Below are positions 1 through 64,000 of a stretch of DNA of 64,000 nucleotides, in pieces (positions within the stretch are counted from its first letter, which is position 1; each line of letters opens with the position of its first letter). Made by a program: the position numbers and the translations under genes. This stretch comes from an uncultured Holophagales bacterium (GTDB taxonomy: Bacteria > Acidobacteriota > Thermoanaerobaculia > Multivoradales > UBA5704), in assembly GCA_963842525.1 (NCBI GenBank), contig CAWJGT010000025.1:160001-224000 (forward strand). The letters are read 5' to 3'. The notes beneath the pieces are model-generated. The model ran no database searches and was not told where the DNA came from. It worked only from the letters and a program-made list of their open reading frames with translations.

Positions 1-601
1 GGGTGGGAGTCTGGACCCGGCCGACCGACCAGAGCTCGTCGCTCTCCCGGGCATCGAGGGTGTAGAGCCGCGAGAGGTTCATGCCGACGAGCCAGTCGGC
101 GCGGCTCCGTCCGCGGGCCGCGTCGGCCAGCGGGTCGAAGTCGCGGCCGTCGCGCAGCTTGGCGAACCCCTTGCGGATCGCATCCGGCGTGAGGGAGGAG
201 ATCCAGAGGCGCTGCACCGGCTTGCGGCAGCCGGCGGCCTCGTAGATGTAGCGGAAGATCAGCTCCCCCTCGCGGCCGGCGTCCGTAGCGCACACCACTC
301 GCTCGACGTCGCGGGCATTGATCACCTTCTTGACCGCCTCGAACTGATCCCGGGTGTCGTCCGGCACGACCAGAGGCCACTCCTGCGGCAGCATGGGGAG
401 CTGCTCGCGGGCCCAGCGTTTCCATTCCGGCCGGATCTCATGCGGCTGCGCCAGCGTCACCAGATGGCCGACCGCCCAGGTCACCACGTAGCCGTTGCCC
501 TGGAGACACCCCTCCCCACGCTGGCCCGCGCCCAGGACCTTGGCAATGTCCCGGGCGACGGACGGTTTCTCGGCCACGATGGCGATGATGGAGGGCGGCA
601 T
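1..601 (-). CDS. topB: DNA topoisomerase III (type IA), 5' part, runs off window
   Basis: Manual translation from ATG 601: MPPSIIAIVAEKPSVARDIAKVLG...VTWAVGHL...CATDAGREGELIF, i.e. Toprim motifs of TopB. Not in the ORF track. Confidence 0.9.
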   Translation of the reverse strand, partial: MPPSIIAIVAEKPSVARDIAKVLGAGQRGEGCLQGNGYVVTWAVGHLVTLAQPHEIRPEWKRWAREQLPMLPQEWPLVVPDDTRDQFEAVKKVINARDVERVVCATDAGREGELIFRYIYEAAGCRKPVQRLWISSLTPDAIRKGFAKLRDGRDFDPLADAARGRSRADWLVGMNLSRLYTLDARESDELWSVGRVQTPT

Positions 602-787
602 CTCGACGCAAAACTCCCGTTCCGGCGAGCCGGTTCGAATTATGCCAGACAGTGACGCGGAGGCGTGGGTCCGGCGGCGGTGCGAGCGAAGATCGTAGCA
701 GGCCGGGATGCCGTAGGCTCCCGGTTTTGACGGAGGGAGGGCGAAGGAATAGACTTAGTCCGATCAGCTTAGTCCTTGGAGGTCGAT

Positions 788-1027
788 ATGGTCACCGTCA
801 ACATCCACGAAGCCAAGACCCAGCTCTCGAAGCTGGTCGATCTGGCTGTCAAGGGCGAAGCGTTCGTGATTGCCAAGGCGGGCAAGCCGCTGGTGAAGGT
901 GGCGGCGCTGGATGCCCCCTCGATGCCGCAACGGCTGGGCTTCCTCGCGGGCGAGATCGCCGTGCCCGAAGATTTCAACTGCATGGGCGAAGCCGAGATC
1001 GCGGCCCTGTTTGGGAGCGGCGCGTGA
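788..1027 (+). CDS. Phd/YefM family antitoxin
   Basis: MVTVNIHEAKTQLSKLVD...VIAKAGKPLVK; GGAGG RBS before ATG 788. Confidence 0.9.
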   Translation: MVTVNIHEAKTQLSKLVDLAVKGEAFVIAKAGKPLVKVAALDAPSMPQRLGFLAGEIAVPEDFNCMGEAEIAALFGSGA

Positions 1028-1410
1028 AGCTCCTGCTGGACACGCAGCTCCTGCTCTGGGCGGCCGGCCAGCCCGAGCGGCTCTCTAAGGCCGCGCGCAA
1101 GCTCCTGAACGACCCGCAGAACGAGCTTGTCTTCAGCGCCGCGAGCCTGTGGGAGGTCGCCATCAAGAGCTCCCTGGGCCGGGAAGACTTCCGTGTCGAG
1201 CCTCGCCTGCTGCGCCGGGGGTTGCTCGACAACGGCTATGTAGAGCTTCCCATCACCAGCCAGCACGCGGTGAACATTGATGGCTTGCCCCCCTTGCACA
1301 AGGATCCTTTCGACCGCCTGCTGCTGTCCCAGGCCCTCAGCGAGGGCATCACCCTTCTCACCACCGACTCGTCACTGGCCGGATACCCCGGGCCCGTGCG
1401 TAAGGTGTAG
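1024..1410 (+). CDS. vapC: VapC PIN-domain toxin
   Basis: GTG start overlaps the antitoxin stop (GTGA); LLLDTQ...SLWEVAIK...HKDPFDRLL...LTTD PIN motifs. Confidence 0.9.
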   Translation: MKLLLDTQLLLWAAGQPERLSKAARKLLNDPQNELVFSAASLWEVAIKSSLGREDFRVEPRLLRRGLLDNGYVELPITSQHAVNIDGLPPLHKDPFDRLLLSQALSEGITLLTTDSSLAGYPGPVRKV

Positions 1411-1533
1411 ACGACCGTGGCGCAGTCACTCCTCTTGAGAGGACCTTCTACCAGATGGTCTCGACGTGAGGGTAGTCGCGAATCTTGGTGTCTTTCATGG
1501 TGACCATGGTCATCTTGCCGTGGCCATTATGGC

Positions 1534-2913
1534 TCACCGCAAAACGTCGAGCACCTGCCGCGACGTCACCACACGGTCGGCAGCCGGCCCGTCGACCGGC
1601 GCTTTGAGCCACAACGCCAGGACGACCTCTCGCCCGGCGGCGACGGGCAGCCGCCGTGCCTTGGCTTCGAGCTCTTCCAGAAGGCGCTCGGCGTCGCGCG
1701 GCGCCGCCCATTTCACTTCGCCGACCAGGACGCTGCCGCCATCGCTGCTGTGTGCCACCAGATCGACCTCGAGCGGTCGACGGTCGAGCCCGGGTCCCCA
1801 CCAGCGGCCGGCCGGCCCCCAGGTTCTCCCGCCTGGATGCAGCAACGGCACGCCGGCGCGCGCCAGCTCTTCCCAGATTTCGCCGACATGATGCCCCAGC
1901 CGTTGACCGATCTCCTGCTCCACCGCCGCCAACTGGCCGGCGCCGAGGCGTGAACGGTTGACGTCGACGTAGCGGAACCAGAACCGCAGAAAGGGGTCGG
2001 AGATCTTGTAGAGCGTGCGCTTGCTGCCGCGCGGCTCCTCCCCGAAAGGCTGCTCGCGGGTGACCAGGTCCATGTCCTGCAAACGCTGGAGGGGACGCGA
2101 AAGTGCCGTCACCGGCTTGCCCAACCGCGCCGCGATCTCGGAGATGCGATGGCAGCCCTGACCGATCAGGCTCAGGATGGATGCCGCCTGGGTGGTGTCG
2201 CGCATGTCGTCGAGCAGCAGGCGCGAGGGCTCCTCGTAGAGGACGCCCAGCGGGCTGAGGACGAGGGAACGGATGGCGGCCGGAAGATCCGGATGATCGC
2301 CTGCCAACTCCCAATACCGCGGTGTCCCACCCCAGACCGCGTAGGATTCGACGGCGCGTTCGGGAGAACGCAGGTCCAGCGCCCCCTCGATCCAGCCGGC
2401 CGGCAGGGGCGAGATCTTGAGGATCTCGCGGGCGCGACCGAAAAGAGGCGCCGTGCGGTCGAGGACGAGCCCCTGCATCATGCGCTGTGAGGAGCCGCTC
2501 AGGAGGAGGTGGATGCCGCTGTCGGCCTCGCGGTCCAGATATTTCTGCAGCAGGCTCGGCAGCTCCCGGGCGACCGCGACCAGGGAAGGGAATTCATCCA
2601 GCGCCAGCACCATCCCGGGCCGTGCCTCCTGCCAGCAGCGCGCGAAGAGGGCGTCCCAGTCGGGGTAGGTGACGCGCTCGAAGCCGGGTAGGAGGCGGCC
2701 GATCTCTGTTGCCAGGCTGGCGCGCTGGAGGCTGTCCTCGCGATCGTCGCCGACGTAGTAGACCGCTCTCCCAGGCGGCAGGATCTCCCGCAACAGCCGT
2801 GACTTGCCACACCGCCGGCGGCCATAGACGACCCCGAGCGAGCCTTCGGCACCGTCGACGAGACGCCGGAAACGGGCGGCTTCTTCATGTCGGTCGAGGA
2901 AGGGGAGCTTCAT
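1534..2913 (-). CDS. Archaeal-type AAA ATPase with wHTH and C-terminal DUF234/PD-(D/E)XK-like domain
   Basis: FLDR..E, YGRRRCGKS Walker A, LALDEF Walker B, GGTPRY, DPFLRFWF, EVDLV...GEVKW. Confidence 0.85.
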   Translation of the reverse strand: MKLPFLDRHEEAARFRRLVDGAEGSLGVVYGRRRCGKSRLLREILPPGRAVYYVGDDREDSLQRASLATEIGRLLPGFERVTYPDWDALFARCWQEARPGMVLALDEFPSLVAVARELPSLLQKYLDREADSGIHLLLSGSSQRMMQGLVLDRTAPLFGRAREILKISPLPAGWIEGALDLRSPERAVESYAVWGGTPRYWELAGDHPDLPAAIRSLVLSPLGVLYEEPSRLLLDDMRDTTQAASILSLIGQGCHRISEIAARLGKPVTALSRPLQRLQDMDLVTREQPFGEEPRGSKRTLYKISDPFLRFWFRYVDVNRSRLGAGQLAAVEQEIGQRLGHHVGEIWEELARAGVPLLHPGGRTWGPAGRWWGPGLDRRPLEVDLVAHSSDGGSVLVGEVKWAAPRDAERLLEELEAKARRLPVAAGREVVLALWLKAPVDGPAADRVVTSRQVLDVLR

Positions 2914-2933
2914 GTCTCAAGGTCGCTGCTGGA

Positions 2934-2970
2934 ACTATGTAGCAGAAACATTATGTACCTGCTGCATAGT
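2934..2970. promoter_or_regulatory. Inverted repeat upstream of the ATPase gene (possible operator or terminator)
   Basis: ACTATGTAGCAG-N13-CTGCTGCATAGT, 11/12 complementary. Confidence 0.35.
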
Positions 2971-2984
2971 CTCTGCAAGCGCGA

Positions 2985-4568
2985 TCAATCGGAGGGAGGA
3001 ATCAGCACCCGCCCCGCGCCCGCTCCGGTATGCCGGCCGCTGTCGATCACCGGCACGCCGTTGACCACGACGTACGGAATCCCCGCCGCCCAGGCGTGCG
3101 GCTTCTCGAAGGTGGACCCGTCCGCTACCTTCGACGGGTCGAAGACGACCAGGTCCGCGGCATAGCCCTCCTTGAGCAGACCGCGGTTGGCGAGCTTGAA
3201 GTGCGCGGCGGGGAGAGAGGTCATCTTGCGGATGGCTTCTTCCAGGGGAAGGACCTTCTTGTCGCGGACATAGAGGCCGAGGACCCTCGGGTTGTTGCCG
3301 TAGTTGCGCGGGTGCGGCGTGCCCTCGCCGAAGGTCCGGATGATGAAGCCGTCCGAGGCGACCGACACCCAGGGATGGCGCAGGATCAGCTCGACGTCTC
3401 CTTCAGACATGAAGTGGTAGACCATGCTGGCGTCGCCCGCCCGCACCATCTTGCGTGCGGCCTCGAATTGCGCCTCGGCCGTGTCGCTCCCGACGAGCCG
3501 CTTCGCGGCCTCTTTCATCGAGAGCCCTTGCAGGGACCGATCGGGCGGATAGTCGGAGACCACGGCGAAGGAGAGATCCTTGAGGCCGCGCTCGGCCAGG
3601 AGGCCTACCATTTCGGTCCGGATCTTCGTCCAAGTGGCCTCGTCGTCCAGCCGCTTGCGCACCTCCTCCTGCCCGCCTTCGAGGGCCCAGGACGGGAAGC
3701 GGATGGTCAGGCTCGACGCGGCGGCCGTATAGGCGTACTGGTCCGCTTCGACGTCCAGACCCCGGGCGCGGGCCGCCTCGAGGAGGGCCAGAGCCTTCTC
3801 GCTGGCGCCCCAATTCTTCGGGCTGTCCACCTTCAGATGGGAGATCTCGACCGGGCAGCCGGCCGCCTCGCCCACGGCGATCGTCTCGGCCACCGACTGT
3901 TCGAGCGCGGTCCCCTCGTTGCGCATGTGTGAGGCATAGAGGCCGCCGGCCCGGCAGGCGACCCGGGCGAGCTCGACGATCTCGGCCGGCTCCGCATAGG
4001 TGCCGGGCACGTACTGGAGGCCGGTCGAGAATCCGACGGCGCCGTCTTTCATCGCCTGCGCGACGAGCGCCTTCATCCTCTCCATCTCGGCGGGCGTTGG
4101 CGCGCGGTTCGCGTCGCCCATCACCTCGCGCCGCACCGAGCCATGACCGACGAGCGTTGCGAAGTTGATCGAGGGGTGCGCCTTCCGGATGCCGTCGAGG
4201 GCCTTGCCGATCTCCACCGCCGAGCTGCCGCAGTTGCCGGCCACGACGGTGGTCACGCCCATGCGGAGGAAGTTTTCGGCCCGCGGGCTTTCCGCAACGT
4301 CGTCGGAGTGGGTATGGACGTCGATGAACCCGGGCGCCACCACCAGGCCGGTGGCATCGATCTCCCGCGCCGCCCGTGCTCCCGCGAGGTCACCGATCTT
4401 CACGATCCGGCCATCCCGCACCGCCACGTCCGCCTGGAAGGCCTTGGCGCCCGAGCCGTCCAGCACGGTTCCATGACGGATCAGGAGGTCGTAGGCCGGT
4501 GGGGTGTCGGGCTTCGGTGCGCCGATCGTAAGGAGCAGGACCGCGAGGAGGGGACCGAAGAAGATCAT
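2985..4568 (-). CDS. N-acyl-D-amino-acid deacylase (amidohydrolase), signal peptide
   Basis: PGFIDVHTH, GVTTVVAGNCG, SHMRNE, SHLK, ASDG, PHPRNYG, GYAADLVVFD. Confidence 0.9.
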   Translation of the reverse strand: MIFFGPLLAVLLLTIGAPKPDTPPAYDLLIRHGTVLDGSGAKAFQADVAVRDGRIVKIGDLAGARAAREIDATGLVVAPGFIDVHTHSDDVAESPRAENFLRMGVTTVVAGNCGSSAVEIGKALDGIRKAHPSINFATLVGHGSVRREVMGDANRAPTPAEMERMKALVAQAMKDGAVGFSTGLQYVPGTYAEPAEIVELARVACRAGGLYASHMRNEGTALEQSVAETIAVGEAAGCPVEISHLKVDSPKNWGASEKALALLEAARARGLDVEADQYAYTAAASSLTIRFPSWALEGGQEEVRKRLDDEATWTKIRTEMVGLLAERGLKDLSFAVVSDYPPDRSLQGLSMKEAAKRLVGSDTAEAQFEAARKMVRAGDASMVYHFMSEGDVELILRHPWVSVASDGFIIRTFGEGTPHPRNYGNNPRVLGLYVRDKKVLPLEEAIRKMTSLPAAHFKLANRGLLKEGYAADLVVFDPSKVADGSTFEKPHAWAAGIPYVVVNGVPVIDSGRHTGAGAGRVLIPPSD

Positions 4569-4574
4569 CAGAGG

Positions 4575-6149
4575 CTACTGCGCTCCAGGCTCGCCCATGA
4601 GACTGTTGACCAGGGCCTTGCTCCCCTGGACGGCGACGCGTTGGAGATAAAGCCGGACACCGACCAGGCCGCCCAGCTCTTCGCCGCCGCCGGCGCGGCC
4701 CGGTCCGCCGTGCAGGGCCTGCGGCAGGGCGGCTCCTGAGCCCGGGGCCTCGGCGGCCGAGGCCTCGGAGCCGATGTAGACGCGGCCGGTGGCGCCGCCG
4801 CCATGGCCCAGGAAGTCGCCGACCCAGCCGGCGTCGTCGCTGTAGACGGAGGTCACCAGGGTGCCGCCTCCCATCGCGGAGATCTCGGCGGCGTCCTCGG
4901 CCCGGCTGTCGTAGGGAAGAAGAGTCGCCACCGGGCCGAAGACCTCGCGTTCGTGGACCGGCCCGGCGTTCCTCGCGTCTTCGGCCTGTAGCAGAGTCGG
5001 CGGCACGAAGTAACCCTTGCCCGCGGGGCTGCCGACACCGTCGATCCGCTCCCCCGTGCCGTGGACGAGCCGCGCAGCCCGGCCGAGCTCAGAGATGCCG
5101 GCAATGGCGTCCTTGAGCTGGCTCGCCGTGGCGACCGGACCCATGGTCACGGACGGGTCCGCGGGGTTGCCGACCACCACCTCGCCGAGCTTGCCGATCA
5201 AGGCGTCCTGGACGGCGTCGACCCGGTCCGCGGGAACCAGGATACGCCGCACGGCCGTGCATTTCTGGCCGGTCTTCTGGGTCATCTCGCGGACGACGTC
5301 CTTGAGGAACAGGCCGAACGTCGCGGATTCAGCGGAGACGTCCACGTCCGGGCCGAGGATGGCGGCGTTCAGGCTGTCCGCCTCGATGTTGACCCGGGTG
5401 TTGGCGGCCAGGAGGTTGTCCCGGCTGCGCAGCGACCGGGCCGTGTCGGCCGAACCGGTGAAGGCCATGACGTCCTGGGGACCGAGGCGGTCGAGGAGGT
5501 CGCCGGTGGAGCCGACGACGAGCTGCAGGGCGCCGTCGGGGAGGATACCCGCCTCGATGAGGATCTCGACGGCGCGCTCGGTCACCAGCGCGGTGGCGGT
5601 CGCCGGCTTGGTGATCACCGGCATGCCGGCGAGCAGGGCGCAGGCCGCCTTCTCCGCAAAGCCCCAGGCCGGGAAGTTGAACGCATTGATATGGACCGCC
5701 ACGCCCTGGCGAGGCACCAGGATGTGCTGCGCCCAGAACCCCTCGCCGCGGGAGAGCTGGATGCCCTCGCCCTCGACCAGGAATTGGCGGTCGCCGAGGC
5801 TCTTCGAGAGGGAGGCATACCAGGCCAGGGTGCCGCCCGCGCCGTCGATGTCAAAGGAGGCGTCCGACTTCGTGGTGCCGTTGTTCTGCCGGGAGAGGTC
5901 GAACAGCTCGTCGCGGTGGTCGCGCAGAGCCTTGGACATGTCCTTGAGCAGGGCTCCGCGCTGCGCGAACGTCATGGACCGTAGCGCCGGTCCGCCATGC
6001 TCCCGCGCATGGTCGAGCACAGCACCGAAGTCGATGCCTTCGCTCGACGCCTGCGCGACCACCTCTTCGGTCGACGGGTCCACCAGGGACGTGAAACCGG
6101 ATTTGCCTTCTTGCCAGCGCCCGCAGACATAGCTCTTCAGGGTCTTCAT
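4575..6149 (-). CDS. PaaZ/3,4-dehydroadipyl-CoA semialdehyde dehydrogenase-like aldehyde dehydrogenase (no MaoC domain)
   Basis: HINAFNFPAWG, KPATATA, FTGS, EADSLN, GQKCTA, EVFGPV, HGGPGRAGGGEELGG. Confidence 0.85.
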   Translation of the reverse strand: MKTLKSYVCGRWQEGKSGFTSLVDPSTEEVVAQASSEGIDFGAVLDHAREHGGPALRSMTFAQRGALLKDMSKALRDHRDELFDLSRQNNGTTKSDASFDIDGAGGTLAWYASLSKSLGDRQFLVEGEGIQLSRGEGFWAQHILVPRQGVAVHINAFNFPAWGFAEKAACALLAGMPVITKPATATALVTERAVEILIEAGILPDGALQLVVGSTGDLLDRLGPQDVMAFTGSADTARSLRSRDNLLAANTRVNIEADSLNAAILGPDVDVSAESATFGLFLKDVVREMTQKTGQKCTAVRRILVPADRVDAVQDALIGKLGEVVVGNPADPSVTMGPVATASQLKDAIAGISELGRAARLVHGTGERIDGVGSPAGKGYFVPPTLLQAEDARNAGPVHEREVFGPVATLLPYDSRAEDAAEISAMGGGTLVTSVYSDDAGWVGDFLGHGGGATGRVYIGSEASAAEAPGSGAALPQALHGGPGRAGGGEELGGLVGVRLYLQRVAVQGSKALVNSLMGEPGAQ

Positions 6150-6227
6150 CGGGTCGGTCTCTCCTGGCCGGGTGTCCGCCCCGGCCGGGAGATCCTACCT
6201 TACCCGAGGGGAGGAGAGCCGCCGATG

Positions 6228-6461
6228 CTAGTAAAGCGCGATGCAGGGGCCGCCGCAGTCGTCCCTGCAGATGTCCAGGCACTGCTTCGGGCGGCTGGCC
6301 GGGGCCGAGCCACCGCCGCCGCCCGGCCCATTGCAGGTCCAGTAGCAAATCCCATCGAAGTAGTTGGTCACTGCGCCGCCACCCGTGGCTTCGAGAAGAG
6401 CAGGACCTCCGAACGCCAGAGCGCAGACAAAGACAAGGGCGAAAAGTCGGCGATAGCTCAT
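6228..6461 (-). CDS. Small secreted cysteine-rich peptide (77 aa)
   Basis: AGGAGG RBS 6 nt before ATG 6461; signal-peptide-like N-terminus; six Cys in the mature part. Confidence 0.7.
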   Translation of the reverse strand: MSYRRLFALVFVCALAFGGPALLEATGGGAVTNYFDGICYWTCNGPGGGGGSAPASRPKQCLDICRDDCGGPCIALY

Positions 6462-6583
6462 GCACAACCTCCTTGCTGTTGAACGAGGTCACCGTGAATC
6501 CGAGGACCTCAATTCTTGATGCTACGACGACTAATAGCTTCTCGTCAATGTATCGATGAACTAAGTTGTCCCCGTTTCAAGCC

Positions 6584-6752
6584 TGTTCTGCCGGCAGGTC
6601 GAGCAACTCGTCGCGGTGGTCACGCAGAGCCTTGGACTGTCCTTGAGAAGGCGCCGCGCTGCACGAAGGTCATGGACCGCAGCGCCCGGCCTCGAGCACA
6701 GCGCTGAAGGCGATACCAGGGACGCAAAGCCGGGGCTGCCTTCGCGCCAGCC
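6584..6752 (-). pseudogene. Degenerate duplicate of the 5' end of the aldehyde dehydrogenase gene
   Basis: Aligns by eye to 5882-6122 (e.g. CTCGTCGCGGTGGTC.CGCAGAGCCTTGGAC, GTCATGGACCG.AGCGCC) with indels and deletions. Confidence 0.75.
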
Positions 6753-6767
6753 CGATGGTCTGCTGCC

Positions 6768-6852
6768 GCCCCTTCGGGGCTTTTTTGGCTTTGGGGTCTC
6801 CCCTTCCTGGGGCTTGCGCCCCAGGCTTTATGCTGCCGCCCTTTCAGGGCTG
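6768..6852. repeat. REP-like palindromic element (GCCCCTTCGGGGC...CCAGGCTTTATGC family)
   Basis: Three hairpin modules; related copy at 54680-54760. Confidence 0.6.
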
Positions 6853-7061
6853 CTGCCGCCCGAAAGGAGGTCCGGGAAAGTGGCGGTCAAGGTGGGCTCA
6901 ATCTGACAAAGTAGTTTTCCACCGCCGTGTGGCCGCGATGGTAGAGGTGATCTCCTCAGACTTCGTCGGGAATGGCTTCGAAGTAGTACCGGACTTCATG
7001 CTTTCTTGTCTCCCGCAGGGACGTCTAGATCCTGCCGCACGCGCCAGAAAATCTCATGCCA

Positions 7062-7506
7062 GCCAGTGTAAGCTTATCCGCGCCAGATAAGCTTACACTG
7101 GCGGAGATAACGGTATCCGCGCCAGATAGTGTTATCCACGCCAGATAAGCTTACGCTGGCCTGGATAAGCTTATCTACGCCAGATAAGCTTATCTGCGCC
7201 GGATAGTGTTATCTGTGGCAGATAGCGTTATCCGCGTTGGATAGCGTTATCTGCGGCAGATAAGCTTACACTGGCCCGGATAACGCTATCTGCGCCGGAT
7301 AAGCTTATCTGCGGCAGATAGTGTTATCCACGCCGGATAGTGTTATCTGCGGCAGATAAGCTTACACTGGCCCGGATAACGCTATCTGCGCCGGATACGC
7401 TTATCTGCGGCAGATAGTGTTATCCACGCCGGATAGTGTTATCTGCGCCAGATAAGCTTACACTGGCTCGGATAACGCTATCTGCGGCGGATACGCTTAC
7501 GCTGGC
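7062..7506. repeat. Tandem array of ~23 palindromic 18-21 bp units (GATA-N4-TATC core)
   Basis: Units such as GCCAGATAAGCTTATCTGC and GCCGGATAGTGTTATCTGC; 96-bp higher-order repeat. Confidence 0.9.
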
Positions 7507-7641
7507 GTGCGTGGACGATCCGCGGAGGATGCTGCGGATCTGTGCCGCCGGTCCGGCGCGGTGGGAACGTTCGGGAGGAGAGCGGAACAACCGGGGAGCG
7601 TGGTGCGCACGCTCCCCGGAGTGCGTTTGCGGGTTTGAACG

Positions 7642-10357
7642 TCAGTACCGCACGATCGCCGACAGCACGTAGGACCGCGGCGAGGAGAAGGTTACGCCAC
7701 GGCCGAATTCCGGGTTGTTCGGCGCCGTGGCGCGGCCGAGGATCAGCCGGTCTTCGACCTCCGTGGCCACCTGGTCGTCCAGGACGTTCAGGATGCGGGC
7801 TTCGAGCTCCAGGCCGGCGGGGCCGAGAGGAAATTCGTAGGAGGTCAGCAGGTCGATGTTCAGCCAGTCTTCGGTCCGCCGCGAGCCGGCCGACTCCAGG
7901 TAGCGGACATAGGTTGCGCTGGAGACGTTGGCATCGGGCAATCCGCGGGCCTCCCAGGCGCCGCCGCTCTGGTAGCGGACGTAGGTGCCGAGCTGCACCC
8001 GCTCGAGCGGGCGCATCGCGGCGAAGATCTTGGCCACGTGTGTGCGGTCGCCACGCAGCAGGCCGTCCCGGTTCTCGTTGATCAGCACGCCGGGGCCGTC
8101 CTGGAGGAACGACGAGTTGTAGAACAGTGAGTTGGCGTAGTCGATGTCCCAGTTGCCTTCGAGCTGGCTCCAGGTGTAGCTGGCGCTGACCGACAGGCCG
8201 TAGAGGCGGTCGTTGGGCAGCCGGTTCACCTGCAGGGTGGCCGCCTTGTAGCGGCGGTAGGCGCCCGGGAGCTGGCCGACGCGGAACGGGCCGTTGCCCA
8301 GGCCGTCCCGGCTGATGTCTTCCATGATGTCGCCGACGTCGCGGTATTGCCCGTAGACCTCGGCCGACCAGACCGGGCCGAAGGGGCGGGCATAGCCGAC
8401 GAGGAATTCATCGGTGTACTGCGGATCGATCCCCTTGTCGACCGTCTTGGTCTGGGTGTTGGCGGCGGGGACGTCGCTGAGCAGGTTGCCGTTGGCGTCG
8501 AAGGTCGCCCGGGTGGTGAAGAGGCGGGTCGGCGAGCCGGCGCGCACCAGCGACTTGTTCTCGGTGTTGTAGTAGCGGCCCACGTAGGCGTAGAGCTTGT
8601 CTCCCAGGTCCAGACTGGGAACGAAGGCGACGCCCAGCCGGGGCTGGATCTGCTGGTCCCAGTCGAAGGTCAGGATTTTGACCTTGGTCTTGGTGCCCGG
8701 CGTGGCGCCCAGCCCTTCGCCGAAATAGTCGTCCTTGTTCAGCGCCAGGCCGGCCGTGATGGTGGTCCGGTTGCCGATGGTGAGCTGGTCCTGCAGGAAG
8801 ATGCCCCAGGTCTCGCTGCGGCCGGTGTGGGGCGGCTGCTGGGAGTTGTAGGTGGCGGTGAAAAGGCGCGTGGTAGGGTTCCAGGTGATGGTGCCCCAGC
8901 CGTTGGCCTGCCGCTCGAGCCGCTCCGAGCTCTCCTCGTAGCTTACGCCGAAGCGCAGGTCGTGGGTGTTGCCGAACCAGGTCTGGAAGGTCTGGTAGGA
9001 AGCCTTGGTCTGATCGCGCAGGAAGTCCTGGTCGTTGATCGCCAGGCTGGCGCCGCCCACGGTCTGGCCGGCGGCCGTGGCGCCGCCGACGATGCGGTCG
9101 GCCGTGGTGACGAACGCGCCGACCAGGTCGGGGCGCGCCGCGTTGAAGGCCGGCCGGTAGCCGAGGCCGGTCAACGGGTCGGTCGAGTTCTCTTCCTTGT
9201 CGTGGTGGTACTTCACCTCGACGAGGCTGTCGGCAGTGACGTTCCAGGTCCAGCTCGCGGTGCCCAGCAGGAACTTCGTCGAGTCGTCGCTCCCCACGCC
9301 CGGGTGGGCGTTCGCCCCGACGCCGGCGTTCTCGCTGGTCGACTCGCGGGAGCGGACGGCGGCCGACAGGTATTGGCTCGAGTGCGGGTTGGCCGTCAGC
9401 TTGAAGAAGTACTCATCCGTCTTGATGTCGAGGTCCGGGACGGTGCCGAGGTTGTTGCGCCGCTCGGTCGTGGTGGTCGAGGGGAAGCTCGCCGAGCCGT
9501 AGAACCAGAAGTGGTCGCGCACGATGGGTCCGCCCAGCGAGGCGGCGGGCCCCTCCCTGTCGATGGTGTTCTGGATGTTCTGGTTCTTGTTGTCCGACAC
9601 CCAGTCGGCCGGCTGGTACTCGAAACGGGCCTGGCCGTGGAACTGGTTGGTGCCCGACTTGGTCACCGCGTTGACCACCATGCCGCCGGTGCGGCCGAAC
9701 TCTGCGGTGATGCCTCCCCGCTTCAGGCTCACCTCGTCGATGTCGATCTCCGAGATGTTGGGGAGGATGTCGCCGTAGTGCGGATTGGTGATGTTGACGC
9801 CGTCGACCAGGTAGGTGTTGTCCATCCGCGAGCCGCCGGCATTGGGGGAGGTGCGGGTGGACGGGGCCTGCGCGACGCCGGGGGCGAAGCTCGAACAGGC
9901 CCTTGTAATCCCGGGCGAGCGGCAGCTCCTCAATGGCTTCCTGGGTGAAGTTGACCTGGGCCTCGGTCGACTTGACGTCGATGATGGGTACGGCCGCGGT
10001 GACGGTGATCTCCTCGGACATGGTGGCACTGAGGCTCAGATCGACCTGGGTATCCTTGTCGAGGGAGACGATGGCCGGCCTCTCCGCCATGCCCATGCCC
10101 GAGAGCTCGGCCGAAACCTGGTACGGGCCGGGGGGCAGGCGGGGGAACTGGAAGACACCGTCCGGGCCGGTGACAGCGGATTTACCGGCCGGGAGGAGCT
10201 CGCCGCTCACCTGGACGCTGACGCCGGGCAGCGGCTCGCCGTCGCCCGAACGGACGACGCCGGAGATGGAGCCGGTCTCCGCCGCGAAGACGGGGACGGC
10301 AAGGAGCGGGACCAGAAGCGGCCAGAGCCATGCAAAGCGTCGGGACCTGGGGTGCAT
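7642..10357 (-). CDS. TonB-dependent receptor with N-terminal carboxypeptidase-regulatory-like domain; one frameshift at ~9888
   Basis: Signal peptide MHPRSRRFAWLW..., TGSISGVV, LPGVSV, EEITVTA, LPLARDY | APGV, NTYLVDGVN, AEFGR..G.VVNAVTKSGTN, C-terminal VRY. Confidence 0.85.
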
Positions 10358-10516
10358 CACGATTCTCCTCTCATGGAAGAAGAAAGACAGGGACATGGGA
10401 ATCGTACCATGTGTGACGCCCCGGTGACGGGCCGGCGAGGACCATCCGCGGCCATCCGGTGATAGCCTTGGGGAACCTGGGAGACTGCGAGGCGTCATGA
10501 AATCCGGAGGTGAGAC

Positions 10517-11173
10517 ATGGAAGCTCTCGGCGAACGTCTGATCCAGGTCCTGGTCTTTGGGGGAGTCTGGATCGCTGCCGGTCTGCTGGTCCTTGCGCTC
10601 GCCGGGGTCTGGCGGCTCGGCCGGGCCTGGAAGCTCCGCCGCTGGCCGGGGCGCCTCGCCGCGGTGCTGCTCGTGCTCCTCTCCGTGATCTCCGTCCTGG
10701 GGCTCTACCTGCTGCTCGGCCCGCTCTCGTCGCAGTTGGCCGAAGGCAGGGCCGTCTACGCCAAGGTCGGCCAGGAAGCGCCGGACCTCGCCTTCCGCCA
10801 GGTGTCCGACGACGCGCCGCGGCGCCTGCACGACCTCCGCGGCAAGGTGGTGCTGCTCAACATGTGGGCGACCTGGTGCCCACCGTGCCGCGAGGAGATG
10901 CCCAGCCTGGACCGGCTGCAGAAGGAGCACGGGGACCGCGGCCTGGTCGTGGTGACGGTCTCGGACGAGGACCGGGAGACGCTCCGGAAGTACGCGGCGG
11001 ACCATCCGCTCTCGACCCTCTACGTCCACGACCCGGACATCGCGCAGAAGCTCGGGTTCTACGGCCGGCCGCTGTCGCTGGTGATCGACCGCGACGGGAC
11101 GGTCCGCGAGGCCGTCATCGGAAGCCGCAGCTACGAGGCGTTCGAGCGGAAGGTGAGCAAGCTGCTGGGGTGA
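10517..11173 (+). CDS. TlpA/ResA thioredoxin-like disulfide reductase, membrane anchored
   Basis: LRGKVVLLNMWATWCPPCREEMP. Confidence 0.9.
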   Translation: MEALGERLIQVLVFGGVWIAAGLLVLALAGVWRLGRAWKLRRWPGRLAAVLLVLLSVISVLGLYLLLGPLSSQLAEGRAVYAKVGQEAPDLAFRQVSDDAPRRLHDLRGKVVLLNMWATWCPPCREEMPSLDRLQKEHGDRGLVVVTVSDEDRETLRKYAADHPLSTLYVHDPDIAQKLGFYGRPLSLVIDRDGTVREAVIGSRSYEAFERKVSKLLG

Positions 11174-11174
11174 C

Positions 11175-11226
11175 CTCACCCCCTGTCCCCCTCTCCCATC
11201 GCCCCACCCCCGACCGGGAGAGGGGG
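11175..11226 (+). repeat. REP-like hairpin CCTCACCCCCTG.CCCCCTCTCCC...GGGAGAGGGG (left flank of island)
   Basis: Related copies at ~20075, ~36640, ~42080 (inverted), ~42986 and ~43092 (inverted). Confidence 0.75.
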
Positions 11227-11344
11227 GTGACCCGGTTAGACATGCCAGCGGTGTTCATGTGAGTTCACTGGTTCCGCCCTAGAGGGAAAAGCGTTTCATG
11301 GGTTGTCAGTTGTGGCCACTTTCAGCCAGTAAGCGCGGAGTTGT

Positions 11345-11376
11345 GTGACCCGGGCGTGACCCAGTTATGCTATACT
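11345..11376 (+). promoter_or_regulatory. Putative integrase arm sites (GTGACCC x2) and extended -10 (TGcTATACT); probably a leaderless integrase mRNA
   Basis: TATACT at 11371-11376, 7 nt before ATG 11384, with no RBS. Confidence 0.45.
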
Positions 11377-11383
11377 TACGCCC

Positions 11384-12679
11384 ATGAGCTACAACATCAA
11401 ATTCGAGGATCGCACCCTGCGCGGTCTCCGCGTTCCCGATGGCAAGGACAGGCAGGAATGGAGTGACACTGTGGTCCCGGGGCTTCGCTTCCGCAAGAGC
11501 GACAAGGGGCATGGCTCCTTCTCCGTCGTCTATAGGGTCAAAGGCCAGGACAAGCAGGACCGCAGGACCATCGGACCCTTCCCTCGCGTCTCCATCGCTC
11601 AGGCCCGCGAGGAGGCGCGACAGGATCTTAACGCCGCCAGCTCGGGACGTGACCCGAAGAAGCTCCGGATGGTTCCTCCCGAGGCACCCGAGGTCCACCA
11701 GATGACCTTCGCGGAGCTCTTCGAGCTCTACATGGAGCGTCACGCTCGCGACCATCTCGCGACTTGGTACGACGTCCAGCGGCGGGTCCGCAAGGATGTG
11801 ATTCCCGTCATCGGCCAGATGCCCGCCGGCGAGGTGCGCAAGCGCCATCTCCATCTGGTCATCGACCGGCTCGTCACCGGGGGGCACGCCGTCAGCGCTC
11901 GCGGCCTGCTGTATGTGATCTCGGCCATCTTCACCTGGGCCGAGGGGCGCGAGCTCGTCGAGTACAACCCGGTCCGGCGCTTCCCTTACCCGAAGCCGGC
12001 CGCGCCTCCTCAGCGCAGGAGCCTCTCCGACGATCAGCTCCGGGCGCTGTGGTTCGCCCTTCTGGAGATCGCCGACCATTCGGTGCCCGATAAACAGGAG
12101 GAGCAGAGCAACGGCCGGTTCACCACGACCCGGGATCTCTTCGCCCTGGTGGTGCTGACGCGGCTTCTGCTGGGCCAACGCACCACCGAAACCGTCGGCA
12201 TGCGCCGCCAGGACCTAGAGGCTCAGTGGTGGAATCTGCCGGGCTACATCGGGCGGCGGCGGTATACGAAGACGGGACGGGATCACCGGGTGCCGCTGGT
12301 GCCGCTGTGGAGCGAGTATGTGCTGCCACGGGTGGAGAGGCTGAGTGCTGGGCGGCCGTATGTCTTCCCCAGCGACCGGCTGCAGGACCAGCACCTCCAC
12401 GCCGAGAGCATCACGTCGTTCTGTTCCCGGGTGTCGGCCAAGGTGGGCTTCCCCTTCGCGGCTCGCAACCTGCGGACGACGTTCCTGACCTCCATGGCTC
12501 GGCTTGGTGTGCCGCAGGAGGTCCGGCGACGGCTGGTCAACCACAGCGATGGGACCGTCGAGACGATCCACTACAACCTTTATGACTACGACGCTGAAAA
12601 GTGGGCGGCCGGGCTGCGTTGGGATGCCCATCTACGCAGCATCTTCGCCGGCGAGGCAGCCCAGGCTGGGCAGGCCTAG
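11384..12679 (+). CDS. Tyrosine recombinase/integrase (P4-like, arm-DNA-binding domain)
   Basis: VPGLRFR...RRTIGPFPRVSIAQAREEA; GQRTTE; TKTGRDHRVPL; RNLRTTF; LVNH; HYNLYDY. Confidence 0.9.
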   Translation: MSYNIKFEDRTLRGLRVPDGKDRQEWSDTVVPGLRFRKSDKGHGSFSVVYRVKGQDKQDRRTIGPFPRVSIAQAREEARQDLNAASSGRDPKKLRMVPPEAPEVHQMTFAELFELYMERHARDHLATWYDVQRRVRKDVIPVIGQMPAGEVRKRHLHLVIDRLVTGGHAVSARGLLYVISAIFTWAEGRELVEYNPVRRFPYPKPAAPPQRRSLSDDQLRALWFALLEIADHSVPDKQEEQSNGRFTTTRDLFALVVLTRLLLGQRTTETVGMRRQDLEAQWWNLPGYIGRRRYTKTGRDHRVPLVPLWSEYVLPRVERLSAGRPYVFPSDRLQDQHLHAESITSFCSRVSAKVGFPFAARNLRTTFLTSMARLGVPQEVRRRLVNHSDGTVETIHYNLYDYDAEKWAAGLRWDAHLRSIFAGEAAQAGQA

Positions 12680-12927
12680 GCGGCCCAATCGCGCCGGCCC
12701 TCTTGCCATTCACGCAGCTTGTCCACGCGAAAGGCTTCCCTTCCGGGACTGAGAGTCTCGGGGGCAGGGAACCGGCCGGCCGCGATTTCCCGCCGCAACG
12801 TAGAGCGGGATAAGCTTGACCAACTGATCACCTCGGGCCAGGTCATGAACCGGGGGAGCACTTCACGGACGTTGGACAACGTGTACCGACTCGGCAGTGG
12901 CTGCTGCGGTCTGTGGACGTTTTTCAT
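12676..12927 (-). CDS. AlpA family regulator/excisionase
   Basis: FMTWPEVISWSSLSRSTLRREIAAGRFPAP...LREW. Confidence 0.8.
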   Translation of the reverse strand: MKNVHRPQQPLPSRYTLSNVREVLPRFMTWPEVISWSSLSRSTLRREIAAGRFPAPETLSPGREAFRVDKLREWQEGRRDWAA

Positions 12928-13021
12928 CGGTTTTACCTCGTATGAACTTGTATTGGCTGATGGCCCTGGCCGAGGGCGACACACAGAAAGCGCGCGAGCT
13001 GGCCGGCGTAGGTCGCGACTC

Positions 13022-13423
13022 TCACTTGCGTTTCCTGCGAGCCGGCGCGGGTTGGTGGTTGCGGTAGCGCTTGAGAACGGTGCGGATACCCTCGGCGGTT
13101 AACGGGCCTCGTGCCCCTGGAAACACGGGCTCGGGCACGGCCCAGAGCCGGCTTTCCATCAGCCAGGCGAGCAGCCGGGCTCCGAGGTCGGTGGGCAGAG
13201 GGGCGGACCAAGTGATGCCTTGGCGATGGACCGCAATGACGAGCTTGCTGTCGGCCATGGTGATGGCCGAGGCCTGGAGGGCTGCGATCTCGACGGCACT
13301 CAGGCCCGCCGCGATGAGAGCGAGGAGGGCGCCGTCACGTAGCCCCACGGCCTTGCCGGAATACACCCTGCCGGGATCGACGCGGGGAAGGAGCTTGTGA
13401 GCGTGGTTCGGATCGAGACGCAT
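13022..13423 (-). CDS. Truncated, probably inactive tyrosine-recombinase-like protein
   Basis: LRDGALLALIAAGLSAVEIAAL (box I, Arg replaced by Ser), PVFPG...LTAEGIRTVLKRY; no HxLR box or catalytic Tyr. Confidence 0.55.
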   Translation of the reverse strand: MRLDPNHAHKLLPRVDPGRVYSGKAVGLRDGALLALIAAGLSAVEIAALQASAITMADSKLVIAVHRQGITWSAPLPTDLGARLLAWLMESRLWAVPEPVFPGARGPLTAEGIRTVLKRYRNHQPAPARRKRK

Positions 13424-13900
13424 CAGGATGGCTCCCGGTGTTGCACGGCGTGGCGGCCCTGAGATCGCTCAGCGAAGGCACAAGAGATTCCGGTACTTCG
13501 GGCGGTGCTTGCGCCTCTGCAGGTCGCATGGCCGCCCGGCCAAGGTGTGGAGGCGGCGATTGCTGCTCCGACCGGAGCGGGTGCACGGCGGGAGCCGCTC
13601 TCCTCTTTCCTCTTTCCCAGCCGGGCTGGGTGGGGGAAAGTTGAGCGGGCCACCGGTGCTTGTAGGTTCCAGGGTGATGGGTTGGTCATCTTGGCTCCTC
13701 TCTCTGTCGGAGAGCAGGTTCCTTCGAGGAGCGCAAGACTTCCAAACCGACAGGAGGGCGAAATTTTGCGTAAGTCATTCGTACTAAAGGCGATTGACGG
13801 CTGAGGGCACAGGCAAATTGTCGAGAATAATCTCGACAATTCGGAGTCTGGACGCCTTCCGCCGCCGCAGAGTCGCGCGGGATGTGCTCCCGATCCGTGT

Positions 13901-14575
13901 TCAGGGGGCCGCAAGGAACCTCCATACCCTGGCCTGTCGGCGGGCGCGGTCTTTCTCGCTGTAGGTCGCTGCTGGGGCGATGAGGCCCACCTTTTTCGCC
14001 CGGTGCAGGGACTGGTTGGCCGTCTGAGGGCTGACACCCAGGACATCCGCGGCGTCCCGGCAGGCGAGGAAGAACTCTCCTCCATGGCTCCGCTGCCCGA
14101 GCCAGTAGCAGAGCGATGCCAGGCTGCGGAGGGTTGCGTCGCCGGGGTGGCTGAAGCGCAGCCCCAAGTCGAGAGGGCTGGCCTCGGCCAGCCGGGCGGC
14201 TTCCTTCACGAAGGAACCCAGGAGGTACGGCGAGGTGACCGCGTCCCAGGCTGCGATAAAGTCGGTCCGGGGATCGCTGAGCTGGTTGCAGGAGTCGAAG
14301 TCTTGCAGGCCGAGGTCGAGCCAAGGATTGGGAGACTCGGGATACATCTCGGCCAACTCGGCATCGAGGCGAGCTGTCGCCGCTTCAGCATCGAGACCGG
14401 TCAGCTCGCCATGCTCTTTGAGGCATCTCGCGAACAGCCAGGCAGGGCTCCGGTAGTCTTTCGGCTGCCTGGAACCGAGGTGCTCCAGGAGCTCTCTCGT
14501 GCTCCGGCTCGCTGCCCTCGCAAGGAGCTTGCGAAGCTCGGAATTTCCTTTCGCGGACGGTGATCGGCTCGGCAT
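13901..14575 (-). CDS. Hypothetical protein with C-terminal winged HTH (replication-protein-like)
   Basis: FFLACRDAADVLGVSPQTANQSLHRAKKVGLI...ARVWRF; GGAGAG RBS. Confidence 0.55.
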   Translation of the reverse strand: MPSRSPSAKGNSELRKLLARAASRSTRELLEHLGSRQPKDYRSPAWLFARCLKEHGELTGLDAEAATARLDAELAEMYPESPNPWLDLGLQDFDSCNQLSDPRTDFIAAWDAVTSPYLLGSFVKEAARLAEASPLDLGLRFSHPGDATLRSLASLCYWLGQRSHGGEFFLACRDAADVLGVSPQTANQSLHRAKKVGLIAPAATYSEKDRARRQARVWRFLAAP

Positions 14576-14698
14576 CTTGCTCTCTCCTTCCCAGCGAGCA
14601 GATTGCTCCCCGGAGCGCAAGACCTCCAAACCGGCAGGAAGGCCAGATCTGGCGTAAACGACTCAATACACTGGGGATATATGGTTCACAGCGAGAGA

Positions 14699-14895
14699 AA
14701 AGTTGTCCTGTTGAACAGGACAACTTTGACGGCACTAGGAATTTCTTGTTGCTAACAGCCAGCTTGACACAGGAGGCTCAAGCTACTCAGGGAGATTCAA
14801 GAAACCCACAGAATCTTGTATTCAGGTAGGGAGGAAGGGAAGGTTCTTGGGCTTCTTGAGTTTCTTGGGTTTCTTTGCGCTTCTTGTGTCAGCTA
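14699..14895. promoter_or_regulatory. Putative origin-like region: perfect 14-bp inverted repeat plus iteron-like ~9-bp repeats
   Basis: AAAGTTGTCCTGTT-G-AACAGGACAACTTT (14699-14727); CAAGAA(A/G)C repeats on the minus strand at 14845-14890. Confidence 0.45.
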
Positions 14896-15009
14896 CCACG
14901 AGCTACTCCAGGTCAGGTATTGACTCAACTCAAACCAAGGTGCTCCGTCCGGCCCCGCAGGGGCCGAGACCGAAGGTCTCCGGCGCCGGTGTCAAAGGGC
15001 GCAGCCCGC

Positions 15010-15404
15010 TGCACCCTTTTCTGCCAAAAAGGGATGCACTCCGCTTCGCCCTTTTCCCACGAAAAGGTGGTCCATAGGCGTGGCGCTTTTCAGCGCAAGC
15101 GCCGGAGGCGCGACGGCAGACGGCAGGGGATGACACGGACGAGCACAGACGGGCACGAGGCCGGCTCCGAAAACCTGGCTGCCTGCTTCCGGTTTCTCAC
15201 CGGAAAACCGGCTGCGGGCAGCCGATTTTCCCCCGAAACTCGCTGTCGGCAGCCAGTTTTCCTTCCCGAGCGAGCAAAGATGGCAAGGACTGACACGGCC
15301 GGGCACGGCGACACGGCCGGCGGGGGAAACGGGTCAGGGAAAAAAGGGTGCGCTCGGCCGCACCCTTTTGCGCAGAAAGGGTGCGCTCCACCGCACCCTT
15401 TTCG
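15010..15404. repeat. Cluster of short palindromic repeats (GCACCCTTTT..AAAGGGTGC; GAAAACCGGCTG..CAGCCG.TTTTC)
   Basis: Visible at 15010-15070, 15168-15262 and 15340-15404. Confidence 0.55.
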
Positions 15405-15407
15405 ACC

Positions 15408-16698
15408 TCACGCACGTGCCCGGGCGAGGGTGGCGGCGACATCGCGGGCAAGGTCGGCGGTGGCGGTTTCGCGGCGGGCGGCTTCTTGGAAGACGAGGAG
15501 GGCGGCCAGGGCTTCTCGGGGGAGATCCAGGTCTCGGAAGACGGTGACCATCTCGTCGGCCAGGCGGCGGACTTCGGCAGCACTTCCCTCCCCCATGTAT
15601 GAGATCGCCAGATCCAGGGCGGCGAGGGCGGCATCGAATGTGTTGCCGTCGTCGAGGAACTTCTGGCGGACCTCGGCCAGGAGATCGCGGGCCCGGGCCT
15701 AGTCTCCCAGGCCGGCGGCGATGCGGCCCTCCACCCATTCCAGGCGGACTCGGTCGAGGGTGCTCCCGTGGGCTGCGGCGACTGCCTTCAGCTCCGGGAG
15801 AAGGTCGGCTGCCTCGGAGTGGCGGCCGGCTTTCGAGAGGCTGTCCACGAGATTGTGGCGAACGCAGAGGACGAGGCGCGGCTCCCGGGCCGGGTCGATG
15901 AGTCCGTTTGCCTTCCTCAGGGCCTCGATGGCGGCCTCCGGTTCGCCCAGCTCGATGAGCGCGCCGGCTTTCAAGATGAGGCTTCGGCCGGCGAGGTGCG
16001 GATCCCGGTGCTCGGGTTGACCCTCCAGGAAGAGGGCCACGGCCTGGTCGAGCAGCTCGAAGGCTTCGGGAAAGCGGCGCTGCGCCACGCGAAGGGAGGC
16101 CTTCAGGTCCAGGAGGACAGGCTCATAGCCCAGGGCGTCTTCGGAGCCCTCGGTTCCCGCCTCCCACCAGGAGTCCGACATCTCGAAGCACCGCTCGCCT
16201 GCGGGCAGATCGCCCTGCACTCGGCGGGCGTTGCCGAGCCCGGCCCAGGCAAGGCTTCGGAGCTGGTAGACCCAGGGCTCCTCGAACAGCTCGCTGTCTG
16301 AGATCCTGTCGGCCACGTGGACGGCGAGGTCGGCGAGGTGGAGGGCCTCCGCCGGCTGCTCCGGCGCGGTCTGACAGCTCCTGCGGACCAGCAGCTCGCA
16401 GAGGGCCCCAGCTCACGAAGCGCGGGTCGGCGTGGAGGCGGGCGAGGCGCTCCTCCGGATCGAACGGCGCGAGCTCCTGCAGGAGCCGGGGGGCCTCGGC
16501 TCGTGACCGGGCGAGGGCGGCGTCGATTGACCGAAGACGGGAGGGAGGGCGTTGGCCTGGTGAAGCTCGAGGAGCCAGCCGCCGACCTCTCTACAGCGGG
16601 GACAGAGGTCCAGCAGGTGGAAGAGCTGCTCATTCTGCTCCGCGGTCCGTGGCGAGCAGACGCTCCAAAGCGGCGGTGTCGAGATGCTTGTGCTCCAT
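15408..16698 (-). pseudogene. TPR-like helical repeat protein with N-terminal H-x4-CxxC motif; two frameshifts and an in-frame TAG (15699-15701)
   Basis: Reconstructed MEHKHLDTAALERLL...LFHLLDLCPRC...WALCELL...LGNARRVQGDL...DPAREPRLVLCVRHNL...WVEGRIAAGLGD*ARARDLLAEVR...FDAALAALDLA...REALAALLVF. Confidence 0.7.
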
Positions 16699-16812
16699 GC
16701 GATCTCTCCTCGGGTTGTTCCTGGCGGAGAAGAATAGCGTAGGTACGGAACATCGAGAAGGCTGATGGCGAAAATGCGGGCCGGAAATCTGCCGCCCGGC
16801 CCGCAAGCACGC

Positions 16813-17094
16813 TCAAGGACGGCCGTTGGGATCGAGGATGGAGCCGTTTTCGCTGCCGGGCTCGGAACTCGTGCTGGCGCCGTTCGGTTCGAGGGCGGAG
16901 CCGTTCTCGCTCCAGAAGGCGGAGAGGAAGCTCCAGAGCTGGGCGAAGAGGCCTGGGGTGACCTGCGGGTGCTCGGCGGCCGAGTGGATGGTGTGGCCCT
17001 GGGGTAGGGCCTTGGCGTGGACGGGGGCGAGGAGGATGAAGGCCAGCAGGGCCAGAGTGAGGAGGATGGGGGGGCGGGCGGGGTATCGGGGCAT
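16813..17094 (-). CDS. Secreted peptide precursor with duplicated SENGSxL(E/D)PNG core
   Basis: AGGAG RBS; signal peptide ending VHA; cores SENGSALEPNG and SENGSILDPNG. Confidence 0.75.
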   Translation of the reverse strand: MPRYPARPPILLTLALLAFILLAPVHAKALPQGHTIHSAAEHPQVTPGLFAQLWSFLSAFWSENGSALEPNGASTSSEPGSENGSILDPNGRP

Positions 17095-17414
17095 GGGATC
17101 TCCTGAGGGCCGCCGCGGCTCGGGCCTTTATGGCCGGAGGGGGAGAGGCCTTCAGGATGAAGTGTGCACTGCCCTACCTGGAAAGAGCTGAGATGCTGGG
17201 ACTGGGACGGATACGGAGGGCTCTCGGGCAGAGCTGAGCGGGGCCGGGGCGTGGCAGTAGGGCCTCAACTGCCCGCCTGGATGCGGGGGTGGCCGAGGGG
17301 GCGAAGGGCCCTCTGGCGGGTGGGTGGGGGCCACGGTCGGTCAGAGAAACGGGTAGCACCTATCCGGGGTGGAACTGGGCCAGTGTTCCCAGAAGCGCGT
17401 CACTACCGCTAGGT

Positions 17415-19301
17415 TCAACGCCCGGGCTTCGGTCTCCAAGGGGCGAAGGTTCGATGCCAACGCCCGGGAGAAGCTTTTGGTTGGAGGAACTTCCTTCGTG
17501 CAAGTCGCGTGACAGTATGATTTGGCCCCAGGCCCAGCTCAAAGACCTCTACCATCCCCTGTAATGTTGGCCCGATCGTCGAATCGACCCCGCCTTCCAA
17601 GAAGACGCTCTTGTCCATCATCGAGGCCAGACGGAGCATTGGTTGCTCCGGAAAACGGATCGTTTCGTCAAGGTCCAGAGGAAAGAAAGAGTCGAGCAGT
17701 CGCAGACAGCGGCCTATCCATTCCTTACGGCGTATTTCAGGTGTCCTGGTTCTGAGGACCAATTGAACAACTCGGTGGACAAGAAATTTTTGATTCTAAC
17801 GAGTTATCATGGAATAGGAGGCCAGCTTAGCCAGAGCCTCTCGAACGGACTCCGCAGTCGGAGGCTGGCGAGTTTCCTTCCGAAAGGCTTTCGTCGCTTC
17901 TTCGACCAGAGCAGTGCTCTTCTCGAACATAGACTCGGGAATTGGATCTGGGGCGAGAAAGGCAGCTAGTCGCAGGATAGAAGCCGCCTTGGGCCGAAGT
18001 TGGCGAAAAGTTGTCTGCCAAGTTGTGGCCACAGAGAAGGGGTACTCCATAATACTATCGTCGTGCCACTCCAAAACTTCTTCGCGTTCTCTCTCCCATT
18101 CCTTCAGGTACTCGCGGAATGTAATCTGATGATGGACAATGTAAGCGGCTGCTTGCTGAAGAGCCAGCGGAAGGCCGCCAAGAGTCATTGCCAGACGCCT
18201 GGCTTGCTCGACCTGATCTTCGGCACGCCGCCTTTCTCCCTCTGTGCACTGGAGAAGGAATTGCGTCGCTTCTTCTGAGCTCAATTCCCCAATCGGCTGC
18301 TTCCGAACGGTCGGCGGCCATTCCCTTCGACGCGAAGTCAGAATGACGTGGCCATTTGTGAGTTTAGGAAGAATCTCACGCACCGCCTTGGCCGAGTCCT
18401 CCGTATCTACGTTGTCAAGGATCAACAGCCAATTGGTATGTTCCCGGAGCCAACGGATGACCGCCCCGACCGATTCGTAAATTTCCAGCTCCTCTCCACT
18501 GACCGCTAACCATTTTTCGCGATTTAACAAATCCTTCCTTGGGTCGAATTCGGGTAGATTGAGAAGGCCAGGGCTTGCAAGGTCTGCCAAACCAGATTGA
18601 AGCGCCGAAGGCGAGTCTGCAACTACAAAAAATATTGCGTCATATTGGTCCCCTGAACGCCAAGCATATTCTACCGCCAGCCGGGTCTTGCCGATGCCGC
18701 CCAAACCAGAAATCGCCTGAGCCTGCGTAAGTGCCGTCGCCTGGGCAGAAGTGTTGAGGTTCACAATAAGACGCCGCAGTTCATCTTCCCTTCCTTTGAA
18801 GAGATCACCAAGAGGAGAGAGGGGGAGATTGTGGAGGCTAGGAGCGGCGGCAGGTGTAAGTGGCGGATGGCTCGGAAATGGATCTGGCGGTAGGAGCCGA
18901 ACTGCTTGAGCGAGACGCTCCAATTCCGGCTGAGAGAGGCCCTTCCGTAGGTCAATTCGCAAGAAGCCCTTTAGAAACAAGATAACGTCAGTAGCATCTT
19001 CCTGCAAGCCGGGGAGCAGTAAGGGTATAACAGGTATTTTCCGCTCGACATTTTGAGCGATGCAGGCTTCGATCTCGGGGACCTGCCATCGCCCCAGGCC
19101 ATGAGGGCCCAGGAAGATAATCGCTCCCGTAGTCTGTGCGATGACATCCTGGATTTCCTGCATCCAGCGCTCTCCAGGACCGAGTTCACGCTCGTCCATC
19201 CACACATGAACGCCGAGATTCTCCAAGGCCATCCGAACCCGATGGACAACCTCTCGGTCCTTGCTATTATAGCTGAAGAATACGCCGACGCTGTTGGTCA
19301 T
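17415..19301 (-). CDS. TIR-NB-ARC (STAND) protein with in-frame TAG at 17796-17798 (possible pseudogene)
   Basis: VFFSYNSKD...WQVPEIEA (TIR); GLGGIGKT; LLILDNVD; LGGLPLAL; the frame continues past TAG as NQKFLVHRVVQLVLR...LGPNH. Confidence 0.8.
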
Positions 19302-19306
19302 GTAAA

Positions 19307-19560
19307 CTATACCCAGCCCACCAATTCCCGGCGAATCGTCTCGCCAGCACTTTCGATACCAGAACCGATATCCACGTATACGATCCCCGAAAGGTCAGAT
19401 GGTAGCTCCAAAGGTCCAGTGTACAGCAGGATCACGCGACCCCGCTTGCGCTGGAACTTCCCCAAAAAATAGCCTAATTCAAACACTACATTTTGACGAG
19501 AGCGGCGTTTCTCCTCGTTTGAGGACTCCGGCCCCACCACCCTATCGTCTGGTGCATCGT
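19307..19560 (-). pseudogene. C-terminal half of a CAP12/Pycsar-type TIR-like nucleotide-binding domain
   Basis: PDD...RSRQNVVFELGYFLGK..R.RVILL...ELPSDLSGIVY; N-terminal half absent. Confidence 0.75.
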
Positions 19561-19588
19561 GCCGCCGGCCATAGACCAAGACGCTCGG

Positions 19589-19866
19589 CTACGATCTCAC
19601 CCCGGAAGAGTGGCGGCTCTATGACGTGGGTGGCACCCCGGACCTTGGTGAGGGCGCCAAGCTCTTCGAGGCTCAGGGGGCGGCGGACCTGGCGGCGTGT
19701 TGAGACGCCGATGCCCTCCACGAGGAACCGGCTGCCGAAGGGGGCGACTCTCTGGATCTCGACGAGCTCGCCCGGCTCGAGGCCAGAGACGATGTCGCCG
19801 GGCTGGAGGTCGGGGCTCGAGCTTGAGCTCGGAGCCGGCGGACGGGGGTGGGAGGCCTGGGGTCAT
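19589..19866 (-). pseudogene. Remnant resembling the N-terminus of SNF2-type defence helicases
   Basis: LQPGDIVSGLEPGELVEIQRVAPFGSRFLVEGIGVSTRRQVRRPLSLEELGALTKVRG, then an abrupt end. Similarity recalled, not searched. Confidence 0.45.
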
Positions 19867-20325
19867 GGGTGGACCAAGAGGGGGTCAGGGCCTTCCGCCT
19901 CGGGCCGGCGGGGCGAGCGGTGGTGGCTGGAGCTGTCGGTCATTCGGTGGTTATTGTAATTCGTGGGGAGGGTGGGGCTCAAGGGTGGGGGGGAGGGAGT
20001 CGTGGAGGGACTCACGGACGGTCACGGACCCTCACAGACCCTTCGGAGCTTCGGAAGGGCGGCTGCGCCGGGACCCTCACCCCCTGGCCCCCTCTCCCAC
20101 ACGCACTCCCGCCCGGGCGAGAGGGCGTCTTCCCTTCCAGGAGTCGTGGCGGGTAAAATGGTATTATGCGTTCAGGTGCGTGGCCCAACAGGTCTGAGGG
20201 AGAAGCCTAGAAGCGTCGGTGCGGGACTCTCTCGGCACCAAAGAAGGTATATACGATTGGCCATGTCGCAATGTTATCGATTATCGGTGGCCCAACTCGA
20301 CGCACGGCTTCACTGGTGAGTAGAT

Positions 20326-21087
20326 ATGGCGTCAATGGCGTCAACAGATTCTCTGCTACATGAAGCTGAGCGGTGCGTACGCGACCGTCGCTACGCTGCT
20401 GCTCGCAGACTGCTTTCACCTGCCATGGATTCGTTGAGAGAGAAGGAGGATCCTGCTTCACTCTGCCATGCTCTTCTACTCGTTGGCACCTGCCAATTTG
20501 AACTTGGGGTGATTCCAGAGGCCAAGAAGCTCTTTGCGGAGGGCCTAGAAGTCGCGACGCGGAACAGATGCGATCAATGGATTCCAACCTTCCTGCATGA
20601 ACTCTCATTAGTCGCCTACAAAGAAGGAGAACTGACGGATTCTATTTCCTTTTGTGAGCGATCCATTGATATGTCCATTGACATTGCATTTGTGGAAATC
20701 GGACAAGGGATCACCGACGGATATGTCGACTATGATCTTAATCAGCTCGGCGGCGCTCTAAATCATTTGTGCGTTCTATACCAGGAGGCTGGCAATTACG
20801 AGAAGGCATTGAGTATACTAAACATGCTTCGCGCTAACTGTGAGCGCACATCTAACATTGATCTTTTGGGGGTTGTCCTTCATGAACTCGCATTGGCCTC
20901 TTTTGCTGTCGGTCGATACACTGAGGGAGCGCAATTCTTCGTCGATTCAATTCGAGAAAAGAAGAAAGTGGGAAACTTTGCCGGCATCAACAATTCCCTT
21001 AGGAGTCTTCAGACCTGCCTCCTCAAGTATCCGGACTCGCTCAAGGATTCAGAGGTACTCAACTTCTTAAAGGCCTATACCTCATGA
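20326..21087 (+). CDS. Tetratricopeptide repeat protein
   Basis: Repeated A.LHEL..V / ALNHLCVLYQEAGNYEKAL helices; lower GC than the host. Confidence 0.8.
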   Translation: MASMASTDSLLHEAERCVRDRRYAAARRLLSPAMDSLREKEDPASLCHALLLVGTCQFELGVIPEAKKLFAEGLEVATRNRCDQWIPTFLHELSLVAYKEGELTDSISFCERSIDMSIDIAFVEIGQGITDGYVDYDLNQLGGALNHLCVLYQEAGNYEKALSILNMLRANCERTSNIDLLGVVLHELALASFAVGRYTEGAQFFVDSIREKKKVGNFAGINNSLRSLQTCLLKYPDSLKDSEVLNFLKAYTS

Positions 21088-22118
21088 TTCGACCGGTCTC
21101 AGAGTCGCTCGATGAGAAAATGCGCGAGCAGGAAAACTGCCCATTTGACAGTCGAGCGGCAAGAGCGGTACTTGAAGATACTCTCTCTTACCAGTTTCAG
21201 GGGCTTGCTGACCGCCTCCTTGCTAACTTAGCCCTACGGGGCCGCGCAAGCAGTGAAGTTTGGTGGCAGCATTATTTGACGAGAGCGAAACCCTCAGAAA
21301 GCTTCCCAGCGGATTCCCCGGCTATTCTAAGATTTGCTCGGGAGTTTTCGGCCGAGATAGTTGCTGGCCGCATCCGTCCAATGAGCATTCAGGAGCTTGC
21401 CGACGTGGAAATAAGAATTTTTAACGGTTATACAAAACTATGGGATGACTGTCGAATAAATCGTCAGCTTCGACGCCTAGGATCAGGCTACAGGATTGTA
21501 TTCGTGGGCGCAAACCGTCTTCTCGTGAATCAGCTTCGCACATTTCTCGGGAGGCAAGGAAGTCTTCCAATTGATGCGCGCTTTATCTTTGGCCGCGTTG
21601 CACCCATGAGCTCGTGGCCGCTGGGCCCGATTTTTAATTTCGAGAAGGAGATTGCCGTATCTCCTTTTGTCAATGCCCAAGGGGCAGGGTTCAACTACGA
21701 AAACCGTGTCGTTGTTCGGCTGCCCATACTGATGACGCTGCTAAACGACGAGAGGACGGCTAAGTTCCAGGCGCTAAGCACCGTGACCCATGAGATGTAC
21801 CATGTCACCGGCTTTCGGGCACCCTATCCGCGCAGCTATTTGGAGGCCTATTGGGAGGAAGAGACGGCAGGAGATATTTGCCGCTTTACCGAAACTACCA
21901 GGACGTTTGAAGAGATAGCCAGGGAATTTTTCCTTAATTTTGATAGCCCTGTTCTGGCCGAAGTCAACAAACACCTTGGGTATGAGCATTTTCCCGCTCC
22001 ACCATATTCGCTGGAACAGATGATGGAGAAAATGGCAAAGAATGGCGTGATCCAGAAGATAGGCGATGGGTCGTTCAGATGTAGTTCGTTCGAGGAGGGC
22101 AAGCAGTGGCTAGTCTAG
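21084..22118 (+). CDS. Hypothetical protein with HExxH zinc-metallopeptidase motif
   Basis: LSTVTHEMYHVTG...EAYWEEETA; ATGA overlap with the TPR gene. Confidence 0.6.
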   Translation: MIRPVSESLDEKMREQENCPFDSRAARAVLEDTLSYQFQGLADRLLANLALRGRASSEVWWQHYLTRAKPSESFPADSPAILRFAREFSAEIVAGRIRPMSIQELADVEIRIFNGYTKLWDDCRINRQLRRLGSGYRIVFVGANRLLVNQLRTFLGRQGSLPIDARFIFGRVAPMSSWPLGPIFNFEKEIAVSPFVNAQGAGFNYENRVVVRLPILMTLLNDERTAKFQALSTVTHEMYHVTGFRAPYPRSYLEAYWEEETAGDICRFTETTRTFEEIAREFFLNFDSPVLAEVNKHLGYEHFPAPPYSLEQMMEKMAKNGVIQKIGDGSFRCSSFEEGKQWLV

Positions 22119-23264
22119 AGAAAATAGAAATTCCAATCACCGAATTTATCTGCGTGAATTGCCGGAGCAAAGATGAGCCTGAGGTCGCAGAACTTCCTTC
22201 CCCTTATGTGATATTAAACGTACCTCTACCTGCTGCGGGTCAGGAGCCAGTATCGGTGACCGTGGACGTTGAAAGTATTGAATGGAAGAAGTTGGACCCT
22301 GAAGGACTGTATATAGCGCAGGCAAGAGTGAGAATTGTATGTCCCTGTTGCGAATCCGCAAGATCTGTTATGCATCACATCGGCGCATCTCGGCTTGTGC
22401 TCGTATCGGCCGATGTATGCGGGAGTTGCGGAGGGGAGCTGAGCCTTCATGATGAGGAAATTACTTATGATGGCATGGCTGGGAGTGGTCCTTCGGTCGT
22501 GATTAGAGGCACTCTTGCGTGCGCGACGTGTACAGCCGAGAAGATGAGCGTTGAGGCACATGTCCCTGTGCGAGGTATTTTGGATGAAAATTCAGATGTG
22601 CAAGTAGAGATTGGTTTCCAGGGGGCTAGAGTAAGCCCTGCCAAGGTTGAATCAAGGAGGACGCGTCGACTTCTTGTCGTTGTTGCAAGCCCGCGAGATT
22701 CGGATCAGTTGCGCCTGGCGAATGAGTGTCGCATTATTGAAAAGTGCATCGAGAGGGGCAAGGAAAGAGACTTTTTGGAGACTAAGATCATTCAGGCCGC
22801 GACAATTGATGATTGGGCTAGAACGCTTCTAGAGGATGAATACAATATTATCCACTTTTCTGGCCATGGCACGGGAGCTCGGCCTCGTGCTCGAAAAGGA
22901 GAGCGGCCCGTCGTTTGAGGATGATAGCTGCTTGTCGCAGATAGTGCCGCCGCAGGCACTTGGGAACATGCTTGCGGCACATAAAGCCGTTGAATGTGTA
23001 GTTTTAAATGCATGTTTTTCATCTACCCATGTGGAAAGCTCGCTAACAGATGTAGATTACTCAATACTAATGGATGGGCCAATTTCTGATGCTGGCGCTA
23101 TGGAGTTTTCAAGAGGATTTTATGATGCTGTCGCCGCTGGCAAGAGTATTGACTTCGCCTTCGGAGAAGGGTGTCGACGAATCGATTTGAAAGGTCACCT
23201 TGATGCAGAGTTACCGCTGCTTTATGCCAAAGGTGTAAAGGTAACTTCCAAGCCACCTGCATAA
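22106..23264 (+). CDS. CxxC-rich N-terminus fused to a CHAT (caspase-like) domain; frameshift at ~22880
   Basis: CVNC, CPCC, CGSC, CATC; VASPRDSDQLRLANE; IIHFSGHG | GLVLE...VVLNACFS...ISDAGAMEFSRGFY. Confidence 0.75.
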
Positions 23265-23987
23265 TAGGTCGTAAGTTTTTGCCGTTTATCTGTCCGCTGT
23301 GCACCTGTCCCGAGTAGTCCCCGGCGACCACGGCGAGTCTCCGTTGAAGTCGAATCCCCCGGCCAGGGGGGGTGCGTCGGCGCGGAACTGGAGGGAGCGA
23401 AGAGGGGATCCAAGGTCCCAGACCTCAAGCTGCCGTCCCGCAGACCCGCGAGTGCACGAGAGCCGTCGTCCGAGAGGGCCACCAAGCGGACCGGATCGGC
23501 GGCGCGGAGCTGTCTGGGTTTCGGCTTTCGATGGGCCAGATTCCAGAGCCGCAGAGCACCGTCCATGGAACCTGTCAGCGCTAGGCTGCCATCCGGCGTC
23601 ACTGCGACTCCAAGAATTGAGCCGTCGTGCGCGGCCCAGCGGCGAAGACGCCCGGAACTGGGCTCCCAGAGCTGGGTAGCCGGGAGAAGTCGAGATCAGC
23701 GGTTCCCTTGACTGGTACTACGCACATCCCTCTTCCCTCGCCAGGCGCCACTCCCTTTCGACAGAAGCGGATTCGAGCGCGCCCGGGGTCGCTACGAGCA
23801 CCAGGTACTCGGAATGCCGAATCACTCTTTGGAGCTCCTCCCACCATCTCTCGCCTGCTTGGAGATCCGAGAGGTCCTGGCGCACTTTGAACCCCGCCTT
23901 TTTGAGGCACTTCCGAACCTTGTCCGCCAGCTTGAGATCGTCGCTCCGGGCGTAGGAGATGAAGATTCCTGAGCGGGACTGTCTCAT
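23222..23987 (-). pseudogene. TIR-(deleted middle)-WD40 remnant, translationally coupled to the GT4 gene
   Basis: IFISYARSD...WWEELQRVI...SVEREWRLAREEG..VVPVKG...LDFSRLP joined to LWEPSSGR...AHDGSILGVAVTPDGSLALTGSMDGALRLWNL. Confidence 0.7.
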
Positions 23988-25165
23988 GCCGTCCTCGCGC
24001 GCCGCGTCCACCCCGCGGACACGAGCTCTCCATGCAGCTCCTCCAGCGGCCGCAGGCAGAGCCTCCAGTCGTACTGCTCGGCCACCGTGCGGCGAGCTGT
24101 ATCGGCGATCCGCCAGCGCAGCGACTCGTCTTCGAGAAGCCGGCGGACGGCCACAGCGAAGTCCTCGGGCGGGCGAGCGATCAGGAGGTCGTTGCCATCC
24201 GCCACGTGCAGCCCCTCGGCGCCCTTGGGTGTGGCGACCACGGGCGTCCCCAGCGCCATGGCTTCCAGGATCTTGACCCGCGTGCCACCGCCGATCCGCA
24301 GAGGGATCACGCAGACGCGGCTCGTGGCCACACAGGGCCGCACGTCCTCAAGAGGACCGGTGAGGACCACTCCCGCGCCTCGCCGCGCGACCAGGCGGCG
24401 CCCGGCCCGGCCGGGCTCGCCGGTAATCCGCAATATCACCGCGGGGCGCCGGCTCCGGAGGAGCGGGAAGATCCGTTCCAGGAAGTACTCCATTGCGTCG
24501 AGGTTGGCGTGGTACGTCAGCGCGCCGGGATACACCAGGGAGTCCGGCTCGGGATCACCGAAATCGCCTCTCTGCCCCTGCACGTCCGCGCCGTTGGGGA
24601 CGACGCGGACCATCGCGCCCGCAGGGAGGATCGACTCCAGGCTTGTCTGTTCGCCGTCGGAAACCACAGTGCAGGCGTCGTGGCGGGCGGCCACACTGGC
24701 CGTGAAGCTCCCCTTGCGGCGCCACTCTCGCCGATAAAGGAGGCGGCGGAAGAGACGGGGATCGGCGCACCGCTGAAGGAAGACGCCCAGCTCGCAGTTG
24801 TCGAGGATGCGAGGGATGCCCTCGATCTCCGCGCCGTAATATCCCGCGAGGATCTCGGCGGACAGCACCAGGTCGAAGCGCTCGCGCCGAAGGGCCTCAC
24901 GAATCTGGGCCCGCATCTCCTCGCTTCTCCATCTCGCGTTCGTGCGCCCCAGCAGCCCCGGCGGCGGCAGGACGACCGGAGCGAGGACCCGTGCGTGCTC
25001 GGCCAACACGGCGAGTCTCTCGGGCGCAACGCTCCCGGAGCGGGCGAACGAAAGAAAAGTGACCTGATGCCGCTCTGCCAGGCAGCGCACCAGGTGGAAG
25101 ATGCGGAGCTTACCTCCGGTGTCGGCGGGCCAGGGGAAGCGCGAAGAGAGGACCAGGATCTTCAC
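23984..25165 (-). CDS. GT4 (GT-B) glycosyltransferase
   Basis: VKILVLSSRFPWPADTGGKLR...VVPNGAD...PLRIGGGTRVKILEAMALGTPVVAT..GAEG. Confidence 0.85.
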   Translation of the reverse strand: MKILVLSSRFPWPADTGGKLRIFHLVRCLAERHQVTFLSFARSGSVAPERLAVLAEHARVLAPVVLPPPGLLGRTNARWRSEEMRAQIREALRRERFDLVLSAEILAGYYGAEIEGIPRILDNCELGVFLQRCADPRLFRRLLYRREWRRKGSFTASVAARHDACTVVSDGEQTSLESILPAGAMVRVVPNGADVQGQRGDFGDPEPDSLVYPGALTYHANLDAMEYFLERIFPLLRSRRPAVILRITGEPGRAGRRLVARRGAGVVLTGPLEDVRPCVATSRVCVIPLRIGGGTRVKILEAMALGTPVVATPKGAEGLHVADGNDLLIARPPEDFAVAVRRLLEDESLRWRIADTARRTVAEQYDWRLCLRPLEELHGELVSAGWTRRARTA

Positions 25166-26294
25166 GGCGCTCCCGGGCTTTCGGCAGCCGGCCGCGCGAC
25201 AAGGCAGCGCGGGTCGCCCCACGCGCAGTCCGCCGGTTTCCAAAGGCCGACCGGCGATCCGCGTTCAACCCCCAGCCGGCGCGCCACGCGGTCCGTTTTG
25301 GCGGCGAGGAGAAAGAGCGTCTCGACCTGCATTCCCGCCAGCGTTTCGAAATTGGCTACGCCTTTGGCGATGATGAGCCCGCGGCGTTCCCGGAGATCGG
25401 TCAGGGCCGTCGCGAGCTGGCGGCTGAACCTGTGGGGAGGATTCCCCTGAATCCGTGAGCCTCTCCGCACCAGTTCCGGCCGCAGGCCGGGAGCCCAGCG
25501 ACACAGGGCCCGTTCCACGGCCAACACATCCACGTCGCTCTCCACCGGACACTGCTTCGGGATCAGGAGCACTCTCGTTTCGTACTGGCGCTGGAGGCAA
25601 GCCAGGAACGCCACGTCCGCCGCGATCTCACCGTGGTTGTCGGTGAACAGCGCCAGAGGGGCACCGGCGCGGAGCCTCTCTTCGAGCCGCTCCGCCAGAG
25701 GCGCGAAGGCCGCCGCAAACGAAGGCCGGCGGAGGTCACGGGTGACGCTCTCCAGGATCGGCCGGAGGCGTGTCGCGGGCCAGATTTCGAACCGGTTCGT
25801 CGCGGCTGCCAGGAGCAGCCATTCCATCATCGTGGGCTCACCTCGCCGCACCAACCAGCCCGTGAGCCACCGGCCGCAGAGCGCGTCGACCCGCTCGTGC
25901 GGGCGGTGAACCGGGCGCTCAGCGCCGGGAATCCGAGGTCGCGGAAGATCCTTTCGAAAGCTGCCCGCAGATCCTCCCGCGACCAGTCGCTCAGGTCGGT
26001 CCCGGCGAGGATCGCGGCACGGCGGAGAGCCTCGCGGGTGAGCCCGGGACAAGGCCTGTCCAGACGGGTTTCGATCTCGTGAGCGAGCGTCTTCGCGATC
26101 CAGCGCAGGCTCTCTCCCGCTTCCCCGCTGCCTGGGCGGTAAACAGGCCCGGCCGGGCGGACGAGCCGAGCGAGGCTCCCTGACTCCGGCATCTCCACCA
26201 CCACCACCCCGTCGTGCGGTTCCGCGGACCCAGCCGGCGGCAGGTGCTGCCGCAGCTCGGTGAGGATCTCGTCAGGGTGGAGAAAGCGTCTCAT
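25162..26294 (-). CDS. DUF89/ARMT1-like damage-control phosphatase; probable frameshift at ~25915
   Basis: AAATN, LFTDNHGEIAAD, PK..PVESD, IIAKGVANFETL, FLLAAK. Confidence 0.7.
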
Positions 26295-28128
26295 CCCAGG
26301 GCCTTCTGCAGGGAGCGGAAGAGCCGGGGAAGCCCTCCCGGTCTTCGCTCCCGCGCGCGAAGAGGAAGCGGAGGACGGCGGCCCGAGAGCGGGAGATGGC
26401 GTCCATTCCCGACTCCATCCGCGCGCGGAATCGCCGGCCCGCTTGGAGGGCATCCTCCAGGATCAGCCGGCGCAGGCCGGCCCGGCGTTTTTGCCAGGCG
26501 GTTCGCCAGGGAGCGAACGCGTGGGGCATGTTCCGCTCCTCGCGTTCGAGGAAGGCGAAGAGCCGGTCCATCTCTCGGTAGAACGGTTTCTGAAAGCGGC
26601 CGGAGTCCCCGAGGACCCTCTCGAGACCCGCCTCCAGCCAAGGATCACGGCGGTACCAGAGCTCCCCTGCGACGCTCTCGAAGCTGCCGAGGTAATAGAG
26701 GACCAGTGCGGGCAGCAGGTCCGGGTTCCAGTCCGCGCGGCGGCGCAGGACCGGGAAGTCCTGCCAGGGCAAACGCTCGGTCAAGGCCGTCGCCAGCTTT
26801 CGGCGGAAACTCCGGATCTCTTCGGCACCGGCCCTGGGCTCGGCCTCACCAAGACGCTCCAGCTCCTCTGCGAGGGTCCGTCTCTCCCACCGGACCACCC
26901 GTCGCGCCAAGGCCCGGCCGCTGGGGAAACGGTGGGGGCGCACCGGCCGCACCTCGTTCCATTCCACCGGGACGAACAGGTGCGGCGACAGGAAAGGTAC
27001 GTCCTCCAGCGGTTTCAGAGTGAAGAAGCTGGCCGCGGCGATGTCGAGAAAGGAGGCGTGCGCCCACATTCCAACGATGCTGCCGAAGCTCCCCCGGAAC
27101 CTGGGGCGGAAGGCCCTTCCGAGGACCTCCAGGGTGACACAGGCACTGCCACAGACGGAGACCTCGTCGACGAAAAGCGCGTTGTCGGACCCAAAGAGCG
27201 CAGTGCCCGTGCGCGTGTCTGCCAGAAGGGAGTTGAGCAGGGGGCGCGCCGTGTGCGTGAGCGACCCGCGCAAGCCTTGCACTGATCGGTTCATGCCGTC
27301 GAGCAGCAACGGCAGGGAGACGGTGCCGTCCGGCAGCGTGGCCAAGCCGATCAACTCGTCGATGGCGCCGCTGGCGCCGTGCGCGAGGCGCAGGAGGGAC
27401 TCATCGACGTGGGCGCGTAGCGCGCCCGCGGTGAGGGGAGCGTGCCGCATTGCCTCGCCGGCCCGGAAGACCACAGACTTGAGCGCATTCGGGATACGGA
27501 CCCGATCGTCCAGCCCCAGATCGGACAGCTCGAGGAGGACAACCTCCAGAGGGGCATCCAGGAGATCGGCCGGATCGAGCCCCAGTTGCCGAGCCTCAAT
27601 TGCCACGGCCCGTGCCTCGGAATCGCCGGAGCGCAACCATGCAGCGAGGCGGGCTCGCAGGGGCGCTGCGGGAGGCTCTGCCAGGCGAGCGCTGTCCTCC
27701 GGATCGGTGGTGAGGAGGGAGAGCAGGTTGACCGCGAAGCTCTCCCGCGTGAGCCCTTTGATGCGCACCGGCTCGCACCGGATGCGCCTTTCCTCCACCA
27801 CCTCCTCCAGAATGCGGCGTGCCGCCTCCAAGTAGGGAAAGGTGCCGCGCTCCAGGAAGAACACACTCTCGGCGCGGCATCGCAGGGCGGCGCGCACCAC
27901 CGGCAGGACGAGGAAGGGGATCTCCTCGGGGAGGATGAGCCGGTTCGCCAACCAGCGGTCGTTGGTGCTGTAGTCCTCGGCGAGCCCTACGTCCGGCGGA
28001 TCGGTCTCTGATACATCTTCCCACCAGCGGGCGAAGAGAAACTCGCTGCCGCCGAACGACGCGACCACCTCCGGCTGCAGCTCGCGGAACCGGTCGACGA
28101 GCGAGACCTCGCCAGCCACGACGCTCAT
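26272..28128 (-). CDS. Hypothetical protein with phosphoribosyltransferase-like motifs
   Basis: VFFLERGTFPY and LFVDEVSVCGSACVTL resemble the PRT PPi and PRPP loops; ATGA overlap with the upstream gene. Confidence 0.45.
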   Translation of the reverse strand: MSVVAGEVSLVDRFRELQPEVVASFGGSEFLFARWWEDVSETDPPDVGLAEDYSTNDRWLANRLILPEEIPFLVLPVVRAALRCRAESVFFLERGTFPYLEAARRILEEVVEERRIRCEPVRIKGLTRESFAVNLLSLLTTDPEDSARLAEPPAAPLRARLAAWLRSGDSEARAVAIEARQLGLDPADLLDAPLEVVLLELSDLGLDDRVRIPNALKSVVFRAGEAMRHAPLTAGALRAHVDESLLRLAHGASGAIDELIGLATLPDGTVSLPLLLDGMNRSVQGLRGSLTHTARPLLNSLLADTRTGTALFGSDNALFVDEVSVCGSACVTLEVLGRAFRPRFRGSFGSIVGMWAHASFLDIAAASFFTLKPLEDVPFLSPHLFVPVEWNEVRPVRPHRFPSGRALARRVVRWERRTLAEELERLGEAEPRAGAEEIRSFRRKLATALTERLPWQDFPVLRRRADWNPDLLPALVLYYLGSFESVAGELWYRRDPWLEAGLERVLGDSGRFQKPFYREMDRLFAFLEREERNMPHAFAPWRTAWQKRRAGLRRLILEDALQAGRRFRARMESGMDAISRSRAAVLRFLFARGSEDREGFPGSSAPCRRPWDETLSPP

Positions 28129-30431
28129 GGAGTGGCCTCCACCAGGAGAAAGCTGCTCGCCCCGTACTCTATGCCGCCCTTGAACAGGAGACACTCCCCC
28201 CGCTGGTTTCTCTCCAGGGCCTGGAGAGAGCCGCCGCGACGGAGCAGGACCCGCGGATCCCCGGAGCTGGCGAGGAGAAGCGCATCCCTCGCGGGCGGGC
28301 CGAAAGAGGTTGCGACTTGCCGGACCAGGCGGGCGGTACCCTCCAGAGTGAGCCCCTTGCGCGTCGAATCGGTATAGGTGTTCACCAGCAGGAGCAGGTC
28401 GGGGTCCTCGGTCGAGGCCAGCACGGAGTGTCCCAGAGTGGCGCGGCGGCACGCGATGGCGAGGGCGCCTGCCTGGAGGGAGAACTCGCCGGGCAGGAGC
28501 GGCGCCTTCCATGGCCTCTCTTCGTAGCCCCACCTCCCTAAATTGGCGCGGACCTCCGCCGGGTCTTCGTCGTCTTCCAGCCGACAGGCCACCGGATGGC
28601 CGCTGACCGCATCCTTCAGGAATGGACCGGCGCTCTCCGCCCGTGTGATCCGTCCGGGCTCGCGCCCCGCCACGTGCTGGCTGGCCTCGGCGAAGAGGCG
28701 CCGCGAAAAGGTCCGGCTCAGAGAGAAACCGTGGAGGACATGCGTCAGGTCACCATAAAAGTCCAGGACTGGCGCCCGGCCGGTATCCGGGTCGGACTCG
28801 AGGAGGTCCACCGGTTGGCCGTAGCGCAGAATACGGCATCCGCTGACCGCGAAGACGGCACCGGACAGGTCTTCGATCCTGGCCACGGCCAGCCGTGTCC
28901 CGGCGTCCTGTACGAGCACAGTCTGCGGTCCGCGCAGCTCCTCACGGAAATGGCTCCAGAGCTTGCCCTGGGTCATGGCGAAGTGGCCCATGTTCCAGAA
29001 GAGATTCCCGTTCCCGTTCAGCACGGCCACTACAGAAGCCGCCCGTGGATCCTCCTCCAGAAACGAGGCAGGGCTCCGGCGCAACACCCGGTTCATTTCG
29101 ACCATGTGGCTGGGGTCCCAAGGCGACAGGCCGCGGACGATCCCGTCCTGCCATACCAAATTCTGGCCGGCTGTGTGGACGGCAAGCCGCAAGCGGAAGT
29201 GCTTCAGAGGGATCGGCACGGCATGGACGGTGAGATCGCGCCCGTCACAGCTTGCGATGGTTGTCTCCCAGACCGTCAGCGGGTGCCCCTGGCTCACCAC
29301 GGCCCATCGGAGCGCCGCCGGACGGCTCCGGGAGCCCCGGCGCACAGGGGTACCGAGGAAAGAAGCCTGCCAGCGGATCTCCCGCTGCCGTGCTCGCGTG
29401 TTCTCGCCAAGGAGCCGGACGGTACCGAGCCGCTGCGAAGCGACCAACGGCAGATCCGAGACCCGGAGCACCGCGCCCCATTGAAGCGATGGGTGGCGCG
29501 CCAGACAGGCGGCGAGCGGCCCCAGCTCGAGATCGACGGCGGCGGCTCCGTATCGCGCCAGCCGTTCCAGCTCCGGCCGGGTCTCGGACAGGATGCACGG
29601 CGCGGAGGCCACGTCGAGCACATGGGAGCGGTGGAGACCGGTCAGCCCGCGCGGCAGGCGAGCGGCGAGGGGGAGCAGCCGATTCCCTTCGCCAATCACC
29701 CGCCCGTCACCGGCGAGGACGTGGCGGACGAACAGGGAATCGTGAAGGGCCAGGTCCGGGGACAGGCCTCCGCAGGCGCCGAACAGCAGAAGGCTGTGCA
29801 GACCGAACTGCTGGCAGAGCACTTCGATGAGAGGGACGATCTGCGACCCGTACACCGAAGTCAGGTGGACGAAGAGCGTGCTCCCCCGCGGTCCGGACGC
29901 CAGCACCGCCCGCAGCAGAGGACTGGAGCAGCGCGTGATCTCCCATCGTCCGCGGCGGCGCGAGAGCCACGCCTCCAGCAGCCGCTCACCCTGGAAGCTA
30001 AAGACAGCCTGCTCGATATGCCCATCCGGAGCCAGGGAGGCCAGGATTCTTCGGTAGTCTTCCGCGAAATCCGAGGCCTCGTCGATCAACCGCAGCCGCT
30101 CGCGCGGCACCCCGAGAAGGCGAAGCAGCAGGAGGTTCTGCAGGCGGCGGGTGGCACCGACCACGTTGCTGATCAATGCGTCCTCTGCGATGGCGAAAAA
30201 CCGCTCCTGGAGGTTGGGATGCGGGCGCTCGATCTCGCGACGCGACCAGATGTTCGGGAGCACGGAGGCCAGCTTGTGCTCGCCGAACAACCCAGCGTGG
30301 ACGTGGATGCGGCCGGGAGCGCGCCAGACACGCTCGGGCACGGCAGTGAGCGCGTAGGCCATGGGATCGACGCAGACGCCGTCGAGGTCGAGGGCGTAGG
30401 CCTGAGCGACCGGGTCAGCGACTGGCGGCAT
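28125..30431 (-). CDS. Nucleoside phosphorylase (PNP/UDP-1) domain fused to a NAGPA/phosphodiester-glycosidase-like domain
   Basis: LFGACGGLSPDL, AAAVDLE, VLRVSDLP; C-terminal VLNG, AVSGCRILRYG, GLTLEGTARLV..ARDALLL..SG. Confidence 0.6.
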   Translation of the reverse strand: MPPVADPVAQAYALDLDGVCVDPMAYALTAVPERVWRAPGRIHVHAGLFGEHKLASVLPNIWSRREIERPHPNLQERFFAIAEDALISNVVGATRRLQNLLLLRLLGVPRERLRLIDEASDFAEDYRRILASLAPDGHIEQAVFSFQGERLLEAWLSRRRGRWEITRCSSPLLRAVLASGPRGSTLFVHLTSVYGSQIVPLIEVLCQQFGLHSLLLFGACGGLSPDLALHDSLFVRHVLAGDGRVIGEGNRLLPLAARLPRGLTGLHRSHVLDVASAPCILSETRPELERLARYGAAAVDLELGPLAACLARHPSLQWGAVLRVSDLPLVASQRLGTVRLLGENTRARQREIRWQASFLGTPVRRGSRSRPAALRWAVVSQGHPLTVWETTIASCDGRDLTVHAVPIPLKHFRLRLAVHTAGQNLVWQDGIVRGLSPWDPSHMVEMNRVLRRSPASFLEEDPRAASVVAVLNGNGNLFWNMGHFAMTQGKLWSHFREELRGPQTVLVQDAGTRLAVARIEDLSGAVFAVSGCRILRYGQPVDLLESDPDTGRAPVLDFYGDLTHVLHGFSLSRTFSRRLFAEASQHVAGREPGRITRAESAGPFLKDAVSGHPVACRLEDDEDPAEVRANLGRWGYEERPWKAPLLPGEFSLQAGALAIACRRATLGHSVLASTEDPDLLLLVNTYTDSTRKGLTLEGTARLVRQVATSFGPPARDALLLASSGDPRVLLRRGGSLQALERNQRGECLLFKGGIEYGASSFLLVEATP

Positions 30432-32277
30432 CACGGTCGCCCCCGGCCGGCGACGCCGGGTACCAGAAAGAGCGCATCGCCTCGGCCGCACGCACGGCCT
30501 CGGCGATCTCGGTCAGGTCCGCCAAGGCACGCTCACGCTCCGCTTTGATCACTCCAGAAACCGCCGGCAGCTCTCGGAGGATCGCCTGGAGGAGGTGGAG
30601 CGACCACAGGGCGACCGACAGATGGGGAGTCCCTCGCACGCGCTGCTCGGCGACCAGGATACGCCCCAGGCGCCGACGGACCCGCAGTCGCAGCTCGTCC
30701 ATTTCCGGCGAGAGATGGAGGGTCAGGAGATCCAAGGAGCTCCGCATGCCGGGGAACCGGCACACCTCGCGGCGGAAGTAGCCGCGGCTGATGAGGCTCT
30801 CAATGTGGGGAGTCACGCGCAGGTCACCCATCTCGAGCTCCGGCACGAGATTCAGGTAAGCACCGCGTCGCAGGTAGGGGATCACCGTCCGAGCGAGCTC
30901 CCAGGTCGACTCCGGATCGATCGCGGGGACCAGCCAGATCGCGTTGATCCCGGGCTTGAGGCCTGCCTGCAACGCCAGCTCGAGAGCACGGTGGTTCTGT
31001 TCGACCGTGGTCCCCTTGCCCAGGAGATCCAGCGATTCCTGGGAAAAGGACTCCACACCGAACGCCACGATCCGGACTCCCATCTCCCGCAGGAAGGCGG
31101 CCCTCTCCGCGGTCATCCGATCGGTGGTGGTCTTGACGAGGCCCGGCTTGCTGTTCAGACCACGCGCCACGAGCAGACGGCCGATCCGCCGGAAGTTGTC
31201 CGGCGCGAACCATATCTCGTTGTCCTCGAAGTGCAGGCTGTCGCACTCGGAAAAATGAGCGGCGATTTCGGCCACTACGTCCACGGGCACGCGAGGCGCC
31301 AGGGCCTTGGGCGAGCGGCACCAGTAGCAGGGTTTGCCGCACCGCTGGCTGGTGAGCACCCGCCATGGCCGCAGCCCGACCATATCGTAGGGGAGGGCGG
31401 TCGCCGCGCTCGGCCCCAGTACACCGGCCCGGCTCTCGTAGGTGGCGAGCCGCCAGATGCTCGGGAACGGGAGGCGCTTCTCTGGAGCTCGCGGCATAGG
31501 GGACGCCGCCGGGACCGGCCGGCGTTCCGCGCCGGGCCGGAGGAGCCCCGGGACATCCGGAACCGGCCCGCTCCGGCAACTCCTCACAAGCTCTCGCAGC
31601 GGCTCCTCGCCGTCGCCCGCGATCACGGCGTGAATCGGTAGAGCGCGAAACCAAGCCGCTAGGTCCACGGTGCGCAGGTGGGGTCCTCCCAGGACGAGCC
31701 GCGCGCCGGGAGCGCGCTGTCCGATCTCGGCGAGCAAGTGGAGGTCGGGGTCGACGGAATAGACCGCCTGCACAATGAAATCGAAGTGTTCCTCGGCCAA
31801 GACATTCCAGAGGCGCAGCCCCGCCGCGGGAAACTGCCGGATCCTGCGCTTCGGCTCGAGATTGGGATCGTAGACCAGGGCGTCGCAGGCCATGTCGCCG
31901 CGCCGTAGGAGAGCCGCCAGCCGCTCCGTAGGGCCATACGGCCGGACGAACCGCAGGGAGGGTGCGAAGGAGTTGACGAACAGCACACGGACGAACTGCT
32001 CGTGGAGCCTCCCGCCTGCCCGCAGGAACGCGCGCGGAAAGCGGGGGTCGAGAAGGCTCCGCCGCCAGCCGGCTGCCGAGAGGTGTGAAGCCTGGAGCAG
32101 ACCCTCTTTCTGCGGGGTCGCGGAAGTCCAGGCACGAAGGGCGCTGGGGAGACGAGAAAACGGGCGTAGGCGGGCCTCTCCCAGCCGGAGCCCATGACGG
32201 AAGCTGACGATCACCCCGGCACCCTCGCGAGCCAGGAGACCAGGGATTTCGGCCAGGTGCGAGCGGTGGCCGGTCAT
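30415..32277 (-). CDS. B12-binding-domain radical SAM protein
   Basis: PYGPTERLAALL, LVLGGPH, IAGDGEEPL, TSQRCGKPCYWC, FEDNE, FGVESFSQESL.LLGK. Confidence 0.85.
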   Translation of the reverse strand: MTGHRSHLAEIPGLLAREGAGVIVSFRHGLRLGEARLRPFSRLPSALRAWTSATPQKEGLLQASHLSAAGWRRSLLDPRFPRAFLRAGGRLHEQFVRVLFVNSFAPSLRFVRPYGPTERLAALLRRGDMACDALVYDPNLEPKRRIRQFPAAGLRLWNVLAEEHFDFIVQAVYSVDPDLHLLAEIGQRAPGARLVLGGPHLRTVDLAAWFRALPIHAVIAGDGEEPLRELVRSCRSGPVPDVPGLLRPGAERRPVPAASPMPRAPEKRLPFPSIWRLATYESRAGVLGPSAATALPYDMVGLRPWRVLTSQRCGKPCYWCRSPKALAPRVPVDVVAEIAAHFSECDSLHFEDNEIWFAPDNFRRIGRLLVARGLNSKPGLVKTTTDRMTAERAAFLREMGVRIVAFGVESFSQESLDLLGKGTTVEQNHRALELALQAGLKPGINAIWLVPAIDPESTWELARTVIPYLRRGAYLNLVPELEMGDLRVTPHIESLISRGYFRREVCRFPGMRSSLDLLTLHLSPEMDELRLRVRRRLGRILVAEQRVRGTPHLSVALWSLHLLQAILRELPAVSGVIKAERERALADLTEIAEAVRAAEAMRSFWYPASPAGGDRDAASR

Positions 32278-33192
32278 GGATCGATCCGTGGACCGTAGAC
32301 GATCCGAAAGCCATTGCGGTCACCGCATTCGCCGGCCGGCATGTGCCCTCGGAAGAAGCTGAGCATCCGTCCCGGCGCCGACCCGCTTCCCCAGGAGCCG
32401 CCGCGCAGAACCCGATGTTCGGACAGGCCCGGCGCATAGACATCCTGGCACCATTCCCAGACGTTCCCCAGCATGTCGCTGAGCCCCCAGGGATTGCAGC
32501 GGCCATGTCCGGGCCTGGAATGCTCCTCGACCGGCTCCGGCGCCGGCCTGCACGCGAAGCGGCCACACCGGTGCACGGCATGGTCATCGTCAAGCTCATC
32601 CCCCCACCAATAAGCGCTCCGCGAACCCGCGCGGCACGCCAACTCCCATTCCGCCTCGCTCGGCAGTCGAAAGATCCGGTCTTCCCCAGGGCCGGACTGC
32701 TCGCGTTCGCACTCTGTCAGCCAGACGGCAAAGGCAGTCGCGTCGAACCAGGAGAGGCAGGTTGCAGGCCAGCGGCCCCCCTCGTCCACGTGGACCCCGG
32801 GCCTTCGAGGCCAACGCCAACAGGCGCCCGAGACGCGTCCCCATCCATTCCCCTGGAACACCCAGGCGCTCCCTTGCAACTCGGCGGTCGTCCGGTAGGG
32901 AGTTTCCTGGGCTTCACGGGCCCGGACGAAAGCGGCAAACGAGAGCTCGGCTGACGGGCCGGGCCAGCATGTGGAACGGGGCGACGGCGACGGCGCGGAG
33001 GGGCGCATCCACATAGCCCGACTCTGTGGCGCCATAGCGGCGCACTGTCTCCGCAGGCGGGTCCGGGTTCCCCATCGGGAAGAGGATGGGGGCGTCTCCT
33101 TCGGGCGGGATGCGGCACATCCCGGCCAGGGCCCGCAGAGCGGGGTCGTGCTGGAAGGCCGCGGCCACGAGCTGCGTGCTCCCGGCGGCCAT
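32274..33192 (-). CDS. FGE-sulfatase (SUMF1/EgtB/PvdO) domain protein; frameshift at ~32945
   Basis: FPMG...PFHMLARPVS | SWFDATAF, FRLPSEAEWELACRAG, NPWGLSDMLGNVWEWC, RVLRGGSW, GFRIV; TGATG coupling to the radical SAM gene. Confidence 0.85.
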
Positions 33193-34483
33193 CAGAGGAA
33201 CTCCAGATCTCCCGGATGGCCGTACTTCCGCAGCTCGGAGAGAAAGCGGTCGACGACAGCTGTCTCGCTCGCTTCCAGGGGGCCGAGGTCGAGAAGAGGC
33301 TCTATCCGCGTGGTCAGGCGGCGGGCCTTGCAGACTGGAGGCCGCTGGCAGGCGCTGCAGAGGGCGCGGGCGCGCAGAACCGAGGACCAGATCTCGTCGA
33401 GCGTCTGTTCCAGGAGGTTGCCGATCCGATTGGCCGGTTGCCCCTTCCCCTCCGAGCACAGGTAGACGTCCCCGGTGTAGGCAACGCTCGCCATCCATGG
33501 ATGGCCTACACAGTGCGTGGGAGTGGGGGGCACCATCGCCCGCTCTCCCGCGGCCACCACTTCGGCGAAATAGTCCAGAGCGAAGAAGAGGCGGAGGCCG
33601 CTTCCCTCGACCAGGCGCAGGCCGGCTTCCTGGCTCCGCCGTACTTCGCCGAGGATCTCCGCCGGGATCTGGCTGGGGCCTGTGTAGTCCACCACGGGAC
33701 GGAACGCAATGTAGTCGATCCGCCCACCGGCGGCGATGATCTCAAGGGCTCGCCGCACGACCGGGATCAGGTCGCGGTAATTCACCTCGTTGACGACGAT
33801 TCCCAGCCCGAAGCTCGTGGGCGCATCGCCCAGCCGCTCGGCGACGATGCCGATGTTCCGCCAGACGCGGGCCGCGTGACGGGTGTCCTGGAGACCGTGG
33901 AAGCGTGCGTAGATCTCCGGAGTTGCGGCGTTGGCGCTGATGCGCAGGAACTCGGGCGCCGCTGCAAGCAGCCGGTCGACGAGAGGCTCGGTCAAGGGGC
34001 TGCCATTGGTGAAGAGCCCTGCGCGGAGTCCGAGCCGGCGTGCTATCTGGAGCCCATCAGGGGTGTGAGGATTGAGCAAGGGCTCGCCGCCGCCTGTGAA
34101 GATCACTCCCTTGACGCCCCCTTCGGCCATCCGCTGGAGGATGAGTTCCATGTCCTCCCTTGCCATGAACCGGTGCCCGGCGTTCTCCGCGGTGCTCTTC
34201 TCCCAATCCCCGTAGGTGCAGAACGGGCAGGCGTAGTTGCAGTCGAGGGTCGCGTCGAGTTCCATGGTGACAGGCCGCGCGTCGAAAGGTCGGCCCTGGA
34301 GAACGTGGGCGAGGTTCTCCGCATGCCAGAGCAGCTTGATTTCGTGCTGGACATCGAGGGGACGTCCGGGATCCCCATGGCCGCCAGGAGATCGATGGCG
34401 CTCCGTGCTCGCGGCAGGTCCGCGGTATCGGCCAACGCCTGCCGCAAGGCGTGTTCGAGGGCACTTCCGGGGGAGTCGTTCAT
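33192..34483 (-). CDS. Radical SAM protein with SPASM/twitch domain; probable frameshift at ~34360
   Basis: ELDATLDCNYACPFC, FTGGGEPL, FTNG, CVGHP..V.YTGDVYLC..IGNLLEQTLDEIW..C..C...CK. Confidence 0.85.
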
Positions 34484-34504
34484 ATGATCGGCATGTCTTC
34501 TCAG

Positions 34505-36081
34505 AGGCTGTGAAGGAATCGCGGGTCCGAGATTTGAAGGCGGAGGGCGGTAACAAGGCACATAATAGATGTGAGGATCCTAAAGCGTGCGCGGTCAGGG
34601 GCCACATCGTATCCGACGCGAGCTAAGGCAGCGACAAGCGGTCGAAAACAGACTTGGACAGGGGAATTACCCTCCTTTTCGCCGCGAGGCCCTGACCTTT
34701 ATGCCGATGCGACGCAGCCCGCGCCCAGCGAGAGGGTGCGCATCAGGTTGTGGGCAATGGCGAACCAAAGCAGCACCGCTCGGGCCTTGTGCAGGCCTCG
34801 CACTAACAGACGTTGCAGCCCGCGGTTGCGAGCCAGAGCGTTGACACATTCCACGCTCGACGCCCGCTGCTTGTAGATCTCTTTGGCCTCCGGTGTGCCC
34901 ATGCGTTGGCGCCACTGCGCGATTGCCGGTGAATGGGTCGACAGAGGCACATACGGATCGCGCGTCTTGTCCTTCGGCTTGGCGACCGGCGCATAGACCG
35001 TGGTGCCCAACTCGCTGGCCTTCTCGATATCTTTCAAACCGGCAAAACCACCATCGACCAAGCTCTCTGGCGGAATCACTTCATAGCGCTCTTCCAGTTG
35101 CTCCAGCATCGGCACCAACTGACCCTGATCGCTGCCGCTGTTGCTGACATCCACTCCCACCACGATCTGCGTCTCGGCGTCGACCGAAAACTGACCGTTG
35201 TACGCTGGACGAAATCCTCCATCCCCCATCTTCATCACCCGTGCCTCGGCATCCGTCGTCGACACCCGCGCCTGGTCTCTCTTCTCCGCTGGCTTCTCGG
35301 CCGCAACCTCTGCCATCTGCGCCAACGCCGCCTTGACCCGATGCTGGCGGTCCTCCGCCGCGCGCTGCCGGGCTGCCGTCTGACGACGATTCGTCGCCTC
35401 CGGGTCTTTCTTCAAGCTCCTCGCGCAGGCGTTCAACCTGCTCCTGTGCCTCTTGTAGACAGCGCTCCAGACTCGATTGACGCCGAAACGAGGCCGCACG
35501 GCACTGGCACGCACACGGATGCCGTCCTGCGACACACGGTTCAGTGTCACCAGCTTCTGCTCCATCAACACCGCCACGCTCTGCGTCAGCACCTGATCGA
35601 GAAATTCCTCGTGCTGCACCCGAAAGTCCGACAAAGAGTGGTGGTTCACCCGATACACCCCCCAAGATCCACCGATACGCATCGTGTTGAAGCGTCAGAC
35701 GCTCCAGGGCTCGCGCGCTGCCCACGCCCTCAATCGTGGCGTACAACCATAAGGCCATGTAGATCCGCGGGTCGATGGCTGGACGGCCCGCACCCCCCTC
35801 CACCGATTGCACCTCCGCGTACAGAGGGCTCAGATCCAGGGACTCCACGAACTCCCAGACGGCACGCGCAACGTGATCCGGCGGCAGAAGACTTTCCAGG
35901 TCCACGGGGCGCAGTTCCATCTGCGACCGGTTAGGAACCACCAAACGAGGAACCCCTTTCGCTTTGGCGGGCTCAGCACTCACTTCCGGCGCAGGGATAG
36001 GGAACAGAGTGTCGCTCATGCAGTAAGTATCTCATGGATACGCTCCGCTACGAACCGCTTACCGGGATTTTTTCACAGGCT
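34505..36081 (-). mobile_element. IS1182-family insertion sequence
   Basis: Imperfect terminal IRs AGGCTGTGAAGGAATC / AGCCTGTGAAAAAATC; CTCAG direct repeat at 34500-34504 and 36082-36086. Confidence 0.8.
34699..36019 (-). CDS. IS1182 transposase (DUF772 + DDE), about three frameshifts
   Basis: LLPPDHVARAVW, GRPAIDP, SARALE, HHSLSDFR, SQDG.RVRASA, STTDAEARVMK, PAYN.Q, LVDGGF, YKQRA..VE. Confidence 0.85.
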
Positions 36082-36399
36082 CTCAGGCCTGCTGGACCCA
36101 TCACCCACTGCCTGTGGTTTCCTGCCAGGGTAGTACAGTCCAAAAGGATGGTCCAATACAGAAATGCACCTCTGGAGGTGTGGCGATCTGTTGAAGGCGG
36201 TTCCTCGCCCGAAAATCGCGGGACGAATACGGACGAAACACGGACGAACAGGGACGGGACACGGACGCAGAGCCGAGTGACCAAAAACGTGATTCTGGGC
36301 ACCAGACTGCCCAGTAGGACAGCTCGGCGGAAATGACTGTCCTGCAAGGATTTGCAGGCGAGAAAGCGTCGTGGAGCCCCCCTCGCGCTGCCAAAACAG

Positions 36400-37015
36400 C
36401 CGAAAACGAAACCAGTTTCGTTTTTTGCGACGCGGAAAAGCCTGCTGGGATTGGTTTTTTTTCGATTTTGACGGATCAAAAAGATGGTTCAAACTGGTGT
36501 AGAAAGGCAACCGCAGGAAGGTAGTTAAAACCAGTGGTCTGGAGGGGGTTGGGAGGGACGCCGCGGCTGGCGCGGGACGGGCCACCTGAGCGGAGGGAGA
36601 GACACGGACGAACACGGACGGACACTCCCCCGCCCGGACCCTCACCCCGACCCTCTCCCACCCGCACTCCCTTCCTTCCGGGAGAGGGCGCCCCCAACCA
36701 AAAAGCCGGACTGACCAAAACTTACGTTCTGATCAGTAGTTTTCCACACCGGACGGCGTCGCGGAAATGCCCGTCCGGCTTGAGTTTGCTCGCGCTGAAC
36801 CGTCATCCAGACCCCCCCGCGGCCGTCTCTACCACGGAAAACGAAACTGAGTTTCGTTTTTTGCGGCGCGGAAAAGCCCGCCGGGATTGGATTTTCGCGA
36901 TTTTGAGGGGGCGAAAAAGGCGGTTCAAACCCCTGTAGAAAGGCAACCGTAGGAAGGTAGTTAAAACCAGTGGTCGGAGGGGGGCGGGAGGGGGGCGCCG
37001 CGGCTGGCGCGGACG
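36400..37015. repeat. ~175-bp degenerate direct repeat (36400-36578 and 36836-37015)
   Basis: Shared core TGTAGAAAGGCAACCG(C/T)AGGAAGGTAGTTAAAACCAGTGGTC. Confidence 0.85.
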
Positions 37016-37419
37016 AGCACGAGACGCCGCCAGGCGGCTCGCGCGCAGCGCGCCAAGACGCGGCGCGGGGGTGGGGGGCCGGGTGGGCGGGCCGAGGCCC
37101 TTGCAGGGGCCGGAGGGGGACGGGCGGGGCGGGGTGGTCGAATAAACCCGGCAGGTTGGCGGAGCGCTTCGAAGGCATGGCTCCATGGACCTGTGGAGCC
37201 AAGCTGGCGGACCTTGTTGCGGGGGGAGGCCCGGGTAGGTGCCCGCCCCTGGTTAACATAGTGCAGTCCATTATGTAAAGGCGAAGCCCGTAGGCGGGGA
37301 GTGGGCGCAGGGCGAGGGTCGGATAAAGTCGTTCATTTATCGGACCCTCGCCCGGCGGGAGGGGGAGCCGCCCCCGCCGGAGCCAGGGGCGGGCAGCTCC
37401 CGGGCCGGAGGGCGGGGGA

Positions 37420-39155
37420 AATCAAAATGGGGTGGGCGGCCGTGGATTGGGTGGGCGCACCGGCGGATCGACGGCTGGCTTTCCACGACCACAGTCTCCG
37501 GGGCGGCCACCCGGCCTTGTTGAAACACGGCTGCCATCACCACGAAAAATACGCCGGAGAGAGGGCGGTGGGACGCTGCTATCACGGCGGCGGTGCCCGG
37601 CGCGCGGGGTGGCGGGCTTTTGCGCGAGCGCCTTGTGGGGGCGCGCCCTCGCGGCAGCACCGGGGACGCGGATGGGCGGCGGGAGGTTGCCAACGTCACG
37701 GCTGGATGGACCTCGCGCGGGTGGCGGGACGCTGCCATCGCCGCGGCGGCTGCCCGGCGCGCGGGGTGGTGGGTTTTGCGCCAGCGCCTTTGTGGGGGCG
37801 CGCCTTCGCGGCAGCTCCGCATGGAGACGTTTGCCCTTCTCCACCTTCGGATGGAGCTCGAGGGGTGGGAGCAGGTTGCGGAGCGTCAGCGGAGTCAGCT
37901 GCGTGGGCGGGGGAAAATCGAATGGGCGGGTGGCCGGTAGATTGGGTGGGCGCGCCGGAGGACCGGAGGACGGCTTTTCACGGCCGCAGGCTCTGGGGCG
38001 GCCACCCGGCCTTGTGGGCTGAGGCCCCTTGAGGGACCGGAGGTGGATGGGCGGGGCGGGGTGATCGAATAAACCCGGCAGGTTGGCGTAGCGGTCTTCG
38101 AAGGCATGGCCTTCAGCGGCCAGCGGAGCCAATCTGCCGGACCTTGCTTGATGGGTGGAGCGGGTCGCGCACTGTGCTCGTGAGTGGGTGGCCTGGGTGG
38201 TGGTCACGTGCACTGTGCCGATCCCGCGCGCGGGGGAAATCAAGATGGGTGGGCGGCCGGGAGATCGGGTGGGCGCGCCGGAGGACAGGAGGACGGCTGT
38301 TCACGGCCGCGGGCTCTGGCGCGGCCACTCGGCCTTATTTCATACACGGCTGCCATCACCACGGCAGGATGGACCTCGAGCGGGTGGGAGCAGGTTGCGG
38401 AGCGCCAGCGGAGTCAAGCTGCGAGGCGGGAGATCGAGATGGACTCGGCAGGTTGGCGTAGCTTGCGAAGCCAATCTGCCGGACCTTGCTTGATGGGTGG
38501 AGCGGGTCGCGCACTGTGCTCGTGAGTGGGCGGCTTGGGTGGTGGTCACGTGCACTGTGCCGATCCCGCGCGCGGGGGAGATCAAAATGGGTGGGCGGCC
38601 GGGGAATTGGGTGGGCGCGCCGGAGGACCGGAGGCCGGTTGTTCACGGCCGCAGGCTCAGGGGCGGCCACCCGGCCTCGGGCGGGGGTGGTTCGCCGACC
38701 CGGAGCTGCTCTGTCGGGGCAAGACGGCTCGCAGGCCCTCCTCATCAAATGGGCGGGCGGCCGGGGAATTGGGTGGGCGCGCCGGAGGACCGGAGGACGG
38801 CTTTTCACGGCCGTAGGCTTCGGGGCGGCCACCCGGCCTTGCATGATGGAGGCTCCGACTGCGAAGAGGCTGAGCGCAGAGAGGCTGGGAGCAGTTCGGC
38901 GGAGCGCTCCGCGCGGAGCCGATCTGCGGGCGGAAGCTGCGGGGACCACGGTCGCTGAGCCGACAGAGGAGCGGAGGGTCGGCGAACCGGATGGGCGGGC
39001 GGGGTTCGCCGACCCGGAGCTGCTCTGTCGGGGCAAGACAGCTCGCAGGCCCTCCTCATCAAATGGGTTGACGGCCGGGGAATTGGGTGGGGGCGCCGGA
39101 GGACCGGAGGCCGGCTGTTCACGGCCGCAGGCTTCGGGGCGGCCACCCGGCCTTT
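37420..39155. repeat. Six dispersed copies of a ~97-bp GC-rich unit, interleaved with other repeated modules
   Basis: ATC.AATGGG...TGGGTGGGCGCGCCGGAGGACCGGAGG.CGGCT.TTCACGGCCG.AGGCT..GGGGCGGCCACCCGGCCT at ~37421, 37917, 38239, 38581, 38744 and 39058. Confidence 0.85.
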
Positions 39156-39404
39156 TCAAAAGACGGCCGCCGTCACCGCCCGCGGATGGATCTCGCGCGG
39201 GTGGTTGGGCGCTGCCGTCCCCGCCTGGCTGCTTGGCGCGCGGGGCGGCGGCGTTTGTGTCAACGATCAGGTGGGGGCGCGCCTTTCACGGGAGTTCCGG
39301 GGACGCGGGTGGGTGGCGGGGACGTTGCCGTCGCCGCGGCGGGATGGACCTCGCTCGGGTGGTCGGATGGCGCCGCCGTCCCGGCCTGGGCTGCGGGAGC
39401 CGGA

Positions 39405-41335
39405 TAACGTTTCCGGAAACGAAACCGGGCGGCTGCCGTCGCCGCGGGAGTTGGCCGGCGAGAGGTGGGCGGGCGGCGTGGTCATCGCCGCGGCGGCTGC
39501 CTGGCGCGCGGGGCGGTGGCGTGTGCGTCAGCGGGCTGGTGGTGGTGGGGCGCCTTCGCGATCGGCTCAGGGACGCCGTTGGGTGGGGGTGTAGGCCCCA
39601 CGGTGCCCGGGAGCTCGCGAGGGGGCGTTGCATCCAGCACAGACCGGGCGGTGGGAGCCTCATGGAATTTGCATAGATGTTTGGCTATATTAAAGAAATT
39701 GCAGAACCGCCCAGGCCGCGCCCAGGCCTGCGTGCGGGCCTGCGTAGCCGCGTGCGGACTTGTGTGCAGACCCGCGTGCGGCTTGCGCGGCAAATTCTGC
39801 GGCCCCCCCTCCGCCCCCTTCGGTTCAGCTCTCTGGCGGATGGAAATTTCAGAAGAGCGGAACGAAGCTCCAGAGAGTCTCGGAGTGACGAGCTAAAATT
39901 CTCTGGACGAGGGGGTCACGATCGAATGTCGTTCTCGTGGCGCTATTCCTGGATGGGGGGTGAAATCCACATGCGGACAAAAACCCGACGAGATGTTGAG
40001 GCGCTCTGGACTGTCGAGGACGTAGCCGAGTACCTTGCAGTGCCGATCGAGGCCGTACACGAGATGATCGCCAAGAGGAGCATCCCGCACCTCACGATCT
40101 GCGAGCATCTGCGTTTCCGGAAGTCGGACATCGACCGCTGGCTCGATCTCCTGGCTGTGCCGTGCCTGGACCAAGCTCCACGGCCAGTCGTTCCTCCGTT
40201 GGAGCTCCCCGCAGCGCGCGTGCGTCATCGGGAACGGGATTGTCCCCCGGAAGCTCCCCTGCTCATTCCGCAGCCAACATCCCAGATCTCGGTTCCCTCG
40301 GCTCGGCTATTGCCGCCGACGAATCTCCCTGCCGTACCCGCTTCGCTTGGCCGTAAGGGACCCGAGTATCTCTACCTCCAGGAACTTGTGAAGCGGATGG
40401 GTGAGGCTCATGGCTTCCGGGTCACAATCGAGCAGCAGATCTTGGATGGCCATGGAAGCGTGGACGTTGTCATGGAACGGGAAGGTTGGCGGCTTGGGTG
40501 CGAGATCCTGGTGACTTCAACCGCCGGCCAGGAAGTCGGAAACGTACAAAAGTGTCTCGCCGCCGGCTTCGATGCAGTTGCAGTCGTCTCGCCTGACAAG
40601 CGGCAGATCAAGAAGCTCAGAAGTGCGTTTGCCAAAGGGCTCACACAGGGAGAGCTTGCTCGCGTAAGGCTCCTTGCTCCAGAGGAGCTGTCTGCCTACT
40701 TCGAGGAACTGTCGGCTCCTACCGAGAAGGTAGTAGAAAAAACCATCCACGGATATAAGGTGAAGGTCCGCTACACACGCACTGATCCCGAAGATGAAGC
40801 ACGACGCGTGCGAGCGATAGCCGAGGTCATTGGTCGGAGCCTATTGAGGATGAGGAAGGAGAGCGGTTCGTGACCCCTGTAACCCTTCCGGAAGCGAAAC
40901 CGGGGGCTGCATCGCCGGCCTGGAGCTGGGCGGCGAGAGGTGGTCGGGTGGCGTGGTCATCGCTTCGGGAGCTGCCCGGCGCGGGGTGGTGCATCGGCGA
41001 GCTGGTGGGGCGCGCGGGATCGCGTCCAGCGTAAACGGGGGCGCCGGAGGGTCTCATGTGTTGTATGTATTATTGGCTATATTAAAAAGAATTAGCAGGC
41101 CCACCTAGGCCGCGCTCCGGCTGCGTGCGGGCCTGCGTGGCCGCGTACGGACTTGCGTGCAGACCTGCGTGTGGCTCCCCAGAGCCGCCTGCGGACTTAC
41201 GTGCGGCTTGCGCGGCAAATTCTGCGGCCCCCCACCCCCCTCCGCTCCCTTCGGTTCAGCTCTCTCGCGGATGGGAATTTCAGAAGAGCGGAACGAAACT
41301 CCAGGAAGTCTCGGAGCGACGATCTAAAATGTTCT
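39405..41335. repeat. ~450-500-bp degenerate direct repeats (39405-39900, 40880-41335) flanking the HTH gene
   Basis: Shared TTGGCTATATTAAA, GGCTTGCGCGGCAAATTCTGCGGCCCCCC, TTCGGTTCAGCTCTCT and ATTTCAGAAGAGCGGAACGAA. Confidence 0.85.
39971..40873 (+). CDS. Excisionase-type HTH (HTH_17) fused to a PD-(D/E)XK-like domain
   Basis: LWTVEDVAEYLAV...IPH...LRFRKSDIDRWL; Pro-rich linker; GFRVTIE..GSVDVVMERE.WRLGCEI..TS...EVGNVQKCLAAG. Confidence 0.7.
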   Translation: MRTKTRRDVEALWTVEDVAEYLAVPIEAVHEMIAKRSIPHLTICEHLRFRKSDIDRWLDLLAVPCLDQAPRPVVPPLELPAARVRHRERDCPPEAPLLIPQPTSQISVPSARLLPPTNLPAVPASLGRKGPEYLYLQELVKRMGEAHGFRVTIEQQILDGHGSVDVVMEREGWRLGCEILVTSTAGQEVGNVQKCLAAGFDAVAVVSPDKRQIKKLRSAFAKGLTQGELARVRLLAPEELSAYFEELSAPTEKVVEKTIHGYKVKVRYTRTDPEDEARRVRAIAEVIGRSLLRMRKESGS

Positions 41336-42079
41336 TACTAGATCTCAAATGGGCTTTGTTGGAGCTGCCTTTGGCGATCCAGGATGAAACAGCCTGCCGC
41401 TAGCCGCCGCCGCCCACTTTCACCTAGAACCGGAGCCCGCGGCGAGCTGGAGCATGGATGGTAGGCTGCCGATGTAGGCTACTGGCGGCCAGACGCGGGG
41501 CCCGACTGGCGAGCCCAGCGGCTTGGGCCACTCGCTGGCCGCGGTGGGCTGCTGGCGATCCAGGCGGCTCCAGTGCCGCTGCTAGGCCCTCTACGGCGTT
41601 TTCCCGGCCCGCGGCAGGGTCAGGATAGCCCAGGGGCCGAGGCTCAGAGGAGCTGTCAGACGGCTTGGCTTTGATCGGGCTGCTCGAGCACGATCGCGAA
41701 GCACGGGTGAGAGGCGAGGGAAGGCCCTCCGGCCGGCGATGAGGTAGACGCCTTGCTCACAGGATGCAAGGTCGAGGCAAGCCCACCCAAGCCAGCCAGG
41801 GGCATGCTCGGGAGGATCTCGGGGGTGCCTCCTTCAAGAGGCCTGGCTCCCCCGAGCGGCGCAACAGCCGGCGGGGTGCTCTTGGCCAGCCGTTCTGTTG
41901 ACACTTTGGTACCCCCAAGTGACCCGGGAACACTCGTGAAAAGTGAAGCCACTGAAAACAAACAACTTACACGCAGTGATCGGGTCTGGGGGGACGTGGT
42001 TGGAGCCGTTTTCGCGAGTCCATTGCGGCGCATAGCGGGGCAGAGAGTCGCGACCTTGCCGCTGAGACCTCAGCTACGT

Positions 42080-42134
42080 CCCCCCTCTCCCGGAGGCAGG
42101 GGGGGCGATGGGAGAGGGGGGACAGGGGGTGAGG
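42080..42134 (-). repeat. REP-like hairpin, inverted relative to the 11175 copy (right flank of island)
   Basis: Reverse complement CCTCACCCCCTGTCCCCCCTCTCCCATCGCCCC...CCGGGAGAGGGGG. Confidence 0.75.
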
Positions 42135-42136
42135 TC

Positions 42137-42964
42137 CTACTCCTTCGTGATTTCCAGCAGCTCGACGTCGAAGACGAGCAGGCCCTCGGGCATGTCGGGG
42201 GCGCCGCGGTAGGCGAGCTTCTTGGGAATCCAGAAGCGCCGCGTCTCGCCCTCGACCATGAGCGGGATCCCCTCGGTCCAGCCGGGGATCACCTTGCGCA
42301 GGCTGAAGACGGCCGGCGCTCCCTTGGCGAGCGAGGAGTCGAACATCTTCCCGTCGGTGGTCCAGCCGGTGTAGTGGACCCTGACCATGCTGTCCGCCCG
42401 CGGATTGCGGGTGCCGGTGCCGGGGGTGAGGACCTTGGAGGCCAGGCCGGACTTCGTGACCTGGGCGTCGGCCGGCGGCGCGGCCACGTCCGGCGGCGCC
42501 GGCGGGACGCGAAGGAGGTCCTGCAGCTCGACGTCGAAGACCAGCATCCCCTGGGGCCGGTCGGGCCGGCCTTCGTAGGCGAGCTTCGCCGGAATCCACA
42601 GGCGCCGCTTTTCGCCCTCCACCATGAGCTGCAGCCCCTCGCTCCAGCCGGCGATGACCTTGTCGAGAGGCAGGACCATGGGCTTGCCGCGCGCCACGGA
42701 CGAATCGAACATCTTGCCGTCGGTGGTCCAGCCGGTGTAGTGGACCTTGACGGAGTCACCCGCCTGCGGGTGATCGGTGCCGGTGCCGGGGGCGAGGACC
42801 TTGGAGGCCAGGCCGCTCGCCGTGGTCTGGGCGTCAGCCGGCGGCGCGGCCACGTCCGGCGGCGCCGGGATGGGCTCTCCGGCAGGGGTCTGGGCCGTGG
42901 CCAGGAAAGGAGCAGTCAGGGCGAGCAGAACGGCGAGGAGCGGGAGGCGGACGGCGTTCTTCAT
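42137..42964 (-). CDS. FKBP-type peptidyl-prolyl isomerase with two tandem domains
   Basis: Signal peptide; VHYTGWTTDGKMFDSS...VI.GW.EG..LMVEGE.RR.WIP..LAY...LVFDVEL, twice. Confidence 0.92.
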   Translation of the reverse strand: MKNAVRLPLLAVLLALTAPFLATAQTPAGEPIPAPPDVAAPPADAQTTASGLASKVLAPGTGTDHPQAGDSVKVHYTGWTTDGKMFDSSVARGKPMVLPLDKVIAGWSEGLQLMVEGEKRRLWIPAKLAYEGRPDRPQGMLVFDVELQDLLRVPPAPPDVAAPPADAQVTKSGLASKVLTPGTGTRNPRADSMVRVHYTGWTTDGKMFDSSLAKGAPAVFSLRKVIPGWTEGIPLMVEGETRRFWIPKKLAYRGAPDMPEGLLVFDVELLEITKE

Positions 42965-42985
42965 GGCGGCGGTACGCTACCATGT

Positions 42986-43151
42986 CCTCACCCCCTGGCC
43001 CCCTCTCCCGTCTCCCTTCCACCCCCCGCCGGGAGAGGGGGAACGCAACCGAATCCATCGTGCCCAGGATCGCCACCTCCGCATCATCTACGTTCCCCCT
43101 CTCCCGGGGATCGGGTGGGTGGGAGATGGGAGAGGGGGACAGGGGGTGAGG
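42986..43151. repeat. Inverted pair of REP-like hairpins (BIME-like)
   Basis: 42986-43046 (+) and 43091-43151 (-), same family as the 11175 copy. Confidence 0.75.
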
Positions 43152-43818
43152 TCGCCACATAGACCACATGCCGCGGGCCTCCCCGGCCGGGCCGGCGGCG
43201 CTCGACCCGGAAGCCGGCCTGGCGGAGACGCTTTTCGAAGGCCGCGTCGTGGTCCTCGGACCAGACGGTGAAGACGCCGCCGGGGCTCAGCGCCTCGCGG
43301 GTGCGGCGCAAGGCGTCCGGGCTGTAGAAGGGGTCATCCCGGGCCTGCGTGGCCTCGCGAGGCCCCTCGTACAGGTCCAGGATGATCGCATCGAAGTGTC
43401 CGCTTTCCCCCGTGCCGGCGGCCTCGGCGATCCGCTCCGCGGCATCCCCCAGCTCGATCGTGACCCGCGGATCGGCCACGGCCCCGCCGGTGAGCCCGGC
43501 CAGGGGGCCGCGGCACCAGCGGACGATCGCGGGATTGATCTCGGCGACCAGCACCCGGGCTCCGCGCGGAAGCCGGTCGAGGGCGGCGCGCAGTGTGTAG
43601 CCCATCCCCAGGCCGCCGATCAGCACCCGCGGCCTTGGCCGTCCGGCGATCCGCTGGCAGGCGATCTCCGCCACCGCGGCCTCGGAGAGGTGGGCCGCGC
43701 TGTTCATCAGCACCCGCCCGCCGACCGTGATGACGAAGTCCGACTCCCCGCGCTGCCGCAGCTCCAGCCGCCCCTCGTCCGTGTCCACGGCGTCGACGGT
43801 CTGCCAGGGACGGGTCAT
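43084..43818 (-). CDS. Spermidine-synthase-like SAM-dependent methyltransferase
   Basis: GRVLMNS, RVLIGGLGMGYTLRAAL, VAEINP, FDAIILDL, PGGVFTVWS. Confidence 0.8.
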   Translation of the reverse strand: MTRPWQTVDAVDTDEGRLELRQRGESDFVITVGGRVLMNSAAHLSEAAVAEIACQRIAGRPRPRVLIGGLGMGYTLRAALDRLPRGARVLVAEINPAIVRWCRGPLAGLTGGAVADPRVTIELGDAAERIAEAAGTGESGHFDAIILDLYEGPREATQARDDPFYSPDALRRTREALSPGGVFTVWSEDHDAAFEKRLRQAGFRVERRRPGRGGPRHVVYVATSPPVPLSHLPPTRSPGEGERR

Positions 43819-45695
43819 CGGCCCAGCAGCTCCAGTCTCTGCCGGGCCGCCGCCATCCCGGGATCGAGCTCCAGGCAGTGGATGTAGGTCTGGCGGGCCT
43901 CCGGGAGACGGCCCATCCGCTCGAAGGTGACGGCCAGGTTGTAGCAGGTGACCGCGGACTGGGGCTGGCGGCGCAGGGCTTCGGCCAGAAGGCGGGCGGC
44001 CCCGGCAAGGTCGCCACGCCGGGCGAGGAGGGTGGCGGCCCGGGTGTAGACCGCCACACGCGCCGGGTCCTCCTCCAGGGTCGCGAGGTAGTGCTGGAGG
44101 GCCTCGTCGGTCCGGCCCCGTTCCTCGAGGAGCACGGCCAGACCCTGGTGGGCGTCGACGAGCCGCGGAGCGAGGTCGAGCGCCGTCCGGAGCTGGGAGA
44201 CAGCCTCGTCCTTCCGTCCGAGATCCACCAGCGCGGAGGCCAGCGACACGCGGTAGCGGGCCTCCTTCGGCCGGATCGCCACGGCCTGCCGGAGGTGACG
44301 GACGGCCTCCTGGGGCCTCCTCCATTTGCGCAGGTTGGTCCCCAGTCCGGCGTGCGCCTCGGTCAGCTTTGGACGGAGCCGCAGCGCCTCGCGGAAATGC
44401 CTCTCCGCCGCCTCGCGGTCGTCTCGCCGCGCCAGCTCGGATGCGAGGTTCAGGTGCGCGAGGTAGTTGTCCTCGGTCACCGCGATCGCATGGCCGAACA
44501 GGGTCACGCCGTCCTTCCAGGTTGCGGCCTGGGCGCGCGTGAGGATCCCCAGGATCGCCACGACGACGACCGCCAGCGTCGAGGCCGCCGCGCGAACCGG
44601 TCGCGCCTTCTGGCTGCGGACCAACTCGGCGATTCCCCAGACCACGGCCAGGCAGAGGCCGATCGAGGGGAGGTAGGTGTAGCGGTCGGCCATGGCTTGG
44701 CGGCCCACCTGCACCAGACCGATCACCGGCACGAGCATGCCCGCGAACCAGAGCCAGCCGACCGCCAGCCAGGGCGCCCGCTGAAGGCGCGCCAGGGCCA
44801 GCGCGGTCAGGGCGGCGAGCAGGACCGCCGCCGCCACCGGCTGCCAGAGCGGGACGGAGACCCGGAAGGGATAGAAGACCGCCAGGTGGCTCGGCCAGAA
44901 AGTCTGCCCGAGATAGGCCGCGTACGAGACCAGCGCGTTCGCCACCCGCTGCCGCATGGATACGGCCTCGAGCGAGGCAATCGGCCCCTGCTGGACATAG
45001 ACCGTAATCGCGCTCGCGGCCGCCGCGAGGACGAAGAAGGGAATCTTTTCGCGGAGGAGAGGCCACAGCCCGCGGGGGGAGAGATCGTTCAACGGGAGCC
45101 GCCTCAGGGGCCAGACGTCGAGCAGGACGAGGACGCAAGGCAGGGTGACCAGCATCGGCTTCGAAAGCAGCCCGAGGGCGAGAGTCAGGGCGGCGAGCAG
45201 ATACCTGCCGAGGGTCCGTTTCCGGGCGTAGCCGTGCCAGGCCCAGAGCGTGAGCAGGAAGAAGAGGCCGCTCAGGACGTCCTTGCGCTCGGAGACCCAG
45301 GCCACGGACTCGACATGGGTGGGGTGGACCGCGAAGAGGGCCGCCACCAGGGCGCTGCGCCAGACCGCGCCGGTCATCCGCCGCAGCACCGCGAAGAGGA
45401 GCCAGACATTGACGAGGTGGAGCAGCAGGTTCGTCAGGTGGTGGCCCTTGGGATTGAGGCCGTAGAGCTCGACGTCCAGCATGTGGCTGAGCACGGTGAG
45501 CGGGTGCCAGTTGGCCGCCACGCTGGCCTGCCAGGCCCAGAGGAATTCCTCCGCGTCGAGCCCCTGCTGCACGTGGCGGTTGGACGTCACATAGAGGTTG
45601 TCGTCGTAGTTGACGAAGCCGCTGTCGAGCACCGGCAGGTAGACGGCCAGGGTGAGGAGGCAGAGGGCCAGGCCGATCAGGAACGGCCGGGGCAT
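43815..45695 (-). CDS. TMTC-like GT-C membrane protein with C-terminal TPRs
   Basis: FVNYDDNLYV, NWHPLT, FAVHPTHVESVAWVSERKDVL, SKPMLVTLP, ADRYTYLP, then TPRs. Confidence 0.85.
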   Translation of the reverse strand: MPRPFLIGLALCLLTLAVYLPVLDSGFVNYDDNLYVTSNRHVQQGLDAEEFLWAWQASVAANWHPLTVLSHMLDVELYGLNPKGHHLTNLLLHLVNVWLLFAVLRRMTGAVWRSALVAALFAVHPTHVESVAWVSERKDVLSGLFFLLTLWAWHGYARKRTLGRYLLAALTLALGLLSKPMLVTLPCVLVLLDVWPLRRLPLNDLSPRGLWPLLREKIPFFVLAAAASAITVYVQQGPIASLEAVSMRQRVANALVSYAAYLGQTFWPSHLAVFYPFRVSVPLWQPVAAAVLLAALTALALARLQRAPWLAVGWLWFAGMLVPVIGLVQVGRQAMADRYTYLPSIGLCLAVVWGIAELVRSQKARPVRAAASTLAVVVVAILGILTRAQAATWKDGVTLFGHAIAVTEDNYLAHLNLASELARRDDREAAERHFREALRLRPKLTEAHAGLGTNLRKWRRPQEAVRHLRQAVAIRPKEARYRVSLASALVDLGRKDEAVSQLRTALDLAPRLVDAHQGLAVLLEERGRTDEALQHYLATLEEDPARVAVYTRAATLLARRGDLAGAARLLAEALRRQPQSAVTCYNLAVTFERMGRLPEARQTYIHCLELDPGMAAARQRLELLGR

Positions 45696-45758
45696 GGGCG
45701 AGGAAGAAGGCGGGAGCCTCCATCGGATTCGGGGGACAGGCGGCGGCAGGACTGGGGA

Positions 45759-46091
45759 CTAGGTGGTGGGGAGGTCCTCTCCCTCCGTCTCGATCTCCGG
45801 GTGCTCGTCGAGATACTGCTCCGCCTGGGCGCGGTGCTCCGGGTTGAGCGAGGCCAGGTAGAGGACGGCCTGGAAGGGATCGGTCACCTCGTCCTCCCCG
45901 AGCCGCTCGAGCACCGCGGTCACGAACCCCCGGGCCACGGTGCTGGCCTTCTCGGGCGGCAGGCCCTCGCCGAGCGGCAGGGATGCGTCGGCGAGCAGGT
46001 CGCTCCGCCGGCGCCAGTCGAGCACCGCCAGCCGGCCGACCCAGGCGTCGACGGTCTTCTTCATATCGTCGTTGAGCTTCTCGTAGAGCAT
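45759..46091 (-). CDS. Hypothetical protein
   Basis: GAGG RBS; host-like codon usage; follows the upstream gene closely. Confidence 0.6.
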   Translation of the reverse strand: MLYEKLNDDMKKTVDAWVGRLAVLDWRRRSDLLADASLPLGEGLPPEKASTVARGFVTAVLERLGEDEVTDPFQAVLYLASLNPEHRAQAEQYLDEHPEIETEGEDLPTT

Positions 46092-46098
46092 CGTGGCC

Positions 46099-47241
46099 TC
46101 AGCCGAAGAGACTGTCCAGCTCCTCGTTGTCGGGCTCGGAGCCGGCCTGCGGGGAACGGCCCCTCTCCTCCGCGCTCCGCTTGAGGAGGAGGGCGCGGCG
46201 CTTCTCGACCGCCTCCAGCCAGAGGGGGACGAAGGCGACGAGGTCCTGGAGGAGCTTGTCCACGTCGGCCAGAAGTGCGGCGGCCCGGCGGCTCAACACG
46301 CCATGGACGGCGAGCAGGTCGCGCACGTTCTGCTCCCGGTCCGGGCGCGACCCGGACGGCGCGGACTTCATGCTGTCGATCGTGTCGCTGCCGGTCTCGT
46401 GCAGCTCGAGGACCAGCCGGCAGCGGGTGGGGATCTCGGTGGCGTAGCGGTCGAGCAGCTCCATCTCGTAGAAGCGGACGCCGCGCAGGGGGAGGACCTC
46501 CTTGAGCTTCGGAGCCAGCCCGTTGAGGAGGATCTCCAGGAAGTACTTGCTGCCGCGCCAGGCCTGGCGGGAGGGGAGGGTCTCCTCGTGCCGCATCTGC
46601 TCGGCCGGCTGGGTCAGGTGCTGGGGCCGCACGAGGTCCAGCTTGTCCAGGTAGTCGCGCAGGCGGACCAGGGTGGCGTGCAGCCACTCGGCCTCCTCGA
46701 TGTCCTTGGGGAAGCGCCGCGACAGGAAATAGTCCTTGTCATGCGAGCTGCGCGGGTCCCGGGCCATCAGCTCGCCGAAGGTCTCCTGGAGGAAGGCGTG
46801 AAGCTGGCCGATGGTCACGCAGAGCAGCTTGCGGACCTCCAGGAGCTGCTCCGGGGGGACCTTCTCGGGGAAGCGGTCGATCTCGCGCAGCACGTGGCGC
46901 TCGAGCATCTCGGCGGCCGATTGGGCATGCTGGCGGGCCTCTTCCAGCCCGGGGATGCGCGATGGGACCGCGACCAGAGGCGCAATGCGGTCGCGGATCA
47001 GCTCCGCGATCTGCCGCACCTTCCCCCAGATATCAAGCACCCGCTCGGGCGAGCAGTGGAGGATGGCGTAGTTGCTCTCCAGGATGCCGTCGAGCAGCCG
47101 GATACAGCCCAGGAACGCGCGGACGCGTGGGTTCTGGTAGTTGATCCGCTCCAGCGCCCATTCGACCGCCGTCACTCCCTCGGGCAGAACGACCTGATGG
47201 CCGCTGACCTGGATCACCTGCTTGGGCTTCGGCGCGCTCAT
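46099..47241 (-). CDS. Hypothetical helical protein
   Basis: Long ORF with host-like codon usage; probable start MSAPKPKQ. Confidence 0.7.
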   Translation of the reverse strand: MSAPKPKQVIQVSGHQVVLPEGVTAVEWALERINYQNPRVRAFLGCIRLLDGILESNYAILHCSPERVLDIWGKVRQIAELIRDRIAPLVAVPSRIPGLEEARQHAQSAAEMLERHVLREIDRFPEKVPPEQLLEVRKLLCVTIGQLHAFLQETFGELMARDPRSSHDKDYFLSRRFPKDIEEAEWLHATLVRLRDYLDKLDLVRPQHLTQPAEQMRHEETLPSRQAWRGSKYFLEILLNGLAPKLKEVLPLRGVRFYEMELLDRYATEIPTRCRLVLELHETGSDTIDSMKSAPSGSRPDREQNVRDLLAVHGVLSRRAAALLADVDKLLQDLVAFVPLWLEAVEKRRALLLKRSAEERGRSPQAGSEPDNEELDSLFG

Positions 47242-47288
47242 GGGACTGGCGTCTAGGTTAACCCATTCGGGCCTGAGGTGAGCCAAAA

Positions 47289-47738
47289 CTAGCGCCAGCG
47301 TCTGGACGGCCGATCCAAAAACTCCGAGAGGGTAACCAGGGTATGGCCTCCGGTCGCCATGGAGAGTCTCGCCATGAACGGCTCTGTATGCTCCACGATG
47401 GTTCGGCGAATCCACCGCAACTTTCGGACGAAGAGCTCGGCGCGCTCCCGATTGGTGCCCTTGCCCACCAGGATGAAGACCTTCACCCCATGGACCATCA
47501 AGGCGATCTGCTCCTCAGGAGCATCCCTGAGGTGATCCTTTGTGATCGCGATCCAACCCTTTTCTCCTACAAAGGGAAGCCATTCCACATCAGGTGTTGC
47601 AGGTGGAAAATGATCGTGAAGCTCTTCGACCCGGAGGCCGGCCAATCTCAGATGTGCAGCGAAGAGGCCTCGGAGATTCTCATCGACAAAAAACGTCGGT
47701 TCATGCTGCCGCGCGTTCGTAGAAGATGGCGGCTTCAA
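47289..47738 (-). CDS. VapC45-like PIN toxin
   Basis: TFFVDENL...DHF...DVEWL..VG..GWIAITKD; TTG start inferred. Confidence 0.75.
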   Translation of the reverse strand: MKPPSSTNARQHEPTFFVDENLRGLFAAHLRLAGLRVEELHDHFPPATPDVEWLPFVGEKGWIAITKDHLRDAPEEQIALMVHGVKVFILVGKGTNRERAELFVRKLRWIRRTIVEHTEPFMARLSMATGGHTLVTLSEFLDRPSRRWR

Positions 47739-48423
47739 TTTCGTAGGGTTCCAGTCCGTAGTCCTGCGCCACGTCTTCTGGCAGCTCGCCGGCATCGATC
47801 CTGCCGACAACTGCCGAAGTACGAATACCTCTCGAGACGAGGATCGGCCGGCCGAACGAGATGGCGGGATCGATCATGATCAGCTTCGGTGCAAGTTTCA
47901 GTGCATCAATGTCGTAGGAGCCCGTGGGGAACATCCTCGTAGGAAGCCCGAAAGGATTCCTGTTCACCCGTTCGAGCACAGCTCTGAGCAGCTCTTTCGT
48001 AGCAAGTTGACCGGAAAGATTGAGATTGATGAGCTGGCCGAACCTTTCCAGGAACACATTCCCGGGCATCGCCTGCAGCTCCCTGCTCAGAAGCAGACGC
48101 GAGATGCCGAACTCTTTCTCGGCATAATCGAGCGCCTGCCGAACTGCAGCCATCTTGACACCATGGTCGACCCGCAGAGCCCGCAGTACCCACGCCTCGA
48201 TCAGATTATTGAACGACAGAAGCTGTCCGGTCTTGATGAGAGGCGGCCAACGCTCTATCCCTCCTCCCTTTGGGTAGCTCCGTCCCCGGACCCAAGAGCG
48301 CAGCGTCGAAGGCGAGATGTGCAGATAGTGAGATGCCCGCGCGACCGAATAGCGCGGCTTTTCCTCTGGAGTCAGGTCCCCATAGAGGAGTCGAAACGAT
48401 TCCGAGCGGTTGATCACAGGCAC
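47701..48423 (-). CDS. VapB45-like antitoxin (HTH + DUF433)
   Basis: PRYSV..ASHYL..SPSTLRSW, LSFNNLIEA, IDPAISFGRP...GELPEDVAQDYGL. Confidence 0.85.
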   Translation of the reverse strand: MPVINRSESFRLLYGDLTPEEKPRYSVARASHYLHISPSTLRSWVRGRSYPKGGGIERWPPLIKTGQLLSFNNLIEAWVLRALRVDHGVKMAAVRQALDYAEKEFGISRLLLSRELQAMPGNVFLERFGQLINLNLSGQLATKELLRAVLERVNRNPFGLPTRMFPTGSYDIDALKLAPKLIMIDPAISFGRPILVSRGIRTSAVVGRIDAGELPEDVAQDYGLEPYEIEAAIFYERAAA

Positions 48424-48550
48424 CCCAAGCGATAATTTACGCCCGTATTACGTCCCTGTCAATACGCCGACGCATTTCCGCATGTCCACTTCGGCTCGCA
48501 GCGGTGCTATCATCACCTCATCGTCACGCCCTTCCCTTCCCGCCAGCCGC

Positions 48551-50478
48551 ATGGGCTCGAGTGGGTCTTCTGCCAGGACCGTTCGGAGAGTGATCGCACG
48601 CGCCCGGCCGAGGAGCTGGCCGCCGCCCTACGCGAAGACCGGCCGATCCGGCTCGACGGCGCCGTCGTCGATGGCGAGATCCGGCTCGACGGCATCGCCT
48701 ATTCGCACCGGCTGGTCGTCCACAACACCGTCTTCACCGGCCCGGTCCATCTGACCGAGGGGCGGTTCGCCCATACGGTCGACCTCTCGGGGTGCGAATT
48801 CCGCGAGGGGATCAACCTGTTCGACACACGGATCGACGGCCAGCTCAAGCTGCCGCGGGCGGTTATCCGCAAGGGAGAGCGCCGGCCGGTCGTCCACAAC
48901 TTCGACCAGATCGAGGTCCGAGGGCGGCTCGACGGCACGCAGCTCACCTCCGAGATTCGCCTCTCCTTCCGCCAGGCCCGGCTCGGCGAGGTCGGGTTCG
49001 ATGGCGTCCGGGTGGACGGCGACCTCGAATTCCAACTCGCCGCGATCGACGGCGACTTCTTCTGCCATCCGACCCAGGGGCCGCGACGGCAGCGGCCGGA
49101 GATCCGCGGCGACCTCTTTCTGACCGGCGCCCGGGTCGGCGGCCAGATCAGCCTGCGGGGCGCCCGCATCGGCAGCGGGGATGGCGGAGGCGGCCTCCAG
49201 CTCGTCAACGCCCAAGTCCGCGAGGACCTGCGCTGCGCGCGGGATGGCGACTTCCGGCTGGAGAACTTCGGGCCGGTGTCGCTCGCCGGCGCCAAGGTGG
49301 GCGGCCTGGTGCACTTCGGCGGCGCCCGGCTCGGCACGGAGGCGTCCGGGGACCGGGAGACCTGCCGCAACGCGGTCTGGCTCCAGGGGGCCGAGATCGG
49401 GCGCGGCCTCCATTTCTGCCCCGAAGGTGACCTCCCGACCGAGGTCTTCGGCCACATCTTCGGGGTGTCCGCCCACATCTCCCACCAGCTCCTCTTCGAC
49501 CGTGCCCGCATCCACGGCGACCTGAACCTGCAACGGGCGGTGGTCAACGGCCGCCTCCTCTGCGCCTTCGACGAGGACTACTACCGCATGAACCCGGGCG
49601 CCCCGGGCCGCGACTTCGCTGGGCGGCTGCTCGTGGACGGGAACGTGATCCTGACCGGCGCCCAGGTGCAGGAGCTGGTGGTGGACGGCCGGCTGTTCGA
49701 CGTGGCCGACGCGGCGCCGCCCTGCCCCTCCACCCACCGGGCCGAGCGCCGGACCTTCTTCCGGCGGATGATCACCGGCGGGCTCGAGTCGGCCGAGGAC
49801 GACAGCCGTCTCAAGCTCGACCGGGCGCGCCTCTCGAAGCTCCAGTTCGTCGAGCGGCTCCCTGATCGGATCGGCGCCGACGGCATGACGTTCGACGACC
49901 TGCAGCTCCCGGGCGGGAGCTGCAAATACAGCGAGCTGCTGCGCCGCACGCGGCCGTTCAAGCGCAGCACCTACCTGGCGGTCGAGGCCTGGCTACGCAA
50001 CAAGGGCTTCGAGAAAGAGGCGGCGCGGGTCTACATCGACATGAGCGACCGCGACCTGAACGCCGGCGAATCGGCCCGGCTCGGCCGCTGGCTCCGGTGG
50101 CTGGCCCTGGGGGTGACGATCGGCTACGGCGTCCGGCCGCGCCGGCTGCTCTGGCTGTTCCTTCTCTCGCTCGCCCTGTCGCTCTGGATCTTTTCGCAGC
50201 CGGACGCGCTGGTCAGCTATTCCGAACGGACGGCCCTGGCACCCGACTCCCTGCCAGCCCAGGCGCAGAGCGCCTGGGTGACTCTGGGGGCGGCCCTGCG
50301 CTGCCACTTCCCCATGCTCTTCTTCGTGGGAGACCCGAACTTCGTCCCCTCGCCGCACCCGATCGCCGGCCTCTCGCTCACCTACGCCGGCTACGCCCTG
50401 CTTGTCTCCACCCTGAGCTGGGTCCTGGTGCCGCTCTTCCTCGCCGGCATCACCGGGATCGTGCGCCAGCGGCAGTAG
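48551..50478 (+). CDS. Beta-solenoid (pentapeptide-like) protein with C-terminal membrane segments; probable frameshift at ~48600
   Basis: The 49012 frame extends upstream (AEELAAALREDRPIRLDGAVVDG...); repeated L.GA.IGG.L motifs; TIGYGVRP.R. Confidence 0.65.
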
Positions 50479-52438
50479 GAGTCTTCCGCCGCCGAGGCCC
50501 CTCGGAGACGGGAGATGGGATCTGCTCCGGCACCCGCAGGTCCTCCAGATAGACGCGCAGGATCTCCCCTACGCTCATGGCGAAGGCGGAGCAACCCCGG
50601 GGCAGGTGGGGCGCGTCGCCGTCGTACATCTCGGCGAGCGAGCCGACGCAGCCGAGCGCGAGCTCGGGGAAGAGCACGCGGGCCATCTCCAGTGCCTTGC
50701 GGCGGCCCGCGTCGCCGCGGAAGCGCACCAGGCCGGTGAGGAACGGGCCCAGAAACCAGGGCCAGGCTGTGCCCCGGTGCGTTGCGGCTTCGCGGGTCTC
50801 GGGGTCCCCTGTGTACCTGGGGATGTAGTCGGGGTGGGACGGGTCCAGGGTGCGCAGGCCGCCCGGAGTGTACAGGGTGTCCTCGACGTGGCGCAGGAGG
50901 CTCATGGCTCGCGGCTTGGTCAGCAGCGGGAACGGCAGCCCCACGGCCAGGACCTGGTTGGGGCGCACCGTCGCATCGCGCCGGCCGCCTTCGATCGCAT
51001 CCGCGAGATGCCCTCCCTCCTCGTCCCAGAACAGCTCGACGAAGCGCTTCTTGGCCGCGGTCGCCCGCCGGGCGAGGACCCTTCCGGCCTCGGGATCGCC
51101 GAGGCGAGTCTCGAAGTCCGAGAGGATCGCCAGGGCATTGCACCAGAGCGCGTTGACGTCCACCGCCTTGCCTATCCATGTGAAGGAGCGCTCCGGATCG
51201 GGCGTCTCGACGAGGCCGTCCTCGGTGACCCGCGCGGACCCGGTACCCTCGTCATAGGCCGCAAGGACCTTCCGCAGGACCGGCAACAGGGTGGAGCGGA
51301 CGAATTTCTCGTCGCCCGTGGCCTGGACGTAGCGGAAGCCGGTCACGAACAGCCAGAGCGGGGTGTCCGCTGGGGCCGCTGGGGTGGCCGCAGGCTCGGG
51401 GGCGGTGTCCGCCAAGACCCCGGCGCGCCAGGTGCGGGCGATGCCGCGCAGGACCTTCTGAGCGTCGTCGCTGCGCCCGGTCCGGAGGCAGAGGCCGGGC
51501 AAGGCGATCAGCGCGTCGCGGGTCCGGATCCCGTACCAGGGATAGCCGGCGAGGATGGCGCGCTGCGTCCCCCCTGGGCTCACCACGAATTGGTCCGCCG
51601 CGAGCGCGAGGACGCGGGAGAGCCGGTCTTCCACAGGCAGCCGGGCGACCAGCTTTTCGCGCCGCCGCTGCTCGCGTGCGAAGAGGTCCAGTGCGTCGCG
51701 GCTCCCAGGATCTCCGGTCGAGGCGATCACGCCGATGCGGTCCCCCGGTCCGACCTCCAGCCGGAGAGGGCCCGGAGTCCACAGGTCCTCCTGGAAGTCG
51801 AACCCACGCTCGCGGTCCTCCATGTACACGAACCGGTACCACCAGTCCGGCCGCGGCAGCAGCTCCGCCCCGTCCACCTTCAGATAGAGGTCGGGGCCGT
51901 CGTTGCGGGACGCGAAGCGCACGAGGCCGGGGCCTGCTTCGATCTCAGGGGTGAGATCGGGATCGGCCGTGATCAGGGCATGGTAGGGCCGGTCGGCCAC
52001 GAAGGGGTGCAGCTCCAGCAGGAACGGCCCGGGCGCCTCCAGGACCTCGTAGACCACCACCGTCGTGTTCTCGCCGTGGACGGCGGCCACGGTCTTGCGC
52101 AGGCGCACGCCAAGGGCTTCGTATTCGAAGACCGGGAACAGGTCGCGCGTGAACGAGGTCAGAAGCTCGTAGCCGCGGGGGCCGATCATGCTGGGGAACT
52201 CGTTGCAGCCCAGGTCGGCCGCACCGTCCGGCAGCACGATCCGCTCCTCCAGCTTGGCAAGCGCGACCCAGCGCTGCGGCAGCTCGCGGGAGGCCACCAG
52301 GAGCCCGTGATAGCGGCGGGTGTTCGCTCCGGAGACCGTCGAAGCCGCCCAGCCGCCGAGCCCGTTCGTCTCCAGCCATTCGAGCCGGGAAGCCCGCTCG
52401 AAATGGCGAATCGTCTCCTCATCCAGATGGATCGCCAT
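50450..52438 (-). CDS. Glycogen debranching enzyme / amylo-alpha-1,6-glucosidase
   Basis: EWLETNGLGG.AS.T..G.NTRRYHGLL, ILAGYPWY, RDALIALPGL, ADTPLW, VRPNQ, TPGGLRTL, HRGTAWPW. Confidence 0.88.
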   Translation of the reverse strand: MAIHLDEETIRHFERASRLEWLETNGLGGWAASTVSGANTRRYHGLLVASRELPQRWVALAKLEERIVLPDGAADLGCNEFPSMIGPRGYELLTSFTRDLFPVFEYEALGVRLRKTVAAVHGENTTVVVYEVLEAPGPFLLELHPFVADRPYHALITADPDLTPEIEAGPGLVRFASRNDGPDLYLKVDGAELLPRPDWWYRFVYMEDRERGFDFQEDLWTPGPLRLEVGPGDRIGVIASTGDPGSRDALDLFAREQRRREKLVARLPVEDRLSRVLALAADQFVVSPGGTQRAILAGYPWYGIRTRDALIALPGLCLRTGRSDDAQKVLRGIARTWRAGVLADTAPEPAATPAAPADTPLWLFVTGFRYVQATGDEKFVRSTLLPVLRKVLAAYDEGTGSARVTEDGLVETPDPERSFTWIGKAVDVNALWCNALAILSDFETRLGDPEAGRVLARRATAAKKRFVELFWDEEGGHLADAIEGGRRDATVRPNQVLAVGLPFPLLTKPRAMSLLRHVEDTLYTPGGLRTLDPSHPDYIPRYTGDPETREAATHRGTAWPWFLGPFLTGLVRFRGDAGRRKALEMARVLFPELALGCVGSLAEMYDGDAPHLPRGCSAFAMSVGEILRVYLEDLRVPEQIPSPVSEGPRRRKTPTAAGARSR

Positions 52439-52537
52439 GAAACCCCTCCTCCGTCCGGCCCGTCCTGCCGGTTGCGTCCAAGGTGCAGGGCCGCCGGGGA
52501 ACCCCCGGCCGCGTCGGCGGAGTGTAGCAAAGGGAGG

Positions 52538-52582
52538 ACATTACCCTCTTTGTTACCCTCTTTTGGGGAATTACCCTCTTTT
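52538..52582. repeat. Triple TTACCCTCTT motif; direct repeat of 53643-53688 flanking the Fic gene
   Basis: ACATTACCCTCTTTGTTACCCTCTTTTGGGGAATTACCCTCTTTT vs ACATTACCTTCATTATTACCCTCTTTTGGGGGAAATTACCCTCTTT. Confidence 0.75.
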
Positions 52583-53614
52583 TCTCCAGGCGGCTCCCGG
52601 TCCCTTGCCGAGGCACTCGACCTTCCCCTCTCTCTGGAGGCGCTTCAGGACGTGGCGGACCATGTCCCGGCTGACGCCTGGCGAGGCGCGCTCCACGTCG
52701 GCGAGAGAGAAGCCTCCTGGGAATGCGGACACTGCGGCTTCGACCAAGGCCGTCTTGGCGCCGCGGGCCCCTTGGACCTGCCCGGTTCGCTCTTCGAGCT
52801 CCCGGTAGGCTCGCTTCAAGATGGCCAGGAAGTAGTTGAGCCAGGGAAGGAGGTCGTGCCGGGCCTCGTGCCATCCCTCGGAGCTGCGGTGAAGGGCTTC
52901 GTAATAGTCCTCCCGCGACTCCTCCACCAGACGCTCGAGGCCGATGTACCTCCCCACCTCATAGCCGTGCTGGTACAGGGCCAGGAGAGTCAGGAGACGG
53001 GAGACACGTCCGTTGCCGTCCCGGAACGGATGGATGCAGAGAAAATCGAAGACCAGGGCGGCGACGGCGACGAGAGGGGGCATCTGACCCTGTCCCAGCC
53101 CGTGGCGATAGGCCAGGCAGAGCTCCTCGACCGCGGCGGATGTATCCGCTGCCAGGACAGGCCGGAATCGCACGAGAGGAGCCCCTCCCTCCCGAAGCTC
53201 GACGATCTCGTTCTCGACCCGCTTCCATTGTCCGGCGTCGCCGCTCCCCTCCTGGATCATTCGGTGAAGCCGCAGCAGCAACTCCGGAGTCACCGCCAGA
53301 TCGTCGGCACTCGTGTGAATGAGATCGAGCGCCCGCCGATAGCCCCGGATCTCCTCCTCGGATCGATCGCGCGGTCTGGCGTTCTCCAGTACCAGGGGGA
53401 CCAGGCGGTCCGGCGCAACCGTGATCCCTTCGATGCGGTTCGAGGACTCGACGCTCTGGACGAGCGCCGTGTCTCGGAGAGCCTGGAGGATCTGAGGCGC
53501 CTGATGTACGTAGAGATCCTGCCGCCCCTTCGCCTCGGCATTATCAGTCAGCAGCCACACGGAGCTGACGGGCAGCGAGAGTTGCGCCAGACGCGCTCCA
53601 CGGAAGGACATCAT
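52571..53614 (-). CDS. Fic family protein with C-terminal HTH
   Basis: SSNRIEG, IHPFRDGNGRVSR, GVSRDMVRHVL...LGKG..A.W. Confidence 0.92.
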   Translation of the reverse strand: MMSFRGARLAQLSLPVSSVWLLTDNAEAKGRQDLYVHQAPQILQALRDTALVQSVESSNRIEGITVAPDRLVPLVLENARPRDRSEEEIRGYRRALDLIHTSADDLAVTPELLLRLHRMIQEGSGDAGQWKRVENEIVELREGGAPLVRFRPVLAADTSAAVEELCLAYRHGLGQGQMPPLVAVAALVFDFLCIHPFRDGNGRVSRLLTLLALYQHGYEVGRYIGLERLVEESREDYYEALHRSSEGWHEARHDLLPWLNYFLAILKRAYRELEERTGQVQGARGAKTALVEAAVSAFPGGFSLADVERASPGVSRDMVRHVLKRLQREGKVECLGKGPGAAWRKRG

Positions 53615-53718
53615 AGGTAGGCTCTCCGGTCGGGCATGCCAGACATTACCTTCATTATTACCCTCTTTTGGGGGAAATTACCCTCTTTCCTCGGCCTGTA
53701 GGCCGGGACCGCCTGGCT

Positions 53719-54470
53719 TCAGTGAGATGGAGCCAAGCGCACGAGCGGCCAGACCACTACGTCGATCTTCCGCGCGAAGTGCAACAGGGCCGGCGGTCCG
53801 TCGAGCCTCAGCCCGTGGGGTGCCGCCACCTCGTTTCGCTCGATCTCGGCCTCTGCCTTCTGGAGCGGCCAGGGCCTGTGGTGGACCTCCGCCCGGTACA
53901 GCGACCCGTCAGGCGCCTGGGCATACAGACAGTAGCGCTCGGTCAGGAAGTGCTCGAGAGTCCCGGGCATCGCCTCATAGAGTGGAGACGTAGGCCGATA
54001 GGTCCCGGAGAACCGGGCGGCATCGCCTTCACTTCGGCGCTCGGACCTGTACCGGAACGTGTCTCCGTCGCCGTCGATCGCCATCTCCGCATAGAAATAA
54101 GGAAGATGGAAGAACCGGCGTGCCGCCCAGACCGCGACCGGATTGGCGGCGTCCAGGCTGAGGAACCACACCCCCGGCTTGCCGTCCAGCTCGACATACA
54201 GCCGCAGGTTGAGCTCCGGAAATGCGGAGAGCCAGGGTAAATTCGGCACCAGCCGCGGCGAGACGCCCGTCATACGGAACGGCACGACACCGATCCAGGA
54301 CGTCCCCTCACATTCCTGGATCGTGAGTGGCTCGGCACCAGGGGTCGGAGGGCGTCCGCTGCGATCGGCCAGTGGGCGAACAGCAGGTCCCGCCACGTCT
54401 GCCGCCAGGCCCATCGGCGAGACGGCGCCGGCCAGGGCCGGTGGTCCGTTCGGGAGAAGGCAGGATGCAT
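53719..54470 (-). CDS. DUF2071/YqjF family protein; frameshift at ~54330
   Basis: HRPWP...QTWRDLLFAHWP | WIGVVPF, FPELNLR.YV..GKPGVWFLSLDA, FLTERY, H.PWPLQ. Confidence 0.85.
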
Positions 54471-54679
54471 GGTCGGGCTCGGGTTCGGTCGAAGAGATTA
54501 TGCCTCGTTCGCCCGACTGTTGGTCGTCGGGCCGCGCCCCCGCGCCAGAGGTTTTAGCCACAGCCTCACTGCCAGGTGTATCCGGGACCGGATCGCGCCT
54601 GACAGGGCCTAGCGACGAGTCCCCGGTATACTCTTCGGAGACAAAAGGACCGGAGAGCGCTCAGGTGAAGAATGCCTAC

Positions 54680-54760
54680 GCCCCTTCGGGGCTGGGAGGG
54701 TTGGGGGGCGGCCGACCCGGCGCTGAAGCGCCAGGCTTTATGCCTGTGCCCCTTCGGGGC
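54680..54760. repeat. REP-like palindromic element
   Basis: GCCCCTTCGGGGC...CCAGGCTTTATGCC..GCCCCTTCGGGGC; same family as 6768. Confidence 0.6.
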
Positions 54761-54937
54761 GTTTCTGCGGCGCCTCTGAGACGGCCTCCGCGACAGCTCG
54801 GAGCTTCTCGATCATTCCGCCATCTCGCAGTTCCGGGCAATCCGCTCGGCTGGAGTCAGCTCCTGAAGCTCACGGAGGAGGGTGAGATCGTGGCCGCGGG
54901 GGGGGGCGTTCGGCGGGCCCAGGCGTCGATTCTGCGC

Positions 54938-57212
54938 TCACCCCACCTCCATCCCCGAGACATTCTGGAACCCCCGCGGCAGCTTGTTGCCCCGCTGTGC
55001 TCTCTTGCCGACGAACGGCTCGTATTCGGAGGCCCTCATGTTGAGGTAGCGTTTGCCCGAGTGGACGATGAGGTGCGCTCCGGGGGGGAGCGGGGTCAAG
55101 GCGATCAGAGATTCTCCCTTGCCGGCGGGGAAGTGGAGGATTTTCACTCCCTTGCCTCTGGGCAACAGGGGTAGCTCGTTCGAGCTGGAAGACCAGCAGG
55201 CGGCCGGCGTCGGTGGCGGCGGCGAGGAGGTCTTTGTCCAGGTTGTTCACCTTGAGCGGGGGGAGGACCTTGGCGCCGGCGGGCACGGTGACGATGGCTT
55301 TGCCGGCCCGGTTGCGGGCCTGGAGGTCTCCGAGCTTTACGACGAAGCCGTAGCCGGCGCTTGTGGCCAGGATCCAGAGGTCTTCGTCGCTCCCCATCAT
55401 CACGCCCAGGAAGCTCGCTCCCGGCGGCGGCGTGAGATGGCTCGACAACGGTTCGCCCTGGCCCCTGGCGGAGGGGAGGGCGTGCGCCGGCAGCGAGTAG
55501 GTGCGGCCGGTCGAATCCAGGAACACCGCTTGCTGGTTGCTCCGGCCCTTGGCGGACATGAAGAAGGCGTCGCCCGCCTTGTAGGAAAGCTCTTTTGGAT
55601 CGAGCTCGTGCCCCTTGCCGGCCCGCACCCAGCCCTTTTCGGAGAGGACGACGGTGACCGGCTCGGTCGGGATCAGGACCGACTCGTCCATGGCCTTGGC
55701 CGCGCCGCGCTCGACGATCGGGGAGCGCCGCGGGTCGCCGTACTCCGCGGCATCCGCGATCAGCTCGTCCTTCACCTTGCGGCGCAGCCGGGTCTCGGAG
55801 CTGAGGGTCTTCTCCAGCAGGTCCCGCTCTTTGAGGAGCTCGGCCTGCTCGCCGCGGATCTTGATCTCTTCCAGGCGGGCGATGTGGCGCAGCTTGAGCT
55901 CCAGGATCGCTTCGGCCTGCGTGTCCGAGAGATGGAAGCGGGCCATCAGGACCGGCTTGGGCTCGTCTTCGGTGCGGATGATCCGGATCACCTCGTCGAT
56001 GTTCAGGTAGGCGATCAGGTAGCCGTCGAGGATGTGGAGCCGCGCCAGGACCTTGTCGTAGCGGAAGCGGAGGCGCCGGCGGACGGTCTCGATGCGGAAG
56101 AGGAGCCATTCGGCGAGGAGGTCGCGGAGCCGGTACTGCTTCGGCCGGCCTTCGAGGCCGATCATGGTCAGGTTGACGCGGTAGGTCCGCTCGAGGTCCG
56201 TGGTGGCGAAGAGGTGAGCCATCAGGGATTCGACGTCCACCCGGTTCGAGCGCGGGGTGATGACCAGCCGGGTCGGGTTTTCGTGGTCCGACTCGTCGCG
56301 CACGGTCTCCACCATCGGCAGCTTCTTGGCCTCCATCTGGGCGGCGATCTGGGTCATGATCTTGCTGCCGGAGACCTGGAACGGCAGGGCCGTGATGATG
56401 ACGTCGCCGTCCTCCATCTCGTAGCGCGCTCGCATGCGGACCGAGCCCGAGCCGGTGTCGTAGAGCTTCCGGATCTCCGGGCGCGGCGTGATGATCTCGG
56501 CTTCGGTTGGAAAGTCCGGGCCGAGGATCGGCTCGTAGAGCTCGTCGTCGGAGACCTTGGGGTTGTCGAGCAGCCGGACGCAGGCCTCGACCACCTCGGA
56601 TGCGTTGTGCGGCGGGATGTCGGTCGCCATGCCCACGGCGATGCCGGAGGCGCCGTTCAGGAGCACGTGCGGCAGCCGCGAGGGCAGGAGCTTCGGCTCC
56701 TCCAGGGTGCCGTCGAAGTTCGGGCCCCAGTCCACCGTGCCCTGGCCGAGCTCCGACAGGAGGCTCTGGGCGAACGGCGCCATCTTCGCCTCGGTATAGC
56801 GCATGGCCGCGAACGACTTGGGATCGTCCTGCGAGCCCCAGTTCCCCTGCCCCTCGATCAATGGATAACGGAACGAGAACGGCTGCGCCAGGAGCACCAT
56901 GGCCTCGTAGCAGGCGACGTCGCCGTGCGGGTGGTACTTGCCGAGGACGTCGCCCACGGTGCGGGCCGACTTCTTGGGTTTCGCATTGGGGCCGAGCCCC
57001 AGCTCGGACATGGCGTAGACGATCCGCCGCTGCACCGGCTTCAGGCCGTCCGCGATGTGCGGCAGCGCGCGGTCGAGGATGACGTACATCGAGTAGTCGC
57101 GGTACGCCTTCTCGGCGAAGTCCGCGAGCGCGCGCTTCTCGACGTCGATGAACGGGAGCTGGGGCGTCGAGCCGTTGCCGCCGCCGGAGCGTCTGCGGGA
57201 TGAGCGTGCCAT
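54938..57212 (-). CDS. parC: DNA topoisomerase IV subunit A; frameshift at ~55175 near the C-terminus
   Basis: [34 protein letters not shown]; the C-terminus continues in another frame (LPRGKGVKI...RGNKLPRG). Confidence 0.93.
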
Positions 57213-57218
57213 CGGGTG

Positions 57219-59138
57219 CTAGACCTCCACGTCGGCCTTGTCGCCCGTCTCCATGAGCCACTCCTTGCGGTCGGCGGCACGGGCCTTGGCGAGGAGCTTG
57301 TCGAGGACGGTATCTGCATCGAAAGCGGGGTTCTCGCCGTCGAGGTAGAGCTGGACAAGGCGGCGGGTCTCCGGGGCCATGGTGGTCTCGCGGAGCTGCA
57401 GGGGGTTCATCTCGCCCAGGCCCTTGAAGCGCTGGACGTTGACCTTGCCGCGGATCTTCTCCGCCTCGATCCGGTCGAGGATGCCTTTCTTCTCCCGCTC
57501 GTCCAGGGCGTAGAAGACCTCCTTGCCCACGTCGATCCGGTAGAGCGGCGGCATGGCCACGTGGACGTGCCCCTGCTCGATCAGCGGACGGAAGTGCCGG
57601 AGGAACAGGGCGCAGAGGAGCGTGGCGATGTGGGCGCCGTCGGAGTCCGCATCGGCCAGGATGCAGATCTTGCCGTAGCGCAGCCCCTCCAGGTTGTTCG
57701 AGCCGGGGTCGACCCCCAGGGCCACGGCGATGTCGTGCACCTCCTGCGAGGCGAGCACCTCTGCGGAGTCCACCTCCCAGGTATTCAGGATCTTGCCGCG
57801 CAGGGGGAGAATCGCCTGGAACTCGCGGCTGCGGGCCTGTTTGGCCGAGCCGCCCGCCGAGTCGCCTTCGACCAGGAACAGCTCGGTCTGGCCCAGATCC
57901 TGGCTGGAGCAGTCGGCGAGCTTGCCGGGCAGGGCCGGGCCGCTCGTCACCGTCTTCCGCTTGACCTTCTTGCCGGAGCGTTGCCGCGCCTGGGCGCTGT
58001 CGATCGCGAGACGGGCGATCCTCTCCGCGTCGGCCGTGTGCTGGTTGAGCCAGAGGGCGCAGGCGTCCTTGGTCACGCCGCCCACGAAGGCGGCGGCCTC
58101 GCGCGAGGAGAGCCGCTCCTTGGTCTGGCCGGTGAACTGCGGGTCCTTCATGCGCACGGAGAGGACATAGGTGCAGCGCGCCCAGACGTCCTCGGGCGCG
58201 AGCTTGACCCCGCGCGGCAGCAGATCGCGGAATTCGCAGAATTCGCGGATCGCCTCGGTCAGCCCGGAGCGGAAGCCGTTGACGTGCGTCCCCCCCTGGG
58301 TCGTGGGGATCAGGTTGACGTAGCTCTCGGCCAGCAGCTCACCGGGCGCCGGGTCGTCCTCCTCGGACACCCAGGCCACGGCCCAGTCGACCTCCTCGTC
58401 CTTGCCGCGGAAATGGCCGATGAACGGCTTCTCCGGCACCATCTCCGACTCGGCCATCTCGTCGAGGAGGTATTCGGGCAGGCCGTCCTCGTAGAACCAG
58501 TCCTCGTTGTCGTCGGCCGCGGCCTCGTGGACGAAGCGGATGTGGAGGCCCGGGCTGAGCACCGCCTTGGCGCGCAGGACGTGCTTGATCTTCGGGACGC
58601 CGAACTTGGGCGAGTCGAAGAACTTGGGGTCCGGCCAGAAGCGGACGGTGGTGCCCGTGTTGCGCTGCCCCACCGTGCCCACGACCTTGAGCTTCGAGGT
58701 CTTCTGACCGTCCGCGAAGGCCATGTGGTGCTCCTTGCCGTCGCGGCGCACCCAGACCTCCAACCGGGCCGACAGGGCGTTCACCACCGAGACGCCGACA
58801 CCGTGCAGGCCGCCGGAGAAGCGGTAGCTCTTGTCCGAAAATTTGGCGCCGGAGTGGAGCCGGGTGAGGATGACCTCGACCCCGGGCAGCTTCTCCTCCT
58901 TATGGAGGTCGACCGGCATACCGCGGCCGTTGTCGGCCACGGAGAACGAGCTGTCGTCGTGGAGGGTGACCGCGATCTGGTTGCAATGGCCGGCGATGGC
59001 CTCGTCGACGGCGTTGTCGATGACCTCCTGGGCCAGGTGGTCGGGCCGGTCGGTGAACGTGTACATGCCGGGGCGCTTGCGCACCGGCTCGAGCCCGGTC
59101 AGGACTTCGATGGCAGAGGCGTCGTAGGTGGTCGCCAT
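57219..59138 (-). CDS. parE: DNA topoisomerase IV subunit B
   Basis: LEPVRKRPGMY, EVIDNAVDE, GGLHGVGVSVVNALS, VEGDSAGG, PLRGKILN, DADSDG, RFKGLGEM. Confidence 0.95.
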   Translation of the reverse strand: MATTYDASAIEVLTGLEPVRKRPGMYTFTDRPDHLAQEVIDNAVDEAIAGHCNQIAVTLHDDSSFSVADNGRGMPVDLHKEEKLPGVEVILTRLHSGAKFSDKSYRFSGGLHGVGVSVVNALSARLEVWVRRDGKEHHMAFADGQKTSKLKVVGTVGQRNTGTTVRFWPDPKFFDSPKFGVPKIKHVLRAKAVLSPGLHIRFVHEAAADDNEDWFYEDGLPEYLLDEMAESEMVPEKPFIGHFRGKDEEVDWAVAWVSEEDDPAPGELLAESYVNLIPTTQGGTHVNGFRSGLTEAIREFCEFRDLLPRGVKLAPEDVWARCTYVLSVRMKDPQFTGQTKERLSSREAAAFVGGVTKDACALWLNQHTADAERIARLAIDSAQARQRSGKKVKRKTVTSGPALPGKLADCSSQDLGQTELFLVEGDSAGGSAKQARSREFQAILPLRGKILNTWEVDSAEVLASQEVHDIAVALGVDPGSNNLEGLRYGKICILADADSDGAHIATLLCALFLRHFRPLIEQGHVHVAMPPLYRIDVGKEVFYALDEREKKGILDRIEAEKIRGKVNVQRFKGLGEMNPLQLRETTMAPETRRLVQLYLDGENPAFDADTVLDKLLAKARAADRKEWLMETGDKADVEV

Positions 59139-59253
59139 GGGGTTTCAGTTCAGGTCGAGCGCTTCTCTCTCATGATCGGACGGCCATGATACAGGAGCCG
59201 CCGAGGCCGATCGACTCCCGCCGAGACCGGAAAACCGGTATCGCGATTGCGCC

Positions 59254-59282
59254 TTGACGACATCCAACCCCGGTGATACTAT
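59254..59282 (+). promoter_or_regulatory. Sigma70-type promoter for the DUF1579 genes
   Basis: TTGACG-17 nt-TACTAT with extended TG. Confidence 0.6.
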
Positions 59283-59360
59283 GCGGTAACGAGGCGTAAT
59301 TCAAGCCCTTTGACAGCCTTGTCCCTAGCGTCAACGTTCAACCCGAGAGGAGGAGCTGGT

Positions 59361-59969
59361 ATGAAGATTCGAGCGAGAGTTCTGCTGTCGCTGTTCGTCG
59401 TTTCGATGGTCCTGGCCGGCGTGGCCGTCGCCCAGGAGCCGAAGCCCGGTGACATGGGGATGACCCCCGAGCAGATGCAGGCCATGACGCAGGCCATGAG
59501 CCCCGGAGAGCCGCACAAGCGGATGGCCCGCATGGTGGGCGACTGGGATTTCACGAACAAGTTTTCTATGGCCCCGGGCGCCCCGCCCACCGAGTCGAAG
59601 GGGACCATGCACGCCGAGGCGCTGATGGGCGGCCGCTACGTCGAGCACCACTGGAAGGGCGACATGATGGGGATGCCGTTCGAGGGTCGCGGCACCGAGG
59701 CCTACGACAACATGACGAAGCAGTACATCAGCTCCTGGATCGACAACATGGGGACCGGGATCATGGTCCAGACCGGCTCTTGCGACAACACCGGGAAGAC
59801 CTGCACCCTGGTCGGCGACAGCATGGACCCGATGAGCGGCAAGAAGGTGACGATGAAGTCCGTGATCACCTGGATTGACAACGACACCTTCACGAACGAG
59901 ATGTACGGGCCGGACCCCTCTGGCAAAGAAACGAAATGGATGGAGATCACGGCGAAGCGGAAGAAGTAG
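59361..59969 (+). CDS. DUF1579 domain secreted protein
   Basis: PGEPHK...GDW...MGGRY...PFEG.G..AYDN...SSWIDNMGTG. Confidence 0.85.
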   Translation: MKIRARVLLSLFVVSMVLAGVAVAQEPKPGDMGMTPEQMQAMTQAMSPGEPHKRMARMVGDWDFTNKFSMAPGAPPTESKGTMHAEALMGGRYVEHHWKGDMMGMPFEGRGTEAYDNMTKQYISSWIDNMGTGIMVQTGSCDNTGKTCTLVGDSMDPMSGKKVTMKSVITWIDNDTFTNEMYGPDPSGKETKWMEITAKRKK

Positions 59970-59999
59970 TCAACGTTCAACCGGAGAGGAGGAGTCGGT

Positions 60000-60587
60000 A
60001 TGAAGAATCGAATGAGATTCGTGCTGCCATTGTTCACCGTTGCGATGCTGCTCGCCGGCGTGGCCGCCGCCCAGCAACCGAGCCAGGCGGAGATGGAGGC
60101 CATGATGAAGGCCATGACCCCCGGTGAGGAGCATAAGCAACTGGCCAGGATGGCGGGGGATTGGGAGTACACCAGCAAGATGTGGATGGCGCCGGGCGCG
60201 CCGCCGTCGGAGTCGGGCGGCACGGTGCACGCGGAGACCATCCTGGGCGGCCGGTATGTCCAGTCGCACTGGAAGGGCAGCATGATGGGCATGCCCTTCG
60301 AGGGGCACGGCACGGACGCCTACGACAACCTCGGCAAGAAGTACGTCAGCTCCTGGGTGGACAACATGAGCACGGGCATCCTCTACTCGACCGGCACCTG
60401 CGAGCAGGGCGGCAAGGTCTGCCGGCAGGCCGGCAACATGATCGACCCGATGACCGGGAAGGACACGGTCTGGAAGTCCGTCACCACCTGGTCGGACGAC
60501 AACAATTTCAAGCTGGAGATGTTCGGGAACGACCCGTCCGGCAAGGAAATGAAGATGTTCGAGATGACGGCGAAGCGGAAGAAGTAG
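60000..60587 (+). CDS. DUF1579 domain secreted protein (tandem paralog)
   Basis: Same motifs; same leader TCAACGTTCAACC.GAGAGGAGGAG. Confidence 0.85.
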   Translation: MKNRMRFVLPLFTVAMLLAGVAAAQQPSQAEMEAMMKAMTPGEEHKQLARMAGDWEYTSKMWMAPGAPPSESGGTVHAETILGGRYVQSHWKGSMMGMPFEGHGTDAYDNLGKKYVSSWVDNMSTGILYSTGTCEQGGKVCRQAGNMIDPMTGKDTVWKSVTTWSDDNNFKLEMFGNDPSGKEMKMFEMTAKRKK

Positions 60588-60600
60588 CCGTTCGTCTCCG

Positions 60601-60628
60601 GCCGGAGGGGCGGAGCGGCCCCTCCGGC
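60601..60628. terminator. GC-rich hairpin between convergent genes
   Basis: GCCGGAGGGGC-GGAGCG-GCCCCTCCGGC; no U tract. Confidence 0.5.
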
Positions 60629-60631
60629 ATC

Positions 60632-61795
60632 TCAACTGCCTGTGACCTCGAAATCCCGCGCCAGGGAGTCCGCGACCGCAAGCCCCTCCAGAGTAGGGAC
60701 GAGCCGGCCGGCTTCCGGCCTCAGGAGCCTCTCGCCGGTCAGGCGCTCGATCAGACGCGCATTTATCGCCGCCAGGTCCACACCATAGCGCTCCTGGAAA
60801 AGTTCCAGATCGATCCCCTCAGCCGTTCTGAACCCGAGCATCAGGGCCTCGACAGCCAGATCATCCCGAGTCAGTTCCTCGCCATCCGCCACCGGCCGCT
60901 CGCCGCTGTCGATCCGGGCCTCCCAGGGCTTGAGCTCCCGCTCGTTCCACCAGCGCCGTGTGCCGGAGAAGGAATGGGCCGAGGGGCCAAGGCCGAGATA
61001 GGGGGTGTGATCCCAGTATTTCTGGTTGTGACGGGACCGGTGCTCCGGCGAGCGAGCGAAGTTCGAGACCTCGTAGCCCGGATATCCATGGTCCGCGAGG
61101 AACCGGTGCGTGAGCAGGAAAAGCTCCGCCTGCTCGGGCTCGGGAATCTCGGCCATCTTGCCGCGGGCGAGCCGGAACCCGAACGGCGTCCCCTCGTGGA
61201 TCGTGAGCTGATAGCAGGAGAGATGGTCAGGCTTCAGGGCGACAGCTTCCTCCAGCATACGCCGCCAATCCGCGGCGGTCTGGCCGGGCAATCCATAGAT
61301 CAGATCGATCGAGACCGTATCGAAGCCGGCCTCGCGGGCGAGCTCGACGCTGCGCTGCGCCTCTTCGGGGGTATGTCGGCGGCCCAGGAAGCGAAGGGCC
61401 GCGGGATGCAAGGACTGGATGCCGAGGGAGAGGAACCGCACCCCCAGATCCCGCCAAGCTTTGACGCTCGCGGGCGTCACATCCTCCGGATTGGCCTCGA
61501 AGAAGATCCAGGCGTCTTCACGGATCGAAAGGTTTTCCCGGATCGCGGCGAGGATGCGCGAGTAGTCCCCGGGCAGGAGCGCCGAGGGCGTACCACCGCC
61601 AAAGTAGATCGTGTCGATCGACTCGAACCGGGCGCGGTCGTCGTGCCACATCCGGATCTCGGTCAACAGATGCTCGACGAAGCGCGCCCGGTGCTCGCGT
61701 CCGCCGGTCAGGACCGCAAAGTCACAGTACGGGCAGATGGCGGAGCAGAAGGGGATGTGGAGGTAGAGTCCGGGGCTCAGAGTCTCTTCCTCCAC
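60632..61795 (-). CDS. hemW: Radical SAM heme chaperone HemW
   Basis: LYLHIPFCSAICPYCDF, TIYFGGGTPS, EANP, SIDLIYGLPGQ, YEVSNF, HNQKYW, GLGPSAHS; start uncertain. Confidence 0.9.
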   Translation of the reverse strand: MEEETLSPGLYLHIPFCSAICPYCDFAVLTGGREHRARFVEHLLTEIRMWHDDRARFESIDTIYFGGGTPSALLPGDYSRILAAIRENLSIREDAWIFFEANPEDVTPASVKAWRDLGVRFLSLGIQSLHPAALRFLGRRHTPEEAQRSVELAREAGFDTVSIDLIYGLPGQTAADWRRMLEEAVALKPDHLSCYQLTIHEGTPFGFRLARGKMAEIPEPEQAELFLLTHRFLADHGYPGYEVSNFARSPEHRSRHNQKYWDHTPYLGLGPSAHSFSGTRRWWNERELKPWEARIDSGERPVADGEELTRDDLAVEALMLGFRTAEGIDLELFQERYGVDLAAINARLIERLTGERLLRPEAGRLVPTLEGLAVADSLARDFEVTGS

Positions 61796-62039
61796 CAGCC
61801 GGGCCTGCGATGCTGGTGGCCGATCGCCGGTCGTAATGCCGTGCGGCCTCGAACAGATCGCCTCGCGCACGGGTGTGGTCATGATCCTGACCTCTACGAG
61901 ATTCTACCGCGTGTCCATGCCTCCGGCACATCCCCGGAGTCTCGCGCGAGCAGGGAGCGGCTCTCCGGGGCCCCAGACCGGGCCGCTCCCCGTCTACACA
62001 TACGTCGATTTTCAAAGAGCCCTGCTCCGACAGCGACCA

Positions 62040-62513
62040 TGGAAGCGGTCGACATCGATTCGATGATGCTGTCACGGATGCGATGAGTATGTCAATGCAT
62101 CCAGAGGAAGGGGAGAGATACAGTCGATCCAGAGTCATCCGGTAAGCATGCGGAGTCATCTGCATCGATCCAGAGTCACCCGACAAGCATCTCGAGACCC
62201 TGACAGGTATGCAGCGTCGCCTCGATCTATATCGGGTCCTCTCCGATCGATCCAGGTTATCGGACAAGCATCCCGAGTCACCTGACAGGCCTACTGACTG
62301 GCCTGGATCGATCCAGCTCGCTTCGGATGCATCCAGGGTCGCCTAGACCGATCTCGGGTCACGCTGCACGCATCGGGTGTCACTGGACAGGTCTACAGGG
62401 CGGCGTGGATCGATCCAGCTCGCCCCGGATGCATCCAGGGTCGCCTCGATCGATCGCAGGTCACGCGGCAGGCATCGGAGTTACCCGATAGGCGTACAGA
62501 TCGCTCCGGATCG
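62040..62513. repeat. Degenerate ~21-bp-period repeat tract
   Basis: Recurring GATCC/GCATC..GAGTC; GGATCGATCCAGCTCGC..CGGATGCATCCAGGGTCGCCT at ~62305 and ~62407. Confidence 0.55.
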
Positions 62514-64000
62514 CTATACGGAGCCCGCCGCCTCCCCCGCCCGGGCATAGGTCTTCATCAGCGGCTCCCTGCGGCCCAGGCGCTCTTCGGCGGCTTTGAC
62601 GAGGTCGGCGAGGCCTTGGCGCTTGGCGGCGCTGACGGCGACTCCGTCGTAGCGGACGGCCAGGGTGCGGGCGTCCTCGGGGGTGATGAGGTCGGCCTTG
62701 TTGAGGACGACGAGGCGCGGGATGTCGCCCAGGTGGAGGTCCTGGAGGATCTTCTCGACGGCCTTGAGCTTCTGCTCCAGGCGCGGATCGGCGATGTCCA
62801 CGACGTGCAGCAGGAGGTCGGCGTCGGACAGCTCTTCCAGGGTGGCCCGGAAGGCGGCGATCAGGTCCTTCGGCAGGTCGGCGATGAAGCCGACGGTGTC
62901 GGTGATCACCACCTCGCCTTCGCGCGGGAAGCGCAGGCGGCGGCTGGTCGGGTCGAGGGTCATGAAGAGCTTGTCGGCGGCCTCGATCGTGCTGCCGGTC
63001 ATGGCGTTCAGGAGCGTGCTCTTGCCGGCGTTCGTGTAGCCGATGATCGAGAGCACGGGGACGCCCTCTTCGCGGCGGCGCCGGCGGCGGACGTCGCGCT
63101 GCCGCGAGAGGTTCTCGACTTCCTTCTCCAGGGAGCGGATGCGGTCGCGGATCCGCCGCCGGCCGATCTCCATCACGGTCTCGCCGGGACCCCGGCCGCC
63201 GATGCCGCCGGCCAGGCGCGACAGGCCCGCATCCCTTTCGGTCAGGCGCGGCAGCGAGTACTTGAGCTGCGCCAGCTCGACCTGCAGCTTGCCGTCGCGG
63301 CTGCGGGCGCGCTGGGCGAAGACGTCCAGGATGAGCTGGGTGCGGTCGATTGCCTTGAGGCCGGTGGCGTCCTCGAAGGCGCGTGCCTGGCCGGGTTTCA
63401 GGTCGATGTCGAAGATGGCCACGGAGGCGCGGCGGCGCATGCCCTCGAGCACGATGTCCTGGAGCTTGCCGGCGCCGACGACGGTCCGCGGGTGCACCTT
63501 GGAGCGGCGCTGGCGCATGGTGCCGGCGACGGTCACGTCCGCCGAGCGGACCAGCTCGAGCATCTCCTCGAAGTGCTCGTCGTCCGGGACGATGCCGATC
63601 ACCAGGGCGCGCTCCTGCTCGGTGGCGCCGGAATCGCCGACGACGCGGGCGAGCTCTTCCTCCAGGGCGCGCATGGTGGCGTCGAAGTCGAACGAGGCGG
63701 CGAGCTGGTGGACGTCGGGCTCCTGGATGCGCTCGAACAGATCGACGCCGTGGCCGTTCTCCTCCGCGGCCGTGGCTGGAGCGTTCGGCGCGAGATGCGC
63801 CACTTCGACCCGGCCGGGCAGGCCGCTGTCGAGCACCTCGATCATGGCGACCAGGTCCAGCCGCAGGAGCGCCAGGTCGTTCAGGTCGTCCTTGGTGAGC
63901 GGCTCGCCCTTGAGGTGCGTATGGACGAGGCGGAGGCCGCGGAAGCGGGAAGCTCCGCCGCGCAGGCGGCCCACGTCCGGCAGGTCCATCTTGTGGGCGT
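62514..64000 (-). CDS. hflX: GTPase HflX (long form), 5' end outside window
   Basis: [59 protein letters not shown]. Confidence 0.95.

Follow-up and report, generated by a model that had tools for sequence, protein, structure and literature searches.

The locus at 15408..17094 of the analysed window, a 64,000-nucleotide stretch (C25:160001-224000) of an Acidobacteriota genome, is one decayed copy of a recurrent peptide/TPR cassette, in which the receptor gene is dead and the peptide gene is intact. The pair recurs dozens of times in soil Acidobacteria and forms a greatly expanded family in the lineage. We give about an even chance to the reading that these cassettes are an RRNPP-like family of peptides and receptors, unrelated in sequence to the RRNPP systems. 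The parts of the two genes, with positions in the window, are listed below.

16813..17094, minus strand: pre-peptide gene of 93 aa, intact, from the ORF list, with its stop codon at 16813-16815.
17014..17094, minus strand: signal-peptide-like segment, aa 1-27, MPRYPARPPILLTLALLAFILLAPVHA, followed by K, Sec-like by eye.
16912..16950, minus strand: amphipathic Trp-rich helix LFAQLWSFLSAFW, aa 49-61, including LWSFLSAFW, from the family alignments.
16879..16911, minus strand: core unit 1, SENGSALEPNG, aa 62-72, read from the ORF.
16822..16854, minus strand: core unit 2, SENGSILDPNG, aa 81-91, with RP and the stop codon after it, read from the ORF.
15408..16698, minus strand: pseudogene of a ~431-aa Cys/His (H-x4-C-x2-C) and TPR protein, cytoplasmic by sequence, from three-frame translation, DNA alignment and Pfam.
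~16643-16648, minus strand: lesion 1 of the TPR gene, a 5-bp deletion relative to the intact copy on contig C23.
~16527-16530, minus strand: lesion 2, a 1-bp deletion relative to the same copy.
~16403-16405, minus strand: lesion 3, a 1-bp insertion relative to the same copy.
15699-15701, minus strand: lesion 4, a CAA>TAG nonsense codon relative to the same copy.

The pre-peptide has an N-terminus that resembles a signal peptide, an amphipathic helix rich in Trp and two cores of 10-11 residues. An earlier note on this DNA had described a 93-aa ORF with a signal peptide, the LWSFLSAFW segment and two near-identical cores, lying upstream of a helical-repeat gene in the same orientation. All of these parts are present, and the two genes lie on the minus strand with a gap of 114 bp. 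The signal-peptide-like N-termini of the paralogues align homologously (n=31, alignment A1), and the helix pattern [LF]W..L...W is kept throughout the family (peptide alignments A1 and A4). Compared with its paralogues on contigs C23, C3 and C4, the window peptide shows 76-83% amino acid identity and a whole-peptide dN/dS of 0.43-0.80, and an alignment of the four copies shows that C23 and C4 have the same terminal unit as the window peptide. The hmmscan searches of all of Pfam-A and NCBIfam gave no Pfam match and no NCBIfam match for the peptide, which is a member of the peptide profile family described below.

The TPR gene starts with MEHKHLD at 16698 and encodes FHLLDLCPRC, which is the N-terminal H-x4-C-x2-C motif that the same note had read in the helical-repeat gene, and Pfam places TPR_12 and TPR_MalT-like repeats across the C-terminal 334 aa of the protein. 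The suspicion that this gene is disrupted was also correct: relative to the intact 431-aa paralogue on contig C23, which served as the reference (96% mean DNA column identity), it carries three indels and one TAG codon. Over the C-terminal 332 aa, the intact C23 receptor and the window copy are 95% identical. The four lesion sites are unbroken in the contigs of relatives wherever these cover them (four public runs). The window copy itself is absent from the public runs examined, where the best share is 22% of the sampled words, so an assembly error is still possible for the 1-bp indels; the unbroken 1397-aa reading frame of rpoC in the same assembly speaks against such an error. Runs with small shares bear soil, rhizosphere and sediment labels, which we do not take to indicate the habitat.

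Folding of the minus strand around the two genes gave two structures.

16775..16805, minus strand: GC-rich hairpin of 11 bp in the spacer that separates the peptide gene from the TPR gene, with AUUUUCG after it.
15330..15400, minus strand: stacked pair of GC hairpins with a U6 run at the end, immediately past the TPR stop codon.

The 117-nt spacer has a minimum free energy of -43.9 kcal/mol (z -2.07), with 7 of 200 shuffles folding equally well, and its hairpin, which the consensus terminator scan does not report, may be an attenuator or a weak terminator. The hairpins past the TPR gene have a minimum free energy of -45.3 kcal/mol (z -3.94), which none of 200 shuffles equals, and they are likely the terminator of the cassette. 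The consensus promoter and terminator scan of 15200-17500 gave no promoter and a single chance-level terminator, on the opposite strand.

We then counted the cassettes in the 9.9-Mb genome. The peptide profile (threshold E<=1e-5) matches 61 small ORFs, and the whole genome holds 100 TPR paralogous loci. A TPR paralogue lies no more than 1.5 kb away from 54 of the 61 peptide ORFs and no more than 500 bp away from 47 of them, while random placement in 200 trials put on average 2.1 and at most 7 peptide ORFs near a TPR locus. Such a peptide accompanies 67 of the 100 TPR loci, and the other 33 have no peptide within 1.5 kb at the threshold used. The pairs come in two fixed layouts: in 32 the peptide gene lies upstream in the same orientation, and in 20 the two genes converge. 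Convergent peptides of the Cys type (GCxIDPxGxC) account for 20 of the 54 linked ones. A search for a third partner by all-against-all clustering of the ORFs within 4 kb of 38 loci found nothing in more than 7 loci except the peptide and the TPR family with its antisense shadows. No dedicated exporter or protease is linked to the cassettes. Two of the three SBP_bac_5 genes of the genome lie within ~4 kb of TPR paralogues, one of them alone and the other upstream of a histidine kinase, so that neither belongs to a transporter operon, and no Opp-type operon was found at the cassettes.

The linkage of peptide and TPR genes, which the earlier note had proposed to check in other genomes, holds both across the diverged paralogues (54/61) and elsewhere: a peptide ORF lies beside a TPR homologue in 18 of 20 loci fetched from other genomes, two of which are duplicate records. 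The TPR query has matches in 38 of 41 related genomes. The peptide profile matches 31 of the 41, including all 24 of the window's family, with several hundred peptide matches in these 31 genomes. In a phylum-wide sample the profile matches 2 of 301 genomes, both from the window's own family, a count that says little on absence, as 16 candidates were scored per genome and the sample holds one other genome of the family. Orthologues whose TPR proteins are at least 69% identical keep the core G-S-I-L-D-P-[ND]-G and have changed leaders. In 7 of the 18 peptide-bearing loci elsewhere, the peptide is a 35-48-aa form without a Sec leader, whose N-terminus is the amphipathic helix, and these short forms adjoin receptors that are 72-78% identical to the C23 protein. 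They fit export less easily and open an intracellular reading. All 31 aligned paralogues in the window's genome bear a leader (alignment A1). Searched against the viral contigs of IMG/VR, the receptor alignment picked up 149 pattern stretches, of which none was confirmed as a relative, and the ESM Atlas returned unnamed 'hypothetical protein' clusters from Acidobacteriota with scores of 0.90-0.91. The diderm lineage that had been guessed from the sequence is Acidobacteriota, as judged from related records.

The peptides of the family carry one to four ten-residue units of the form [DE]-x-G-x-x-[ILM]-D-P-x-G and often stop at the final G, with 22 of 60 peptides ending exactly at DPxG. At the seven variable positions, units of the same peptide have an identity of 0.60 and units of different peptides one of 0.32, a difference reached in none of 2000 permutations. 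Judged by these sequence patterns, the units behave like multi-copy cores, which is more in keeping with released ligands than with a folded effector. The divergence of the peptides is correlated with that of the receptors (Mantel Spearman r 0.29 for 30 pairs, with 1 of 2000 permutations as high); co-duplication alone would give the same result.

The AF2 model of the receptor (pLDDT 93) is all-helical and forms a TPR superhelix, and the receptor dN/dS is 0.15. Among solved structures, the model comes closest to LGN and then to the Rap/NprR pheromone receptors; among bacterial structures, the nearest neighbours of the TPR domain are peptide receptors. The TPRs of LGN and of APC/C score equal to or above Rap/NprR, so the fold match of the model may reflect only a long TPR superhelix. 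The LGN/Pins-type and carboxylate-clamp TPR peptide binders, at 14-16% identity, are a eukaryotic structural analogy only and imply no shared function. The hmmscan searches of Pfam-A and NCBIfam gave only generic TPR families, with TPR_MalT below its cut-off, and no NCBIfam match for the intact receptor. For the docking that the earlier note had suggested, the intact C23 receptor was co-folded with aa 47-93 of its own peptide. The pair scored 0.47 (runs 0.36, 0.53 and 0.47), compared with 0.00 for the best of three controls, but the pass is of a weak grade and came with no interface or contact map. Of 157 solved complexes, 116 attain the pass mark, as do 2 of 215 mismatched pairs. Passes with a score of 0.60 or below came from only 18 of the 157 and from both mismatches; these counts hold only roughly because the alignments were supplied by the analyst. 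A weak-grade pass is more often wrong than right unless the pairing is already likely. At least 77% of contacts are shared between the runs, and the partner pLDDT is at least 45.

The N-terminal His/Cys motif of the receptor sits at a helix-helix junction and is preceded by a conserved His (H5). Residues C34 and C37 are invariant in the 16 orthologues of the N-terminal alignment, while the motif His is replaced by Tyr in one orthologue of this alignment and also in a second, L059. The H-x3-5-C-x2-C motif occurs in 27 of 54 near-full-length paralogues and the other half has no Cys/His motif; some TPR paralogues have an HTH_3/HTH_31 N-terminus (Pfam). For the helical His/Cys module, neither a family nor a fold was matched. 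Searched against PDB sequences, a profile of the first 100 aa of the receptor gave only one chance-level match (AhpD, E=1), and Pfam zf-HC2 gave no match at E<=1 in the 5 proteins tested. A few paralogues lie directly beside a Sigma70_r2 gene, for example at C34:43598 and C34:46015, and the Sigma70_r2 match at C9:582190 is ~1-2 kb away from one of the TPR matches. The genome has 47 Sigma70_r2 matches, none of them in the window or in the element that carries the cassette. The module resembles the zinc-binding anti-sigma factors (ZAS, zf-HC2) in its N-terminal H-x3/4-C-x2-C and in the few paralogues beside a Sigma70_r2 gene, but it differs from them in the x4 spacing of the window's subfamily, compared with the H-x3-C-x2-C of ZAS, in the lack of a zf-HC2 match, and in that the window's element has no sigma-factor gene.

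The earlier note had placed the pair on a mobile island, and the locus does lie inside a multi-copy integrase element (blastn, Pfam), the features of which are as follows.

11164..17322, no strand assigned: integrase element of ~6.1 kb, approximate span, the stretch homologous to other copies in the genome (blastn).
11384..12679, plus strand: tyrosine integrase of 431 aa, intact (Pfam, PHROG).
13022..13423, minus strand: element ORF of 133 aa, kept in the C4 and C9 copies.
13901..14629, minus strand: element ORF of 242 aa with a weak HTH-like C-terminus (Pfam, below cut-offs).
17257..17277, plus strand: conserved right-end motif of the element family, from a motif search of the genome.

The ends of the element are placed where homology to the other copies stops. 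The integrase has Arm-DNA-bind_3, Phage_int_M and Phage_integrase domains (Pfam) and matches the PHROG 1 integrase (E 3e-44), and six further integrase copies with 84-93% DNA identity lie on contigs C23 (two), C27, C9, C4 and C19. C4:1-6145 is colinear with window 11176-17167. One C23 copy (C23a) has the integrase and the cassette with different cargo between them, the second (C23b) and the C27 copy have the integrase and the right end only, without the cassette, and the C9 and C19 copies carry other cargo. Three element copies thus hold a cassette (window, C4 and C23a), and two of these three have a broken receptor (window and C4). The 242-aa ORF, which is kept in the C4 copy, matches Sigma70_r4_2 (E 0.0018) and MarR_2 (E 0.0064), both under the curated cut-offs, and has no PHROG match; the 133-aa ORF has no Pfam or PHROG family match. 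The right-end motif occurs at 13 sites in the genome (<=3 mismatches), among them the right ends of the element copies on C4, C23 (several) and C27. The element is like other small tyrosine-integrase elements in its intact integrase with Arm-binding, central and catalytic domains and in its variable cargo, but differs in having no detected att repeats or tRNA target: its two ends have no exact repeat of at least 10 bp in common, and the 64-kb window contains no tRNA. Cassettes can ride small integrase elements and decay asymmetrically, with the receptor lost and the signal gene kept.

We also compared the cassettes with the RRNPP(A) systems of Bacillota and mobile elements (Rap-Phr, NprR-NprX, PlcR-PapR, Rgg-SHP, PrgX and AimR-AimP). 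The two-gene layout is alike, with a pro-peptide of predicted export beside a cytoplasmic TPR-type receptor, and so are the many paralogous cassettes per genome, some of them on integrative elements, and the existence of HTH+TPR paralogues. A further likeness is the repeated cores, which the available part of PMC11343458 describes in some RRNPP pro-peptides. In contrast, the window receptor has no sequence homology to the Rap, NprR, PlcR, Rgg/ComR, PrgX or AimR families, the window's family belongs to a different phylum with an outer membrane (the available part of the RRNPPA survey, PMC9765709, discusses Firmicutes only), and the N-terminus of the window's subfamily is the His/Cys motif instead of an HTH or a Rap-type three-helix bundle. 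The RRNPP-like analogy, as first proposed, holds for the recurrent peptide/TPR pairing, but not for membership of RRNPP by sequence, as the matches are to generic TPR families only. To our knowledge, a Trp-rich helix followed by DPxG units, some of them disulfide-looped, has no known counterpart.

The small protein could itself be the exported effector, with the adjoining TPR protein controlling its transcription without binding it. It might, for example, act in the periplasm or at the cell surface, bind a metal or Ca through its turn repeats, or be an antimicrobial with disulfide loops. The tight linkage of the pair with no recurrent transporter or processing gene is consistent with this reading, as are the 20 of 54 linked peptides of the convergent Cys type, which could form disulfide loops like those of secreted toxins or bacteriocins, the whole-peptide dN/dS of only 0.43-0.80, and the weak support from co-folding. 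We consider it unlikely, as immunity or export genes do not recur either, the likeness of the repeats within a peptide and the 22 of 60 peptides ending at DPxG suit released ligands better, the co-fold score is 0.47 against 0.00 for the controls, and the TPR domain has its nearest bacterial matches among peptide receptors. Alternatively, the peptide, and the short leaderless forms above all, could act within the cell, where it would bind the TPR protein and inhibit it or serve as its co-factor; export would then remove the leader-bearing forms and couple regulation to secretion and not to cell density; FlgM is the comparison for this principle of a secretion-coupled partner switch. The leaders on 31 of 31 aligned paralogues of the window's genome make such a switch quite improbable, and the co-fold gave no contact map of which part of the peptide touches the receptor. 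The 7 of 18 loci elsewhere that encode leaderless 35-48-aa forms starting at the conserved helix, the conservation of this amphipathic helix family-wide and a receptor that is cytoplasmic by sequence are in its favour, although known RRNPP systems also export small hydrophobic pro-peptides that have no leader, according to the available part of PMC9765709.

The position of the cassette within a ~6-kb integrase element, repeated in three element copies (window, C4 and C23a), would suit a cassette that senses the density of element-bearing cells and decides on excision or transfer, like RapI-PhrI of ICEBs1 or phage arbitrium, and the control of ICEBs1 by RapI is a precedent (PMC9765709, available part). 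We hold this highly improbable. Only three of the 54 linked cassettes (window, C4 and C23a) were found beside this integrase, the C23b and C27 copies have no cassette and the C9 and C19 copies have other cargo, two of the three element-borne receptors are broken, and the IMG/VR scan with the receptor alignment confirmed no relative. Because most cassettes of the genome sit outside the element, the cassette looks like its cargo rather than its switch. The earlier note had also offered a RiPP-like precursor, in which the repeats would be cores for tailoring enzymes and the TPR protein a leader-binding scaffold. Multi-core RiPP precursors do resemble repeated cores behind a conserved helix, but no modifying enzyme family recurs within 4 kb of the 38 loci, a Sec leader is unusual for RiPPs, and half of the near-full-length paralogues have no Cys/His motif, with several showing the HTH-type N-termini of transcription regulators. 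We regard this reading as extremely improbable.

The RRNPP-like reading, which we prefer, would work as follows, and we infer its export, processing, re-import, binding and output. The first gene would encode a small pre-peptide with a Sec-type leader, the Trp-rich amphipathic helix and one to four ten-residue units, and the second a soluble regulator with a short N-terminal module, the His/Cys motif in the window's subfamily and an XRE-type HTH in other paralogues, followed by a TPR superhelix of ~330 residues. The pre-peptide would be exported and cut into units, which would build up outside the cell and then re-enter; in a diderm cell, the outer membrane is an extra barrier for the peptide. 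The units would be bound in the TPR groove of the cognate regulator and transcription would be altered, by direct action on DNA for the HTH-type regulators and by holding or releasing a partner protein for the Cys/His type. Each cassette may be a private signalling channel, because the variable residues of the units differ between cassettes and repeat within each peptide. The window copy, as a receptor-dead and signal-only version, would at most emit a signal, and the intact C23 receptor could read it, as the C23 peptide shares the terminal unit SENGSILDPNGRP.

Quorum sensing through cytoplasmic peptide receptors is regarded as characteristic of the Gram-positive Bacillota. No description of the cassette family was found in the literature searched, the coverage of which excludes subscription journals. 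It is conceivable, though we would sooner doubt than assume it, that the Acidobacteriota of this family run ~50-60 private channels per genome, with receptors unrelated in sequence to RRNPP and a new type of pheromone (units ending in DPxG, some of them disulfide-looped, from multi-core precursors), that small integrase elements carry single channels from genome to genome, and that dead-receptor copies act as signal-only 'broadcasters' to a receptor elsewhere in the genome or in neighbouring cells. If true, the cassettes would extend peptide signalling to a diderm phylum and raise the question of how a peptide passes across two membranes, and they would make available a large natural collection of peptide/TPR pairs in which to study specificity. 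The abundant and poorly cultured soil Acidobacteriota would then possess an architecturally parallel, sequence-unrelated system in dozens of copies per genome.

The cassette, a peptide gene with an adjoining gene for a TPR protein presumed to be its receptor, lies on the minus strand of the window. Its genes, its hairpins and the lesions of the TPR gene are as follows (C23 is another contig of the same genome).

16813..17094, minus strand: peptide gene, 93 aa (ORF list)
Between the peptide and TPR genes, minus strand: 11-bp GC hairpin, then AUUUUCG (RNA folding)
Start 16698, minus strand: broken TPR gene (MEHKHLD...), 114 bp downstream of the peptide gene (three-frame translation)
~16643-16648: 5-bp deletion in the TPR gene (alignment to the C23 copy)
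~16527-16530: 1-bp deletion in the TPR gene (same alignment)
~16403-16405: 1-bp insertion in the TPR gene (same alignment)
15699-15701: nonsense change CAA>TAG in the TPR gene (same alignment)
Directly after the TPR stop, minus strand: strong double hairpin with a U6 run (RNA folding)

The two predicted hairpins bear on the operon structure. The N-terminus of the peptide (MPRYPARPPILLTLALLAFILLAPVHA followed by K) is signal-peptide-like as judged by eye, and this putative leader is followed by a spacer, a Trp-rich helix (LFAQLWSFLSAFW) and two cores, SENGSALEPNG and then SENGSILDPNG, with RP and a stop after the second. The 93-aa ORF with a signal-like N-terminus, a helix and two near-identical cores is thus present as the earlier note described it, and Pfam gives zero matches in it. 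Among four close copies, the whole-gene dN/dS is 0.43-0.80, and the conserved parts are the helix and the last unit.

The TPR protein carries an H-x4-C-x2-C motif (FHLLDLCPRC) and, in its last 334 aa, a TPR_12 and TPR_MalT-like region (Pfam). Three-frame translation of its gene shows three frame changes and an in-frame TAG, and comparison with the intact 431-aa paralogue on C23 (96% mean DNA column identity) resolves them into three indels and the nonsense codon, bearing out the suspected disruption. Contigs of relatives from four public runs show the unbroken state at all four lesion sites where covered, with G instead of A at 15701 (4/4 runs) and, relative to the window, one base missing at 16403 and additional bases at 16527-16530 (one) and 16648 (five). 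The window copy itself is absent from all four runs (best share of sampled words, 0.22); an intact TPR gene is the norm in the relatives' contigs, which does not in itself establish the correctness of the window assembly. Real decay is favoured because rpoC of the same assembly is open over 1397 aa, because a nonsense codon and a 5-bp deletion are atypical of homopolymer errors, and because the copy on contig C4, colinear with the window, is likewise split over three frames. The C-terminal part has a dN/dS of 0.15 against C23, the same value as between two intact copies, and judged from this match the decay is recent. Many of the TPR matches in the genome fall into two or three neighbouring fragments that differ in frame (such as C4:4388-5376, C5:32957-34290 and C34:46867-47834), and it seems that the family decays often or that indel errors cluster there. 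Contigs of the metatranscriptome library X20 match two parts of the window TPR gene (within 15408-16260) at 90-95% likeness; they hint only faintly at receptor transcription, because they come from a relative and DNA carry-over is possible.

The TPR protein matches the genome (9.95 Mb, 34 contigs) at about 120 places and the single peptide at 17, and by motif scan at least two G-x-x-[LIVMFA]-[DE]-P-x-G units occur in 37 ORFs; the one at C3:1377591 was dropped as a chance match. A profile from 31 aligned peptides identifies 61 ORFs at E<=1e-5; the distance to a TPR paralogue is at most 500 bp for 47 of them and at most 1.5 kb for 54, against an average of 2.1 and no more than 7 over 200 random placements, confirming the proposed linkage of such small ORFs to TPR genes. 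Conversely, a peptide lies no farther than 1.5 kb from 67 of the 100 merged TPR loci. Most pairs follow one of two layouts, 32 co-oriented with the peptide upstream (the window type) and 20 convergent, and the convergent peptides are mostly of a Cys type (GCxIDPxGxC) beside TPR paralogues with an HTH N-terminus. H-x3-5-C-x2-C occurs in 27 of 54 near-full-length paralogues and an XRE-type HTH sequence in several of the others; Pfam HTH_3/HTH_31 was confirmed in one HTH-type protein from a related genome. Sigma70_r2 matches number 47 in the genome and 0 in the window, and only a few paralogues adjoin one. When ORFs of 90 aa or longer lying up to 4 kb from 38 loci were clustered, no third family recurred in more than seven loci, and enzymes, transporters and proteases were not among the recurring genes. 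In another subfamily, three cassettes (C3:154777-155268, C29:24732-25109, C32:4566-4937) have a small conserved ORF of ~120-160 aa between the two genes, absent from the window cassette. The genome has three SBP_bac_5 genes, two of them within ~4 kb of TPR paralogues (C1:375359-376348, C9:403765-404823; loci L068, L069); neither lies in a transporter operon, one being alone and the other directly preceding a dCache histidine kinase.

Strict units ([DE]-x-G-x-x-[ILM]-D-P-x-G) are present in 60 of the 61 peptides (17 with one, 25 with two, 17 with three, 1 with four), and in 22/60 peptides the final G of DPxG is the very last residue. Units of one peptide have an identity of 0.60 over their seven variable positions and units of different peptides 0.32, a difference that 0/2000 permutations reached.

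The related records are Holophagales, Thermoanaerobaculia or Acidobacteriota metagenome-assembled genomes. The TPR query matches 38 of 41 related genomes and the peptide profile 31 of 41, including 24/24 in the window's own family; a phylum-wide sample gave matches in 2/301 genomes, both in that family, at low scoring depth and with one other family genome sampled. Around TPR homologues of other genomes, 18 of 20 loci have a peptide-profile match (E<=1), the exceptions being L060 and L067; L019 duplicates L057 and L021 duplicates L065, each pair stemming from two collections. Orthologues whose receptor shares at least 69% identity with the C23 protein retain the terminal core G-S-I-L-D-P-[ND]-G. 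Unexpectedly, 7 of the 18 peptides are 35-48 aa long and have no Sec leader, starting at the amphipathic helix (e.g. MLRLSQLWSFLSFLW...). These leaderless peptides (L058, L059, L061, L062, L063, L064, L018) lie upstream of the TPR gene, start with M[LF]RL.Q.W.FLSF.W, contain the unit GDTGSILDP[ND]G once or twice and belong to the closest orthologues of the window cassette.

The surroundings of the cassette contain the following features.

7642..10029, minus strand: barrel ORF of a TonB-dependent-receptor-like gene
9413..11179, minus strand: CarboxypepD_reg domain ORF of that gene
11384..12679: intact integrase (Pfam; PHROG 1)
17796..19301, minus strand: TIR_2, NB-ARC and DUF7779 protein, right of the integrase element
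19307..19579, minus strand: CAP12/Pycsar-type TIR effector fragment, right of the element
20326..21087: TPR_12 protein, right of the element
22106..22918: ORF with a weak CHAT match, right of the element

Homology to other places in the genome spans about 11164 to 17322, and C4:1-6145 is colinear with window 11176-17167 (82-93% identity). The C23 element has integrase and cassette with different cargo between them, copies C23b and C27 have only the integrase and a right-end homologue, and the cargo of those on C9 and C19 differs. The right ends of the copies are recognisable by a 21-nt motif; no att repeat was found at the element ends and no tRNA in the window. The element begins just after an AhpC/TSA-family gene, and its other side abuts a lower-GC segment with TIR/NB-ARC and related genes; this segment (17796-22918; 52-58% GC versus ~67% elsewhere) looks like a defence island. 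Dozens of sequences on nine or more contigs (C1, C3, C4, C7, C8, C9, C11, C19, C25) match a ~500-bp stretch within 7028-7620 (66-84% identity, both strands), which by these matches belongs to a sequence family that is either dispersed or internally repetitive. The TonB-dependent-receptor-like gene (7642-11179) is divided between two overlapping ORFs that differ in frame, which may reflect a frameshift or only faulty ORF calling in GC-rich DNA.

The most likely mechanism and ALTERNATIVES, to which we give about an even chance, is that the cassette encodes a peptide signal and a cytoplasmic receptor. The precursor would be exported and cut into units, which would re-enter the cell and then be bound by the cytoplasmic TPR receptor. 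This anatomy fits best because the multi-core precursor is putatively exported, its units are cassette-specific yet repeated within each precursor, precursors often terminate exactly at a unit end, a TPR superhelix is fused to an HTH or small Cys/His module, and the pairing is strict, with co-divergence and no third gene. The covariation that the earlier note proposed to test appears as a correlation of receptor identity with best-unit identity (Mantel Spearman r 0.29, 30 pairs, 1/2000 permutations as high), which indicates co-inheritance, not binding, because cassette co-duplication alone would yield it. That the peptide is an exported product which the adjoining TPR protein regulates but does not bind is unlikely. 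The co-fold of the intact C23 receptor (18-sequence alignment; AF2 model pLDDT 93, 21 helices) and the peptide of its own cassette (residues 47-93; 17-sequence alignment) was rated as weak support and counts only as a small upward nudge for binding. The docking suggested earlier scored 0.47 (runs 0.36, 0.53, 0.47) versus 0.00 for the best of three controls, and gave no interface; the runs share at least 77% of contacts, and the partner pLDDT is at least 45 but dips under 50 in some of them. Of the solved complexes 116/157 reached the mark, as did 2/215 mismatched pairs, and at 0.60 or under only 18/157 solved complexes passed, along with both passing mismatches; these counts apply only roughly to the present co-fold because it used custom alignments.

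The leaderless forms point to an intracellular partner switch, which we consider quite improbable. Cassettes beside this integrase were found only in the window, on C4 and in C23a, and because two of these three receptors are broken and minimal copies are cassette-free, the cassette seems to be cargo and not the switch of the element. The mobile island claimed earlier stands as a multi-copy integrase element; its control by the cassette is very improbable. The RiPP precursor, also raised earlier, is scarcely credible given that no recurring enzyme (ORFs >=90 aa, <=4 kb) surrounds the 38 loci.

The cassette resembles the RRNPP quorum-sensing systems in architecture but not in sequence, where Pfam and NCBIfam gave no membership. 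Passages of PMC9765709 describe RRNPP systems in Firmicutes only, a phylum outside which the cassette lies; we found no description of this family in the literature outside subscription journals. The window peptide shares its terminal unit (SENGSILDPNGRP) with the peptide of the C23 cassette, the receptor of which is intact. Because the window receptor is dead and its peptide gene intact, with this shared unit, the window copy may, speculatively, have a signal-only role.

Follow-up and report, generated by a model that had tools for sequence, protein, structure and literature searches.

The window, a stretch of 64,000 nucleotides from an uncultured Holophagales bacterium (GCA_963842525.1, CAWJGT010000025.1:160001-224000), carries eight reading frames on its minus strand between 34483 and 23222 (Table 1). 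Seven of these make up a core set, in the order radical SAM/SPASM enzyme, FGE-like protein, class-B-like radical SAM enzyme, PNP plus NAGPA-fold fusion, 618-aa protein, DUF89 phosphatase and GT4 glycosyltransferase, and a TIR-WD40 remnant follows. The frames are joined by a TGATG at 33192 (radical SAM/SPASM to FGE-like), by ATGA at 32277, 28128 and 23987 and by GTGA at 25165 (DUF89 to GT4), and they overlap by 17 nt at 30415-30431 (class-B-like radical SAM and fusion) and by 22 nt at 26272-26293 (618-aa protein and DUF89). An earlier sequence-only reading had described this gene order and its start/stop overlaps, and every junction was found as it gave them. It had also taken the genes to be tightly coupled, which is not due to chance, because the same order and ATGA-type junctions are seen again in a metagenome contig, L002. 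Its family assignments are confirmed by Pfam for SPASM, FGE, radical SAM, PNP_UDP_1, DUF89, GT4, WD40 and TIR_2; the two calls NAGPA-like and PRTase-like find no support in Pfam.

Table 1 Features of the operon and the adjoining DNA (window coordinates)
Feature	Position	Strand	Evidence and remarks
IS element with a DDE transposase split over two frames, lying 9 nt before the operon's first ATG	34493..36080	-	DDE_Tnp_1 and DUF772
Radical SAM enzyme with SPASM/twitch-type C-terminal domain, operon gene 1	33192..34483	-	Pfam Radical_SAM 3.6e-14 and SPASM 6.1e-06; frame-broken near 34374
FGE-sulfatase-fold protein	32274..33192	-	Pfam FGE-sulfatase 3.2e-36 on C part, profile positions 48-254 of 255; frame-broken near 32941
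Second radical SAM enzyme, class-B (B12)-like	30415..32277	-	Pfam Radical_SAM 6.3e-11
Fusion of nucleoside-phosphorylase-like middle and C-terminal NAGPA/DUF2233-fold (phosphodiester glycosidase-like) domain	28125..30431	-	PNP_UDP_1 2.1e-07
618-aa protein of unnamed family, predicted PRPP-transferase-like core	26272..28128	-	Fold model and motif
DUF89/ARMT1-type metal-dependent phosphatase	25162..26293	-	Pfam ARMT1-like 2.9e-16 on C part; frame-broken near 25900-25908
GT4-family glycosyltransferase, closing the conserved set	23984..25165	-	Glyco_trans_1_4 2.4e-25, Glyco_transf_4 1.4e-09
Truncated TIR domain, 89 codons	23718..23987	-	TIR_2 3.4e-18, profile positions 1-77 of 122, then stop
WD40 fragment, other frame	23222..23662	-	Pfam WD40 3.3e-06; ends where low-G+C DNA begins

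The first enzyme has both the Cys-cluster motif and the Cys-rich C-terminal domain of the radical SAM/SPASM class (Pfam SPASM 26.9 bits, cut-off 21.5), with CxxxCxxC (C39, C43, C46) and C282, C300, C336 and C342 invariant in 11 sequences, and its best PDB profile matches are DesII (2.8e-07) and the cytosylglucuronate decarboxylase BlsE (3.6e-06). The FGE-sulfatase domain of the second protein scores 125.7 bits (cut-off 23.3), and its closest PDB relatives are SUMF2 and FGEs. Formylglycine-generating enzymes have a catalytic Cys pair near the C-terminus; by eye, no such pair stands where it would be expected in the C-terminal stretch of the operon protein, and the L002 orthologue has two adjacent Cys in another arrangement. 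The second radical SAM enzyme, 53% identical to its L002 orthologue, has weak NCBIfam matches to B12-type families (rSAM_ocin_1 1.2e-11, BzaD 2.5e-07, HpnR 1.5e-05). A B12-binding domain is not among its Pfam matches, and the orthologues in L002 (16.7 bits) and in a further locus, L003 (24.8 bits), lie below the cut-off of 32.1.

In the fusion protein, PNP_UDP_1 reaches 31.1 bits (cut-off 25.1; the L002 orthologue, at 22.9, falls below it), and the PNP-like part matches DeoD-type PNP at 8.3e-07 over profile positions 207-341, covering only chain residues 71-212 of 235. Its C-terminal domain, modelled at pLDDT 70.1 (model m27172c9eb1e9), has the NAGPA/DUF2233 fold. The five best structural matches (VIA) have Z 17.1, 14.6, 14.2, 14.0 and 12.8 over model residues 1-369, the next one falling to 3.7, and the likeness extends over the whole domain, with Z 17.1 to the bacterial DUF2233 protein 3ohg and 14.0-14.2 to NAGPA, the 'uncovering enzyme'. 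Foldseek agrees (E 2.2e-05, probability 1.00), so the NAGPA-like call stands on its fold, although the NAGPA sequence model of Pfam gives no family match at E <= 1 for this domain or for the L003 protein, in which the same fold stands alone in 431 aa. Unlike NAGPA and DUF2233 proteins, the domain is here cytoplasmic and fused to a PNP-like domain. The C part of the DUF89/ARMT1 protein scores 60 bits (cut-off 25), and the 414-aa L002 orthologue aligns across two frames of the window. GT4 is 60% identical to its L002 orthologue and aligns over its full length with its closest named family, TIGR03087, a PEP-CTERM/XrtA-system, exopolysaccharide-type glycosyltransferase family, at 221.1 bits, short of the cut-off of 316.65.

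The 618-aa protein has no match in Pfam (E <= 0.01), the type I phosphoribosyltransferase family Pribosyltran included, in NCBIfam or in PADLOC, and the PRTase-like call finds backing in its predicted fold and one motif and in nothing else. Among 48161 chains (VIA), the best two for its model (pLDDT 74.8) are 8a0c_A, in the CriT part of Bcs3 (Z 9.4, rmsd 6.2 A, 222 aligned, CriT residues 639-935), and 7shg_B (Z 8.0, rmsd 5.9 A, 202 aligned), both in the 'middling' range; these are the two solved PRPP-dependent ribofuranosyltransferases, and purine PRTases score Z 4.2-4.8. Foldseek with the same model gives nothing at E <= 0.001, and the family profiles A1 and A4 find no 8a0c, 7shg or PRTase match among all PDB sequences at E <= 10. 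A strand-D-E-loop-G-helix element (hydrophobic residues-D-E-x4-G) is conserved across 20 aligned sequences of the family: D321 is nearly invariant, E322 is invariant in the close orthologues and G327 is invariant in all 20. Judging from the model, the protein is a putative PRPP-type transferase.

Two known systems offer a close parallel. CriT moves ribofuranose-5-P from PRPP and CrpP then removes the phosphate (PMC10299916), and the gPRT/PRP pair carries out the same ribosylation and dephosphorylation (PMC11231755). CriT (H. influenzae b capsule polymerase Bcs3, PDB 8a0c) and gPRT (PDB 7shg) contain a PRTase-like core that carries large helical inserts, as the model predicts for the 618-aa protein; the acidic pair of the latter, at a strand end before a glycine loop, may correspond to the acidic residues holding the ribose of PRPP in CriT, D680/E818 (PMC10299916). 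A phosphatase likewise accompanies the transferase, as a neighbouring gene or as a fused part. Unlike these systems, the operon pairs a putative transferase without sequence similarity to theirs with a phosphatase of the DUF89 rather than the HAD type, surrounds the pair with two radical SAM enzymes, an FGE-fold protein and the PNP-NAGPA fusion, and lacks capsule or O-antigen export genes.

Domain fusions extend the comparison. We found 26 distant relatives of the 618-aa protein and scanned 24 for domains, leaving out P0055 and P0061. A DUF89 part is present in four of the 24 (Pfam detects it in P0075 and P0076, and phmmer, with the operon's DUF89 as query, in P0070 and P0069), HAD in two, B12-binding in two (one below the cut-off) and a radical SAM/SPASM domain in one, which matches the operon's own enzyme at 2.8e-40. 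Other partners include cytidine deaminase, methyltransferase, LigT and PfkB kinase, and elsewhere the same enzyme set is joined in giant multi-domain proteins of up to 6219 aa. On the strength of the DUF89 fusions, the pairing of transferase and phosphatase is the best supported link.

Close relatives are few. The 618-aa protein has six relatives among 5.8 billion proteins; its family was found in none of 40 relatives and none of 400 genomes of the phylum, nor in viral contigs, and the operon DNA was absent from all five genomes of the same genus. The operon is very rare and, judged by its absence from relatives, phylum genomes and same-genus genomes, appears horizontally acquired. L002 keeps the order, with the C-terminal end of the FGE orthologue followed by the B12-type radical SAM enzyme, PNP-NAGPA fusion, 618-aa homologue, DUF89 and GT4, at 43-60% identity. 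The contigs listed for homologues of the 618-aa protein and for those of the fusion have sizes in common (10962, 11108 and 11663 nt), and so do those listed for the 618-aa protein and the SPASM enzyme (10937 and 11663 nt), equal size being no proof of the same contig. The sequence-only reading's view of a single island-borne operon, built of families acting on ribose, nucleosides, PRPP or sugar phosphates, is thus borne out and the operon is conserved; so is its statement that it recognised no named cluster, since none with this gene set, nor a published description, was found in NCBIfam, PADLOC or the literature.

Taken together, we read the locus as a rare operon, gained by horizontal transfer, whose enzymes work in the cytoplasm and build a ribose-containing metabolite, a reading to which we give slightly less than an even chance (about 0.45). 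The 618-aa transferase would put ribose-5-phosphate on an acceptor and the adjoining DUF89 phosphatase would take off the 5-phosphate; tailoring of sugar or acceptor would then fall to the FGE-fold protein and both radical SAM enzymes, one of them putatively B12-type, the PNP/NAGPA-fold fusion would cleave a ribosidic or sugar-1-phosphodiester bond, and GT4 would add a hexose. PRPP may be the donor, the steps may run in this order, and either a nucleoside-like molecule or a small glycoside may result. The pathway is probably cytoplasmic, as the operon has no transporter gene and membrane-segment prediction finds none in any of its proteins (many in an STT3 control). Comparable logic is known from butirosin, whose cluster combines PRPP-dependent ribosylation and subsequent dephosphorylation (BtrL/BtrP) with radical SAM enzymes and a GT4-type glycosyltransferase, and from nucleoside antibiotics, built through base, PRPP and phosphatase steps; the operon differs from both in lacking aminocyclitol or base-forming genes. 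Points against a ribose-containing metabolite are the middling fold match of the 618-aa protein (Z 8-9.4, rmsd ~6 A), which has no solved sequence relative, and the broken frames of three genes, with which this copy may do nothing.

These breaks, a correction to the sequence-only reading, split three of the seven biosynthetic genes over two frames each in the assembly. The operon in this genome may be switched off or decaying, and it is a serious possibility, if short of even odds, that this copy is a dead relic, its promoter cut off by the IS element and its genes inactivated by frameshifts, which is compatible with any functional reading. The IS has terminal inverted repeats and four more copies in the genome at 98-99% identity. 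On a contig of a close soil relative it is absent, 34492 being joined to 36081 with 1588 nt skipped, and two of the three breaks (34374, 32941) are absent as well. There, the SPASM gene, whose N-terminal 36 codons lie in a different frame from the rest in the window, is an open 430-aa frame, and the FGE-like gene, whose N part is out of frame with the rest in the window, is shorter by one base at 32941 and open over 305 aa. P0002, encoded in another assembly and 98% identical, has an in-frame match only to residues 118-400, which also argues for a relic. However, rpoB in this assembly has an apparent frameshift too and single-base assembly errors therefore occur, rpoC and two dnaE-type genes being unbroken; three breaks in 10.5 kb against one in ~15 kb is a weak difference in rate, and an IS can itself provide an outward promoter.

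A surface or cell-envelope glycan module, in which the PRPP-type transferase and DUF89 supply a growing oligosaccharide with ribofuranose in the manner of CriT/CrpP and gPRT/PRP, GT4 extends it and the radical SAM and NAGPA-fold proteins modify sugars or phosphodiesters, is in our view unlikely, yet deserves weight. Two points favour a glycan over a small molecule: the nearness of GT4 to TIGR03087, and L003, where a SPASM enzyme, a NAGPA-fold protein and a B12-type enzyme adjoin an STT3-type oligosaccharyltransferase. The nearest solved folds of the 618-aa protein are also glycan ribofuranosyltransferases, distant SPASM homologues have GT4 genes as neighbours in five loci (L006, L023, L030, L032, L042), and NAGPA acts on glycan phosphodiesters, going by PDB entry titles. 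However, neither the operon nor L002 has an initiating transferase, polymerase, flippase or ABC exporter, the operon proteins all look soluble, and the cytidine deaminase, methyltransferase, LigT and PfkB fusions point to nucleoside or phosphosugar chemistry.

The hopanoid (HpnH/HpnG) and futalosine (MqnE/MqnB) pathways follow another logic, adenosylation and then removal of adenine, and like them the operon combines radical SAM enzymes, two in this case, with a PNP_UDP_1-type domain. A radical SAM enzyme would then add the 5'-deoxyadenosyl group of SAM and the PNP-like domain would strip adenine, leaving a ribosyl side chain for tailoring. The PNP motif region aligns with DeoD, S-D site included, and the PNP-like part has weak HpnG matches (E 1.1e-04), but at 21.8 bits these are far under the cut-off of 187.1, and no hopanoid or menaquinone genes lie nearby. 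The nearest relatives of the SPASM enzyme are moreover the sugar-nucleotide enzymes DesII and BlsE and not adenosylating ones, and the best supported link, the transferase-phosphatase pair, would be left without a role; we regard this route as distinctly unlikely.

The sequence-only reading had called the TIR-WD40 gene a remnant, correctly so: the TIR is truncated, stop codons separate it from the WD40 part, which is read in another frame, and the window's TIR-WD40 has no NTPase domain. An intact TIR-STAND (TIR-NTPase-WD40) immune protein was rejected on the same grounds. The further proposal of that reading, a possible tie of the operon to TIR activity, is not supported. The island has other STAND/TIR/CHAT-type genes of its own: besides the remnant and an integrase (11360-12679), it holds a TIR-NB-ARC gene (17796-19394) as well as TPR/CHAT-like genes. 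The TIR ATG overlaps the GT4 stop, a junction shared with the close soil relative, but in L002, the sole other locus readable past GT4, gene order is kept, the next gene has the opposite orientation and TIR is absent after GT4. GT4 in the window has ~12 more C-terminal residues than in L002, as expected of an accidental GT4-TIR junction. We take the remnant to be an island neighbour outside the pathway, its link to the operon probably accidental; joint working is unsupported by the analysis. PADLOC, run on ten translated pieces, matched only the SPASM enzyme (generic pVip, 3e-15) and the WD40 piece (E 0.0029), which gives the suggested defence role no backing. The SPASM enzyme shares the radical SAM core of prokaryotic viperins and differs in its SPASM-type C-terminal domain and its nearest solved relatives; as a viperin it was rejected at 46.2 bits for NCBIfam NF038283 (cut-off 180).

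A more far-reaching scenario is improbable, in which PRPP-type transferases of an undescribed superfamily, paired with DUF89, yield a novel nucleoside-like molecule derived from ribose that is used on a defence-type island against phages or competitors, perhaps with a TIR/STAND partner; if it held, the giant fusions of the same enzyme set would suggest that an unknown pathway is widespread. The proposal of the sequence-only reading, that the product is a modified nucleoside or nucleotide which wards off phages chemically or is a signal read or produced together with the TIR protein, is very improbable: the island setting, the GT4-TIR overlap and the generic viperin matches speak for it, and the TIR-free L002 locus, the TIR cut at position 77 with its NTPase domain gone, the longer GT4 C-terminus, the low viperin score, the lack of PADLOC matches in the other operon proteins and the family's absence from viral contigs speak against it. 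The nearest paralogue of the WD40 fragment in the genome is merely 39% identical.

The host genome (G000, with this locus on contig C25) comprises 9.95 Mb at 67% G+C, and the locus consists of eight consecutive minus-strand reading frames running from 34483 to 23222. Every junction claimed from the sequence alone is present (TGATG at 33192; ATGA at 32277, 28128 and 23987; GTGA at 25165), as are the short overlaps (17 nt at 30415-30431 and 22 nt at 26272-26293). Pfam and NCBIfam also returned the families that had been proposed, namely radical SAM with SPASM, FGE-sulfatase, a second radical SAM, PNP_UDP_1, DUF89/ARMT1, GT4, TIR_2 and WD40; the second radical SAM enzyme weakly resembles B12-type families, and the TIR_2 match spans profile positions 1-77 of 122. 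The seven biosynthetic genes make up an operon of 10.5 kb. Between the PNP fusion and DUF89 lies a gene for a 618-aa product with no match in Pfam, NCBIfam or PADLOC. As in the sequence-only reading, no named cluster with this gene set was recognised; the combination was not found in the literature, and no named family was found for the 618-aa protein. Literature searches found nothing combining DUF2233 with radical SAM, or DUF89 with radical SAM, glycosyltransferase and phosphoribosyltransferase; for DUF89 with phosphoribosyl, the matches listed all looked unrelated by their titles and the openings of their abstracts.

The best-supported core of the pathway is a PRPP-dependent transfer followed by dephosphorylation by DUF89. 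The 618-aa protein was modelled at a pLDDT of 74.8. Foldseek gave no PDB match for the model at E <= 0.001, the best ESM Atlas rows scored 0.84 or lower and were all unnamed clusters, and two profiles of the family (A1 and A4) returned chance rows only against PDB sequences. In an exhaustive structure search against PDB chains, the top two rows are both PRPP-dependent ribofuranosyltransferases: 8a0c_A, the CriT part of Bcs3 (Z 9.4, rmsd 6.2, 222 residues aligned, chain 639-935), and 7shg_B (Z 8.0, rmsd 5.9, 202 residues aligned), with Z in the "middling" range of the tool. Purine phosphoribosyltransferases rank next (Z 4.2-4.8). Across 20 aligned family members, conservation is highest in a predicted strand (317-321) followed by D-E, a short loop with an invariant terminal glycine, and a helix. 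A strand, an acidic pair, a loop with glycine and a helix form the classic PRPP-loop shape, and the conserved element would thus give the PRPP-transferase reading support independent of the fold match.

According to PMC10299916, CriT combines helical bundles with a PRTase-like core of five strands, D680 and E818 replace the DD motif, and ribofuranose-5-phosphate is moved from PRPP before the HAD-type CrpP strips the phosphate. PMC11231755 describes the same two-step logic for the gPRT/PRP enzymes. The operon resembles these PRPP-transferase/phosphatase pairs in its logic, but differs from them in its transferase family, which is new, in its phosphatase family and in the unusual enzymes that accompany the pair. 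A complex prediction for the 618-aa homologue and DUF89 of a related metagenome contig (L002) scored 0.00, without verdict.

Among the companion enzymes, the SPASM enzyme has DesII and cytosylglucuronate decarboxylase, two enzymes with sugar-nucleotide substrates, as its best solved relatives. The FGE-like protein is closest to SUMF2 and FGE; the catalytic residues of FGE are a C-terminal cysteine pair, which by eye appears to be absent here. For the B12-type radical SAM enzyme, a sequence search found no PDB relative at E <= 0.01. The middle part of the fusion can be aligned to DeoD-type purine nucleoside phosphorylases (8.3e-07) over the second half of that fold only, an alignment that takes in the G-x-C-G and S-D stretches. 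Its C-terminal domain has no match to a Pfam sequence model; modelled with 8 sequences (pLDDT 70.1), it matched NAGPA/DUF2233 folds over the whole domain in the exhaustive search (Z 17.1, 14.6, 14.2, 14.0 and 12.8; next row 3.7) and gave E 2e-05 in Foldseek, so that the predicted structure puts this fold beyond doubt. We infer a pathway, in donor, acceptor, step order and product alike, in which the 618-aa protein would transfer ribose-5-phosphate from PRPP onto an acceptor and DUF89 would take the 5-phosphate off the product. Tailoring of the substrate may fall to the radical SAM enzymes and the FGE-fold protein, the PNP/NAGPA-fold fusion may cleave a ribosidic or sugar-1-phosphodiester bond, and GT4 would add a sugar.

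Distant relatives of the 618-aa protein carry informative domain fusions. Among 1.84 billion representative proteins, the family profile has only 38 matches at E <= 0.001, 13 of them at <= 1e-30; in the 26 weaker ones the similarity covers the catalytic core. A domain scan took in 24 of these 26, leaving out P0055 (a 115-aa fragment) and P0061. DUF89 is fused in P0075 and P0076 (Pfam) and in P0070 and P0069 (phmmer with the operon's own DUF89), and a HAD phosphatase in P0057 and P0063. P0056 carries a radical SAM/SPASM part that matches the first enzyme of the operon at 2.8e-40, and B12-binding domains occur in P0063 and, slightly under the cut-off, in P0079. Further fusions are with a PfkB kinase (P0076), a GHMP kinase (P0063), a SIS domain (P0067), and methyltransferase, cytidine deaminase, LigT-like and GNAT domains (P0065). 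Through such fusions the 618-aa protein is tied in function to a phosphatase as well as to the two types of radical SAM enzyme, and the chemistry falls among phosphosugars and nucleosides. The core also occurs in giant multi-domain proteins (P0061, 6219 aa; P0063, 3523 aa; P0065, 3220 aa), a group whose added domains are kinase, B12-binding, HAD, methyltransferase, cytidine deaminase and LigT-like.

The operon is rare. In a set of 5.8 billion clustered proteins, no more than 6 relatives of the 618-aa protein and 7 of the PNP fusion were found; for the SPASM enzyme there are 11 with 52-65% identity, after which the next match falls to 34%. The single homologous contig fetched, L002 (11108 nt), begins with the end of the FGE-like gene and has the operon genes in identical order and strand, with 53% identity to the window for the B12-type radical SAM, 54% for the PNP fusion, 47% for the 618-aa protein, 36-43% for DUF89 and 60% for GT4. 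Between its B12-type radical SAM and PNP fusion genes, L002 has an additional AlkB-like 2OG-Fe(II) oxygenase gene (2127-2803; 2e-30), absent from the operon in the window and with its N-terminal part apparently in another frame. Homologues of the 618-aa protein and the fusion lie on contigs of equal size (10962, 11108 and 11663 nt), as do those of the 618-aa protein and the SPASM enzyme (10937 and 11663 nt); these are probably the same contigs. Further contigs with homologues measure 11483, 16651, 8915, 9666 and 30727 nt. The 618-aa family was not found in 40 relatives or in 400 genomes of the phylum, a scan of genome contigs with its two motifs (A1) gave no locus, and neither did viral contigs scanned with A1 and a further query (A3). 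The operon DNA has no match in any of the five same-genus genomes, and its third-position G+C of 0.72-0.83 lies under the 0.88-0.95 of the core genes on either side. The operon is accessory and was acquired.

A serious rival to this reading is that the operon makes a glycan unit. The nearest folds of the 618-aa protein act on glycans, the operon GT4 resembles an exopolysaccharide-type enzyme, and a related trio adjoins STT3 in a Micrarchaeota MAG (locus L003, 6216-14855). There, the gene of an STT3-type oligosaccharyltransferase precedes those of a SPASM radical SAM enzyme (39% identical to the operon's), a stand-alone NAGPA-fold protein of 431 aa and a 926-aa radical SAM enzyme of B12 type. 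As a query, this NAGPA-fold protein matched only L002 and L003 among 65 fetched loci, and, after L003, the nearest SPASM homologue carried by a genome lies at L004 (40%), among unrelated genes. None of the operon proteins shows a membrane segment (the STT3 control shows many), and exporter, flippase and polymerase genes are found neither in the operon nor on L002; hence we lean towards a soluble product made in the cytoplasm.

If PRPP-dependent transfer and dephosphorylation are indeed the core, the 618-aa protein defines a new transferase family that uses PRPP and has no sequence link to known ones. By taking off the 5-phosphate as its partner, DUF89, hitherto known chiefly as a "damage-control" phosphatase, would act in biosynthesis as well. 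Which enzymes work together can be read directly from the domain fusions, and the operon is small enough to be synthesized from an intact metagenome version and expressed, so that its product could be found directly.

The copy in the window may be inactive. In this assembly, three biosynthetic genes out of seven each occupy two frames, with breaks near 34374 (SPASM enzyme), 32941 (FGE-like) and 25900-25908 (DUF89). The true start of the SPASM gene is the ATG at 34483, where the sequence-only reading had also ended the operon, and an IS element lies 9 nt upstream of it, with four further copies at 98-99% identity on contigs C1, C3, C9 and C30 of the genome. One DNA run matched the operon, a soil metagenome (X1) with a small share (0.07), and no RNA sequencing run covering it was among the matches listed. 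The X1 contigs cover 23.9-34.6 kb and come from a relative mostly 90-95% identical to the window (of 32 records, 3 at >=99%, 7 at 95-99% and 22 at 90-95%). They connect 34492 straight to 36081, so the relative has no IS element at this site. Compared with the window, these contigs lack one base at 32941 and have an additional base after 34374; the two differences open the FGE-like frame over 305 codons and the SPASM frame over 430 (orthologues, 411-448 aa), so that at least these two genes are intact in the relative. Another assembly encodes a protein, P0002, with 98% identity to the 618-aa protein, and its in-frame match is limited to residues 118-400. The rpoB gene of the assembly also has an apparent frameshift, reading in two frames near its N-terminus (C9, about 670,500); rpoC and two dnaE-type genes are unbroken. 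A Cys-rich, zinc-ribbon-like insert follows the rpoB break, which is either an assembly indel or an oddity in an essential gene.

The sequence-only reading had suggested that the operon might serve phage defence or make a signal tied to TIR activity, and the TIR start does overlap the GT4 stop. A functional tie fared poorly. The TIR piece ends after 89 codons, no NTPase domain is left, the WD40 piece is in a different frame, and the remnant stops where 52-55% G+C DNA starts. GT4 in the window has about 12 additional C-terminal residues compared with that of L002, as would follow from the loss of its natural end at a junction, and L002 has no TIR downstream of GT4. The X1 relative shares the GT4/TIR junction down to 23897 and diverges beyond; being of the same lineage, it is not independent evidence. 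The overlap that made the locus look like defence is thus most likely an accident of island decay, and the TIR-WD40 remnant is most readily taken for a further STAND-type gene of the island that has decayed. PADLOC yields no system, and the defence reading of the operon is weak. A viperin-type system was rejected because the viperin model scored far under its cut-off, and a RiPP cluster because no precursor gene was seen and the nearest solved relatives of the SPASM enzyme act on sugar nucleotides.

The DNA around the operon (11-41 kb) resembles an integrative island, of which the integrase and the HTH_17 protein may mark the ends; a search for a tRNA attachment site found no tRNA gene in the window. 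The TIR of the TIR_2/NB-ARC gene is not close to that of the remnant, given that there was no tblastn match at 1e-05.

Mobile-element and island features around the operon
Feature	Position	Strand	Remarks
Tyrosine integrase	11360-12679	+	Arm DNA-binding domain
TPR gene	15699-16412	-	
TIR_2 + NB-ARC + DUF7779 gene	17796-19394	-	532 aa; in 58% G+C DNA
TPR and weakly CHAT-like genes	20326-23264	+	low-G+C (52-55%) block converging on the WD40 remnant
IS element	34493-36080		1588 nt; DDE transposase in two frames; imperfect terminal inverted repeats
HTH_17 protein	39677-40873	+	

Two copies of a repeat of about 70-90 nt (about 20044-20135 and 36623-36704) bracket the operon-bearing stretch; very many copies, 80-98% identical, occur in this genome and all five same-genus genomes. 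From 36000 to 42000 no frame has the codon-position G+C pattern of real genes, and this DNA may be decayed or non-coding; the G+C skew reaches 0.20 at 38-40 kb. The only Rfam match found, far from the operon, was an Acido-Lenti-1 RNA motif at 6806-6851 (+), with 49.7 bits against a gathering score of 37. A gene with two FKBP_C domains contains a 366-nt tandem duplication (42153-42868), the 2 copies of which are 79% alike.
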